From NCBI GenBank assembly GCA_002269645.1, contig NIVC01000019.1, positions 186,001-250,000 of the forward strand: 64,000 nt of DNA. The letters run 5' to 3'. The notes under the pieces are model-generated. The model made no database searches, was not told the DNA's origin, and saw nothing but the letters and a program-made list of their open reading frames with translations. Source of the DNA: Macrostomum lignano (taxonomy: Eukaryota). This document shows positions 1 to 64,000 of this stretch, piece by piece (the first letter of the stretch is position 1; every line of letters starts with the position of its first letter). The position numbers and the translations under genes were made by a program.

Positions 1-1119
1 TTGTTTTAGAATGACTTTAGATTTAAGAATGTATGCAAAAACAGTTCCAGGGATTGGAATTCAGTGGGTTAAAAATCTGTGGGTTTTAACAACTCATTTT
101 TTATAAAAATTAAAAGAATTGTGCTAGCAAGAAATTTTTTATAGTTGATAATCAAAAAAAATTTTTGGCAATGACAAAACTCAAACTCACAACCTTATGC
201 ACATGACCCCAAATATCACACCATGATACCAGAAAAAACTTAAACTTGTTAGCACTAGGCCTAGGCCTATAGCTAATATTGCTTTTTGAATTAGTATTTG
301 GTAGATACGAGCTACATCAGTTTCCCAAACAGGTTTTTGGCAAATCAACTTTCAGCTAAAATGTATTTGGCGAATCAACTTTTGGCAAAAAGGTTTTTGG
401 CAAATCATCTAGTATTTGGCTTAATAGATAATAGGCAACAACATAAAATCCTACCAAAGATATATTGAATAGGTCTAGAGAATACTTTAATAAATGTACA
501 TAATAACAATAAGGTTGGTCTAGGCCTACATAACATGAGCCATAGCCATAGTATATGAATATACCTTTTGTTTATAGCTAGGCCTACACTAGGCTTAGTC
601 CACATTACCTAGTCTAGAATCCTAGATGTAGAGGCCTAGCTATGCCCTAAATGTATAGGCCGCAACGACTATTTGTCTGTGTTCCAATTCCAATGATTAG
701 GCCTATTAATGACATGATATTCGATCAAAATTAAATTTTTTTATTTTCCATTTAAACTAAATTTACATACATAATTTCGGGCCTATTACATCGCATCGGC
801 GTCATTCATCGCATCAGTCGAAGATCGACATGCTCCATCAATGCAAAATCGAAATCGAATGGATGATGAATTCACGCTTGGGCGATTCTCATCGTAGTAG
901 TAGTAGTAGTAGTAAATTTGGCTCAGGCAAGGAGCCTGTTTTGCCAGTATTATACGATGTATTTAGTATTTGTTTACAAGGTTAAATATTTATACACGAT
1001 CGCTGAAAACGATCGAGTTACGATATTTGTATAAGTAAGGTATTTAAAAGAGCGTCTGGAATTTTTTTACGGTTTTTTTCAGCCGACTAACCACTAACGA
1101 CAGAACGACAAGATTCTAG

Positions 1120-1379
1120 GGGCCTTTTCATATTACCAATTCCAGAACCAGAATCGGTTCTGAATTCCAAGAAAAACAGCAGTATAACTATTAAACTCTG
1201 TTAATATTTGACTGCCTTAACAACCTAACTTAGCACAATTTTTCACTTTCTTCTTGGCGATTGTCATTCAATAATAAAAACTTTATAGCACGTATCTCCC
1301 TCTAGTTATGGAGACAAAAAGTTATACTTCACAAATTGGTTCTGGTTCTGGAACCAGAGCAAGCAATATGAAAAGGCCC
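1120..1379. mobile_element. MITE, PIF/Harbinger-like (260 bp)
   Basis: TIR GGGCCTTTTCATATT ... AATATGAAAAGGCCC; 3-bp direct repeat TAG on both sides (1117-1119, 1380-1382); no ORF. Superfamily inferred from GGGCC termini and 3-bp TSD. Confidence 0.75.
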
Positions 1380-3957
1380 TAGGGTCGTTCTCAAAGCTAG
1401 GTCACAACTTTTTGTTATTGCAAAAAAAGTTTATACATCGACCAATAATCGTACAAAAAAAATTCTTTCGACAATTTCTGTAAGAAGCTGCTACTAAAAC
1501 CACAAGAAAACTTGAAATTGACAAGAAATCAAGGCTATTTGTTATTCTTTGTTGCGGAAAATAAACGACAAAAATATTAAAGAGAAAATAAAATTTTCTT
1601 CTATTTTTATTTTAAATATGCAGTTAAATTTCTTTTGCAAAAATAAAAGAACAAGAAATTGACAAAGGAAATGTTTTTGAGCACAGCATTTTGTTACTCT
1701 GCTCTAAATCCCAGACATTTAAAATTATCGTGTGCGAAAAAGTGCGAAATTATTATAGCATGCACTCGAAAGGACTTCGATCAGTTTAACTAATCACTGA
1801 ATTAAGAAGTCTAAATAAGTCTTGAAAGGTTGAATTAAAAATCAAGTTTTCACTATGTATCTTTTCAAAGTTAAGATGATTCGACAAATAAAGAATGTTC
1901 ATTTTTATGGTGAATAGAATTGTTTTCATTTTTACAATAAATATAATAAAATCTAACTAATAATAGAAAAAGTCAGGGAACTATCCTTGAACACCAAAAA
2001 GCACATTGTGGATTTAATATCGACTGCATGTTCCTTAATAAAGGAATTCGGATACTAGTATATATTTGATTATTTGTAGCATAATTTCTGAAAACTATAA
2101 CTTGCTTGATTTTACTTTAAGTACTTATTACATTAATACTTATACCAAAGCTACATGTACTTAAAACAAAAAATTATAGTTACTTATTAGACATTTTACT
2201 CCAATTAACTTAAAATAATTCAAATTTATTTTAATTTATTTATTTTTTGAAACTTTTTGGAAAATAAAAAAAATTGAATTATTAAATTACCAAAAACCTA
2301 CTAGCTTAACTAAAATAGCAATTAGTCTTTAAGAAAAGATTTCACTTGTTAATTGAGAAAAATGAGGATGTGCGAGGTGTAAAAATGCGAAAGAGCATGC
2401 AGGAAACAGAGACAAACAAAAATGTAGGTAAAAGACACTGCACATGCACATAATATGATAACCAGACATAATGCGCACACTGAAACACCAGTAGCAATGA
2501 CGCCCAAGCTTTTGATGATCACAAGCGAAAAGGCAAAACCCAGCCATCTAATCAAAGAAGTAGACTATAGCACGCATATTGAGTGCATCACGCATTTTTT
2601 GCAGAGAAGCTCGAAAATTAACATTGTATTCTGTGCACAACCACCAACTGCGACAGGGTCTGCCGGGGGATTTGTGGGCACGCGGTCGCGGATACAAATC
2701 GGAGGAGTCGCTGACCATTCTGAAATTACAAGCTAGTACATGTAATTTTGTGTATTAATATATTTAGCCCGCTTTATTTCTATGCTCTCGTCCGCCTCTC
2801 GTTAATGCATCCCCAGACTCATGCAAAAATTAAACTTATGATCGAACTATGCATGGCTTCCGTCCCTCGCTTTGAGTCTCTCACCTCCCCATAGTTCCAT
2901 CAACCTTACCGTAGTGGCTTCCTATGCAAAAATCATCCCTCCGCATCTTACACAGGCTACTTCAGGCTGTAGACTGTACTACACTATTAATTAGTTGCGC
3001 TAAGGAATCTACATGTATTTTGCTCGCAGCGCAGCGCGCTGCTCAAAGAAGTTTAGATCTATCTAGATATTCTAGTAATTTCAGGTTTGTCCATAGACTA
3101 GAGCTCATGAGATGAGAATTCCATTAACTAGTACATTTAATATGAATGAACTGCGTGTGTGTGAGTGCTGTGCATACATATGTATAATATACGAGTAGTT
3201 TATGGGCCAAATTATTGTGTGGCACAATTCTTGGCATCACTCAGCAGGCACAAGATGCAGTTAAGCAGCGCACGAAAATTCTACAAAAGAAATTGAGCCT
3301 GGTTGAGGTGATGCGAGGAGGCAGATCCACACAATCTCAGTGAATACACCAGACTGCACCAGATACGAGTCCAGTCGAATGTGCGCACTGGTCTAAGCAG
3401 CACACGCATGTCCTTCTGACAATGACGGCACCTAGCTTCGTCCAAGCCTTTGCCAGCGTCACTGACAGCGTCAATACTACCATGCAGTGCCACCTGCAGC
3501 ACCGACAACGGCAATTCCTCCAGTTAGCCCACAACAGTGGCTAAACTGAGGGACAGGGAACCTACCCACAGAAGACACACACATACACACACAGCACCGG
3601 CAGCAGCACTCTGACAGCATAACCTAAAGCTCCATGAGCTCAGTTTTCAAGCATTGAAGAAGCAGAAGCAGTCATCTTGGATCCAGGGATCAGGAAGAGT
3701 GTTGCATGTCCGACATGTGCTGTTTCCGTGGAAAAAGGTGATGGAGCAAATTAATCAACACTTACTATCTAGCTCGTATTAAGACTAAAAAACTGAGGCA
3801 AGCTGGGATTAAACCAAAGAAAATTTTTACTATACCTTTTTACCATACTTTTACTATACTTCTATAGTATAGTAGAGAGGTACTCTATTTAAATGCAGTA
3901 AGAAGTGAAACAAATTTATATATTTAATTATTAAATTAAAATAATTCAAGGTAAATA

Positions 3958-5626
3958 CCCGGCGGTAAAAATCACGTCGAAATGACGTCGATATTCGCCC
4001 TTTAAAGACTATCGCCGAATTAGTTGTCGGTTGAACCTTCATTCGACGTCGAAATTTCGATATGAATTATTTTATCTTCTCATTTGCCAAATATATCATT
4101 TATGATATTTTACAATGTTTTCTTCAACGTGATTGCGAGTTTACAAAATTGACCTAAAAATTCAGTACAACAGAGGTTATATTTTTTGTTTTAACTCAGC
4201 GCTAGATACGCGCATTTTTTTAAAATATCGCCATGCGATGTCGATTTATTATTTTTGATGCCTAACTTATATACATAAATGTTTAACTTATACTTCTGTA
4301 TTACGCATGGCAGCTTCTTCCTTTCAATGCATTTTTTATATTTGTCGCTGTATTAATGTGTGATTGTGTGTCATAAATTGTGTGTATAATTTGGTTTAAC
4401 ATAATATTGCTGCCTAGAGTTTTAATCGTTTATATATGTATAAGCGAATCAATAAAGTAGCCATAAATTTTTTATTGTTTGTTTTGCTGTCATTGCTGTT
4501 AATTATCTTTCCAGTCAAGAGGAACAACAAAGATAATTGTTCATTTTCCTCTTTTATTTGCTTTGCTGTTATTGTTACTTCTCATTTTTTATTTCACATT
4601 TTACATTTTTGAGTGTAGTTCTAGTTAGACTCAATATCATCTTTTGTCCATTATGTCATGCTTTTGCTAGTTCTTTATCAAGTCAAAATTGCAGAAAGTA
4701 AAGAAGTTGTAGTTTGTGTTTGTAGCATATGCTCATAGTTACAGTAAAAACTAAATTGCAATGGCCAAATAATTGCTGAGCTCTAAGCAAAAGAAGAAAT
4801 AATTAAAATAAAGACTGATAGAATAAATATATTTTGTATGTAGTTTTTATAATTGCTTATAAACCCTACCGTTCTTTAGTATGATGCTATTAGATGTATG
4901 TAGTTTAGTATATCAGAGCAGACCATTTTTAGTATATATATTTTGAGATTAGAGATTTAGTATAGGTGCATTTATTATATTTAGATGTTGCTATTGATTA
5001 AGTGTAACTACTGTATTAAATGTATACTCTGTTGCCATTGCGTGTATCCGTGTATCATTGCTCACAGTTTTTCATCGTTTTTTTCTCATCGTTGCTTTCT
5101 GTTCGCAATTGCTGGATGCCGATTTCCATGATCGTTTCCAATTGCTGCTGAATTGGAATTGAATACACGGTACTATACTTTTTTCATGGTTGCAAGATTA
5201 TTGCAATTTGCGCGGATAGCAAATGAAACGTCAGCCCTATTTAGCATTTTTATGCCTTAACACTTCTTTTACTGCTTAGAGTATTTCAGCGTATGAGTTA
5301 TAAAACTTATGTTCCGTCAGCTGTAAGTTACGTACATGTAGTTTATGGCTAATTGTATGAAACATTGCTCTAGCATATTAATAATATTAAGTACTAGTAT
5401 TAATAGCCATAATATTAAAATCGAAAATTTGTCGAAAATCGCCATTTACTTTCTGTGATCGACGAGTATAAACGACGTCGATTTTTCGCCATCAATAGTG
5501 GAAAACACGACGTCGCATACTCGACATCTGATGGCGAAAATTTCGACGTCGAAATCGTGGTTCAAATCGACATGAAATTTCGACGTCGCTTTTCGACGTC
5601 ATTTCGACGTGATTTTTACCGCCGGG
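3958..5626. mobile_element. Non-autonomous TIR DNA transposon, possibly CMC/EnSpm-like (about 1.67 kb)
   Basis: 34-bp perfect TIR CCCGGCGGTAAAAATCACGTCGAAATGACGTCGA flanked by TA on both sides; multiple subterminal CGACGTCG palindromes; AT-rich non-coding interior. Confidence 0.75.
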
Positions 5627-7102
5627 TAACTAATTTAACCAATTTATTAGGAGTACATGTATTTATTATAATAAATTGATTTTTATACCTTACACGAAAT
5701 AAGCTCTACATTCATTTCTTAGCTTGGGGCCCATCTGTATAAGGTCAGTTTCTTCAAAATGCTGATTAATTAATTAAGGCCTGTTGTCTTTACTTAAATT
5801 TATAAGGGCATCTTAGAAGTTAATATTACTATATAATACATGTATAATATTATTACTATATTATAATAATATAGTTGCAATTTTAATGACTATTGAATAA
5901 GTCTAAATGCTTCCCCTATTGACTCTAAATATATGGTACCTTTCCCTTCAGAAAAAATTAGCATAGAATGACTTGATGAAAACAAAAAAAATCATTTCGA
6001 GATACACATTTGCTGATCATTCAGGTCAAATTTCAAGGTCCAGTTTTGCACATGTTTCTCTGTAGCTTGGTTACAAGGATTTTAATAAAAATATAATAAA
6101 TATGTCCAATGAACTAACTGATACATAGCCAAATTGAAGTATTTTCAAAAACAAAAAAAATCATTTGCTCAGTTTACTTTACTGGATATCTGTGTAAAAT
6201 TTCAGCTCAAAAGGTGCTCCATGGAGAATGCTAGTGTGGTTACAGGATATTTATTTTGTGCTTCAAAGTAGGAGTTAATTGCGATGCATGGTTGCTTTTA
6301 ATTATTTTTATCAACAATAGTGCTCTATTTCATAACAATTTTTTACAAAAAGATAATAAGACATGTTTTTCTAATTATCTGCATCAAAATGTATCATTTT
6401 AAGCGCACATTCTAGACGTCAGCTGAAAAATACATTTTGTGAGACGCAAAGAGGCTATCCCACCGGAAATGCTAGGCGTCCAGTTTAGCGTCTATAAAAT
6501 CATTTATAGTGCAGTTTATTGAGCTTTAAAAAATTCTTAAATTAAATTTATATAAGCTTTCATTTTAAATGTAATATAGCAAGGTTTCAACACAACAACA
6601 ACTTGTTTTAGCTACAGACATCTTGTAGTATCAAAAATTAACATCGGTGAAATGATTGAATTTGAATTTTTTCATCGCTAATTATCGCTTAATACCGCCA
6701 GATGATTAAAAACACTTTTTCATGATAAAGTTCAACCCAAAAATTATCTTTATTCACAGATAAAAGTGTCCTATTATTTTGAATATGGCAGTAACAATAG
6801 TAAATGTTCGGAAAATTGTTAAAATTTTTGCTCCTCCTAGAATTTGCGAACGACCCCCTAGATCGAGAGGTTTTGAAATGGAAATCGAAAATTGAAATTT
6901 TCCGTAGTTTATTCGTTTGAATCGAAATAAACTTTAATGCAAGAAGTAATGAGACTATAGGACTAATAAGAAGATAAATATTGTCGCCAATCATTTGCAT
7001 TTTTATTTATATACTGCGCTACATACAATTAAAGACAGTTAAAAATAGACAGAAAAAATATTTTTCTTAGAAAAATGGTTTTGACTCGAGAGAGAATATT
7101 GT

Positions 7103-7408
7103 GGGTCTTTTCACAGTTACCGATTCCAGAACCAAAATCGGTTTAGATCTTCCAAAAAAGCAGTATAACAATTTTACTTTGTTGAATGTTTGACTGCCTT
7201 AACAGACCTACTTTGCACAATTTTTCACTTTTTCCTTGGCTATTGACTGTCATTCAATAATTAAAAGTTTATAGCATGCATGCATGTGATGAATAGGCCT
7301 ACGATCCTATCCCTTTGGCTTTAGTTTAAGAGACATGAGGTTAGGCCTATACCTTATAAAATATATCTGGTTCTAAAACCAAAACAAGCAATGTATATGA
7401 AAAGGCCC
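7103..7408. mobile_element. Diverged second copy of the 1120-1379 MITE
   Basis: Colinear similarity (ttccagaacc, cagtataac, tttgactgccttaaca, gcacaatttttcactt, gtcattcaataat) and right TIR ATATGAAAAGGCCC; left TIR degenerate. Confidence 0.7.
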
Positions 7409-8031
7409 TATAGATTATGAATCTGAATAGAAAGGTTCAAATTGAATTAAAATTGGGCAAAACTGCAAAATATATTGCTTGTTCTAGTTTTGAAACTGAG
7501 TGGAATCAGATCAAATTTGTCAAGTAAAACTCTTTATTCATTCATTTTTAGTAGCAATGCCACCTATCCATTTTTGCTAAGCAACTAAAGCCTATCATAT
7601 TACATTATAATGGCCTATTCATGATTCTTAGACTTAATCAAGAGTTTAAGTAGGCCCTATAGCCTATAGTCTATACATGTAGGCCTATATATAATGTATA
7701 AGAGTAGAGTAGGCCTAGGATTATATATTTTGGTTCTTGGACACTTTGTCATCTTACCACTTCGTCATCCACATTACTAATATAGACACTTTATTATCTA
7801 CTCCCTGGACACTTTGTCATCCACTTTTTGTATGAAAAACTTTGCTATATGTAACATGTATACTTGTTCATGCAAATACATGTATAAAGATAAAGATTAA
7901 ACTATATATGTATATATATCTATATATAGTTGCCCTCCTCCTTATTATATTCTAGGCTTGGGACCAGACAATAGCAAAGTTACAACCCACAAAGATAGTC
8001 AATAAATACTATAATTTGTAGCTATATATAG

Positions 8032-8817
8032 GGCTCATTCCATATAAGATGGACATATTTGGAAAATAGAAAAAAGTCAATATTTTTGCTTGCCATTGCC
8101 TAATTAGCCTATTTTTTTTACCAAATGTTTATATTGTGCAATATATACAATCTAAGAATAAAGGAATGGTAAAATGATGGATTAGTATGTTATCAATTGG
8201 CAAAAAGTCATTTTTGTAAAAATTTGGACATTTTTCGAAGCAAAAGACATCATTAAGATTTTGTACCTTTTAAAAACAAATAGAAAGCTTTTGAAGGTTG
8301 AAACAAACTATAGATAAAAGTATAGTACTTGCATCATCAGATAAAAGCATTGGTGACCAAATAATCTATTATATTTTTAATGTATTAGTACCTCAAAGTT
8401 ACTGAATTGACAGAAAAAATATGTTACGACCATAATGTTACGACCATAAGGCTGCCTTTTCTTTTGTATCTTTGTTGCCTTTTGAGTTTATATATTCTAA
8501 TAAAAGAATATGATTTCTAAAGATGTTCTTAGTCAAATTTTAAAAATGTATTGCAAAATATCAAAAATGAAAAATGTTATAAGACTTTTACCTTTTAGTT
8601 TCTATATGTCAAAAATCCTGTCGTTACGACCATAAGTGTCATTTAAGGTTTAATAGCATCTATACTAATGATGATATCTATATGAAACTCTATAAATATA
8701 TTCTAGACAAAATAATCTTTCATTTAAAATATTGGTTTAGTATATTCTATTATTAGATTTCATTTTATAAGTAAAAATAACCTGTCATGTTACGACCATG
8801 CTTATATGGAATGAGCC
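8032..8817. mobile_element. MITE nested in the MULE (786 bp)
   Basis: 17-bp perfect TIR GGCTCATTCCATATAAG / CTTATATGGAATGAGCC; ATAG direct repeat on both flanks; internal GTTACGACCAT repeats (about 8423, 8438, 8622, 8789). Superfamily unassigned. Confidence 0.75.
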
Positions 8818-9229
8818 ATAGGTACAAAGATCACAAAGTTCACAAAGCACAAAGAGAATAGCATTAATATTTATATATTTAAATTACTACAAAATTAATA
8901 GTACTAGGCCTAGCTAATATTAAGCAAAAATTGCATACTTGCAAGTATGATTTTTTCCTAACAGAATAATTCCATGGCTAATTTAAAAAATCAAGCAAGA
9001 ACTTATATACATTTAATATGTACTCATCAATGGCCTTGCACTTGACTGCCAAACTGAGGGATATGACCCAGGCAAGAGCAGCTAAGCAGGAAGCTGCAGA
9101 TGGAAAGTTTGCCAGCTTGATATTTAGCCCAGTTGCACTCTGCAGACTCCTATAGCTGCTGGTAATGCAACTTGCACTGGTGCTCTTAGGCTCCTTGCTC
9201 ACGCACTAGGTAGGCATAAACTGGCACAA

Positions 9230-9755
9230 GCTTGGCTTCCTTGTGCAGCATGTTCCGCCCGCTGCTTTAGTTGCCAGTGCCAGCCTTCGCACTTGTTGTT
9301 AGTTTGAGTCAACGGGGCAAACATGCTTATCTCTTGGACACTATGCACAGGGCTGTCCAGCCAGGTGCTAGTGACATACTCGGCAAGGTCGAGTTGTTCT
9401 GGAGACTAAACACCAGCGATAACCTAGGCAAGCCCACTAGCTATGTGTTTGCCTGGCAGATAAGGCAAGGCCATCAGCAAGCGGCAGAATTCTTGCATGC
9501 CAGGGTCCTTAAGATAAGCTCGCTGGAGGCCCATGTGCTATACATAGCAAAAAATTGCTTGAGAGTAGTAGAATAGGCAGCCCTGCAATTTAGCATGAGG
9601 AAAAATAGAGCATAGTGACTGCCAGACAGCAGCTTCAAAATCAAGCATGTATGACTTAGGACATGCCTGGCCTCAATTACATTCTTAAGTAAATTAAAGA
9701 TAGAATTGTAATCATGCATAGACTCCTTGACATCAAAGCAAATGCAAGCAAGCAG
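9230..9755 (-). pseudogene. MULE transposase remnant
   Basis: Manual translation gives LAFALMSR (frameshift) SMHDYNSIF ... PKSYMLDFEAAVWQSLCSIFPHAKLQGCLFYYSQAIF..*..GLQRAY..DP...LLMALPYLP ... YVTSTWL ... TNNKCEGWH. This matches the MULE core pattern DFE..A..FP..GC.FH..QA / ALP.LP / TNN..EGWH, with several stops and frameshifts. Confidence 0.8.
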
Positions 9756-10161
9756 AACATTCTTCAAAGTAGTGCCTTGGCAATTTGAGGTGGGGGTGGA
9801 GAAAGAAAATAAATTGGTTTGGAAATTGGGATTAGGGTTTCCTCGAAACCAGTTAGCGTTACATTTGTACAAATAAAGCCATAAAATCGTGCAGACAAAT
9901 CACAACGAATTTCTTCTCCTTTTACTCTGATAGCTAGGTTCTTAAGTCTGGGGAGGGTAGTCGTAATTGTAGCGGAGCAGTTGTAGAGTGGCACGGTCAT
10001 TTAGATATAGAAACACCAGAGATTGCTGACACCGTAGATTAATGTGTCATTTGCTAAGCTGGTTACTTTTCAGTAGGGTAGTTGCTGCCACCACCATAAT
10101 TTACATATTACGGAAGTAAAGGGTCTCAGAGCTTTTTTACGCCCCACAGGCAAATGATTCA

Positions 10162-10163
<2 letters not shown>

Positions 10164-10219
<56 letters not shown>
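10164..10219. repeat. (TA)n microsatellite
   Basis: Uninterrupted AT dinucleotide run. Confidence 0.95.
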
Positions 10220-10222
<3 letters not shown>

Positions 10223-12465
10223 TTCCAGGTGTGGGGCCTGAGCTCGCCAACACTGGGGCCATGCAATGGCTATTGAGTAAAACTGACTGAAAACACGCAG
10301 AAAATGATTAAAAACAACTAATGAATATGCATTGGGCCAGAAATTGGGAAAACAAATTTCAACAAATGGTCCATACTTGGGGCCAACAGAGGGAAAGATG
10401 GGGTCCTTGAACTATAGTTGGCTGCATGGGTTGGCACTCACGCAAGAAAATATTGACATGCATTTGAATAACAATTATAATAAATTTAATTAACTGTAGC
10501 AACCCCACTGCCACAAATTCAATTAAAATTACAATGAGCACTAGTATCTACACATACATACTCGTACATTAAAGTGTGCATATGCAAACTATGTATAGAT
10601 TATGTATATTGGATGCCAATTATAGTGACAAATTGAATTTCTAAGTGTGTATTTAATCCTATATTTTACAGACTAAATTGATTGAGTAACAATTTATAAC
10701 AATAACAATCAAATAACAATTTACAGCCTTGCTAAATCTTGAGATGATGAAGTGTCCTCAAAATTTGGTCACTTTGTTATCTAGATTTATTAACAATTTT
10801 TTGATATGATGAAGCATCCAGAACCATCAAGATGACAAAGTGGTTAGATGATGAAGTGTCTAGAAACCATATATTTCTATATTTATAGCCCATTTACACA
10901 AAAATTCCTATAATATAGGCTTACAAACTGATATACATGATTCAAAATTAAGGATTAATATATATATATATAATAAGAAAAAATGTATATATACTTATTA
11001 CTTAGGCCTATAGTTATATATTACTTAGGCCTATAGTTATATAATGATTAGACTACATAATTTAGCAGATAGTAAGAGGGACTAGTTCTGTTCTCTTTGT
11101 TTCTTTGTGTAAGTACTTTTATATGGAATATATAGGGTATATGCCCTATAGTACAATTTGTCCTGTATAGGCCTACCCTATAATATACCCTACAATTTTG
11201 CAATATTACAACAAATTCAAACATAGCAACGTGACCCTTGCATGTCAAAAGTTAGGCGTGGCTGTGTGCATAGTTGGTATGCATTACTCCTAAGAAAATA
11301 GTATATATAAGCCCTACAAACCTGGTATGCACTTCATAGAATCATGAGGACAATTTAAGATTAAGTGGAAAACAGATTAGAAAGTTCATTTTTAATATAT
11401 TCTTAATAGATAATAGGTAACAACAAAAAATCCTAGCTAAGATATGTTGGAAAAAGATTAAGGTCTAGATTAGAAAGTTCATTTTAAGCATAAATTTCAA
11501 GCTTTCTATTTTTTAAAGCTTATAATAAGGCATTTTAACATTGTTTCTGCATGTTAATTTTCTGCTATAAATAGTATAAGCAAGAAAAAAATAATCAACC
11601 AAATTATTAGCCAATAGGGTCCTTTACATAATGCAAAAGATCATGTACTGTTGAAATAAGAAAAGGTCATTTGTTGTCACAACACTAGCTTAGATTTGAA
11701 AGTGGGCATGCACTCAAAAATTTTTGGTGTGCATTTGTAATTATTTAATTTTTGTTTAGGTGTGCACCTAGCATGGTCTGGACTATAGGAGCCTTAAAGA
11801 TGACTATTATAATAGATGGCTTGCCACCAGTACCAACTAGGAAAAAATTGAGGCAGTAGCTTAACTATTTGATAAGAATTGCCAAAGTCAAGTTGCCACA
11901 ATTGTACATACTGGGCATCTTAGATGGGTCAGTGAATAGATAGTGGTTCAAAGTAAAAGTAAACAATGGCTATTTTTGCCACTGTAGGAGACCCTTGCCT
12001 TTGTTAGAGACCTGACATCCTGTTGCATCCACTGCTTAGACTAGTTCTTAATTCTGGAATCAAATGGTAGTCAGGTCAGTGATATGCTAGAGAAAGCCCA
12101 GCTTTCTTGTTGCATTATCTGATAGAACTTATGAGCAGACATATTCTATGTGGTTCTTATTAGTAAGAAAGTGAGACCCATCTGGCTGCGACATGCTTGA
12201 GCTAGAGGTCATAGACAAAGATGTCATGAATTGATAGTGGTCCTGGGGTGGTCATTTCCTCAGACTCAGACAGCTTGCAGATGGTCAGTTTTCCTCATAT
12301 GTAGGCTTGTTTTTTTTGAAGCTAGCTAATATTGCTACTCATTTCTAGCCAATGTATGATCTGCTATTGATACATAAATAAATACAATTAAAATAAATAT
12401 TCTTGCTCAATAGACAATTCTACTAGAAACTTCATACTATGAATCAATTTATGCAATATTGAACA

Positions 12466-15400
12466 ATGGAATTTCTCGGAAAGATCTACAACACCGTTAG
12501 TCAAAATCTGCCTGGCAACCCCATCACAAGAGAATACGATATTCACAAGCAGACTGGCTCGGCTGGCCCCGGCCTGTTCTGGAAAGTCTTCCTGGCAACT
12601 AAAAAGTCCACAAAGCAGGTTGGTTTTGAATAATTCTTCTTTCTAAAAGTTACACACGTGCTCTTTAGTAAGCCGAGTTTGATCTAACTTGCTCAACAGG
12701 AAGCCTCCGTGTGGATGTTTGACAAGAAGTCGCTGGAGCGGTTCAGCAAGCGGGATCGGGAGCTCCTACTGGAAACGGTCAAGCGTGGCGTCTCCAATTT
12801 GACCCGACTGCGGCATCCCAAGATTCTGTCGGTGCGTGTTGGGCGCTGAGGTTGCTAGGGAAACTAACTTACATTCCGTTTTATTTCGAACAATAATCAT
12901 CTGAATTTCTAAAGTGACCTACCATCCTAACCACATGGAACCTTCATTTCATTTTAACGTTTCAATTGAATTCCCTCAAGCGGTAATCATCACTCCCATT
13001 GAAATCCCTGAAGCGGCAATCATCACTCCCATTGAAATCCCTGAAGCGGCAACCATCACTCCTATTGAAATACCTGAAGCGGCGATCATCACTCCCATTG
13101 AAATCCCTGAAGCGGCAATCATCACTCCCATTGAAATCCCTGAAGCGGCAATCATCACTCCCATTGAAATCCCTGAAGCGGCAATCATCACTCCCATTGA
13201 AATCCCTGAAGCGGCAATCATCACTCCCATTGAAATCCCTGAAGCGGCAATCATCACTCCCATTGAAATCCCTGAAGCGGCAATCATCACTCCCATTGAA
13301 ATCCCTGAAGCGGCAATCATCACTCCCATTGAAATCCCTGAAGCGGCAATCATCACTCCCATTGAAATCCCTGAAGCGGCAATTATCACGCTGCCCCTCT
13401 CCCCGAACCCACAGGTGGTCGCCTCACTGGAGGAGTCGCGGGAGAGCCTGGCGTTCGCCACCGAGCCGGCCATTGGCTCTCTGGCCAATCTGCTCGGTTG
13501 CCATGACAACCTGACTAGCGAAGCGGCGTCCAGCCTTGGCGGCTTCGAGCTATTCGACGTAGAAATCAAATACGGCCTGCTGCAGCTTACCGAGGCGCTG
13601 GCGTTTCTGCACCAGTCCGGCAAGCAGCTACACGGCAACTTCTGCCCTGAGAGCATCGTGGTTAACCGGTGCGGCTCCTGGAAGCTGGCTGGCATGGACT
13701 TTTGCCAGTCCAACACGGGCAGCGAGCAGTGCCCGATGTTCGCCTGCCACACCTGGGTGGAGTCCCTGCCGCCGCAGGCCCAGCCTCGGTATGTTTTTTT
13801 TATTTGAAGCTTGATTTTTCCAATGGTCACAAGCGCGCATTTGATAGAATCGCGCCCAGGGTCACAAGCGCGCATTTGATAGAATCGCGCCCAGGGTCAC
13901 AAGCGCGCATTAGATAGAATCGCGCCCAGGGTCACAAGCGCGCATTTGATAGAATCGCGCTCAGGGTCACAAGCGCGCATTAGATAGAATCGCGCCCAGG
14001 GTCGCAAGCGCGCATTTGATAGAATCGCGCTCAGGGTCACAAGCGCTCATTGCATTGGTAGAATTGCGCGCAGTCGCAAGCGCGCACATAGCCTTTTGAT
14101 CAAGGCAAGCTTAACATTCAGTCCCCTCCGTTTATTCCCTGACCTGTTCAGCCTGAACTACCTGGCGCCTGAGGCGGCTCTCAGCCACGAGTGCACCTCG
14201 GCCGCGGACATTTTCTCCCTCGGCCTGCTGTTCTACACCATCTACAACAGGGGCCGGCCGCTCATCGAGTCAGTGGCGGACCTGTCCGGCTACAAGCGCA
14301 GCGTAGCCGCTCTGAAAGGCCTCCGGGTTAGCGCGCTGAGCTGCGTGCCCGAGACAGCGCGGGACGATGTTAAACTGGCGCTGAACTGCGACCCGACCGT
14401 GCGGCCGGACGCCAGCCAGTTCGGACGGATTGTGTTCTTCGAGGACTCCGGCGTCTCGGCGCTGCAGTTCATGGACAACTTGTTCCAGCTGGACAACCTG
14501 GCCAAGTCGCAGTTCTACAAGGGCCTGGCCCAGATCTCCGCTAACCTGCCTATGGTGGGTTTGGGCCGCTGGTTTGATTGGCTGGGGGTCATCAGAGTTG
14601 TTAGCGCCTAAACTAACTGGCTAGCGGATGATGTTCATTGCATCAGGCCATTAATTATTATGGGAAATTCCATGATAATGTAGATAGGTCTCGCCCATGT
14701 TGTACAGCGGCGTGACTTACCTTTTTCGATGTCCTTAGACTTCGAGATCTTAATATTTTTTTTGTATCACAAACAGTATATCAAAGTGAGCATTGATTTC
14801 TAGTTATTGCAGTAGGTATGTTGCCATTGGACTCTCGACAAGAGTCGACAACTCCGGCACGCTCAAGGTCTTCTCTGGGCTCTCTTGCCTCCTCTTTTTC
14901 CTCTCCTCTCATCTTATCTATCTTCTCATCTCCCGTCCTCTCTCCCTCCTCTATCAATATTGCATTTTAACAACCCGCAGAGGGTGAACCTGCTTCGAAT
15001 AATTCCGCAAATATCGGAAGAGTTCGCCAATCCCAACATGATCCCGTTCGTGCTGCCGACTATCCTGCAAATCTCCGAGTCCGCCTCCGAGGCTGAGTTT
15101 AAGGAGCTCATCCTGCCTAAGCTGCTGCCTGTGTTTAAGCTCAGGGAGCCCGTGCAGGTAAGCGTGAGGATCGGCTGAACTTATGAAATTATTTTAATAA
15201 CACCACTATTTTAATCACTTGGTATAAATGCATTCTTATCAAACCGAGAGAACCTATTATGTGCATTCTAGCGCAACCTCCTATGTACATTCTAGCTCAA
15301 CCTCCTATGCACATTCTAGCCCAACCTCCTATGTACATTCTAGCTCAACCTCCTATGCACATTCTTGCCCAACCTCATATGTACATTCTTGCCCAGGCTC

Positions 15401-18197
15401 CTGTGTACATTCTAGCCCAACCTCCTATGTACATTTTAGCCCAACGTCCTATGTACATTATAGCCCAACCTCCTATGTACATTCTAGCCCAACCTCCTAT
15501 GTACATTCTAGCTCAACCTCCTATGTACATTATAGCCCAACCTCCTATGTACATTCTAGCTCAACCTCCTATGTACATTCTAGCCCAACCTCCTATGTAC
15601 ATTCTAGCTCAACCTCCTATGTACATTCTAGCCCAACCTCCTATGCACATTCTAGCCCAACCTCCTATGTACAGTCTAGCCCAACCTCCTATGTACATTC
15701 TAGCCCAAACTTCTATGTACATTTAAATCAACCTCTTACATATGCATGCACATATAAATAGACTTTTGAAGTCCAACAGTAATATACTTTATCAGCTTTT
15801 CATCGGAAATGTCAGTCAGTGCATTATTAATAATGGAGCAGATTTTTTTTAAATCCATAGCATTTAATCATTACAAATTAAAAATGAAAACTGAAGTGTT
15901 AATTTTTACTTAAAATCGGCCCTTTCAGCCATGCCGTGTTGTAAGATGCTTAAAACTGTTACAACGGCTTGATTAATATTGCTTTATTGTTTCTCTTCTT
16001 GACAGGATTTTTACTTTTCGGGCAGTTACGTTAACTTTGAAAATTACATTTTCATATGTTTAACTTAAAAAATGAAGTTTTCGTTTTCCACATACTACTT
16101 ACAGTATGCAGCCTTGTGTAACTCAGCTTTATCTTGCCTGTTTGTTTACAGATCAGCATGATCTGCGTCCAGAACATCAAAATCCTTATCGAGAAATGTC
16201 CCACGGATGATACTAAAAATCACATCTTGCCAATACTGTTTCGCTCGTTAGATCAGGACTTTGTTGAGCTTCAGGTGAGCAAAATGGATTTCCATAATTT
16301 AATCATCATAATTGATAATAACTGAAAACAGCTTTCAAAGTTTTTGAAATATATATTTGAAGTTTTATTTTAGTGATTAGTAAATATTTTTCTATTAATT
16401 TGCTTTCCTTGCTACTTACAAGCTTAAAGTAGTATGTAACGCGAAGGTCGTTCAGAGCGACTAAAATTATTTTCCATAACAATACTAATGGGATTTTTAC
16501 ACGAATGTGCAGGAGCTCTGCCTGGAGACTCTGCCCACGGTGGCTCACATGCTGGACTACAATACTGTGAAGAACTCGGTTGTTAGCAAGCTGAAGACCC
16601 TTATCACTGGCCAGTGTTCGCTCAAGGTAATTTGATTTACTACATCATAAGGAATCGTTTGCCAGACGCGAATTTTTTAACGAATGTAATAACAATCTCT
16701 CCAGATCAAGGTGTCAGCCTTCATGTGCCTGGGCAAGCTGCTGGAGAACATGGACAAGTGGTTCGTGCTAGACGAAGTGCTGCCCATGCTGCAGAAAGTG
16801 CAAAGCCGCGAGCCGGCCATCCTCATGAGCGTACTGGGCATCTACAAGGTGGCCTTCTCGCATCCCAAGCTCGGCATCACCAAGGACATCCTGGCGTCGC
16901 GAGTGCTGCCCCACCTGGTGCCACTAACCGTTGAGGCGTCGCTTAACCTGACTCAGTTCAGCGCCTACATGTCGCTGGTGCAGGAGATGCTCCGCCAGGT
17001 TGAGTCAGAGCAACGGGCCCGGCTGCAGCAGCTCCACGATCTGCAGCAGGAGCAGAAAACTCTGCAGACTAGGGCCGGCGGACAGAGTCAGGTGATTTTA
17101 TGTGACCCTGTCAGTGAAATTCAGTGACCCTTTTAGTGACACATTCAGTGACCCTTTTAGTGACACATTCAGTGACCCTTTTAGTGACACATTCAGTGAC
17201 CCTTTTAGTGACACATTCAGTGACCCTTTTAGTGACACATTCAGTGACCCTTTTAGTGACACATTCAGTGACCCTTTTAGTGACACATTCAGTGACCCTT
17301 TTAGTGACACATTCAGTGACCCTTTTAGTGACACATTCAGTGACCCTTTTAGTGACACATTCAGTGACCCTTTTAGTGACACATTCAGTGACCCTTTTAG
17401 TGACACATTCAGTGACACATTCAGTGACCCTTTTAGTGACACATTCAGTGACCCTGTTAGTGGCATTCAGTGACCCTGTTAGTGGCATTCAGTGACCCTG
17501 TTAGTGACACGTTCGGTGACCTCTTAGTGATGCACTCAGTGAACCTGTTAGTGACACTCAGTGACCCTTTCATCTACGCACTCAGTGACCCTGTTAGCAG
17601 GCCAACCGCAATGCCGAAACCCGCTCCGCAGGCCCTGGTGCCGGCCACCGGCTCAGGCCAGCCCAGCATCATGGACTCGTTCATGTCCGGCCTGGGCCCG
17701 ATGCAGCAGCAGCGAGCAACTAATGGCAGCAGCGGTGGTGGTGGCGGCGGCAGCGGCCGGTTGGCTCTGCCGTCAAATGTCCCGACGACGGCGGCGACTC
17801 CGGCGACACCGCTGAGCCTGGAGGACAAGCGTCGGCTGGCTCGCGAGCAGGAGGCGGTGGACACGATGCGGTCCCACGGGCCGCTGAGGCCGCAGGCCAA
17901 CCAGCAGCAGCAGCAGATGCGAGCAATCGAAGCGCCAAAGGACCTGACTCGGTCATTAATGGAGCGCAACGCCAACTCGCTGATGAGCAGCAGCTCCCAG
18001 CAGCAGCCGCAGCAGCAGCAGCGGGCAATCGGCTGGCACGGCCAGCAGACCGTGGCGCCGCCTTCCGGTCCAGCAGCCGCTCCTCCGTCCTTTCAGATTG
18101 GCGGCGCCACTGCTGGCAATCCGTTTTCTTTCCCGGCACCCCAGCAGCAGCAGCCTCAGCAGCAGTCGCTAAACATGGCTCCCCTTGACAACCTGTT

Positions 18198-18231
<34 letters not shown>

Positions 18232-18399
18232 TTCGTCGGCGGAGCTGCCAGGCCTTCGCTGAACCAGCTGGCATCGTCGTCGTCGACAGCGCCGCCGGGC
18301 TTTGGCGGCGTCCGGCCTCAGTCAGCGATGATGCAGCAGCAGCAGCAGCCTCCGCCTAAGCCGCTGTCCAATCAGGACTTGGCAGACTTGCTAGGCTAG
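12466..18399 (+). CDS. SCYL2: SCY1-like protein 2 (CVAK104) pseudokinase, about 876 aa, 9 exons
   Basis: Exons 12466-12618, 12700-12831, 13415-13788, 14152-14554, 14981-15157, 16152-16274, 16513-16626, 16705-17091, 17632-18399, all GT-AG and frame-consistent (2631 nt). Motifs: GNPITREY, TKKSTKQ, LTRLRHPKIL, LEESRESLAFATEP, YLAPE, FANPNMIPFVLP, CLGKLLENMDKWFVLDEV, C-terminal NPF and DLADLLG. The last acceptor (17632) was chosen by phase. Confidence 0.92.
12976..13390. repeat. 33-bp minisatellite in SCYL2 intron 2 (about 12 copies)
   Basis: Unit CATCACTCCCATTGAAATCCCTGAAGCGGCAAT; explains the spurious IITPIEIPEAA ORFs. Confidence 0.95.
13824..14085. repeat. 35-bp minisatellite in SCYL2 intron 3 (about 6-7 copies)
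   Basis: Unit GGTCACAAGCGCGCATTTGATAGAATCGCGCCCAG. Confidence 0.93.
15259..15725. repeat. 24-bp minisatellite in SCYL2 intron 5 (about 19 copies)
   Basis: Unit TAGCCCAACCTCCTATGTACATTC. Confidence 0.95.
17102..17597. repeat. 24-bp minisatellite in SCYL2 intron 8 (about 15 good copies plus degenerate flanks)
   Basis: Unit CAGTGACCCTTTTAGTGACACATT with a 12-bp subunit; decays toward the acceptor. Confidence 0.95.
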
Positions 18400-19173
18400 C
18401 AACCAACTGTACGAATAAGTATGCGCTAAAGCTGCCGATGTTCTTTTAAATGGGGACCCGTTTTTATTAAACTGCTAATAGGAATCACAAGGGGCAAGTT
18501 AAGCAGAGTTGACTGCGGTTAGCAGCTACACCTTGATAATCCCCAGTGCCAGTCAGTCAATAAATCAGTATCTGTGTTTCCTACTATATTCAATATTATT
18601 AATTGAGTAAATTATTAATAGCTCGTAAAATCGAAATTATTGATTCGAAATTTTATGGATAATTGTTTTTTTTGCTTTGACTATCGCTCCAGCCTATATA
18701 GAATAATTAATAATCGATATGTTTTTATTGTTTTTTCTGCTTTTCCTTTTTTATCTGTGAACACTATATTTTTAATTGCGCTTTGTTTATATTTATTCGG
18801 TTTTACGGGATGTAAAAGTAAATTCTAAAAGTGAAATTGCTTTTGTCCTATTTAGTGAGTGCGAGTGAGTGTGTAAAATGGTAAAATGTAAAAGGGATTT
18901 CAGCCAATCGGGATTTCCGCAAATTGGGATTTCTGTCAATCTCTGGATACAGCCACTCCACTGGTCAGAGATTTCTGTTTTTACCATAGACAGTGGGCCG
19001 TGAAAGCACTAATATGAATAAATGTAGGCTGCTCAGGCAGAATCCTGAGTCTCTGCTCCTTTCAGCCCATCAGCGTTGACACAATTTCCCAATAGACCCA
19101 ATATAATTCCAATTTATCCAAGAAAACTGACAATTCGTTAATAGATTGAGTAATAATAAATTAATAATTGATT

Positions 19174-19458
19174 GCACCTGTCCTAACGGGGCAGATGTGC
19201 AACCGACAGTTCAGCCGCAGCTGTTTGCGCGGCGCATCTGAAGGCTGCGTACGGCTGTTCAGTCCAAGGACTGGGGGGTCGCCACACACAGCCTCAATTA
19301 CCCCAGCTAATGCTGGCGCCCATTTTACAGCTGGGTGAACTGAAGCAATGCAGAGTTAAGTGTCTTGCTCAAGGACACAAGTTGTTCCGACTGGATCGGG
19401 AATCGAACCCCCGACCTTTTAGTCACGAGTCCGACGCTCTGGCCACTAGACTACAACA
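19174..19458 (-). mobile_element. tRNA-derived CORE-SINE
   Basis: Minus strand reads A box TAGTCTAGTGG, B box GGTTCGATTCC, then TGTGTCCTTGAGCAAGACACTTAACTCTGCATTGCTTCAGTTCACCCAGCTGTAAAATGGG, which resembles the MIR/CORE domain; ATT-rich tail near 19150-19170. Confidence 0.75.
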
Positions 19459-20963
19459 GATTGAGCAAAGTATTTTAATCGAATCGCTAGGGTGATGAAG
19501 CTTAGTACAAACTATTATATCACATGTTTAGTCTGTTATGTCATGTTGTTACCATACTACTCATAGGTTGACAAAATTGTTCGATTACACTTAAATATGT
19601 AGTTTTTTGAGCATTATTAATAGCTGTTCTATTTATTTTGTTGTCAAAAGTGCATGTACTTCCGTCTTTAATATAAGCATCAGCTAAATATGAGTCTGAT
19701 GAAAACTGTGCACATAATTGAATAGAGTTTCCATTTATCACACCTGTATTACATGCTAGAGTTTGTTTGCGATTGCACGCCAGATAAGTTTTATGAGCTA
19801 GCAAAGACATTCCACCCATGGGTTCCGCATGGTGCACTGGGCCTGGTACAGCACTTGGTGGTGGAGCTTTATATTTTGAAGGTTTTGCTGCTAAAGATTT
19901 GGATAGAGTTAATTATTTGCATGTTTTAGCTTGGGATTTGTGCTCTTTGGTCCCTAGTTGTTGTTGAGACTTGCCCTGCATTTTGTGTACCTGTGTTGTG
20001 TATCCGCTGTTTCCTTATTAGTACATGCGACTGCTTAAAAATATATATACAGAGTATGAGAGCTCGCGTCTGCCTTTCTATCGTACTCATAATTCCTAAT
20101 TGTGAAATTAATTCGCTTTTTGTCTATTGCAGGCTTCGAGTTTTTGTTAATTGATAAGGACGCCACACTCATAAAATCATTGAAAATTTCGCGTCATTTC
20201 AATATCGAATTTGGCAATTAAATTGACTTCAATTTTGGCAATCCCATAGGCATTATGTTATGTCTATGGCCAACTGTGGCAGAATCAGTTAAGGTGTGCA
20301 TTTAACTTTAGCTAAAGTGAGAACATTTTTGCAACACGGTCATCTTAGCGGCAAACTTTAACAAATAAGAAAGAGAAGTATAGAGCAGCTCCTGATTCAG
20401 TGATCCAAATGTCACTGAAAACCATTTGTGATCAAATGTCACTTAGAGGTTGAATGCTCGTTTTAACTGATTCTGCATTATAGCCCTCCGGAGCGAAAGT
20501 GTTAATATTCACGACCCTTTACCGTGAAGATCGGCCCCTTTTGTGATGCTCAAATGGCAACTCTAGTGCTTGATGAATAACGAAGCTCGTATATCTTGCT
20601 TTGCTTGTTTATTTGGCTTTAGGACTACAATATATTAATATAGACTGGCTGTTGAGGACTGAAATGAACTGCAACGCGCCGAGGCTTTTCAGTTCATTTC
20701 AGTCCGAACAGCCAGTCCATATTACTGTTATGGGTAGGCTGAAGCGCGGACGCACAACGCGGTTTCACGTCCACAGAAACTGTCTATGGTTGAAAAAGCT
20801 TTAGCTATATGCTTCGTGGCGGTTTCGCAGTCCGCGGAGACTGTCTATGGTTGAAACCCAATAGAGTTTGAAGCATTCTTCTCCTGGTGGGTGGGAGAAA
20901 AAATAAGATTTAAACAGCTTTAAGGTTCGGAATTAGCCATGTTTCACTGGGAATCAATATTGC

Positions 20964-21454
20964 TTTTGTCAGCCTAACTGAGAATAAAGCCACCCAAAAT
21001 GAGAATCCTGCCTGCGCTGACTGCGAAGGGCCTGGCTGCGTGCAGCCTTAGTCTATGGGCCATAGACAATAAAGGACAAGCAAAGTGATAAAAAGCCATC
21101 CAATGTGAGAATCGATTGGTCTATGCGTCGTATTCTTTTATTTTTATACCTTCTGAGCCATATGACTAGCCAATAGCTTGAACGGAATAACGGAAACAGG
21201 AACACACTGGATGATGTCTTTTTAAAACTTTGCTTGTCCTTTATAGTCTATGGCTCATAGACTAGGCTGGACGCAGCTAGGCCCTTCGTATTCAGCGTAG
21301 GCAGGATTCTCACATTAAATGGCTTTTTATCACTTTGCTTATCCTTTATAGTCTATGGCCCATAGACTAAGGCTGCACGCAGCCAGGCCCTTCGCAGTCA
21401 GCGTAGGCAGGATTCTCACTTTGGATGGCTTTATTCTCAGTTAGGCTGACAAAA
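20964..21454. mobile_element. Foldback element with about 150-bp inverted arms and an internal 105-bp tandem duplication
   Basis: About 20964-21115 is the reverse complement of about 21303-21454; GTCTATGG-N-CATAGAC near-palindromes at 21051, 21246, 21351; no TSD found. Confidence 0.7.
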
Positions 21455-21750
21455 CCTATACTAGACGAAGATATTAGCGGTTTAGAAATGAATGATATTG
21501 AGTTTCTGCAGCAACTTGGACATCGTGATCCTGGTGAAGAAGTTAGTCAGTGGACCGGTGTGACCGTAAGACAGCAGGAGTTGATTGACGCAGAATTGTC
21601 CAATCCAAGCATTCTGAATAATGCCGAGCTTCTGCGGGAACTGACGGAAGAAGAGGAAGCTGCTGTGCAAGACGTCGAAGAGGCTGCCAAACGCAAATCG
21701 ACCACGGATCAAACCGCTCTCCATGTGAAGCGCTTCAAAAAATATCTGGT
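21455..21750 (+). pseudogene. Crypton/DUF3504-like N-terminal fragment (tentative)
   Basis: RELTEEEEAAVQDVEEAAKRKSTTDQTALHVKRFKKYL resembles, from memory of the family, the region preceding the tyrosine recombinase domain of CryptonA/KCTD1/ZMYM-type proteins (acidic helix, K.T..QT..AV..F..(W/Y)L). A possible GT donor follows YL. Confidence 0.4.
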
Positions 21751-22093
21751 ATTGAGATTCAAAAAACTATTGAGGTAACTATTAATGAACTCTCCAGCCA
21801 CATATCATTTTGAGCTTCCAAGCGTTATTTACTGAATTATTTCGTTTACTTCGTGTTTCATTCCTGTTGTGTTTGGTCTTGTGTTTGTTGGCAGTGAAAT
21901 ATACAGTGGCTATAAGTGATGAATTGAATATAATTGAAATATGCTTCAACCATAGACAGTGACGGCGGACAAATGTAGAGCGTTTCAATCGCGTTTCAAC
22001 CCAGGCAGCCTACCCATAATTAGTGATAGCGGGGCTTGTAACCAGATAATAAAGCTAGGACTCTTATATATTAGGAAGGGATGAGGGAGGCGG

Positions 22094-22797
22094 CATTTGG
22101 GCGCAGCGGCCATAGACTATTGCACGAGCGTATGTCATGTCTCCCTCCAGAAGGAAAGAGTTTAACTATGTCTCCGAACAATGTAAACTTTATGTTAGGA
22201 ACTCAACAGATTACTTGATAACTATTTCATTTTGGTCACTCGTAATGTGTAGCTAATGCATTTGGGCGCAGCGGCCATAGACTATTGCACGAGCGTATGT
22301 CATGTCTCCCTCCAGAAGGAAAGAGTTTAACTATGTCTCCGAACAATGTAAACTTTATGTTAGGAACTCAACAGATTACTTGATAACTATTTCATTTTGG
22401 TCACTCGTAATGTGTAGCTAATGCATTTGGGCGCAGCGGCCATAGACTAATGCACGAGCGTATGTCATGTCTCCCTCCAGAAGGAAAGAGTTTAACTATG
22501 TCTCCGAACAATGTAAACTTTATGTTAGGAACTCAACAGATTACTTGATAACTATTTCATTTTGGTCACTCGTAATGTGTAGCTAATGCATTTGGGCGCA
22601 GCGGCCATAGACTAATGCACGAGCGTATGTCATGTCTCCCTCCAGAAGGAAAGAGTTTAACTATGTCTCCGAACAATGTAAACTTTATGTTAGGAACTCA
22701 ACAGATTACTTGATAACTATTTCATTTTGGTCACTCGTAATGTGTAGCTAATGCATTTGGGCGCAGCGGCCATAGACTAATGCACGAGCGTATGTCA
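22094..22797. repeat. 165-bp tandem repeat, about 4.3 near-identical copies
   Basis: Unit starts CATTTGGGCGCAGCGGCCATAGACT at 22094, 22259, 22424, 22589, 22754. Confidence 0.95.
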
Positions 22798-25700
22798 CCT
22801 TTCAAAGGGGGCAATTGCGGTATCGCAAACGAACACAGACGTCGGCTGTACTCCCAAGAAGAGTTCTCTTTTCCTGCTTGTGTGGAGATATACCCTGGTC
22901 GATAGGTGGGATAAGCTGCTTGAAATCGAGATAACAGTATAAATATATAATATGGTTACGTAAAGTTTGCTCTTCATGGCCAGATTAATCAAGATTTTGT
23001 GCCCCTTGCGTCGCCAATATTTTGAGCGTGCAGTGTGCTTAGCCACGCAGAATTACCGATCGCAGCATCTGCTGCTAGCAGCTCGATATCTTTGGCCAGC
23101 AGCTGCCCCAGTGCGTAGCCTAAGTCTATTAGCGTCGCATATTAAATGAAGTTACACGCGGACGTCTGCGAGAACTCCAGGCGATATCTGGACTCACTGA
23201 ACAGTGGGGCACTTGTAAAAGTATATTAGAGCTTTCATGTGGAGTGGGACTCTTACAGTATCCTGTCAAGTCGCTCTTATTGCCATTTTTGCTGCTTTCA
23301 GTACTCCATCTTTTCTTCTTTTAGACGGTCCCTCTCGCCTGCAGTCTCAATATCTCGCAAGTTGGAGAAGCCATCGATCAGCCTTGCCCAGAATTTAGAT
23401 GTGGCCCAGCTAGCTGAATGGTTGGTAGCGGATAAGCGAACTCCGCTAAAGCAGCATTCTGTATTGGCAGTTTCAGCCTGTAAGAGAAAACAGCTTCGAA
23501 CCATCGAACACTCTGTCCGTTGCGAGCAAAGGCAACCTGTAGTAAAAATGCTAATGCTCCCTCTAACTGATTATTTATTGCCTCCCAGTCAGGACGCAAC
23601 AATCTTGCGAATCGAGCATTTAAATTTGCATATTTAGAAGATAATCTTCGGAGGCAGCTGGTGGCTCTGCCTATCATTTCCGTCCTTAATACGAGGGGTT
23701 GTCCCAAAAATAGTGGGAAAAAATGATCCACAGACTGACTGCAAAATCAAAATTTAAGTAGAAGATAATGAAGTTGTATTTAAGATCCTGGGGATGCACC
23801 ACAGAGTCGCCGCACTTTTGTGTGCTAGGGGATCCCACACGCGTTATTAAGCATCGCGATTCTAACTGCAATTTGCGTGAAAAATAAACTCTTATGGTTT
23901 TGTGCGACTGACGTTTATTATTGATTCAATAAAATTTGCCTTCCTCACGGCGGCTTAGTTGCGTAACTGGAGGGTTGAATTGTGGGTGAGAAGTTGCCGC
24001 AATAAGTGAGAAAATTTTCATTTTGCTTGGAGGGTGGAACTTTTGACTGTTGCTGAGTATAGTTGCTTGTAAACAGACTACAGATTCATTATGCAAGAAG
24101 ATCCATGCAGATGTCAATTAAGTTTAGACTTTGATTTCGATACCATCAATTATTTTATGGTTCCCGAATTGAGGACCAACAAATAAATAATGGTCCTCCG
24201 ATATATCTAGATAGAACCAGCAATATTTATCAATCAACAATGACAGTAAAAAAATCAATGGCATAACAAAACAGTTGAGATTAACTGACAACACTGTTTC
24301 TGGTAGCTCTGTCACTCAGTCCGTCATCTAGCTATAGTGTACAATCGCTTGAACTGGATTTCCCTGTCAACTGTAATAGACTTCAGCGTGTTCCGAGGCG
24401 AGGATTTCTCAGCTGCCGAAGGTCCAGCACAGTCAGGAGTCACCTGATTCTCGCGAGTCTCCCCAGATGTATTCTGCAAGAGCGCCCGATGCCATCCCGC
24501 ATGGTCACCGTCGCAGGTGGGCCTGTGAATCGTAGCATGTGTCCATTCGTTCTCCCGATCAGTCACGGTCCATTGTCAAAACTTCCTAGTCATGGAAAAC
24601 TTGAGTAGTAGCATCTGCACAATTACATCCTAAATGTAGTTGTCCGTGATTTGATTGTAATTAATTTTGTTATCTATTAATTCTATACTGGGCGAACATC
24701 AGTGTGCTGGAGAAAAGTCCCAAAGCATTTGCTTTAACCAAGCAAACGCTCAGGACATCCCACTGTACTCCAGCCTCTCGTTAAGCTTTTTTGAGCAATC
24801 ATAGTTGTCTGAGCAAGAGAGTAGAGCAATAAATGTCTATATAATCTGGTATTTGCCCGGCTTTAGTTTGTACGCAAAAAGATTTACGCCCCGCTCTCGC
24901 ATCGATCAAGTCCGGCCGGAGTGACAGCACTGACGCTCCCGAATCCTGCCATAAAAACTATTGCCTGATATAGGTGGCCAGGGGGGTAAGAAAAACTACA
25001 GTTATGCACGCTCGTAGTTTTTTTTCGGTTTGGGGCGATCAAAGCGGATTTATAGTTCAGTAATCTAAGCAAACTCTTCGAGCAAACCTACTCGCCCCTC
25101 CCCTCATCTGGGCCCGTCTTCTCCGAGAGGAAACCCAAAACCCCTTGCCCTGTGTCCCTGAGCAGAAGACACATGTGTCGGCAGTATGACAGACAGCGGC
25201 AGTATTTCTCCTGCGCAGATTTCCGGGTGGCGGCAGTGGGGGAGCGAGGAGAGAGAGACAACCCGGGGGTGTTGTTGACATCGGAGGCGAGTCCCACAAC
25301 GGCGCGGCTTCCACCAGCTGCAAAACTCTCCGATTACAGCATTAGCAAAATTGCCCATCTCTACTTGGACCTACTAAACCAGGCTACAAAACCAAATTCA
25401 ACCAACCTGCCCGAAGCTCAGGGTTTTGAGAATGGAGGCTCCTTAGGATAGCACGGGGCATCATTCAAGCTGAATGCATGCAAGCTCGAATATATGTAAT
25501 TCTGCGAATGCTCCATGGGGAATAATAGTACATTAACGGCGCCCGAGGATTTCTCATTAACGCCCGCAAAGCATGGGTATTACTATTATTGTGCCTTAGA
25601 CATTTGTGTCCTTGACAAAGTGGGACAAATTAGCGGGCAGTTAATGATATTAACTGCCCGCTAATTTGCATTAGAGTAAGTTTGAAATAGACAATCGGGC

Positions 25701-26564
25701 GTTAAATGTCATTAACTGCCCGCTAATTTGCATTAAAGTAAGTGTGACTCCTGCAAGCGGGCTTAAATGTAGTTTATGGCATTAAAAGGCAAGAATAAGT
25801 GCCCAGAGGGCAGAAGGGTCATGGTACAATGTGAGTTTTAGAGTGAGCCAGTGAGCCAGAGCTCTTATTGTTGATCTAATCAACCCATCATAAGTATTGG
25901 ACGTAACGACATGGACTGTTTTTAATAAGAGGACGCACATTGAGCACTTCGAAACTACTGAAGCATTTAAAGGACCGAATTTCGCTCGCTTCCAAACGCA
26001 TCAGTCATATAGGAATTTTGCCGTGCTAATTTTGATTTACCACCTTCAGATGCTGCTGGGCAGGATTGTCTTAGAAGATTTAAAGACTTCAAGATTTTCA
26101 CAAGTCTTTAGAATGCATCGCATCAAAGAGCGTTTACCGCAGACAGTCTCGGGACAAAAATCCGTTTAAACAAATCACATCGGAGATCAGATCGGACTGG
26201 CTTGTCTGGCAGTCTCCGGTAGTTTTCCTGAGTTTTCCTGAAGAATCTTATTAATTATCTCTAACCAAACATTCCAGTTGCTTTGTACATGTGAGCTCAA
26301 AGAGCGAGAAAAGTACCAACTAGCTAATGGATAAATCAGCGGTCGCAGCACGTGACAACGATTTGTCTATGGCTCGCGCCTACCGGCGCTCGCCAGACAA
26401 TCGTCACGCACTGGAACCGCTGATTATTTATCCATTCCGTGCCCGCTAGTTTCGTCTATGCTTAATGCTTAGGGCTTTGACTTAGCTGCAGGGCTGTCCC
26501 GGAGGGGACACAGCGGGAAGGCGCGGGCGCCCATTCCGCTAGTCCCTGAACGGCCGACGCGTCG

Positions 26565-29500
26565 CTATGGACGGAGGGTTGGCGCCGCCCAGGGAGGTCC
26601 CCCAGTGTCGCCAGCAGCTATGGTGCTCTCTGGAAAGGAGAGTTCAGCCCTGCGGGTGGCCCGAAGGTAGCGCATGAGCTGATTAAAGTTTTCGGGTTTG
26701 CACGCTTCAGTAATAGATGTGTGTGGCCCGAGGTAAGTGAGTCTGGCCCGCGTGAAGGCGGGACAGATGCTGACGAAATGCTCAGCGGTTTCGTCACCTG
26801 AGTTGCAGAAACTACAGGTGGCGTTGGTGGCGTTGCCCTGCAGGTACTGGTGCCTGGAGAAGCAGCCGTGACCAGAGAGGGTCATGGTGGCAGCCCGGAT
26901 GTCTCTGCGCGAGAGGCGCAAGAGGAGCTTCCGGAGCTGGTGAGAGGGCTGAGGGACAGCGCCTCTGGATTGCCTGCAGTTCGTGCGGTTCGCCCAAGTC
27001 GAGCGGTGCTGAGTCCTGATCCACGCTTTGATGCGCGAGTCGATGACACAGCCAAGAATCGGGACAAGAGGTTCGGGGCCGAGAGAGGAGCCGGAGGCAC
27101 CAACTTTTGCAAGGGTGTCAGCCAACTCATTTCCTCGGATCCCCACATGCCCCGGAACCCACTTAAGGGTAATTTTGTTGGCGGAACCCAACATGTTGAG
27201 GAGTTTGATACAGTCGAGGACTGTAGCAGATTTGGTGCTGCAGCCACTGATGGCGTGCAAGGCAGCTTGGCTGTCCGAATGGAAAATGATGTTCTTACCA
27301 GTAACGCCAGTGGCGAGAAGCTCTGCAGTGCAGGAGCTGATGGCCAGAACTTCATTTTGGAAAACACTGGAGTTGACCCCAGTGTATTGAGCGTGGGTAG
27401 CGATGACCCTCCCGTTCAGAAAGATTCCAACACCAAAGCCGGTGTTGGCTGACTGCTTAGAACCGTCGGTGTAGCAATGAAGCTCACCAGGGTTCCATTG
27501 GTCATTGATGTTATCGCGCGAGTCGATAGCTACGGAGTAGCGCTGTCTCAGGTTGAGCGTTGAGGCAATGCCATCGGTGAAGACGCGATTGGCCTGACAC
27601 TCGTTGAGAAAGTTGAGGCACAGATCGCTATGCGGGACAAGGTTCCGCTTAGCAGGTGCTCTCATGTAAATGAATTTGACGCCGGCATCAATTAGACGCC
27701 GCGTCGTTCTAGCCGCCTCACCCCTGATGAAGAGGTCAAGAGGCGGAAGATTAAGGAAGGCCCCCATGCCAGCAAAGGGCGTGGACCTGGTGGCGTTGCA
27801 GATGAGCCTACACGCTCTGCCTTGGATCGTGTTGAGCAGGTCTGCATGGCTTTTGACCTGGGTAGCGCTAACCCAGACAACAGAGGCGTACGTAATGGCA
27901 GGTCTAACTACGGAAGTATAGATCCACCAAAGCCGCTTTGGGGATAGACCCCAAGAAGTGCCAAGTGCTCGTCGGAGCTGGGCCAGGATGGCTGAGGCAC
28001 GCTTGGCTTTTGCTTTCACGTGGGAGGACCAGTAGAGCCGGTGGTCAAGTATGACCCCGAGACATCTGGTCTGGTGCGCGAAGGCAATATCTCTGCCGTA
28101 GAGCTGCAGAGGACGTATGTTCCAGCGTAGTCTGCTGGTAAACATAATGGCAACGGTTTTGGGCTCAGAGAGTTCCAGACCATTGTCATTGGCCCAGGAT
28201 TCTGCTTTGCGGATAAAGCTCTGCATCAGATCCCTGAGCGTGCTGGGAGACGGTCCTGCCACAATGGCCGTGACGTCATCAGCATACCCGACTTTGAAGA
28301 CGGGGTCGGGTCGGGAGTCACTCAAAAGAGCGTCCATGACCAGGTTCCAGAGCGTCGGGGTGAGGACTCCGCCTTGGGGTCCACCCTTACAGACTCTGGT
28401 GGAGGCAGTTTGCCCAAGAAGTTGGGCAGTGACCGTACGGTTGGAGATCATGTACATGATCCACCGTATGAGGGTAGCATGAGCTTTGCGATTTTGAAGG
28501 GCCCTCTGAAACGCTTCAAAGATAACGTTGTCGAAGGCGCCAACAATGTCAAGAAAGAGAGCCAGAGCGTAACCGTCACCCAGTACCGCCCTTTCAATCT
28601 TCTCGACAATCGCATGCAAGGCGCTGTCAGTCGACCTCCCGGTACGGAAGGCGTGCTGATTATTGCTGAGGGGCATCGCTGTCAGCTCGCAGGACAGCAG
28701 CCGCCAGAGAATAAGCCTCTCAGTGAGCTTAAGCATTGCTGACGTTAAGCTAATAGGCCGGAAGGCCTTGACGCTTTGGTAGTCACCCTTCCCAGGTTTG
28801 GGAATAAAGACTACCCGAGCTTCAGTCCAGCATTTGGGAACGTATCCCAGCTGGATAGAGGCCCGCATAAGATTGCGGGTGAGTCTCAGGAACGAGGGTA
28901 TCTTGGCTGCTTCACGAAGGAGAACAGGGTAGATACCATCAGGTCCAGGAGATTTGAAGGGTTTGAAGGTTCTGACCGCACGAGCGATTAGGTCTTCAGT
29001 GACAATGCCCGCCGCTAGGGTGGCTCCATCCATCGAATGGTTGGGCTCCGGTCTAGCAGTAGGTACCCTCGGGAAGAATGTGCTAAGCATATGCTGAAGC
29101 ACTTCTTCAGGGTCTTTAGTAAGAGAGCCATCATCTTTTTTGATCATGGCTAATTTGGACATTTTGTCCATTGTAAGGGCCTTGACAAGCCTAGAAGTAG
29201 GTCTGTCTTGATCCAATTCATTGCAGAATTGGCGCCACTTACATTCCTTGGCCTTGCGCACTTCAGATTTGAAATTGCGGGAGGCTTGCCGGAAAAGCTC
29301 CATGTCCTCCGGGTTTCCGGTCTTCATGGCACGGCGATGAAGGCTTTTGGCCTTCCGCTTGAGTTTCCCCAGCTCCGGGTTCCACCACGGCGCCGAGGTC
29401 TTGCCTTTGTAGGCGCGAGCAGGACAAGCCGATTCGTAGGCTTCAATAATGCAACCTGTCAGCGTCTCAGCCATATGATCCACATCCTCGCAGGTCTCAA

Positions 29501-30311
29501 TCGGACGTAAGTCCGTGAGTTCCTGCAGGTGCAGATCAAGGGCAGCCTTGTAGGCCGCCCAATCAGTGTTGCGGATACGAGTATTGCGTCTCCAAGTGAT
29601 CGGAGACTGGGTTTTAGTGTCCGCGATGTTAAAGGCGATAAAGCAGTGGTCAGACAGGGAGGGCTCCTCAGACCAGACTCTCCACTCCTCAACTCTGTCA
29701 AAGAGTCTTGGGGTAACGAGTGTGGCGTCGAGGACCTCGGTCCATCTGCCATTATTAAAGGTAGGAGTGCTGCCACGGTTGCAGAGCATGAGGTTTGTGT
29801 TAGAGATGAGGGCCAGAAGCTCCTCTCCTCTAGTGTTGGTATCTTTGCTGCCCCAGTGCTTGTGGTGCGCGTTGAGGTCGCCCCCTAAGCACAGCTCAGC
29901 GTTCTGGGACTCGCAGTACTGCGCGAGGCGCAGTAAACTCTCAGGAGCAGGGTCTCTGTCGCCTGGGATATAAACCGAGGCAACAAGACACGTACGCGGA
30001 GAGAAATGATTAGATTGGATGACGCAAAGGTCTCCATCAGAGAGATCAGTCCTCAGCCAAGCCTGGAGATGGCTAGCAGCGAGGATAGCCGCTCTAGGGC
30101 GACTGTTCCCCGGGCCACACACATAAAAATCAGAGTAGCCAGAGGGAATGTTGGGCAACTTACCGTTGCGCATCCAGGGTTCCTGGATCAGGATGAGGCC
30201 TGGCCTGTACAGCTCAGCAATCTTCATCAGATTTACTGACGCAGATACGCAATGCTGTAAATTAATTTGCAGACAGAATGTCGCTCCTTTGGCAGCGTGG
30301 AGCTTAGTCAT
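26565..30311 (-). CDS. LINE ORF2: APE endonuclease, reverse transcriptase, RNase H, C-terminal CCHC (1248 aa)
   Basis: ILIQEPW, GGDLNAHH, SDH (APE); KSPGPDGI, FRPISLTS, LDIVGAFDNV, PQGGVLTPTLWNLVMD, GYADD (RT); YTDGSK, SDSQAAL, WVPGHVGIRGNELADTLAK (RNase H); CSFCNSGDETAEHFVSIC. Confidence 0.95.
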   Translation of the reverse strand: MTKLHAAKGATFCLQINLQHCVSASVNLMKIAELYRPGLILIQEPWMRNGKLPNIPSGYSDFYVCGPGNSRPRAAILAASHLQAWLRTDLSDGDLCVIQSNHFSPRTCLVASVYIPGDRDPAPESLLRLAQYCESQNAELCLGGDLNAHHKHWGSKDTNTRGEELLALISNTNLMLCNRGSTPTFNNGRWTEVLDATLVTPRLFDRVEEWRVWSEEPSLSDHCFIAFNIADTKTQSPITWRRNTRIRNTDWAAYKAALDLHLQELTDLRPIETCEDVDHMAETLTGCIIEAYESACPARAYKGKTSAPWWNPELGKLKRKAKSLHRRAMKTGNPEDMELFRQASRNFKSEVRKAKECKWRQFCNELDQDRPTSRLVKALTMDKMSKLAMIKKDDGSLTKDPEEVLQHMLSTFFPRVPTARPEPNHSMDGATLAAGIVTEDLIARAVRTFKPFKSPGPDGIYPVLLREAAKIPSFLRLTRNLMRASIQLGYVPKCWTEARVVFIPKPGKGDYQSVKAFRPISLTSAMLKLTERLILWRLLSCELTAMPLSNNQHAFRTGRSTDSALHAIVEKIERAVLGDGYALALFLDIVGAFDNVIFEAFQRALQNRKAHATLIRWIMYMISNRTVTAQLLGQTASTRVCKGGPQGGVLTPTLWNLVMDALLSDSRPDPVFKVGYADDVTAIVAGPSPSTLRDLMQSFIRKAESWANDNGLELSEPKTVAIMFTSRLRWNIRPLQLYGRDIAFAHQTRCLGVILDHRLYWSSHVKAKAKRASAILAQLRRALGTSWGLSPKRLWWIYTSVVRPAITYASVVWVSATQVKSHADLLNTIQGRACRLICNATRSTPFAGMGAFLNLPPLDLFIRGEAARTTRRLIDAGVKFIYMRAPAKRNLVPHSDLCLNFLNECQANRVFTDGIASTLNLRQRYSVAIDSRDNINDQWNPGELHCYTDGSKQSANTGFGVGIFLNGRVIATHAQYTGVNSSVFQNEVLAISSCTAELLATGVTGKNIIFHSDSQAALHAISGCSTKSATVLDCIKLLNMLGSANKITLKWVPGHVGIRGNELADTLAKVGASGSSLGPEPLVPILGCVIDSRIKAWIRTQHRSTWANRTNCRQSRGAVPQPSHQLRKLLLRLSRRDIRAATMTLSGHGCFSRHQYLQGNATNATCSFCNSGDETAEHFVSICPAFTRARLTYLGPHTSITEACKPENFNQLMRYLRATRRAELSFPESTIAAGDTGGPPWAAPTLRP

Positions 30312-30350
30312 ACTGTATTAAATGCAATTTCTGGCTAGAGCCCAGGGCCA

Positions 30351-31530
30351 TCAAGGAGACTTGGACAACAGATCGTCCTCGTCCCAGGCCGCTGGGGCTT
30401 GACTGGGAGATGGGAGTTGGTCGACGTCCATGGCCTCCTCACCCCCACCGGCCCCCCCAGCAGAGTCCTCAGGCTCCGATGACAGGATGGAGGAAGCTTC
30501 CTCACCTGCATCTTTACCTTCAGACCCCACCAGGGTGGCCGAGGAGAGCTCGGATTCCGAAGACCCGGCCTCGTCCTCAACTCCTTCTCCGACTGGCAGG
30601 TTTGGTTCCCGGGGCTTGGCCGGAGCCGTTACCGCGGTCGCCGAACTGCTGCTAGCAGAGGGGCGAGACGCAGCTTTGGCTTTGGGATCGGCTTGCGCCT
30701 TTCCTTGGGCCTTAGACTGCGCCCCGCTCTTGCCGGAGATGCCGGGGTTGGCAGTAGCCTTCCCTTTGGCAGACTTTCCTCGGCGCATCTTGAGCTTGAG
30801 GGCACCCAGCTGGAAAGAGGATCCATTAGGGTACCGACTCGCCCAAGTGCTGGAAAGGCCGAGGACAATTGAGTTGCCCGTCTCCCCCCTGCGGACTTTA
30901 CGGTGATACACCAGTCCACTAGCAGGGAGGTCGGGGTTCAGACGCAGTAGGACCCGGCGAATAACGTCTGGTCCAGCTGCGGTGCTCTTAGCAGGGACGA
31001 AAACCACATAGGGTATCGTCTTTGGACGCTGGCCCTCGCGAAGAAAAAGAGCTCCGCCAAGGTCAGCATCCAAGGAGACCGTCGGTAGCCGCTGGAGCAG
31101 CTGCCGAGCGTCCTCCTCGCTGCTCGGAGCAATAAGAACGAATGTGCTTCGCAGCACCATCCGCTCAATGCCGATGGAGATTCCCTCCTCGACAGTCAGC
31201 TCAATCAGATAGGAGTCAACAGCACTCCACACTTTTTGAAGCTGATCAGTGGTCCAGTCCTGGTCGCGACCTTGAATGATCACTCCCGGGATTTTGGCCT
31301 TGGCCTTCGCCGCAAAGGTAGCTCCCGAAGGAACCTCCTTGTTGGCAGTGGCCATTTGTTGCGCCGTGGTTTCGGCCTCAGCAGCCGCAGCAGCATCTCC
31401 AGGGAGCGCCGCCGCTGAACTACCGGAGCTTCCACCGGGCGGCCCGTCTGGTTGCCTTGGGACGCCAGTCGCTTCAGCATCCATGGTGGACGCCGCCGCT
31501 TTGGCCCCCGCAGCTCCCTTCTTGGCCTGC
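30351..31530 (-). pseudogene. LINE ORF1, 3' part (disrupted by Gypsy insertion)
   Basis: Open frame ending 39 nt before ORF2; central region (LLRLNPDLPASG...GNSIVLGL) resembles DUF4780-type ORF1; the first codons in the ORF track (31535-31571) are LTR-derived. Confidence 0.8.
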
Positions 31531-31534
31531 CTTT

Positions 31535-32400
31535 TGTAGTGACTGGCTGCTAACTGGCTATTCAGCAGCACTCACTAGCTTTCTCTTAAGAGTGCTGTGA
31601 TCCGCTGCACAGTATCTCAGTCCACCTGAGCTAGTGAGAGAGTTACCCTGTGCTGGGCCTAAGTGTTTACTGCCCGATGACTCATCGCCTGAGCGGGCGC
31701 GGGCAGCCACACTCAATGTCTTCCCACTCGCGCTGAGGAGGCGTTGCAGGATGACTCATCACCTGCGCGGAGTGTAAGGGCTGCCTAGAGGGCGTAAACG
31801 GGATGACTCATCCGCCCATGTTCTTTTTAGCACAGAATAAGCACGTGACTGTGCACGCACTCTGAGCGTGGCCACTGACCTTGAGTCACGCCACTGCTGC
31901 GTGACAGGGTTGCCTTATTTGGAAGTTGGCCTTGGATCACGCGTTGCCCGCATGATTCCAATGCCCAAATAAGGAAGTTTCACGCGCTCACCGCATGAAA
32001 CTCACGTGACTTTTGGGGGTCAGCTCGGCTATAAATACGGAGCATCTGCGAGCCATTTTCTCCAGACTTGAGAGCACCGTGTTCGTAGACTGCGTCGTCT
32101 CGCGGAGCATTGTGGCTAACTCGTGAAGCCTCTGCCTCCGAGCTCTCCTCTCTCATTTCAGGTTTACAGGTTTCAGGTCCGAGCAGCATTCAACTAAGAC
32201 GATCGACTGTCGAGACATTTTTTCAGATTTGCCTTTGCTCCGAGCGACTTTGTTAATTTTCTTTCAGGTGACGGATAGACAACTCTGCCGACGCGTCGAG
32301 TCCGCACACCAAGGTGGCAGCAACCCTACCAAGCAACGGCAACGTTTTAGGTTCATTTTCAGGCAAATCGTTAGGACCGAAGCAAAGGGCAAACGTTACA
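31535..32400 (+). repeat. 5' LTR (866 bp)
   Basis: TGTAGTGACTGG ... CGTTACA; by eye differs from the 3' LTR only by one T in a T-run (about 32218). Confidence 0.96.
31678..32037 (+). promoter_or_regulatory. LTR U3 enhancer/promoter: four AP-1-type sites, E-boxes, TATA box
   Basis: TGACTCA at 31678, 31752, 31804; TGAGTCA at 31882; CACGTG near 31841 and 32004; TATAAATA at 32030. Repeated in the 3' LTR. Confidence 0.55.
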
Positions 32401-32401
32401 C

Positions 32402-32425
32402 TGGTGGCACAGCGGTGAGATTCGA
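32402..32425 (+). other. Primer binding site, tRNA-Leu-like
   Basis: TGGTGGCACAGCGGTGAGATTCGA one base after the LTR; resembles the complement of a tRNA-Leu 3' end (TGGTGGCAGCGGTGGGATTCGA) with a 2-nt insertion. Confidence 0.7.
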
Positions 32426-32627
32426 GATTCGAGACAAAGGATTTGAGATTCGAGATTCGAGACAAAGGATTTGAGATTCGAGATTCGATACAAAGGATTC
32501 GAGATTCGAGATACGGGATACAACAAGCAAGCAGGAGAACGTCACCGAATCGACGTCAACGTCACTCAACTATCACCCTTTCGGACACGTCATCAGTCAC
32601 GCCTACCACGACTAAGTCAGCATCAAG

Positions 32628-33806
32628 ATGTCTCACGACAGTGATCGAGAAGATCTCATCGGTGATCAACAGCACACGCGTCAGGACAACGGAAACTCCG
32701 CCGCAGCTGCTGCAGGTTCGCCCATACCATGTGGTTTAAGATTTAATTTTAGAGACGACTCAAGAGAGGAGGAGGAAGATCCATTTGCAGGACTCAACAA
32801 CCTCGGACGCGACACCAACCCGGACATGATCCGCAGGATGCTGCAGGCCATGCAACGTCAGCTCGATCTACAGCCTAAGAAGCAAGTCAAGATGAAGAGC
32901 TACACGCCATCGCAGGACATCCGCGTTTGGCTAAAGGCTTTCGACCTACGATGTGAGGCAGAAGATCTACAGGATGAAGACGACAAGAAGGCCCAATTGC
33001 TGGCGAATTTAGACTTAAATTCGGCCTACGCCGCGGTACTTCGTATGAGGCTGCCCGACTGCATCAGCTATCGACAGCTTCAGCAACGACTAATAGAGAG
33101 ATTCGCACGACTCTCAGGACCAGACGAATATCGAGAGGAATTCAGAGGTCGCAGCCAGCGCAAGAACGAATCAACGGAAGATTACGCCGATGCTCTGCAG
33201 GAGCTAGGAGAGCAAGCCTTCCCTTGGCTCGAGCCTCGCCATCTAGAGCAAGAACTGATTGACCAGTTCCTGCGCGGGATTCGCACGTCATCAGACTGCC
33301 GAGAGAAACTTTTCTGGATCCGACCTACGACACTCAGCGAAGCCTTGCGAGCACTGAAGAGGATGGAATTAGCCAAAGACCTGGCTCATCGTTCAAAGGA
33401 GCCCCCGGTCAGAATGTTGGACGGGGAGGGACAAGCCTCAAAGGAGCCCAACAACAGCGCCCTCTCGAAGTTGGAAAAGGTCGTTGAGCAACAAGCCGCA
33501 ATGATGCAGCAGCAGCAGCATCTGCTTAACACGTTGGCTCAGCAAGTCACAGCCAATCAAGTGATCGGTCAAGCGAACCGACCGCCGCACTACACGTGCT
33601 ACGAGTGTAATCAAGACGGACACAAGGCGAGAGATTGTCCGTACAGACGCCAATCATCTCAGCAGTTTACGGGAAACGGCCGGCCGGAGGACGTAAACGG
33701 CAACGCCCCCCGAGCTCCAGCCCAGGCTATGCAGCCGACACCGAACACGCCCCGGAAGAGTATGGCCCCGCAGCCGCGGCAGCTGACTCGTCCGAGTCGT
33801 CAGTAA
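32628..33806 (+). CDS. Gypsy Gag (392 aa)
   Basis: Retrotransposon gag core (WLKAFDLRC, QRKNESTEDYADALQELGEQAFP, LIDQFLRGI) and zinc knuckle CYECNQDGHKARDC. Confidence 0.92.
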   Translation: MSHDSDREDLIGDQQHTRQDNGNSAAAAAGSPIPCGLRFNFRDDSREEEEDPFAGLNNLGRDTNPDMIRRMLQAMQRQLDLQPKKQVKMKSYTPSQDIRVWLKAFDLRCEAEDLQDEDDKKAQLLANLDLNSAYAAVLRMRLPDCISYRQLQQRLIERFARLSGPDEYREEFRGRSQRKNESTEDYADALQELGEQAFPWLEPRHLEQELIDQFLRGIRTSSDCREKLFWIRPTTLSEALRALKRMELAKDLAHRSKEPPVRMLDGEGQASKEPNNSALSKLEKVVEQQAAMMQQQQHLLNTLAQQVTANQVIGQANRPPHYTCYECNQDGHKARDCPYRRQSSQQFTGNGRPEDVNGNAPRAPAQAMQPTPNTPRKSMAPQPRQLTRPSRQ

Positions 33807-36800
33807 ACGAAGAAACGGACGATGGAGGTTTCGTGGACGCCTCCTTTGTAAATACTGTCCATGCGCGTGACGCCGATCCATTTATTACAGGACGAGTGGC
33901 TCGACGAGAGGTCGCCTTTCTGCTAGACAGCGGAAGCAGAAGAAACTTCCTCGGAGCGTCCACTTGGGCCGCCATTAGGCGTCGTTCACCACGTTGTATA
34001 GTCGCACCTGCTTATCCTAACCGAGTCGCTATGTACGACGGGACCGAGTTAAGTCTCGCCGCCAAGGTTATCCTATCAATTGAATTCGGGGACTATGTCG
34101 CGGAAACCGAATTCTTCGTCGCCGAAGGAGACTGTGAAAATCTTTTAGGAATTGATTTCATGCGGAGTCACTGCCAAGGACTGGACTTCCAACAAGGAAT
34201 GCTCACATTCCGACAAGGCACCCGACTTCCGGTACGCTATTCAAGGAGAGAACTGAAGGCCTGCCGAGTGTACGTCGCTGAAAAATGCACTCTGCCGCCT
34301 CAATGTTCCTGCCTCGTCGCCATTAAACTAGCCGAAGGTCATCAGCAGAACTACGGTTCACCGATGATTATCGAACCGCTCAAATCAGGACTGCGAGCGA
34401 AGCATCACCAGTTAGACGCAGCCCCGGTCCTGCACACGATAACAGAAGGTCGAGGAGTGATGGAAGTACTCAACCCATCAGACACGGAGGTTCACTTGCG
34501 TCGCAACATGCTATTGGGAGTAGCCACGCCACTCAAGACCCAGGACCTCGAGTACTTCAGCGAGTCGAATGAGCCAGAAGTCCGTCAACTGAATACGACT
34601 GAAGAAACGACTGACAGTTGGATCAACGAGGTCGACATCGGGGACCAGCTGAATAGCCACCAGAGGCACCAGGTTCAAGAAGTACTCAAGGAATGCGAGA
34701 AGGCATTCTCCCTAACTCCGTTGGACCACGGACTGACTCACCTGGTAACTCATGAGATAGTGCTCACAGACTCGACGCCAATCGCGATTCCTCCTCGCCG
34801 GATACCTCCGCATCTACGACCGCAACTGGATCAGATGCTCGACGATATGCTGAAGAAAGGCATCATTCGGCCAACGTACTCCAGTTACAATTCGCCGATG
34901 ATCCTAGTGCCAAAGAAGGACAAGACGATTCGCATTGTGCACGACTTCAGAGCGATCAACGATGTGACGCTGAAGCATCCGTACCCGATCCCGCACATTC
35001 AGGAAACTTTCGCCAAACTCAAAGGAGCGCAGTGGTACTCAAGCCTCGACCTGGTACAAGGTTTCTACCAGATCCCTCTCCGTGAGGAAGACCAGGACAT
35101 CACTGCCTTCTCTGTGCTCGATCGTGGACAATTCTGCTTCAAGGTGCTACCAATGGGACTCACCGACAGCCCCGGATCGTTCCAGCGTTGTATCAACCAA
35201 CTGCTAGAAGGACTAGCACCGCAGGCCGCTCTTGGTTACATGGACGATATCGTTGTACACGCAGTGACGTTCGAAGATCACTTAGACCGTCTACGACAAG
35301 TCCTAAACCGAATCATAGCCGCCAACTTGAAGCTAAAGCCGAAGAAATGCCATTTATTCAAGAAGGAGCTCCACTATCTAGGCCACGTGATTACGCCGGA
35401 AGGCCTACGGACAAGCGAAGACAAGATTGAGCAGATACGCAGTTGGCCAACGCCTCGGACTGTTCGTCAACTACGAAGCTTTCTTGGTCTAGCCAATTAC
35501 TACAAGAAGTTCGTCGAGGATTACTCGGGCATTGCGGCCCCGTTACACGCATTGACACGCAAGGACCTGCAAGGATTCCAGCGTCATTGGACGCAGCAGC
35601 ATCAGACTGCCTTTGAGACTCTGAAGAGCAAGCTATGCTCAACCGAAGTACTCGCCCTCCCAGAGTTCAATGAGGATCCGAAGGTCAAGTTCATCCTGGA
35701 TACCGACGCATCTGACACCCGAATCGGTGCATGTCTAGGACAACTACAATCCGATGGAATAGAACGACCGATCGCCTTTTTCAGTCGCAAGCTCCGTGAC
35801 CCGGAAGTTCGCTACACGGTCACCAAGCGGGAGCTACTGGCTATTGTCGATGCCATGCGACACTTTCGAGAATACTTAATAGGAAAGAAGTTTGAAGTAA
35901 GAAGTGACCATAAGGCCTTGCTCTGGCTGTTACGTCAGACTGAATCTACAGGGATTCTAGGTCGATGGGTCCAGAGGATCAGCGAATTTCAGTTCACCAT
36001 CTCCCATCGCAAGGGTACTGACCACACCAACGCCGACGCGCTATCAAGACGCCCGGACACGCCTCCGTTAGAATGCGATTACGGAGTACTCCAAGACGTC
36101 GACGCTGTCCTGGCTTGCCACCGCGAGGAGACAGGAGACACCACTCAGCGTGAGTGTCGCCGCATTAAGGAAACTGATCCGGGCATCGATTCAGAGGCCA
36201 CCGCACCAGCAGCCCTCTCAATCAAGACCCACAATCGCGATCCAGAGGCAGAGACCGACTTGGACAACGAACCAGAGGCCACCGCACCTGCAGCCCTCTG
36301 CCGAGTTCTCCACTGTTCACGGCGAAGCCAGGAGACAGCAAGCTTGGATGAAGACACAGAGGCCACCGCACCAGCAGCCCTCTGCCGAGCCACCCACGCT
36401 CGCCGTCACTTCAAGGAGACCAATCTGGATGAAGTTCAAGAGGCCACTGTACCCTCAGCCCTCTCCAACGACAGCCATCAGGTCTACCTACAGAGTTTGG
36501 AGACTGACTTGGACGAAGATTCGGAGGCCACCGCTCCAGCAGCCCTCCCAGTCGAGCGCCACTGCTCAGATCTCGGTCGAAAATTTACCGCTGAGGAGTC
36601 CCGCTGCTCTTCCATGAGCCGACAGACTCAGCAGGTCGAGCCGTCTCGTTGCTCTTCCATGAGCCTGCAGCCGACCACCCATTATCAACGCGTGGACGAT
36701 ATGTCTTGCGCCATGACGCGCCTTCGTCCTACGCCGAAACCGACGCGTTCCTATGCAGAGGTGACGAAGTCTGCATACGAGGAAGACAGAGCACGTACAG

Positions 36801-38764
36801 CTGAAGCATCTCCCCAGCTCGCAACTTCTCAAAGTCTGCCGCGCTGCCGAGCATTGCTTACGGATCATCTGAAGCCGCCTTTGCCGCGCGACAAGCTCAT
36901 CAAAGCTCAACAGGATGACCCAGCTATTGGCTACGTTTACAAGTTGATCAAGGAGAATCAACCGAAACCAGCGTTTGACGATCGATTACGACTTAGCAGA
37001 GAGCAACGGAATCTGCTTGGATACTACGAGTTACTATTCCTCGAGCGAGACCTACTCATGATCAACATGACGGAAAAAGACACTCCACCGAAGATTGTCT
37101 TACCAGTAGCTCTCGACAACGAAGTTTTTAACGAGCTCCACAATTCGCCTTTAGCAGGACACCAAGGACAGCGAAAGACCGCCCAACGTGTGCGCGAAAG
37201 ATTCTGGCGAACAGGTCTAGTCCGAGCCATTGAGACCTACGTCAGCAAATGCCGAACCTGCCTAGAGAGCAAGTCACGACGAAAACAGCAAGTGCCAGTG
37301 CAGAGCTTTCCAGTCTGTGAAGTTTTTGGAAGACTTCACATGGATGTGATCGGACCAATTGCGCAACCGTCCAAAGGAGGTCATCGATACATCCTGACAC
37401 TCTGCTGTGCGACATCAAAGTTTCCGATAGCTTATCCGATGAGAAATCAGAAAGCTAAAACCGTTATCCGATTACTACAGGACCGATTTATTCCAGAATA
37501 CGGAGTTCCAGCTTGGATTCACACGGATCAAGGCACGAACTTTACAGGAAACGCCTTCAAGAAGTTCTGTGATCTCTACGCTATCAGGCACACGACAACG
37601 ACGCCGGACAACCCAGCATCCAACGGACTGGTAGAAAATCGGAACAAGCAGATCAAGAGCATTCTGACATGTCTCCTCGAGCACGATCATCGCGATTGGG
37701 ACACATTTCTGCCAGCGTGCATGATTGCTCTTCGATCCAGCGTTCATCCAGTCACAGGCTATACGCCTTACTTCTTAGTCTATGGCCGAGAATACAGGAT
37801 GCCCCTCGACAATTCATTGAAGCTACTCCCGGAGTACGCTAACCTGCCTGATTACGTCGCAGAATTTCAGCAACGCCTCAAGCACGCCACGGACCTCGCC
37901 AAGGAACGGCTAGGCCTGCATCAGCAAGCGCGAGACGAACACTACGAGAACCGACCAGCAGCTAAGAAGCTACAGCCGGGAGATCTCGTCTTCTTGAACA
38001 ACCCGGTCCTACACGAAGATGAAGCAGCAAAGTTCCACAGGCCAAGGAGATCGTTGTACGAAGTGGTGGAAAGCAAAGGAGAGGTCGTCTACAAGATTCG
38101 ACGGAAGGTTCGACACCCTCGAGAACGACCGGACGAGATGGTAGTTCATCGCCGGAACCTCCTCCTTGTGCCCACTTCAGATTACCCAATTGCAGATCTC
38201 GAAGGGCCAGCTGAACCGAAGAAGCAACGCCGAGTTCGACAGGCTGACGCCGGAGCTGCGACACTCCCCGCCATCTCTGAAGACTCTGACGAAGAAGAAG
38301 ACGACCTGGACATGAGACCCGCCTACCGCTGGCGACTCCGATCAGCTGCTCAGCCAGGCGCGCGTCCAACCGAAGTCCGCATCCAGGAACCTGAAGTTAT
38401 GGAGAATAGAGTTGAGCTTGAGTCACTGCCGTATGATTCTTGCGACGCTCCATCTGCTCCTACAGTCGAACCGTTGAGGCGACCTGAAATTAGAATTAGC
38501 GATAGGATTAACCTAGACTCTGATAGGAACAATCAATGTAATAGTCATGTTTTGTCGGCCAATTTGCCAAATAATAGTCATGTTTTGTCGGCCAATTTGC
38601 CATCAACTAGTCAAGTCGACTGGGCCGTCAATGACAGGCCAGTTAGGGCTCGAAGGGAACCTGACCGCTTGGTTCTTAAACCAAAGTCAAAGTCCTACTT
38701 GAGCCGGTTAATCAACTTTTTCCGCCGGCCTCGTGCCTGTTCCAGAGCTGAAAAGCAACATTAA
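33671..38764 (+). CDS. Gypsy Pol (PR-RT-RNase H-IN), probably expressed by -1 frameshift
   Basis: FLLDSGS (PR); LPMGLTDSPGSFQR, YMDDIVV (RT); ILDTDASD (RH); HHCC, LHMDVIGP, IHTDQGTNF, SNGLVENRN (IN); PGDLVFL. Slippery G GGA AAC at 33671-33677 lies in the gag frame and pol is in the -1 frame. Confidence 0.95.
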   Translation, partial: GKRPAGGRKRQRPPSSSPGYAADTEHAPEEYGPAAAAADSSESSVNEETDDGGFVDASFVNTVHARDADPFITGRVARREVAFLLDSGSRRNFLGASTWAAIRRRSPRCIVAPAYPNRVAMYDGTELSLAAKVILSIEFGDYVAETEFFVAEGDCENLLGIDFMRSHCQGLDFQQGMLTFRQGTRLPVRYSRRELKACRVYVAEKCTLPPQCSCLVAIKLAEGHQQNYGSPMIIEPLKSGLRAKHHQLDAAPVLHTITEGRGVMEVLNPSDTEVHLRRNMLLGVATPLKTQDLEYFSESNEPEVRQLNTTEETTDSWINEVDIGDQLNSHQRHQVQEVLKECEKAFSLTPLDHGLTHLVTHEIVLTDSTPIAIPPRRIPPHLRPQLDQMLDDMLKKGIIRPTYSSYNSPMILVPKKDKTIRIVHDFRAINDVTLKHPYPIPHIQETFAKLKGAQWYSSLDLVQGFYQIPLREEDQDITAFSVLDRGQFCFKVLPMGLTDSPGSFQRCINQLLEGLAPQAALGYMDDIVVHAVTFEDHLDRLRQVLNRIIAANLKLKPKKCHLFKKELHYLGHVITPEGLRTSEDKIEQIRSWPTPRTVRQLRSFLGLANYYKKFVEDYSGIAAPLHALTRKDLQGFQRHWTQQHQTAFETLKSKLCSTEVLALPEFNEDPKVKFILDTDASDTRIGACLGQLQSDGIERPIAFFSRKLRDPEVRYTVTKRELLAIVDAMRHFREYLIGKKFEVRSDHKALLWLLRQTESTGILGRWVQRISEFQFTISHRKGTDHTNADALSRRPDTPPLECDYGVLQDVDAVLACHREETGDTTQRECRRIKETDPGIDSEATAPAALSIKTHNRDPEAETDLDNEPEATAPAALCRVLHCSRRSQETASLDEDTEATAPAALCRATHARRHFKETNLDEVQEATVPSALSNDSHQVYLQSLETDLDEDSEATAPAALPVERHCSDLGRKFTAEESRCSSMSRQTQQVEPSRCSSMSLQPTTHYQRVDDMSCAMTRLRPTPKPTRSYAEVTKSAYEEDRARTAEASPQLATSQSLPRCRALLTDHLKPPLPRDKLIKAQQDDPAIGYVYKLIKENQPKPAFDDRLRLSREQRNLLGYYELLFLERDLLMINMTEKDTPPKIVLPVALDNEVFNELHNSPLAGHQGQRKTAQRVRERFWRTGLVRAIETYVSKCRTCLESKSRRKQQVPVQSFPVCEVFGRLHMDVIGPIAQPSKGGHRYILTLCCATSKFPIAYPMRNQKAKTVIRLLQDRFIPEYGVPAWIHTDQGTNFTGNAFKKFCDLYAIRHTTTTPDNPASNGLVENRNKQIKSILTCLLEHDHRDWDTFLPACMIALRSSVHPVTGYTPYFLVYGREYRMPLDNSLKLLPEYANLPDYVAEFQQRLKHATDLAKERLGLHQQARDEHYENRPAAKKLQPGDLVFLNNPVLHEDEAAKFHRPRRSLYEVVESKGEVVYKIRRKVRHPRERPDEMVVHRRNLLLVPTSDYPIADLEGPAEPKKQRRVRQADAGAATLPAISEDSDEEEDDLDMRPAYRWRLRSAAQPGARPTEVRIQEPEVMENRVELESLPYDSCDAPSAPTVEPLRRPEIRISDRINLDSDRNNQCNSHVLSANLPNNSHVLSANLPSTSQVDWAVNDRPVRARREPDRLVLKPKSKSYLSRLINFFRRPRACSRAEKQH

Positions 38765-38775
38765 GTCACTAAAGG

Positions 38776-39906
38776 ATGACCGGCAAGGAAAACCGCAAGA
38801 AGCGTGACCGCGAACCATCTAGAACGCCCTCGCCGGCCAGTGGGCGCAAGCGGACCCGGCCTGCTCTACCATCTCGCACGGCCCGTGTCATACCAACACC
38901 GGCGCAGGACCCGACCCGCAGGCGCCGAAGTCGCTGGGATGAGCGGCCACGTCATGCGGCCCGAGTGGAAGTGCGCAGGCTGGCGCCGTTACAGCCAACT
39001 CAGCAAGGCGATCCACTCGCGGTCGCCAGGGAGCGAGCAGCCGCCATCCGCCTCCGGTTAGACCCGCCGCGCGCTATCCTAGCTGACGCCCGGCTGCCGG
39101 CAGCTGACAAACCGATCTCGCCATCCCGACCAGGACCGCCACCGGCGCAGCCGCTACCAGAGCCTCCGGCGCAGAGCTTGCCCGATCACCAGCGCCAAGA
39201 TGACATGGTGCTCCAGCTGTTCGGGAGTCCGGTCAGCTCCTTGCAAGAGGAGCACGGCGAAGACTTGCTGCCGCCGCTGCAGGACCTGCTGTCTCCAGGG
39301 GAACACTCCGCCCCAAACGCCCAACCACCGGCTCTATTCGATCCACAGAGGGACATCCTGCGCACTCCGCCGCAACCGCACTCGCCACCTCCGGCTCAAT
39401 ATTTAGGCGTGTTGACGCCGCCGCCGCAGCCAGATACCATCAATCTAGATGAAATCCCCACGCCGCCCACGCCGCCAACACCGCGCTTCCGCCGACCGTC
39501 GCCCGTGCCATCGCCGCCCCGCTTATTCAATCGAACGGAACTAGCGGAGGCCATCAGCGTCGCCATCCGGACTCGGCCTCAGCAAAGGGATGCAGCGACC
39601 CAAAGTGACTGCCTAAGCGTTGTACAAGAGGGGGCCATCATCGCTCTTACGGAGCTCCTAGTAGCAGCGGGGCTCAAAGGGCAGCTCTGCCGCAGGTGGC
39701 CTGACCGCATCCAAGAGGAGTTCCGTGCGGCCGCGCCTGAGGAAAGGCGACGGGCCATCAAGGAGATCGGCCGTAGAACCGCCGAAGCCCTGCCGCCGCA
39801 TCCGCCGCACGCCACTACACTCGAACTGGCGATCCTCAAGCTTCTCTTTTTCCTGGGACAAGCTAACGATGTGCCGAGCCCTTTTGGCAAATTTGTGCGT
39901 TATTAA
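38776..39906 (+). CDS. Gypsy ORF3, unknown function, basic and proline-rich, not env-like (376 aa)
   Basis: Uninterrupted ATG ORF starting 11 nt after the pol stop, inside a young element; GC-rich against an AT-rich 3' UTR; no signal peptide or clear TM segment seen. Confidence 0.75.
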   Translation: MTGKENRKKRDREPSRTPSPASGRKRTRPALPSRTARVIPTPAQDPTRRRRSRWDERPRHAARVEVRRLAPLQPTQQGDPLAVARERAAAIRLRLDPPRAILADARLPAADKPISPSRPGPPPAQPLPEPPAQSLPDHQRQDDMVLQLFGSPVSSLQEEHGEDLLPPLQDLLSPGEHSAPNAQPPALFDPQRDILRTPPQPHSPPPAQYLGVLTPPPQPDTINLDEIPTPPTPPTPRFRRPSPVPSPPRLFNRTELAEAISVAIRTRPQQRDAATQSDCLSVVQEGAIIALTELLVAAGLKGQLCRRWPDRIQEEFRAAAPEERRRAIKEIGRRTAEALPPHPPHATTLELAILKLLFFLGQANDVPSPFGKFVRY

Positions 39907-40270
39907 CAACATCAAATTTTGGCAATAGTAACACTTTTACATTTACAAAAAAAATTGCAATCAACAACATCAAAACTTTTCGATCTATTTCAAAATTTTT
40001 CATCACTTCAAAAATAATCAAAATAATCTGTATGCAAAATAATCATCTTAAATACGCATTTTGCTCCCTTAAATTTTACAAAATAAGCAATCAATCATGT
40101 AGTAGGTATAATTCAACGCTGCCTTACTCAAGTACACCATCTCTTTGTAGGCGCTTCATTTTACGGTCAGCTTTATTTGTAATAAATACTCATTATCCAG
40201 TGGCCTTGTTAGAGCCGATTTTTGTTTTCAAATAAAATTGAATCATCGTTCCGCTGCTGCAATTTAATTT

Positions 40271-40282
40271 GGACGGGGAGAG
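40271..40282 (+). other. Polypurine tract
   Basis: GGACGGGGAGAG directly before the 3' LTR. Confidence 0.85.
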
Positions 40283-41147
40283 TGTAGTGACTGGCTGCTA
40301 ACTGGCTATTCAGCAGCACTCACTAGCTTTCTCTTAAGAGTGCTGTGATCCGCTGCACAGTATCTCAGTCCACCTGAGCTAGTGAGAGAGTTACCCTGTG
40401 CTGGGCCTAAGTGTTTACTGCCCGATGACTCATCGCCTGAGCGGGCGCGGGCAGCCACACTCAATGTCTTCCCACTCGCGCTGAGGAGGCGTTGCAGGAT
40501 GACTCATCACCTGCGCGGAGTGTAAGGGCTGCCTAGAGGGCGTAAACGGGATGACTCATCCGCCCATGTTCTTTTTAGCACAGAATAAGCACGTGACTGT
40601 GCACGCACTCTGAGCGTGGCCACTGACCTTGAGTCACGCCACTGCTGCGTGACAGGGTTGCCTTATTTGGAAGTTGGCCTTGGATCACGCGTTGCCCGCA
40701 TGATTCCAATGCCCAAATAAGGAAGTTTCACGCGCTCACCGCATGAAACTCACGTGACTTTTGGGGGTCAGCTCGGCTATAAATACGGAGCATCTGCGAG
40801 CCATTTTCTCCAGACTTGAGAGCACCGTGTTCGTAGACTGCGTCGTCTCGCGGAGCATTGTGGCTAACTCGTGAAGCCTCTGCCTCCGAGCTCTCCTCTC
40901 TCATTTCAGGTTTACAGGTTTCAGGTCCGAGCAGCATTCAACTAAGACGATCGACTGTCGAGACATTTTTCAGATTTGCCTTTGCTCCGAGCGACTTTGT
41001 TAATTTTCTTTCAGGTGACGGATAGACAACTCTGCCGACGCGTCGAGTCCGCACACCAAGGTGGCAGCAACCCTACCAAGCAACGGCAACGTTTTAGGTT
41101 CATTTTCAGGCAAATCGTTAGGACCGAAGCAAAGGGCAAACGTTACA
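40283..41147 (+). repeat. 3' LTR (865 bp)
   Basis: Near-identical to 31535-32400; duplicate ORFs in the ORF track confirm it. Confidence 0.96.
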
Positions 41148-41530
41148 CTTTTGGCGCGTTGTTTAGCGCGTTTGCGCTCAAGCCGAGCCCGCTGAGCTTC
41201 ATCGGATCTGCCAGATTTTGCCGGTCCTTTAGGCTCAGAGCTCGCGGTTCCCTTAGATCCACCAGCGGAGCTGGCAGGTCTTTGGGTATTTTGAGTTTGG
41301 TAGCTCTGGTCGGATCTGCCAGCAGAGCCAGCCGGTCCTTCCTTTGCCACAGTTGAATCAGTCGGTTGGGATCTGCCAGCAGGGCCGGCCGGTCCTTCGG
41401 ACTGAGGTTGGGGTTTAGAAGGGTCTCCGTCCCTAGAAATAGCTTGTTTATCCATAGTCGGCTCGAAGGCCATGATAGAAGGTTGGTGGGCTACCCTCAA
41501 AGGGGCGCGGTACCCACCCGGCCGCTCCAC
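41148..41530 (-). pseudogene. LINE ORF1, 5' part
   Basis: MERPGG...RLERKRAKQRAK joins in frame across the CTTT TSD to RQAKKGAAG at 31530, reconstructing an ORF1 of about 520 aa. Confidence 0.85.
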
Positions 41531-42119
41531 CTGACCGGGCAGTAGGCCAATAGCACCCTCAAGGCTGGCCCGACACCAGGAGGGGGACCGCTTGCGACCG
41601 GACTACTCCCCGGCCTTCCAGCCCATCGGCACGGTCAACACCTTAGGCATTAGAGAGTACGTTGAGCAGTACCACGGCCTGCAGGTTGGCGAGCCAGACC
41701 CGCATACCCAAATTCGGCCGAAGCCACTGGATAGGGTCGCCAGCGCCGGAGCCCAGTCTGTCCAGCAGCCCTAGGGACTGCCTTGAACACACGCGGGGAC
41801 GAGTACCCTGGGTCGACTTGCGAGACAGCGTGGGGGGGTCTGCGGCTGCCAGAGGCAAATAGAGGGTGCAGACCTCCCACCAGCCTTGACCTGCTGAAGA
41901 TAGGGGCAGGCGTGAAGCATCGCAGACCTTAGCCCATGGGCCTAGTCTGTCTCATACTTCACTGGCATGCTGAATACACCTTCGCGTGCTTAGGGCAGGT
42001 GCCCTCGAAATGATGAGACAAACAACACAACTCTGCCTATGGATTTGAGCGAATGTCCATCGACAGAACCATTAATTGCGTCTCTGCGTTAAGATGGCCG
42101 TTAGTTGAGCTTGATTGTA

Positions 42120-42753
42120 CACTCAGCAACATTTAAAACGCAACACTCTAACTAGAAGAAAAATCAACTCACTCAGAAGAGTCAAAGCGCATAGTCTATG
42201 GTTCAAATCGAGCTTCAGAAACGCGTGTAGCTTCCTCTCGCAAGTAACAGGGCGATGACTATGGACTGTTTTCAGATAGAGTGATCCAGCTGAGAGAATG
42301 GTTCAACAGATGACAGACGCGGAAAGATGGCGAGCAGTCGGAATGTTGGAAGCAGGTTGTACTCTTCGAACAGTTGCGAACCACTTCGGGAGGTCGCCTT
42401 CAACAGTTTTACGTCTGCTACAGAAGAGCAGAGCCACTGGAAGCGTGGCTCACGCGAGAAAAGGTACGGTGCTTCACCAACTTCGCAGTACAACAGCTGT
42501 TGTTCGAAGAGTACAACCTGCTTCCAACATTCCGACTGCTCGCCATCTTTCCGCGTCTGTCATCTGTTGAACCATTCTCTCAGCTGGATCACTCTATCTG
42601 AAAACAGTCCATAGTCATCGCCCTGTTACTTGCGAGAGGAAGCTACACGCGTTTCTGAAGCTCGATTTGAACCATAGACTATGCGCTTTGACTCTTCTGA
42701 GTGAGTTGATTTTTCTTCTAGTTAGAGTGTTGCGTTTTAAATTTTGCTGAGTG
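42120..42753. mobile_element. Tc1/mariner-derived foldback element (634 bp)
   Basis: TA TSD; termini CACTCAGCAA / TTGCTGAGTG; 253-bp arms (42120-42372, 42501-42753); contains a Tc1 N-terminal HTH, MTDAERWRAVGMLEAGCTLRTVANHFGRSPSTVLRLLQKSRATGSV. Confidence 0.88.
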
Positions 42754-43458
42754 TAGTTAAGCATAGCTTAGTTTTAAGCTTTTTTTATTTAACGAGATAA
42801 CCTGAGACGAGCGTTAATAGAGTCAGAAACTATTTTGTGACACAGACAAATAAACTAAAGCTGGGGCAACGACTGAGAATCAAGGTGCATTGGGTTCGGA
42901 TAGGTATTCAATAGGTGTTTAAAAACCAAACAGTTCCTATCTCTCGAATTCGCCTTTATAAACCTGATTGCTTAAATTTATATCGATGATCTGACAGTCT
43001 CCGTGCAGGATTAAGAGAATAAGTCTCAGCTAGTTCAACACTGAGCTATCAGATATTTTTGCCTAAACTGATAACAGCACAGAATTTCTAGCGCTTTGGC
43101 AAGCATTCATGAAAAATTGTAATAGTAAGTTTTTTAGCTGACAAAGGTAGCAATAGGATTTGACATTTCACTCTAGTAAATATTTATTTAAACCCACGGT
43201 TCCACGAGTAAAAAACTGCCAGCGATTACTTCAATCGTTTTTTACTGCAGTGCAATAAGTGTTGAAAAAATACAAAACTTTAAGTCCAAATCCAGGTTAG
43301 GAAAGGAGTTGCACTTTTGTAAGACGCGGCTATTTTTATGGATTATCCCATATTACTGTACATACACTTACACCCGCACGCTATAGAAACAATTTTTGGT
43401 CATTATTCCAAGACGAGACGTGGCAAGACGCACGCGAAATCAGCATTCATAACAGTGT

Positions 43459-43715
43459 TGTTTATGGTCAAACTATAGGACACACATCACAGTTGTCTAT
43501 GGTCAAACTATAGGACACACATCACAGTTGTCTATGGTCAAACTATGGGACACACATCACAGTTGTCTATGGTCAAGCTATAGGACACACATCACAGTTG
43601 TCTATGGTCAAACTATGGGACACAAATCACAGTTGTCTATGGTCAAACTATGGGACACAAATCACAGTTGTCTATGATCAAACTATGGGATACACATCAC
43701 AACCTTGTCTATGGA
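43459..43715. repeat. 35-bp tandem repeat (about 7 copies)
   Basis: Unit TGTCTATGGTCAAACTATAGGACACACATCACAGT. Confidence 0.93.
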
Positions 43716-43759
43716 ATACTATCCTCTCAAAACAGCCAATCTAAAGCTTGACTGCGGGC

Positions 43760-44062
43760 CAGGGGGAGAAGAGGGAATTGAGGGAATAGAAGAGAAATAG
43801 GTGAGAAGAGGGGAGAAGAGGGGATAAGAGGGGAGAAGAAGGGGGAAAGGGAAGAAGAGGGGAGAAGAGAGAAGTGAAAGGAGAGAAGGGAGATAAGAGA
43901 GAAGAGGGGAAAGATGGGAGAGAGGAAAGAGAAATCGAGAGGAGGGAGGAGGGGAGAGGAGAGAGGGGAAGTGAGAAAGGAGAGGGGAAATGAGATAGAA
44001 AGAGGTGAGAGGAGACAGGAGAGAGTAGAGGAGATAAGAGTGAGAGAGAGCTGAGAAGAGAC
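43760..44062. repeat. GA-rich polypurine low-complexity tract
   Basis: About 300 bp almost entirely G/A on the + strand. Confidence 0.9.
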
Positions 44063-45273
44063 ACAAGCATTGAGCAGGCCAAAGTGCCATTGTGAAGTTT
44101 CAAAGGACCCGAGGGCCGGATAGAGAGGCTTCGCGGGCCGCACGTGGATAACGTCACGACCCCTGCTTTAGGGTCTCCGGGGTTTCCAGTCTCCCCCCAC
44201 CCCCTGAGACTTGAAGAGCTTTACCATCTCTGGGGGAGACCCCATAGCTGCAATGCGTTTTTGTGCTCGTTATTCGGCCAATATTCAATAACTCAGTTAC
44301 ATGCTCTAGGTAATCTACCATTGTAACACATTTTAAATACATTAAACGTACTTAAGCGGCTCGTGAGCTCGTTCTTTTTGTCGTTTTTCTTGTCGATCAA
44401 AGCGCGCAATCCGACACTCAGGCAAGTACTCAAAACCAACGATTGAACACCTTTATTAAACTTGTTCAAGCAATGCAACGATAGAGTGTTTTTTAATCAA
44501 CTTTATATTGATAAAGTAATTTGCTATAGTTTCAATTGTCATCAAAGCTGGCGTATCTCGCATTCAAATAAATTCACAACTAATTATTTTATTATACTCA
44601 TTAAAACTCGAAGCGTATTATGATTTCGACAGCAGGCATAAATATATAACCAGTAGCAAACATGCCGGTTCTAAGCACAAAAATATGTTGTCTGACTTGT
44701 ATGATTGCCTGTATGGCAATATCGAAACTGCATCAAACAGTTTAAAAATTGCTGCAACGTGATGGGCAAGAGGTGGGACAATGTATTAAAATCTCACAAT
44801 TCTCACAGTAGCAAGCAAAGGCAACTTGATTATTGTTTTGATGCTAAAATTCTTTTTTTATAGTATGCTAGCTGCTTCAATGTTGAAGTTTTGTATCTGA
44901 CTACAAAGCGATAAAGCAAAGTCCAAACTGGTTCTGTGACAAGAAGTGAAATTTTAGCATTTTGAAATTCATTGATTTTATTCTATTTTTGCTAACATAA
45001 GAATAAATTTCATGAAAACCAACTGCCGATCGTTATAAAGTGAAAGTAGTTTTTATAAATTTTGTAGCTCAATGATATTGTTTTCACCTTTCTAAATTCG
45101 ATATTCACCAAGATGACCATACTCTTGTTGTGAGATGTAGATAAGCCTATCAAAATATTATTTTTAAAACAAATGAGACAACCTTAGGTTGAATTTGATC
45201 CAACAATTTTAGCACCAAAAGTTAACTACTGCGCAGCATAAACTGATGCAGTTCGCTGACTTTTAAGTAAGCC

Positions 45274-48200
45274 TCAATCGTCCATAAATTCGGTCAAACT
45301 GCCAAACTGGTTCATCGGGTGCATCTCCACATCCAGCTCGCCTTCTGTCAGGTTGGCGAACATCTCGGCTGGCACAGGCGACGCCGATGCTGCTGCGCGC
45401 GCTGCCCCGGCATCCGGGTCGTCCAATAGCTCTTCGCCTCGACGATGCTGAATTTTACGATTGCCGCAGGCCGCGCGTCGACCGCCGTCAGGAGCTTCTG
45501 TCGAGGGCGAGACGCCGCCATTGTTTAACGCTGGCTCCGGTCGGAGCACCGGCTGCTGCTGCCGACCCCGACGGTCGCGACGAAGTCGGCGGCGCATGCA
45601 GACGAAGCGGCACAAAGTAGCCACTATCGCCTGCGCGATCTCCACCACCTCAAACAGTCCGACGATGCTCACACCCAAGTAGAGTCCCAGCTGGCCGCCA
45701 ATGTCTGACATCAGCTGTGAGAAGGGAAACTCGATTGACTCCACCACCTGTTTGGTTGTGTTTCGGATGAACGATTTAAGTATGTCTATTGTTTCTCATT
45801 GCTAGAAACCACATTGAAGTACTTTAATTGGAAAACTACAACAGGAACAGGTTCAATCGATAAATTGGTCGTATGAGGTCTCTTTTCATTCGTGTTCAAA
45901 TAACTAATAAATTCAGAATAGATACGGGATGACTTCTCAACTCACCTTATCCGAGTACACGCTGCGAGCTTTAATGTGCGCATCGGAGCAGTCGGTGCGC
46001 AAAAGCTGGCTCAGCTCCTTGATGCTCATGTTGTTCTGTACAAATTCCAGCTGTTCGTCGAAAGTCCAGTCCGGGTACTTGCGGGACACGATATTTGTGG
46101 CCACCGTCTGCGGAGGCAGTAAAAAGTTTAGATTAACTTTAGTTAGCATTTTAACGGTCATTAGACTCCGAAAACCACCGCAAATTGTCTGGGTATCCAG
46201 TTTACTGATATGCAGTTTTGTTTTTACTGGGGTCGTGTGACGGAGCATAATTTAATTTAAATTTATGGATTACAAGACTTTTTTTGAAGACACGAACACT
46301 TGATAAATTGAATTAGGTATAGCTCAGACACTTACGTCCATCATGACCAGTTTACTGAGGTGGAATTCGGAACGCTACGCATGAGGTGAACACAAAAAGG
46401 TTGAATTTCGTCGAAAATTTTCACAAGACTGGACTTTCTTTCAAATATGCGATATGGATGAAGCTTAGTTAGCTCACCAACTCTTTTCTGAGCTGTTTGT
46501 TAACTGGCACAGAAGCGCTTGAAGACATTTTTGTTTGGCATTGAATGCTCTTCGTATTTATCTGATAACGATTTTGAAATCCTACAGAAAACTTCAGTCG
46601 TAATTTTGATTTCCGCACACATTCTCTTTGGTCATTACAAAAAATCACAAAATCAATCACAAATTTTGCAAGCACTGGCTCTGACGGCTATAAAAACGAA
46701 GATGAATAGAATATTAATTTCGGAATCAATTGGCGTATTTGTATCCGGGGAGTAAAGCAAAATAATTTATAGTAAACTCTATTTGCGATTTGAAGTCACT
46801 CGAGTCCAATGAAGTCTGCCAATGGCCAAAATCCATACATCTTTTGCTGTACCAGCACGCAATCTTCGCTTACCATTACGAGGCATTTGTCTTTCACTGC
46901 ACGCTTGTCTCATGCATCTGCTACGAGCGTACATAGAGATAGAAGAGAACAGCTACCCAGCTAATCAGCCAGAAAGCCTTAGAGCTTATGCGAGATGAAG
47001 GCAAGGGATAGGAAAAATTAATGACCTGGGATTTCGCTGCATCGGCCGCAAAGCAAAAGCAATGCGTAGCAGATGGATTTTCCCCATTCACGCGGGAAAG
47101 CGTTGCCGCGGCGGCGTTAGTATTTTCTTTTCTAAAAAAATTCCGCACACAAAAAACTGCCCCAACCCACACTGAAAACGCATTCAGTGAAGTATTTTCT
47201 TCTTCAGCTTAAGCTGAAATCAGCTTAAGCTGAAATCAGCTTAAGGCACACGAATCGCCAGATAGTGCCGATGGCAGATAAAGCTGGCGGTCCTGAACCA
47301 ACAGCCCACAAATTTTGCGCTGATTCTGTGTAGACAGAAACGATATCTGTCTGTTTGAATAATAAACTATCTGCATAGCTTAATCTATTCATACTACCTA
47401 ATTATACTGCTTCGCTTAGACTTGCACTAAATATTTCGTGGATTTGCCACGGCACATAACAAAAGTGATGTCTTCTGGGTAAATAATTTCACCATACACT
47501 GCTACAACAAAAAAATGCTGTCTGATAGATCTTATACTAGCAGCGCCTCGGGGCAAGAGTAGAGCGTGAAAATAGGCGACAAAACGCTGGCATGAGTGGC
47601 GCTCCGATGCTTGAAAGCGTCAGTGCCTGCAGCATCGCACTGCAAGTACTAAATCTCTCAATCCAATGATACGAGCTATCTACAATATCAATAATTAAAC
47701 CGCGAACATTGGTGCAGTACATTTTTAGTAGCTATCGCTACATTCACCGGCAGATACCTTTACTACGATCCGTAAATTGCCAACTATGATGGCAATATCG
47801 GTATAGGTGCTATACGGTAGCATAAATGTCGTGAAGAATCAGTCACAGATTTAATTTGAGTTGGTGGGAGCCTAACAGGTGTCTGAGTGGCTTGTTGGCC
47901 AATAGATTGCACTCTTAAGTGTCGGCTTTATGACCAGGAAATATAGATTGAGTTGGACTAAAATTTTAATGAAGACTTCTTAGCATATCGTATTAAATTA
48001 AAGGGGGACACTAAATTCGGTCAAAGTCTCTGTCTACTCGGTTCGAAAGCATTAATGATTTGCTGAGGATAAAATAGTAAAAAGGTACTTCTAATTTCGG
48101 CATTAAACTATCTAATCAAAAGGGGGTGGGATTTAGCCTTTAAATTAGCCAGTCTGGACTTTAGTAGCTAGGTAGAGCGCCAATCTCTAGGTCATCATCG

Positions 48201-51200
48201 ACAAGCCAAGGGCGCTGAAGCTTAGGCCGCAGCGCTCTCGAGAGTGCTGAACGAGGTTCCGCCTTCGTTGCCTGCCTAAGCGAACTATAGGAGCACGACA
48301 CAAATGCAGTTAAGCCTTTGGATGGTTGAACGGATGTATCGCTATGAGTAACAAGGCTGCTGACCAGATTTCAATAGAGAAGCGCCAGAAGCTGGTTTGG
48401 CTAACTTTTGACGGGGATGCAGACTTTTTACGACATGATTTAAGACTGGCGAGGCCTGAAGAGCAACACTAACGCTGGCCAGCAGCATTTATTTGTTTTG
48501 TCCTAACAGCAGACAATCAAACGGGATGAGTGGTGAAGCCATTCGCTCAACCAACATTACCAGTACTAGTCAGATAGGAGTCACTTGGCAGAGGCTGATC
48601 AATAAGAAGATGATGTGGCAGCTAACGGCATCTAGGTTGTACACTACACCAGGTTGAGCCTTGGTCAAGGAACCCAGATTGAATCTGCTTCTGAAAGCGA
48701 ATGTCTGCAACTATCTGACAAAAGTGTCGGCGATTTTACAGTTCACCCCCATCTACTACACTAGCAGAGCCAATGCGATAAGTATCACCAGGTACAACTT
48801 GCTACAGTCTGACTAGGATTGACAGCATAAAGGCTCTGTTTCGTGTACCACAGCTATCAGTCTGGTCCAAATTCCGGACACTACCCGCTCCGCTAGCATA
48901 ATAGTCAATACTTGGAATCATCTGCCCTAGCCAGAAGCCAGAGACTGCTGATGAAATCAGGCGCGAAACTTCGATGCAGTCTGCAGCAAGGTGTGATTAA
49001 ATTATGGGAGCTGCATTCGCCTGTCAAATTAGTTACTGAGAGCCGTGCAGTGAGAGGCCCAGGAGGACTAGGGGCTATCACCGATAGAAGGGATCTCTAG
49101 TCCACGAGCTCCTGGCGCCCCTTGCATTAGCCTTGTTATTGATTCTGGATTGGCACGGGGTCACATTCTTACCAATCTGCACTATATAGTCAGCTTCAAT
49201 TTATATTCGGCTTAGCTATTCAACATTTGAACTATTTAGTGTCCGAATACACGTGCAATCAGGAAAACTGCTTTGCGACTCTTTCAAGTCTGCAGATACA
49301 AGCCGTATAAGGCACTCAAAGAATGAATGGAATCCCGCAGCAGCCCTCCATAACCTGACATTTTTTCCGCAGTCCCCGCAGCCTCATGAAAAGTTTTCGT
49401 GCCTTACGCCTGCCTGTCGTACACGGAACTAAGCTGAGGGAGGCGGTCGATTTTAAAATGGCTGCGAATAACAGGCACGTTTGCAGCATGGAGACCAACA
49501 AGGATCGACTATTCGAATAAATACATTCGAACTCCTCGTAACTGGCTTGCGGAGACTGCCCATCTTTCGCATAGGAAAAAAACAATGAGCATCAAATTTA
49601 TTGCACCGATTGGGGGCATAAAATAACTTTGCTTTGCCTATCCGAATCTGCAATTGTTGAGGCATTCCGGGACAGAACACGCGGCATTCTAGGTGTCTTT
49701 ATAGCAACCGAAGCCCGATTCGATCGGCCTTTCGGTTTTACGAGCATTTTGCCTGAAAGCTCTGGTTCGTGGCTCTGCTGGAAAACACTTATCGTAACCT
49801 GATGCGATGGATTATGCATCGGGTTTAGACTTCACTATCCGCTCACTCGCAATAGCTTGTGGATGAAATAATAACCATGCGCATCAAAATCGAATCTGGT
49901 AGCCCTTTATATTGGATGGGATCATGCCATGCTAACTGGATGTCTTTTATCCGTTGTAAACTTTATCCAGGTATTGAAAATCTGAAAATCTAACTTTTGT
50001 TGTATTTTGCTCGCCTTTAGTTTCAAATCTACCCCGTGTCACGTCTTTAGCATTCGAGTGTCATCGAACTTCTTGCCGCTTCTTAGCTAAAGCATTCCCA
50101 TTTCGCTTACTTTTTCTTTTCCAAGCGTAAAGTCTGAGTGAGTAATCTCCACTGCTATGGTAACATTTCACTGGGAGCGGTGAATACTCAGAAGCTCAAC
50201 AAATTAGCTTAATATTCAGAACTCTCGGCATGCGTGATATGCAGATAAATGTGGGGCTGAAACGAGGCAAAGTAATTAGACATTGGGGAGAAAGTTAGCT
50301 TGATTTCCGCTTCGTCATAAAAAAGAAAGCGCAACGAAGTAAGGTAATGCATAGCACAGTTAAAACTGCTTGGACTTCTATAAGCTTCTTTAAAACTCCA
50401 TTGGGTTCATTACGTTATGCCAGACTTCAATTAAAGGCTGAATAAGGTACAGAGAAATTCTGTACTCAGCTGTTCCTGTCTACTTTCGCGTATGACTTGC
50501 TGAAAACCCCACACCTCCTTGGTAATTTAATGAAAAATTATTCTAGTCCTCAGTAACGAATGTCTGGAAAGAAACTCACCTGCATTAGTTGCTTCCGAGC
50601 TGAGTTCATTTTTTCGGACCACAGCTCGGGCCACATGTAGTCCGAGCTCTCAATATTGTACTCAGTCCTCACGCACAGCACTTCCTTCACGTGAGCACAT
50701 TCCCGATCTATAGTTGCTTTAAACAGCTCCTCATTCGAGTATTCTTTATGCACCTCGGCCAGGCAGAGCGCATTCTGTATTAGCTGGGAGCTGTTAAACA
50801 CAGACATATTGAAGCAGAGCTGCGGCTTTGAGTCGTCGAACTTAAAAGCGGGCAGGAATGGAGTATAGCAGCGGCATCTGCTGTGGTATTTCCTTGCTGA
50901 CACCAGCACTTTGCAGAGGCTATAATCGAGCTTGATTCGCCTGGTCTCCTGTAGCGAGGTGTCGTACATGTATTCGTAGAACTCTTGCTCGCGACAGTTG
51001 CGCTTCTGCTTAAGGAGATGCGTGACAACCGCTTTGAAGTTGATTCGTTGAGAGTGGCCTGGCACAATGAGTATTCCGTCGTCCGTTGGCAGTGTGTCAG
51101 GATCATGCAAATACAGTCGGGTGCCCTGGTGAAAGTAGGCTGAATTAAAGTGCATGTACGAGTCAAAGTCGTTAAGAAGAAAGAAAAATAGGGCCTGGAG

Positions 51201-51860
51201 ACTGCGATGTGCATCTCTTTCGAAGATGCGGCTCGTACGGAGCGTCATGCAAGGTGTACGATAGCGCCCAAAGTAAGTGCTAGCTGTTAGCACTCCTGTC
51301 TGATTGCTGGAGTCAATCTGCAAGCTCTCTATGTTGGCGTCAATCTGCATGTTGAGGGAGATCGCCCGCTGACCCGTGTTATATCCTATCTGAATAATAT
51401 TTTTCTTCAGCTCCTCTACCGTGCCAAGATGCAGTGTAGACAATGCAAGAGTCAAATTGACCAGAACCTGATCCTCGAGGCCGATTTCTGAATCATTGAC
51501 ATTCTTGTCCCGAAACAACTTAAAGAAGGTAAAAAGATCTTCCGACGTCTCATACTGGGAAGCATTATCCAGTGCCTTCTGCCATTTGTCTAGCGTATTC
51601 TGCGATGAGAGCGTCACCGGCACCTGGTTGCATAGTGTCACGTCGGGCCATTCCATCAACTCCGAATTAGAGAAGTACGAAGTCAGGAGCGGAAGTGAAT
51701 AGAAATGGTCCAGCGTGAAAGACACATTGTAGACGAAGGCTAGCAGGCCGCCAACGCACAGTGTCGCCCAGAACAGCTGGCCGAGACGGCTGTGTGAGTT
51801 GGCCGCGTGAGCCAGGCCATGCACAGTTGATCGCTGGAAGACTTCGTTCAGCTGTTGCAT
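45274..51860 (-). CDS. DEG/ENaC family (amiloride-sensitive-type) channel, about 638 aa, 3 exons
   Basis: Exons 51860-50580, 46107-45946, 45747-45274, all phase 0 with GTGAGT donors and CAG acceptors. Motifs: STVHGL, TM1 FWATLCVGGLLAF, WPDVTLCN, GTRLYLHDP, Cys-rich thumb, TEYNIESS..WP, and SDIGGQLGLYLGVS in TM2. Confidence 0.9.
48840..48930 (+). pseudogene. Possible decayed CR1/L2 LINE 3' remnant in the ENaC intron
   Basis: RSASIIVNTWNHLP* resembles the CR1 C-terminal motif FS.RVVN.WN.LP; nothing else recognisable. Confidence 0.25.
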
Positions 51861-54631
51861 TGTTCTGCTGTTTGATCTGTTGTTGTTGTTGTTATTAATG
51901 GCGCTGCCGTTGCAGACGCCTCAGACATACATGCACGTCAAATATGCTTTCTCTACTGTTTTGTACTGTTGCAATTCTCGGAAATTTTCTTCAAGAACTT
52001 CTGCTGCTGCTTTAAGAATTTAAATTTGAATGCCGCGTCAAAAATATACATCCTGTTTAGTTAATACGCTTGCCTCTCAGTGGGCGGCGGAAACTGACCA
52101 GAAGGAATGAGGCGAGAAGGAAGGAAGGAATGGGCTAGGGAGGATAAAAAACGGCGGTCCAATCGGGACCTGATTTTTTGACGATCGCAAAGCACAGAAG
52201 GCCAGTCTTTTTCAGAGTCGCCTCCAAACCCTTTTTTGAGCCCTCTAACAGCGTGTTTTGTTGTTAAAGTATGAAAGTAATAAATTATATTGAAGTAAAG
52301 TAAAGTAAAGTACAGTATCAAAGTATGAAAATTCAGTCTTGAGCAAGCTGGCTGGCTTAATCGCTTCATCTAAATGTTAAGGGGAATTGGCTTGGATGAA
52401 ATGCGCGCGATCCAAGCATATTTTCAGGAACTATAATAAAGGACTCGTATGTTACGTTCTCTTTTCTCTCAGCTCCATGAAAGTTCTTCTACATGTATGC
52501 TAGCCTAGCTATGCAGCGCTAGCCTAACACATCACCGTATCGCAGGGCTTCTTTCTGTTTACTAATATACAGAATCCCTAGAGACATTGGGCAGTTGAGA
52601 ATGCACTGATTTGTCCATTGCCCTGCTGGCCGATGCCGGAGGACGAACAACGGGCCTTGAGATTTCAGTACCCTGTGTAACCTTTTCTCCGCGTGTACTA
52701 ACTGATATTTTACTTCGTAGCTAGCTCGTACAAGAACACGTTCTAATTGCCCACTCCCAGGGTTCATGGAGTACTCAAATAATGTTGGGTGGAATTTGGT
52801 CAAAATATTTTGTGTTTTTTATTTGTACAAGCATACGTGGCCGTGCTAATAAGTGCTAATTGTAGCCTGCCACATACTAACCAATGCACGATTGTTTATT
52901 CATTTTATTGCCCATGCCAGTTGAACTGCACCGCCCTTCAACCATGCCAGCCGTTCCTGTCCATGCGATCCTCTGCCTTCGCTGGTCATTCATGCTGGCG
53001 CCCATAGTGAAGACCGTGAATGATGACGAAGAAAATGTGCACTGTCTTGTCGACTAGGCCTTTTTTAATTGTCATTTTCGATGAAGCCTGCCGCTGCAGC
53101 GGTATAGGTTCGGCGTAGGTCATGAGGTTGAAGCTGAGGTTAGAAGCCGTATGCGAAATGGCTTACCCACTTCAAGGCTTTCTCTGCAGCTGTAAAAAAC
53201 TTCTTTTTTTGCTGCAAGACATGTTTATTGTGTGCGACGTGGCCCGCCCTTTACAAAATAACTTTCCCTAGTTGGTTGCCTGGCTAATAACAGCTAGGAC
53301 CTTCAAAGGAATGGCATCGGGCCTCGAACACGGTGCTCTTCCATAATTTTTCAGGGAATTGTTTGAATTCGTTTGCCTCGCAGAGGGACCAGTGGTATGG
53401 ACCCAGCTTAAATTCAAATAAATTTGGTAAGTCAATTTTCAACGCGTCTAAAATAAAGCTGGGATCAAATTACAGTTGCATAAACCAACTATACAGTCTA
53501 ATGATGCTTCAGAGTGCACAATCAACTAGCTCTTCTAAATGTTTCGTGAAAATTAAAAAGACCGAAACAAAAATGCAATGCGTTTAATGTGCTGAATTTT
53601 ATGGATGTCATTCTTTTGATAAGTTTTACATGTTTGTGTAAAAGCCCCCCACACACAACCGTAAAAGTGGCCAGCAAAGGCAAATACACCCCTGTCAGGG
53701 GTCTTAAATTGGTCAAACAAATTTTGGGACTGGACAGAGCCATTTCGAAAGCATTTTGATCACAAAAGCCATTATAAGAAACTGCCATTATACTGCCTCA
53801 TATTTTGTCAAGCTCGTGTTTCTTGCCCTTTTCCGTTGCATCGTTGCAAAGCCTTAATCTGTGCTTTTCTCTGCGGTAAAAGGCACCATTCTCCCATGGT
53901 ATTAACTTCTACATCGCAAAGCGCTGACAATAGAAGATTTCTGAATTCATGTCCGTAATCCGCCAGTTTGCAAGCATCTCACTTTGGTTCGAAACAGCTG
54001 TATTTAGACTTTTTATTCGACCGTACTGGATTCGAAATAATTTATTGATGCAAAAGGTAAAGAAAATCAAAAAACCGTCACAAGCCACCAGCCACACAGC
54101 TCTCAAATAGTTGCCATAGGCTCCTGATAAGGTGATTTGAGCCTTATCGAGTGATATTTTTGGATAAGGAATATCGCAGAAATATTGCGTTTTTCGTAGC
54201 TGATATTCAGTATACACTTATAAACTTCAATAAAGTTGATCAATATTCACGCGTCATCTGGCGGCTGTGATTCTCTAATTTGAATGATGGATTCATGCGT
54301 GTATATAAACTCTATTTTCTGCACGTTTTGACGAAGAAAGCATTTTAAAGTCTCAAAACTCTGAATAAAATTGTTATCAGGTTATTTAATTAAATATATA
54401 ATCTTATTAAGCACAACTTAAACCTCTTAAACACTCGGTTTTTTGTAGGGGTTTATTCAAAACCACGGTGCAAAGGACCGCGCCTCTAAACTCCTGTAGA
54501 TATCGTGCAAAATCCTGTCCTAATGGAGGAGTAAGCAAAGCAGTACATCAAGTACTTGTGCATATAAACTACTACATAGAACTATTCATTTCGTAGCACT
54601 CTCTGTAGCGCACAATATATTTACATTTACC

Positions 54632-54893
54632 CAGGCGCGTCGCCATCGGGGGACCAGTAAAAGCTATTGGGGGGACATGCCAATGCGTTGTGTCCCCCCC
54701 CCCCAACTCCTCCTTGTGACCCGTTGTGGTAATCAAAAATTTTTCTTCAGGGCGCCAAAATATAGCGCCTTCGACGCCAAAATGAGTACCTGCGGCGATT
54801 CTCAAATGGAAATATAGTAATTTACTCATGTACATGTACATGTTGAATTCTTGGCTTTGTCCCCCAACCATAAAATCCGTGGCGACGCGTGTA
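54632..54893. mobile_element. Degenerate hAT-like MITE (tentative)
   Basis: CAGGCGCGTCGCCA ... TGGCGACGCGTG imperfect inverted ends and TGTCCCCC subterminal motifs; no TSD seen. Confidence 0.4.
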
Positions 54894-57074
54894 TGCATAT
54901 ATCTACGATTGCGTTTATTGCTTCTTAGAAGCATGCGCATTTTTGACTTTTTAGAACAAGAAGTAAGTGAAAATGGATCGTAGGAATAAAATTAATGTAC
55001 GAGTTTAGAACTTATGTTTACATTCATGTAAGGGTTTTTCTGCGCATCCGCTGCAATAAAGGTACAATGTACTCAAAACTCAGAAGTACTCAAACCCTCC
55101 CTACCTGACCGTCAGAAAGCGGCGCTGTAGCAAGTCTATCCTGCTTTACAGCGCCAGCTTTGAGGGCTGACGGACTCGCTCGAGCGCAGGTTGCCGCGGT
55201 GCACACTGGCCTGCCTCCAACGCGCTTCAATGTATTCGCCGCGCTGGCTCGGTCCGTCCAAGTGACCTGTTACGAGCCCAGCTGGCAGGCTGAGTCGTAC
55301 GTATTGCTCACAACTTGTTTAACAGGTGCTACTGCTCAGGCTGCAGGCATGCACTTACCAATAAGGACAGACGCGCACTCGAGGATTCGTAAGCATATGT
55401 AAGCAACAGACAGCGTAGTATTTTGTAAGTTGTTAAAGACGTCACACATAGCAAAAACTATCAAAACAAACATCCACTGGTATTTCTAAGTTGTATAAAA
55501 CAATTTAAACATGTGCCTGTACCGCCTGAATTCATTTCCAGAAGTTGACAAATACAGTGTTGGGCAAAGTTCCGGCACTTCCGGCACTTTTAGTTACTTT
55601 TTTTAAAAAGCGGCACTTTTTTCGGTTCTTTTTTTAGAATGCCGTCCTCCGGTACTTGAAAATGAAATTTTGTGTTTTGAACTCCTTTGAGGCTAATTAT
55701 AATTTTCTAATTGCAGCACAAACGCACTAATCAAGATATTCAAGTCTTTTGCATTGGTTCATCTACCAGGTATCAAATCCCAGCCATTTGTTGTCCTGGT
55801 ATCTTTTTGTTACTTGTTGACTGGCATTTCTATGGCTGCCAGAATATCATTATTGATTCTAAATGAGTCAGCAGAACAAAAGTATACTTAACACTACTGT
55901 AAAAGTATGTGCTGCTTGTAAAACTGCAACAACATACCATAGCAGGGCGACGAGAATGGCCCACACTCGTACTATAAAAGTTGCCTGAAGAATATTCTAC
56001 ACTGATCATTGCGACACATCTATCGGACAAAAATTATCTCTTTACGAGCTACATACTTCTGAAGAGTCAGAATCAACATTTGAAAATCGGCCTCTAAAAT
56101 TTTTTTGCGAATCGCGAACTGTATCGTCCTGATGTACTTCTAAGCTTTGTTTTGTAAAGGTGTTGTTTATTCACTCAAATTTTGGATGCGATAATAACAA
56201 AAAAACATTATTTACATAGCATCTTTATTTGAGGAATAACACCATGTTTAACTCCAGACCAACACATGCTTTTGTTTTTTTATCGAAGACATGTTTAAGT
56301 ACTTTTTAATTGGCGGTTCTTTAAAATTAGAAAGTGTATAGCCGCGTATTCCGGAGTTCGAATTTCCGCCAACTTTAGAAGACTTCGTTAGTCGAAGAAA
56401 CTTGTTTTAATTATTAGCTTGCCAGCTTGCTTGAATTTATAGACTTGACCGCGCGGGGGGAGGAGTGAAACGCAGCTTAGAGACAATCCTACCCAATCGG
56501 ATTTCGCCGGCAGGGTAGGCACTAAGCATTCATTGGTTAAGGCTCGTTATTCACGCGTTTACAGCCAATTAGAAACGAGAAGAAATTTCGCGAAAGGCTA
56601 TACGCAGGGGTGGGGTGACGCAGAAAGAAATACGCAGAAAACAACCGAAAACACTAGAAGTGCACGCGCGCGCGCAAATTGAGCCACGTATTATTACAAA
56701 AGGACCGGTAACGGAAGTACCGGAAGTTACTTTTTATAAAAAGTACCGGTACTGGAACAATTAAAGTGCTTTCTTTCAAGTTACAAGTTACGAGCGTACT
56801 TTCCTTGGAACCAGAAGTTATACTTATGAGCAGAAGAACACTGCTCATAATCCATGAGCTCTGGGTGTAGCTAAGACTTGTTTTTTGGGAGTATTGGGTG
56901 TATAAGGGCCGTTATAAAAAAGGATAGACACTAGTTATTAAATAATAATTATTATTATAAATAGTAATGACAATAATAATATTAATAATAATAATCATCA
57001 TCATCATAAGTATGTAATGTATAGTAATGTCTTAATATTGATATAATAGCAGTAACAATGATAATTAATTTAAC

Positions 57075-57340
57075 CTCCCCAAATCGGCAGATTTGCAAAC
57101 AAACAGTTCAGCCGCAGCTATTGCACTGCGCAACTGAGAAAGCTGCGTACGCTGTTCATTCCAATAGAGGGCCGGGGCGCCGCATGAATGCACATACTGT
57201 ACACGCTCATGCAATTACTCCAGCTGTTGCTGGTACCCACTTTACAGCTGGGTAAGCTGAAGCAATACAGAGTTAAGGGCCTTACTCAAGCTCAGGTCAC
57301 AAATTAGTTCGAGTGGGTCGAAAATCGAATCCGCGACCTT
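57075..57340 (-). mobile_element. Second, diverged CORE-SINE copy (5' truncated)
   Basis: Colinear with 19174-19458 (cagttcagccgcagct, ttacagctgggt, ctgaagcaat, agagttaag, ctcaag, aatcgaa); AAT/CAT-rich tail at about 56935-57070. Confidence 0.7.
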
Positions 57341-59161
57341 TACATGTCTCCAACTTACAAGTTTCTAAAACTGAAATCTAGCACTAATATGCTATATTTA
57401 ATTGAACACTTCGACTTAAGGATATCTCACCTTGTCTGCAGTTTTTAACTTATGTTTAATTTTGTATCTTTCTTCGTCGGCTGCCGGATTTTTGAATTTT
57501 CGATAACTTCTATAGAAATAGCAATCGCGCGAAATTAAAATTGTATTTGTAGTTCCACATTTTTAAATAAACACCGCGCAACTTTAGTGTGGGTGGCTTT
57601 TCATGAGCAGCTGTTAAACAACTTTTTGCAACGCAACCTTTCTATTGAATTGAGCATGCTTGCCTTTTCCGATTTCTAGAAGAATTAGAAAACCCTTATC
57701 TTATCTATCTATGCCTATGGTAATTTGTAGTTTCTTACAGTCAATTAAAATCTAAAAAATGTTATCTAATTATCTTCATGCTGAGGCTCAGGGCTGAGAC
57801 TGCTGACTATAACCCTAGGCATAAGAAACAGAAAGATAGCTAGAATTGAAAGTTTTTAAAGTTTTCAACTTTCTAGTGCATAAAAGTCTTTGCCAATGAA
57901 TGAGTATGGTGGCCTAGTTGTGTACAATTGTTACATAGATATACTCTAGCTAGTATATGGTATGCATTTGACTATTTGCTGATTTGCTATTTAGTTTTGC
58001 TTTTTAAAATATATAATTATATTGCAAAAAGAGCAAAGCTTTATTTAAAAAGGTTCAAGATCAAGAATAAACACAGAATATGTCACATTCTCATAGAAAA
58101 GTATTATTTTAAGTGGATGGAATTTGAATTAAGAATAGGCTATATATATAGTCTATTCAAAGTCTAATATTCATAGTCTATTTATATAGTCACATAATAT
58201 AACAAATACAAATGTAACAACTTTGTACTAATGAACTTTAAGTTTAATATAGAATTAAAACTATGAACTTTATTGCTTGCATGTTAGCATTACTTGCTTT
58301 GATTTTCTTCTTTCCCAATCTTTTGTAACTTTCTAAAACATTTGCTAATGCTACTAAAACAACTTTCTTATTCATATTTTATTAAGTTTAACTTAGGCCC
58401 TAGGGCCTAATATAATAAAATATATTAAGTTTCTTATTTATATTAAGCGTTAAGGCTTTCAAGTTTTAAAATAAATAAGTTAGTTCTTTTACTAATTTAC
58501 TTTGCTTACTTTTAGTAGTATTATACCTACAAGTTTTTATCATTATAATTTATTACTTTAGCTTGTAAATTACTTGGATAACCTCTGAATTTTGCTAAAA
58601 ATGGAAAAATAAAGACAGTGCATTATGAAATCTGCTTTTTTAAAAAGTGCAAAATTCCTTTAACTTATATGGATTAATGCTTATTAATGATTGCCAGTTA
58701 ACTTTTTATTAACAAAATCAAAAGTTAATAAATTAAGATTTTTTGTTTTAATACTAATCAATGCTTTTAGTATTAATAGAAGTTAAGATTTTCATTACTG
58801 GTGCCTAACACTAATTACTATATAAATAACAATAGTTAACTACTAGGCAGATAACATGGCAATATTTACATAGTACCATGTGCAAATAATGATTGCCTAA
58901 ACCTATGCTCTGTCTAATGGATCTAATGGTATATACAAGTATATAGCATATAATGTATATATAGGCCCTAACAATAAAATATTGCAATAAAATATTGACC
59001 GGTAGCTTGGAGTGTAAGCTACTGCACCGTGTGTTAACTTGTTTCAATTGAAAACTACGTACAATAATTTATATTGTGTATTCAACTTATCACAGGTATA
59101 TTTATTCAACTGTTTATTAGAATTTTCAATTTCACTACTGCCCTAACGATGACCTACAAGG

Positions 59162-59560
59162 TAGAGGTCAGACGGGATTGAAATCTTCGGGCGGGATTGG
59201 GATAGGGAATAATTTTTTTCTCGGGATCGGGATCGGGATCGGGATTCGGGAATCAGGATCAGGTCTTTTAGTGTATTGTCCATGTAAAGTTAAACAAAAT
59301 TGAGAAAAGATTGTCAAGATCAAGAAGTAAAACACAACGAAATTGATATGAAGTTTTGTAACCAACAAAGTAAATAATGTAACGAGTACAAGTTAAAGCA
59401 AAATACCTTCAAGTAATCACTAATTCTATAAATTATTAATCGAAAGACCTGTTCCCGAATCTCGAGTTTTTTAGGGTCGGGATTCTGGTTCCGCAGGAAT
59501 TCAATTTTCCTTGGGATCCCAAGATTTCGGGATTGGGATCGGGATCCCGTCCGACCTCTA
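59162..59560. mobile_element. hAT MITE (399 bp)
   Basis: 17-bp TIR TAGAGGTC(A/G)GACGGGAT; perfect 8-bp TSD CTACAAGG; GGGATC subterminal repeats. Confidence 0.9.
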
Positions 59561-60292
59561 CTACAAGGGCCAAAATGCATTGGCAATTGAATTAAAGTAA
59601 ATAAAAACAAGTTAATGTTTGTTCTCTCATTAATCTAGCTTATTTTTTTGTTTTTTTACTTATATTGTTTCATTGTGTTAAAATAGTTTTTATACTTAAA
59701 ATATATTCTTTTATATAAGACATGATCTTGACTATGAAATAAAGTTAAAGTATTATTAGAATCCTAAGTTATAGAAGTATGAATGCTTCATATTTTATAT
59801 GAAGTTGAAAGGTTATATAAGATAGGATAAAATTTTTAAATTAGGCAAGAGTATGATTGGGGACCCTAATTTTTTAAGATTCTAAAATTAATATAATAAA
59901 TAAAGGGAGTCTATCTAAAAGGTATAGCGATTAGCTGATTGCAAAAATGGCCTACTTTCTAATAGGCAATCAAATCATTTATACCAAAAATTTAATACAT
60001 GTTTGAACTAGGGATTTGGGGTCAATATATGCTGGAATTAATTCTCTATCAATATTTTATATATTGTTAGTATTTTATATCATACTGGAAAGGAAGGATT
60101 TCACAGCAAAACTGCCACTCTGATAACCCACTTCCATTTTTAGACCAAGTTGGTGACAGGGCTGTTTTTCAAGCTGTATTTGCAATAATAGCTTTTCTGT
60201 TTTTTACAAGGCATGCTGTCTTACCCATGAACTTTTTTTATATTGTTTTTGCATGTGCTGAAGCTTCTTTGCTAATCAAAAGACCAGCAAGA

Positions 60293-62350
60293 ATGTCTTA
60301 CAATCCTGATCCAAAGCAGCAGCCGCCTACAAACTCTGCTCCCTATCCAGCGCCTCCACCCTCCTACCAGCAGGCCATGTATACGGGTGATCAGGTGGCT
60401 GTTGTCATGCCGCCAGCAACTGGCCAGCAGTCTCAGCCTGAGCAGCATCAGGACGGCGGTGGCTTCGCCTTCAATGACAAATCTATTAGACGAGGCTTCA
60501 TCCGCAAAGTCTACCTGATCTTGAGCGCCCAGTTAGCCTTCACCTTTGGTATAGTGCTGCTAGTTAGTCTGGTGCCGGCTTTGCGTGAATTTGCCCGAGA
60601 CCACAGGTGGATTGCCTACATTGCCTACGCTGTGTTCATCGTTCTGTACATCATGCTGGTCTGCATGATGTCGCTTAGGCGCAAATATCCATGGAATATG
60701 GTGGCTCTGACTGTGTTTACCGTGGCTCTCACCTTTGTGGCTGCCGTGATTGCCGCTCAGTACAGCACCAATTCGGTGCGTGTTGCAATTCGGACTGGAA
60801 TCGTGGCTCAGTCTCGGGGGGGGGGGGTTGCTACGATTCAAGGCTTATGGGGGGATTGCTGAAATTCTGCGGCTCATAGATACCTAAATACCTGACTTTC
60901 AGGATGGATGATTTTTCTTTATAATCTTCCTTAGGAAATTAGCAATAGCGACGACTGTACAAGTACACGATCAAAACCTACATATATTCATTTTTTCTTT
61001 CTAATCCTGCTTAATTTCTTAGGTCGCAGAAGGTACCCAAGCCGAAAGTCATGCTTCAAATTCTAAATCAAACCTTAACACCCGGAACCCAACCCAAACA
61101 TTCTACACGGAACCCGACCCGGACACCCGGAACCCAACCCAAACATTCTACACGGAACCCAACCCGGACACCCGGAACCCAACCCAAACATTCTACACGG
61201 AACCCAACCCGGACACCCGGAACCCAACCCAAACATTCTACACGGAACCCAACCCGGACACCCGGAACCCAACCCAAACATTCTACACGGAACCCAACCC
61301 GAACACCATACATGGAACCCAACCCTAACACCATACATGGAACCCAACCCTAACACCATACATGGAACCCAACCCGAACACCATACATGGAACCCAACCC
61401 TAACACCATACATGGAACCCAACCCTAACACCATACATGGAACCCAACCCGAACACCATACATGGAACCCAACCCTAACACCATACATGGAACCCAACCC
61501 TAACACCATACATGGAACCCAACCCGAAAACCATACATGGAACCCAACCCGAACACCATACATGGAACCCAACCCTAACACCATACATGGAACCCAACCC
61601 TAACACCATACATGGAACCCAACCCGAAAACCATACATGGAACCCAACCCGAACACCATACATGGAACCCAACCCGAACACCATACATGGAACCCAACCC
61701 TAACACCAAACATGGAACCCAACCCTAACACCATACATGGAACCAACCCGAACACCATACATGGAACCCAACCCAAACACCTAGAACCTAAGCCGAACAC
61801 CCAGAATACAACTCGAACACAATACATGGAACCTTGAACCCAACCAGAGCACCGTAACCCGAACACAGAACCCGAACCCAAAGCCGGTACCAAAACTTGA
61901 CCCAAAAGTACGCAACAGAACCTATGAGTCAATCAAGATCTGCAATCAATTCACACCTGGCAGGTGCTAATCTGCCTGGGCGTCACCGTTCTGGTCTGCG
62001 TGGGCGTGACGCTGTTCGCCGTGCAGACCCGCATCGACTTCACGATGTGCTCCGGGCTGCTGTTCGGCCTCTGCCTTGTTGTGCTGCTGTTTGGCCTGGC
62101 CTGCGGCATCACCTTCGCTGCCTACCGAGGCCAACCGGGCGACTACCTTAAACTGCGCATCCTGGACTGCGTCTACGGCGGCCTGGTGGCCCTGCTGCTC
62201 ACTCTGTTTCTCATCTTCGACACGCAGAGAGTTATCGGCGGTCGTAAATACAACCTGTCCGAGGAGGAGTACGTTTTCGGAGCTCTGCAGCTGTACATGG
62301 ATGTGGTGTTCATTTTCCTTATTATCCTCGGCCTGGGTGGGGACCGCTGA
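60293..62350 (+). CDS. Lifeguard-type TMBIM/Bax-inhibitor-1 family protein, about 289 aa, 2 exons
   Basis: Exons 60293-60775 and 61964-62350 (phase 0). Pro/Tyr-rich N-terminus with PPPSY, FNDKSIRRGFIRKVYLIL, LRRKYPWN, QTRIDFT, FDTQ, EEYVFGALQLYMD. Confidence 0.92.
61075..61800. repeat. Compound minisatellite in the TMBIM intron (45-bp unit x about 5, then 25-bp unit x about 19)
   Basis: Both units share GGAACCCAACCC; the 25-bp unit is CCATACATGGAACCCAACCC(T/G)AACA. Confidence 0.93.
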
Positions 62351-62924
62351 GCTATTGAGTTGGAGCTTTGCGGCTTAACTGAGACTGAGTAATTCAATTA
62401 TTACTCTAAACAACTAATTATTTCTAAGGGAAATTCAAGACTTTTCAAAGCAGGCACCTCGAGACAGAGTGGTTAGCTGCCCTATGGAATTAGGATTTAT
62501 TGCTTAACTTTGCTGAGCTGCAACTGTGGAGCCATCTAGCGGAGGTCAAGGGTTCAGTTGCCTTCCAAAGGGCAGGTATCTTTTCCAGGATATTGCTTGA
62601 GAGTTTTCGACAAAGCTTCGAGATTTATTAGAACTTGTTGGTCGTTTCTTTTCATAAAATCAGGGGGTTTCTAGGAATGGATTGAACTTTTTTGCAGATA
62701 GGAATGGCCTTGCTTGATTATCTTGACTATGAGCTTGACTATTAAAGTTTTCAAAAAGAAGACCGTCTACTATTTTTTGAGTAGTTTGTCTGCGCATTAT
62801 CACTTAAATTTAATGTGGCAGCTAAACTTTCCGTTCCTTTCTTGGGGTTTGCGGCCTCAGGAGTATATATGGGGTTAAGAATAAACAACAAGCATTTAAC
62901 TCAATTGTACACAAGTGAACGCAA

Positions 62925-63520
62925 GACGGACGAAATTCAGTCTGGGGGGACAGGCCCAATCTGGCTCAGCCAATGAGAGAGCAGTAAGGAGAGAGGTCAA
63001 AGTCAGATGGACGAAACTAAGTCTGGGGGGCAGGCCCAGTCTGGATCAGCCAATGAGAGAGCAGTAAGGAGAGAGGTCAAAGTCAGATGGTCGAAACCAA
63101 AGAGTACTGAGGCCGCCTGGTATAGAGTGCCAATAAAGATGAAAATCTGAAGCCGATTTTTGGAATCCACCCGCCCCCTCCGGTCACCGGGCTTTTTGGT
63201 CTATGGCACAAGTTGTGTATCGACGACGGCAACTGAGTCTGGTGACTGAGCGATGTTGTCTTGCTTATTTGATGCATGCATTTTCTAAGTGTGAAATGTC
63301 TTATATTTCTGAGCATCTGCTTTGTACATCATTCTAGCCACAACTTGTGCCATAGACTGGGGGGCTTGGTGACCGGAGGGGGTGGGTGGATTCTAAAAAT
63401 CGGCCTCAGATTTTCATTCTTATTGGCACTCTATACTGGGCGACCTCAATACTCTTTGGTCGAAACTCAGTCTGGGGCGCAGGCCCAATCTGGCTCAGCC
63501 AATAGGAGAGCAGTAAGGAG
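62925..63520. repeat. About 80-bp tandem array interrupted by a MITE
   Basis: Unit GG(A/T)CGAAA..AGTCTGGGGG..CAGGCCCA.TCTGG.TCAGCCAAT..GAGAGCAGTAAGGAG at 62928, 63009, and 63089 resuming at 63459. Confidence 0.85.
63098..63458. mobile_element. Long-arm palindromic MITE, P-superfamily-like (361 bp)
   Basis: Imperfect arms of about 120 bp starting CAAAGAGTA and ending TACTCTTTG; perfect 8-bp TSD GTCGAAAC. CA termini with an 8-bp TSD fit P elements, but hAT is not excluded. Confidence 0.8.
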
Positions 63521-64000
63521 GGCAGAGGAAAGCCAAGCTGTTTTTCGACCTGGCTGGGGGCTCGGGCGCCGCCCCTTTTCTCTCTTGCTCGCTATGCACT
63601 GGATTTGTGGTTTTTATTTTCCTGCAATTTTCAGACTTCAATTGATTTTTTATTACATAAGTGAAGTATCTGATAATTATTCTAATATCTGTGATTGTCT
63701 CTAAGACATGGTTAGTTTCCTAAACTTGACTCATTCTTTTAAGATTAATTTGTTGTTTCCGTGATTTCCTCAGTTGGATCTTCTAGAAATCAGTTAGATG
63801 GTTCTTATAAATGCTGATATGTTTCCATGAATCTGGTATAGCGGATTATCTAAGAATTTTCTATCCTTGTTTAAACATTCGGATATACTTAAAAAGTGCG
63901 ATTTTAAAATCATATATTAATTTGTGTTGTGACCTGTGAATCAATTGTCGGATGTTTCAATGTTGATTATTGTAGAATTTTTATATTTATTAACTAATTA

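Follow-up and report, generated by a model that had tools for sequence, protein, structure and literature searches.

The window, a 64,000-nucleotide stretch of Macrostomum lignano DNA (contig NIVC01000019.1, positions 186,001 to 250,000 of the forward strand), contains a complete Ty3/Gypsy retrotransposon at 31535-41147, with LTRs, a primer-binding site (PBS), a polypurine tract (PPT), a target duplication (CTTT, 4 bp, on both sides of the LTR pair), gag, and a pol with its enzymes in RT-RH-IN order (Table 1). Alignment of the 5' and 3' LTRs over 868 positions gives 867 matches and a single indel; the element is very young. It is inserted in ORF1 of a minus-strand LINE (26565-31484 and 41152-41473) that retains an intact 1248-aa ORF2 with endonuclease, RT and RNase H. 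Elsewhere in the window are the apparent final exon of a host gene resembling DEG/ENaC (ASC) channels (45274-45711, minus strand; weak Pfam match, E 2.5e-4) and minisatellite arrays at 12866-17526, 22093-22887, 43413-43736 and 61021-61870, with units of 12/24, 25, 33, 35, 45 and 165 nt.

Table 1. Coordinates of the element, of ORF3 and of their sequence features in the window
Feature	Position	Strand	Remarks
5' LTR (TG...CA)	31535..32400	+	TATA box near 32030; four AP-1-type TGA(C/G)TCA sites
Seven acceptor-like hexamers (TTTCAG, TTTTAG, TTTACAG)	32150..32362	+	transcribed part of LTR; 0/5000 shuffles reach 7
PBS (TGGTGGC...)	32402..32420	+	overlaps donor-like GCG/GTGAGA at 32415
gag, 392 aa	32628..33806	+	Retrotrans_gag, single CCHC knuckle
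pol frame	33807..38764	+	protease-like region, RT, RNase H, integrase, long tail
Predicted 3' splice acceptor (pyrimidine run ... TTCCAG)	38715..38745	+	30 nt upstream of ORF3 ATG
ORF3, 376-aa accessory gene	38776..39906	+	between pol stop (38764) and PPT
Bipartite NLS-like tract RKKR...RKRTR, aa 7-28	38794..38859	+	S/T-P sites in between; putative nuclear import
ULM-like motif RRRRSRWDE, aa 48-56	38917..38943	+	from conservation, shuffles, identity with host SF3B1
Acidic block, aa 148-173	39217..39294	+	pN 0.15 for aa 150-172
SIM-like TINLDE, aa 221-226	39436..39453	+	TPP repeats after it; [IVF]NLD[DE] in 14/14 representatives
LC8-type site DAATQSD, aa 272-278	39589..39609	+	Q 14/14, T 12/14, D 12/14 representatives
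C-terminal four-helix domain, ~aa 283-376	39622..39903	+	from profile searches and AlphaFold2 model
3' UTR and PPT	39907..40282	+	AATAAA at 40181 and 40231; PPT 40271-40282
3' LTR	40283..41147	+	from alignment of the LTR pair

The four AP-1-type sites of the LTR (31678, 31752, 31804 and 31882) are accompanied by CACGTG at 31842 and 32003, and a count of four was reached in none of 5000 shuffles. All 12 scorable LTRs of the family carry four such sites, as against one to three in four sister LTRs, which suggests induction of the element by wounding or stress. Heat-shock control was ruled out, since a canonical HSE is absent from the LTR. Both AATAAA hexamers lie upstream of the PPT and none lies in the LTR, and a subgenomic ORF3 RNA might therefore terminate ahead of the 3' LTR. 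Three diverged 78-nt repeats (EATAPAAL units) occupy 36259-36585 in the long RNase H-integrase linker. Two PBS variants are present among the copies of the family, and in L037 and L038 the LTR end and PBS form two tandem units about 70 nt apart.

ORF3 begins with an ATG 11 nt downstream of the pol stop, in a frame different from that of pol. Its coordinates and the LTR identity agree with the initial annotation, which had placed an intact 376-aa ORF between pol and the 3' LTR of a very young element and had listed the motifs ENRKKRDRE, GRKRTRP, RRRRSRWDE and RDAATQSD, all of them present. The same annotation had argued that the protein is not env, and an env or fusogen identity was rejected here because the N-terminus is basic, signal peptide and membrane span are absent, and the protein contains two Cys and one sequon. 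The best 19-residue hydropathy window (1.70, aa 279-297) is not a membrane span, since it coincides with helix 1 of a predicted soluble domain and is polar in other alleles. ORF3 contains 15 S/T-P sites, and its acidic block includes LxxLL-like stretches. No clear Rev-type export signal was seen in ORF3; the segment LPPLQDLL resembles the Rev signal, except that the final hydrophobic position is missing. No Pfam family was matched by ORF3, and searches for homologues of the whole protein returned none among 7996 candidates, as did the longer query A4 among 7996.

Selection on ORF3 and exchange of its alleles

A search of the M. lignano genome with ORF3 gave 67 matches from 90 candidates, many of them fragments or near-duplicates. 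Uninterrupted ATG-to-stop ORF3s were found in 4 of the 30 loci that were fetched: the window, L002, L004 and L005. Rates were estimated by the Nei-Gojobori method with the poorly aligned aa 105-150 excluded. In five between-lineage pairs of intact copies dN/dS was 0.13-0.19 and thus not near 1, and in the close pair L004/L005 it was 0.36. Over 87 pairs among 14 lineage representatives, drawn from the 30 loci after near-duplicates and some fragments were dropped, the median was 0.15 (range 0.05-0.28). RSRWD is kept in the intact copies. We conclude that ORF3 is a real gene under purifying selection; the proposal of a genuine, selected, non-env accessory gene is upheld.

The synonymous divergence of ORF3 is entirely out of line with that of the rest of the element. 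In six near-complete copies (L035-L038, L045 and L052), dS relative to the window is 0.04-0.08 in gag, 0.04-0.07 in PR-RT-RH and 0.03-0.08 in integrase. The RNase H-integrase linker has a dS of 0.004-0.03 in six copies, below that of the enzyme regions. For ORF3 aa 1-104, dS reaches 1.9-2.6 in four of the six, is saturated in L036 and is 0.69 in L045, and aa 215-376 give 1.2-1.4 in L037, L038, L045 and L052. Identity to the window is ~95% up to the pol stop, ~65-70% from there to the PPT, and ~95% again beyond it, with the 3' UTR moving together with the ORF3 allele. Some alleles are themselves mosaic: L002/L003 are 95-96% identical to the window in aa 215-376 and 65-66% in aa 1-104, and within aa 150-214 L013 and L015 are 91% and 86% identical. 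When 20 sequences were grouped by eye at ~90% identity, about 12 N-terminal and 13 C-terminal lineages were distinguished. A single integrase (98-99% identity) is paired with ORF3 alleles just 67-80% identical to that of the window, and the same pattern is seen in sister families, in which the pol tail is 98-99% identical and ORF3 40-49% (L088/L122/L123 and L120/L121) or 93-97% and 43-66% (L079 group).

ORF3 is exchanged among elements, as old and diverged alleles that have been recombined onto one backbone. Low dN/dS combined with very high dS indicates movement of old alleles by recombination; fast protein evolution as the source of the divergence was rejected, since it is dS that is high. 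The allele series may be maintained by balancing selection arising from conflict with the host, and synonymous sites close to saturation beside a 95-99% identical pol would then record a long host-element conflict over one small gene.

A shared C-terminal domain with LC8-type and SIM-like sites

Searches with the representatives yielded a single outside homologue, P0002 (190 aa, E 4e-27), which was also the only match to query A3 among 7995 candidates and whose best own-genome match is 45%. P0002 retains INLDD, the helical domain and a canonical EAAVQTE; the ULM region lies outside its sequence. An integrase search, in which the best 150 of 4328 candidates were scored, recovered 12 family copies at 94-100% identity and sister families at 62-81%, and the stretch downstream of integrase was fetched for 60 sister loci. 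A profile built from the window family and P0002 alone selected, out of 657 segments, the terminal segment of sister ORFs (top E 1.2e-5, as against 0.079 for the best reversed decoy), and on iteration the C-terminal domain was found in 33 of the 60 loci. More distant families (~63% integrase identity; L097:2747-3328 and L098:2409-3245) contain an acidic ORF3 with KKRRR and LVVDL, whose terminal domain was weakly similar in the first profile search (E 1.2) and was not recovered on iteration.

Addition of the sister sequences raised the pLDDT of the AlphaFold2 domain model from 53, with 17 close sequences, to 86.7 (pTM 0.79), with predicted helices at approximately aa 285-301, 310-318, 321-338 and 346-361. 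What had been described as a helical-looking C-terminal region is therefore predicted to be a four-helix domain. Foldseek with this model gave no match at E<=0.001 in PDB or BFVD, and a VIA search of 48,161 chains gave none at Z>=8; the best (FAM86A, Z 6.4, rmsd 3.4, 88 aligned) is ordinary for helical bundles, and the fold searches do not establish a new fold. Among sequence searches, Pfam returned nothing credible for 30 domain sequences (DinB_2 in four members, best E 0.01), and the best PDB match was a 65-residue chain named DBL5 (E 0.0069).

Immediately before the domain lies the LC8-type site. The LC8 motif is [D/S]-4 K-3 x [T/V/I]-1 Q0 [T/V]+1 [D/E]+2 (PMC3078936); in ORF3 the D at -4, the T at -1 and the Q at 0 are the conserved columns (Table 1), D stands at +2 in 8 of the 14 representatives, and position -3 is A, not K. 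At +1 the residue is V in 6 of 14, S in the window and never T. Most sister proteins with the domain have LC8-type sites of TQT or CQT form. Canonical TQT is present in sisters L081, L087, L088, L093 and L120. Of 12 distinct sister ORF3s, 10 match a loose LC8 pattern with a chance of 0.05-0.18 per protein, the match in L091 being at a non-equivalent place. Many TQT peptides fail to bind LC8 (PMC6607443). The TQT and VQT forms in relatives nevertheless lend backing to the LC8-type reading of the initial annotation as a candidate site. SIMs have a hydrophobic core of (I/V)DLT type flanked by acidic residues, and a SIM-type IDLT occurs in 7 of the 12 sister ORF3s (shuffle chance <=0.01 each); the window TINLDE is unmatched by the SIM pattern used and is at most a putative positional homologue of the sister IDLT. 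The first account of ORF3 was right about an accessory gene and overlooked the domain common to the clade, the swapping of cassettes and the SIM-like motif. ORF3 is a non-env accessory ORF, more complex than first read.

One proposal for its function, the main rival to a Rev/CERV-like role, is that ORF3 counters silencing. Its SIM-like, LC8-type and helical core would engage SUMOylated factors of chromatin silencing and either push them aside or act as their decoy, many alleles would stay in circulation through the counter-measures of the host, and the ULM would merely help to tether the protein to nascent RNA. The frequencies of the two motifs in sister ORF3s fit this idea, as does the swapping of cassettes across the clade beside pol tails that are nearly identical. 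VIDLT is the SIM of PIAS1 (PMC4907222), and both SUMO with SIM-bearing effectors and LC8/Cutup function in fly Piwi silencing (PMC8490990). However, the available text of that source describes an LC8-containing silencing complex for Drosophila only (PMC8490990), LC8 and SUMO are general hubs, and the window motif departs from the SIM pattern as noted above. A sister subfamily without ORF3 bears on the question as well. It comprises 10 of 47 loci (L080, L083, L103, L104, L106-L108, L110, L113 and L114 among L079-L125), some of which may be duplicate assemblies of one insertion; its pol tail is 93-95% identical to the L079 group (measured for L080), and its pol stop lies 17 codons past the conserved end motif and ~530 nt before the PPT. 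ORF3 is therefore not required in cis there, and the spread of these copies fits action in trans but equally dispensability. We regard an antagonist of silencing as possible though doubtful, while noting that the shared core of ORF3 fits it nearly as well as a Rev/CERV-like role.

In other sisters (L079, L081, L087, L089, L094, L115 and L117-L121; 73-79% integrase identity), the ORF3 homologue continues in frame with pol with no stop between them. This arrangement, with the NLS-like tracts and the LC8-type site, could suggest that ORF3 is an integrase-associated module for LC8/dynein transport, nuclear entry or SUMO-chromatin tethering of the integration complex, present as a Pol fusion in some families and as a detached ORF here. 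Such a module appears quite improbable: a stop separates pol and ORF3 in the window family, L095, L096 and L098, the window-family spacer keeps no frame, one nearly invariant integrase is combined with widely diverged ORF3 alleles, and copies lacking ORF3 have integrated. The fused families moreover retain an acceptor-like site and an ATG at the pol/ORF3 junction, and a single sequence could serve there both as Pol tail and as free protein.

The ULM-like motif and its conservation

ULMs are characterized by a central Trp with basic residues before it and D, E or N after it (PMC5113200), a pattern to which RRRRSRWDE conforms. ULM searches give near-random numbers of matches, and ULMs are hard to call from sequence (PMC5113200). 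Indeed, a loose ULM pattern arose in 11% of shuffled ORF3 proteins and DxxTQ in 6%, so that the short motifs of ORF3 need evidence of conservation, which is present. Mean pN is 0.088 over residues 48-55 as compared with 0.28 and 0.37 in the flanks (aa 30-47 and 56-63), with pS ~0.62-0.66 throughout. Among the 12 representatives covering the region, R51 and S52 are retained in 12, R53 in 11, W54 in 10, D55 in 11 and E56 in 6; the two exceptions at W54 are a stop and a Leu, both in copies bearing several stops. The host SF3B1 contains GKRRSRWDETP, so that RRSRWDE is common to ORF3 and SF3B1 at seven of seven letters, and the host also encodes a U2AF65 UHM. A strict motif pattern, written post hoc, had a chance of 4e-5 to 2e-4 in 100,000 shuffles of the ORF3 protein.

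Twelve distinct sister ORF3s with the C-terminal domain are uninterrupted, and in none of them was the motif present in either its strict or its loose form. Sequence comparison thus indicates that the ULM is a family-specific add-on and not the core of ORF3, and its absence from all 12 means that mimicry of a splicing factor cannot be the ancestral or central role of the protein. The first reading of the ULM accordingly stands as to conservation in the family and identity with the host SF3B1 heptamer; the sister ORF3s show that it is not the whole story.

Neighbouring blocks are conserved as well as the ULM block, both aa 1-29 (mean pN 0.070, pS 0.61) and, by column counts, aa 65-70, and the surroundings were judged disordered or of low complexity from composition. 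The ULM may consequently belong to an Arg-rich import or RNA-binding patch. In its strongest form this alternative holds that RRRRSRW is part of such a patch with a structural Trp, that the ULM likeness is incidental, and that ORF3 is, for example, a transactivator working through the conserved acidic block with its LxxLL-like stretches. The frequency of loose matches among shuffles, the sister ORF3s without a ULM, the equally conserved neighbouring basic blocks, the conservation of the acidic block and the four AP-1-type sites of the LTR are compatible with it. We consider it unlikely in view of the complete heptamer identity with SF3B1, the low shuffle chance of the (post hoc) strict pattern, and the retention of S, W and D across saturated synonymous divergence while the flanks drift. 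A peptide with the ORF3 ULM would probably bind a UHM, if by a limited preponderance. A predicted complex of the host U2AF65 UHM with ORF3 aa 30-72 scored 0.20 against a mark of 0.34, a value obtained with controls not folded and the alignment unused, which speaks neither for nor against binding; a higher score would in part have reflected resemblance to known ULM-UHM structures.

Splice-acceptor-like sites and a proposed nuclear role for ORF3

In all 14 family loci tested (counts omitting L091 and L128), TTCCAG lies 21-35 nt upstream of the ORF3 ATG, and the spacers fall in all three frames; translation by readthrough from pol was rejected for the window family on this basis. The family acceptor sits within pol coding sequence, and its conservation may be partly coding. 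Of the 60 sister loci, 37 fit the pattern YYYCAG/C..ATG. Among the 23 that do not are the 10 ORF3-less copies, which read AACGCAG where others read ATTTCAG (three loci shown) and so lack a pyrimidine acceptor, and three copies with a TTGCAG variant. In L095 and L096 the acceptor-like site lies downstream of the pol stop. A contig from X1, a run guessed to be RNA, starts at 38745, which is explicable by branching between copies, and the X1 depth profile resembles that of X11, a run of unspecified kind. Among the matches listed for contigs of runs guessed to be RNA, none placed a joint or a loose end at this acceptor. An internal promoter for ORF3 is possible.

Additional acceptor-like hexamers are clustered in the LTR, within its transcribed part. 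LTRs from other copies of the family, 12 in all, have 5-8 of them each (a thirteenth TATA match, at a locus end, was unscorable), whereas 12 scorable sister LTRs from 20 loci have none in 10, one in one and two in one. No ATG is present between the TATA region and gag. A donor-like site at the PBS of other copies reads GTGAGA in 3 of 10 units and the weaker GTGGGA in 7 of 10. Trans-splicing affects 38.8% of the genes of M. lignano, which also has multi-gene precursor RNAs (PMC5730564); in such a host, unpaired acceptors would threaten the genomic RNA of the element. The sole family with the ULM is also the one with the LTR array, a link that depends on one evolutionary event.

Starting from an intact selected ORF, conserved short motifs and a common helical domain, we favour, at a probability of roughly 40%, the view that ORF3 is a nuclear regulator analogous to Rev or CERV, whose SF3B1-type ULM would occupy a host UHM splicing factor and so keep full-length RNA unspliced. 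Since the spacer holds no constant frame relative to pol, ORF3 would have an mRNA of its own, formed by cis- or SL-trans-splicing at the TTCCAG that lies 30 nt upstream of the ATG. The protein would enter the nucleus by its bipartite basic tract and be dimerised by LC8 beside the helical domain. The ULM would then compete with SF1/SF3B1 for U2AF65 or a relative at the many acceptor-like sites of the element, and a feedback loop would result in which spliced RNA gives ORF3 and ORF3 spares genomic RNA; conflict with the host would drive the exchange of alleles. The fuller version, in which one family gained both an exact SF3B1 ULM mimic and the array of LTR 3' splice sites as its own switch between SL-trans-spliced mRNA and unspliced genomic RNA, with a balanced, recombining series of ORF3 alleles on a nearly uniform gag-pol-LTR backbone, is rather unlikely to be right in all its parts. 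If true, it would represent a ULM mimic in a retrotransposon and an independent Rev-like control tuned to a trans-splicing host.

The protection of unspliced genomic RNA of LTR elements is understood in few cases (Rev, CERV), and we found nothing in the literature on such protection in hosts with widespread trans-splicing, nor any report of a ULM mimic in a retrotransposon or of such a flatworm ORF3. The main text of a paper on M. lignano LTR elements (PMC12801592) contains neither 'ORF' nor 'splic'; its supplements 2-5 and a companion study could still describe the ORF. The family offers natural controls in ULM-less sister ORF3s, in copies lacking both acceptor and ORF3, and in about a dozen alleles on one backbone, and a partner could be fished for with the confidently modelled helical domain, which has no clear known match.

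Several known systems resemble ORF3 in part. The DEDDy and GDSL ORF3s of bdelloid rotifers are likewise modular, exchangeable and selected extra ORFs located after pol and before the 3' LTR, but they are captured enzyme folds (PMC5408684), whereas the window ORF3 is mostly disordered, combines short motifs with a domain unmatched in Pfam, PDB or BFVD, and has deep alleles within single families. The N-terminal ULM/TP region of host SF3B1 shares RRSRWDE with ORF3, set in both in disordered surroundings rich in TP/SP (PMC5113200). ORF3 has one ULM rather than several, no HEAT repeats and no sign of descent from SF3B1, and it lacks the TP directly after WDE, with P at W+4 in 8 of 12. CERV of the C. 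elegans element Cer1 is, like the predicted ORF3 product, a nuclear accessory protein of an LTR retrotransposon with an NLS and a proline-directed phosphosite; it is made from spliced mRNA and needed for unspliced genomic RNA (PMC10309623). CERV differs in sharing exons with gag and in having H, M and G-protein-like domains and a Cys loop, and no ULM is described for it in the available text (PMC10309623). ORF3 occupies the env slot and shows none of these domains.

A further likeness is to HIV-1 Rev, a retroelement accessory protein with a Trp-centred ULM in an Arg-rich stretch near import signals, for which competition with SF1/SF3B1 for U2AF65 has been proposed (PMC6511859). Compared with Rev, ORF3 has three times the length, reproduces the SF3B1 motif exactly, and contains a C-terminal four-helix domain in addition to its LC8-type site and SIM-like motif; a response element and an export signal are putative at most. 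Rev and CERV domains were absent from the sequence and fold matches listed, the confidently modelled part being aa 270-376. No test made places ORF3 in the Rev or CERV families, and it may be called Rev-like only by analogy, and the product of this conserved non-env ORF is predicted to be a nuclear scaffold.
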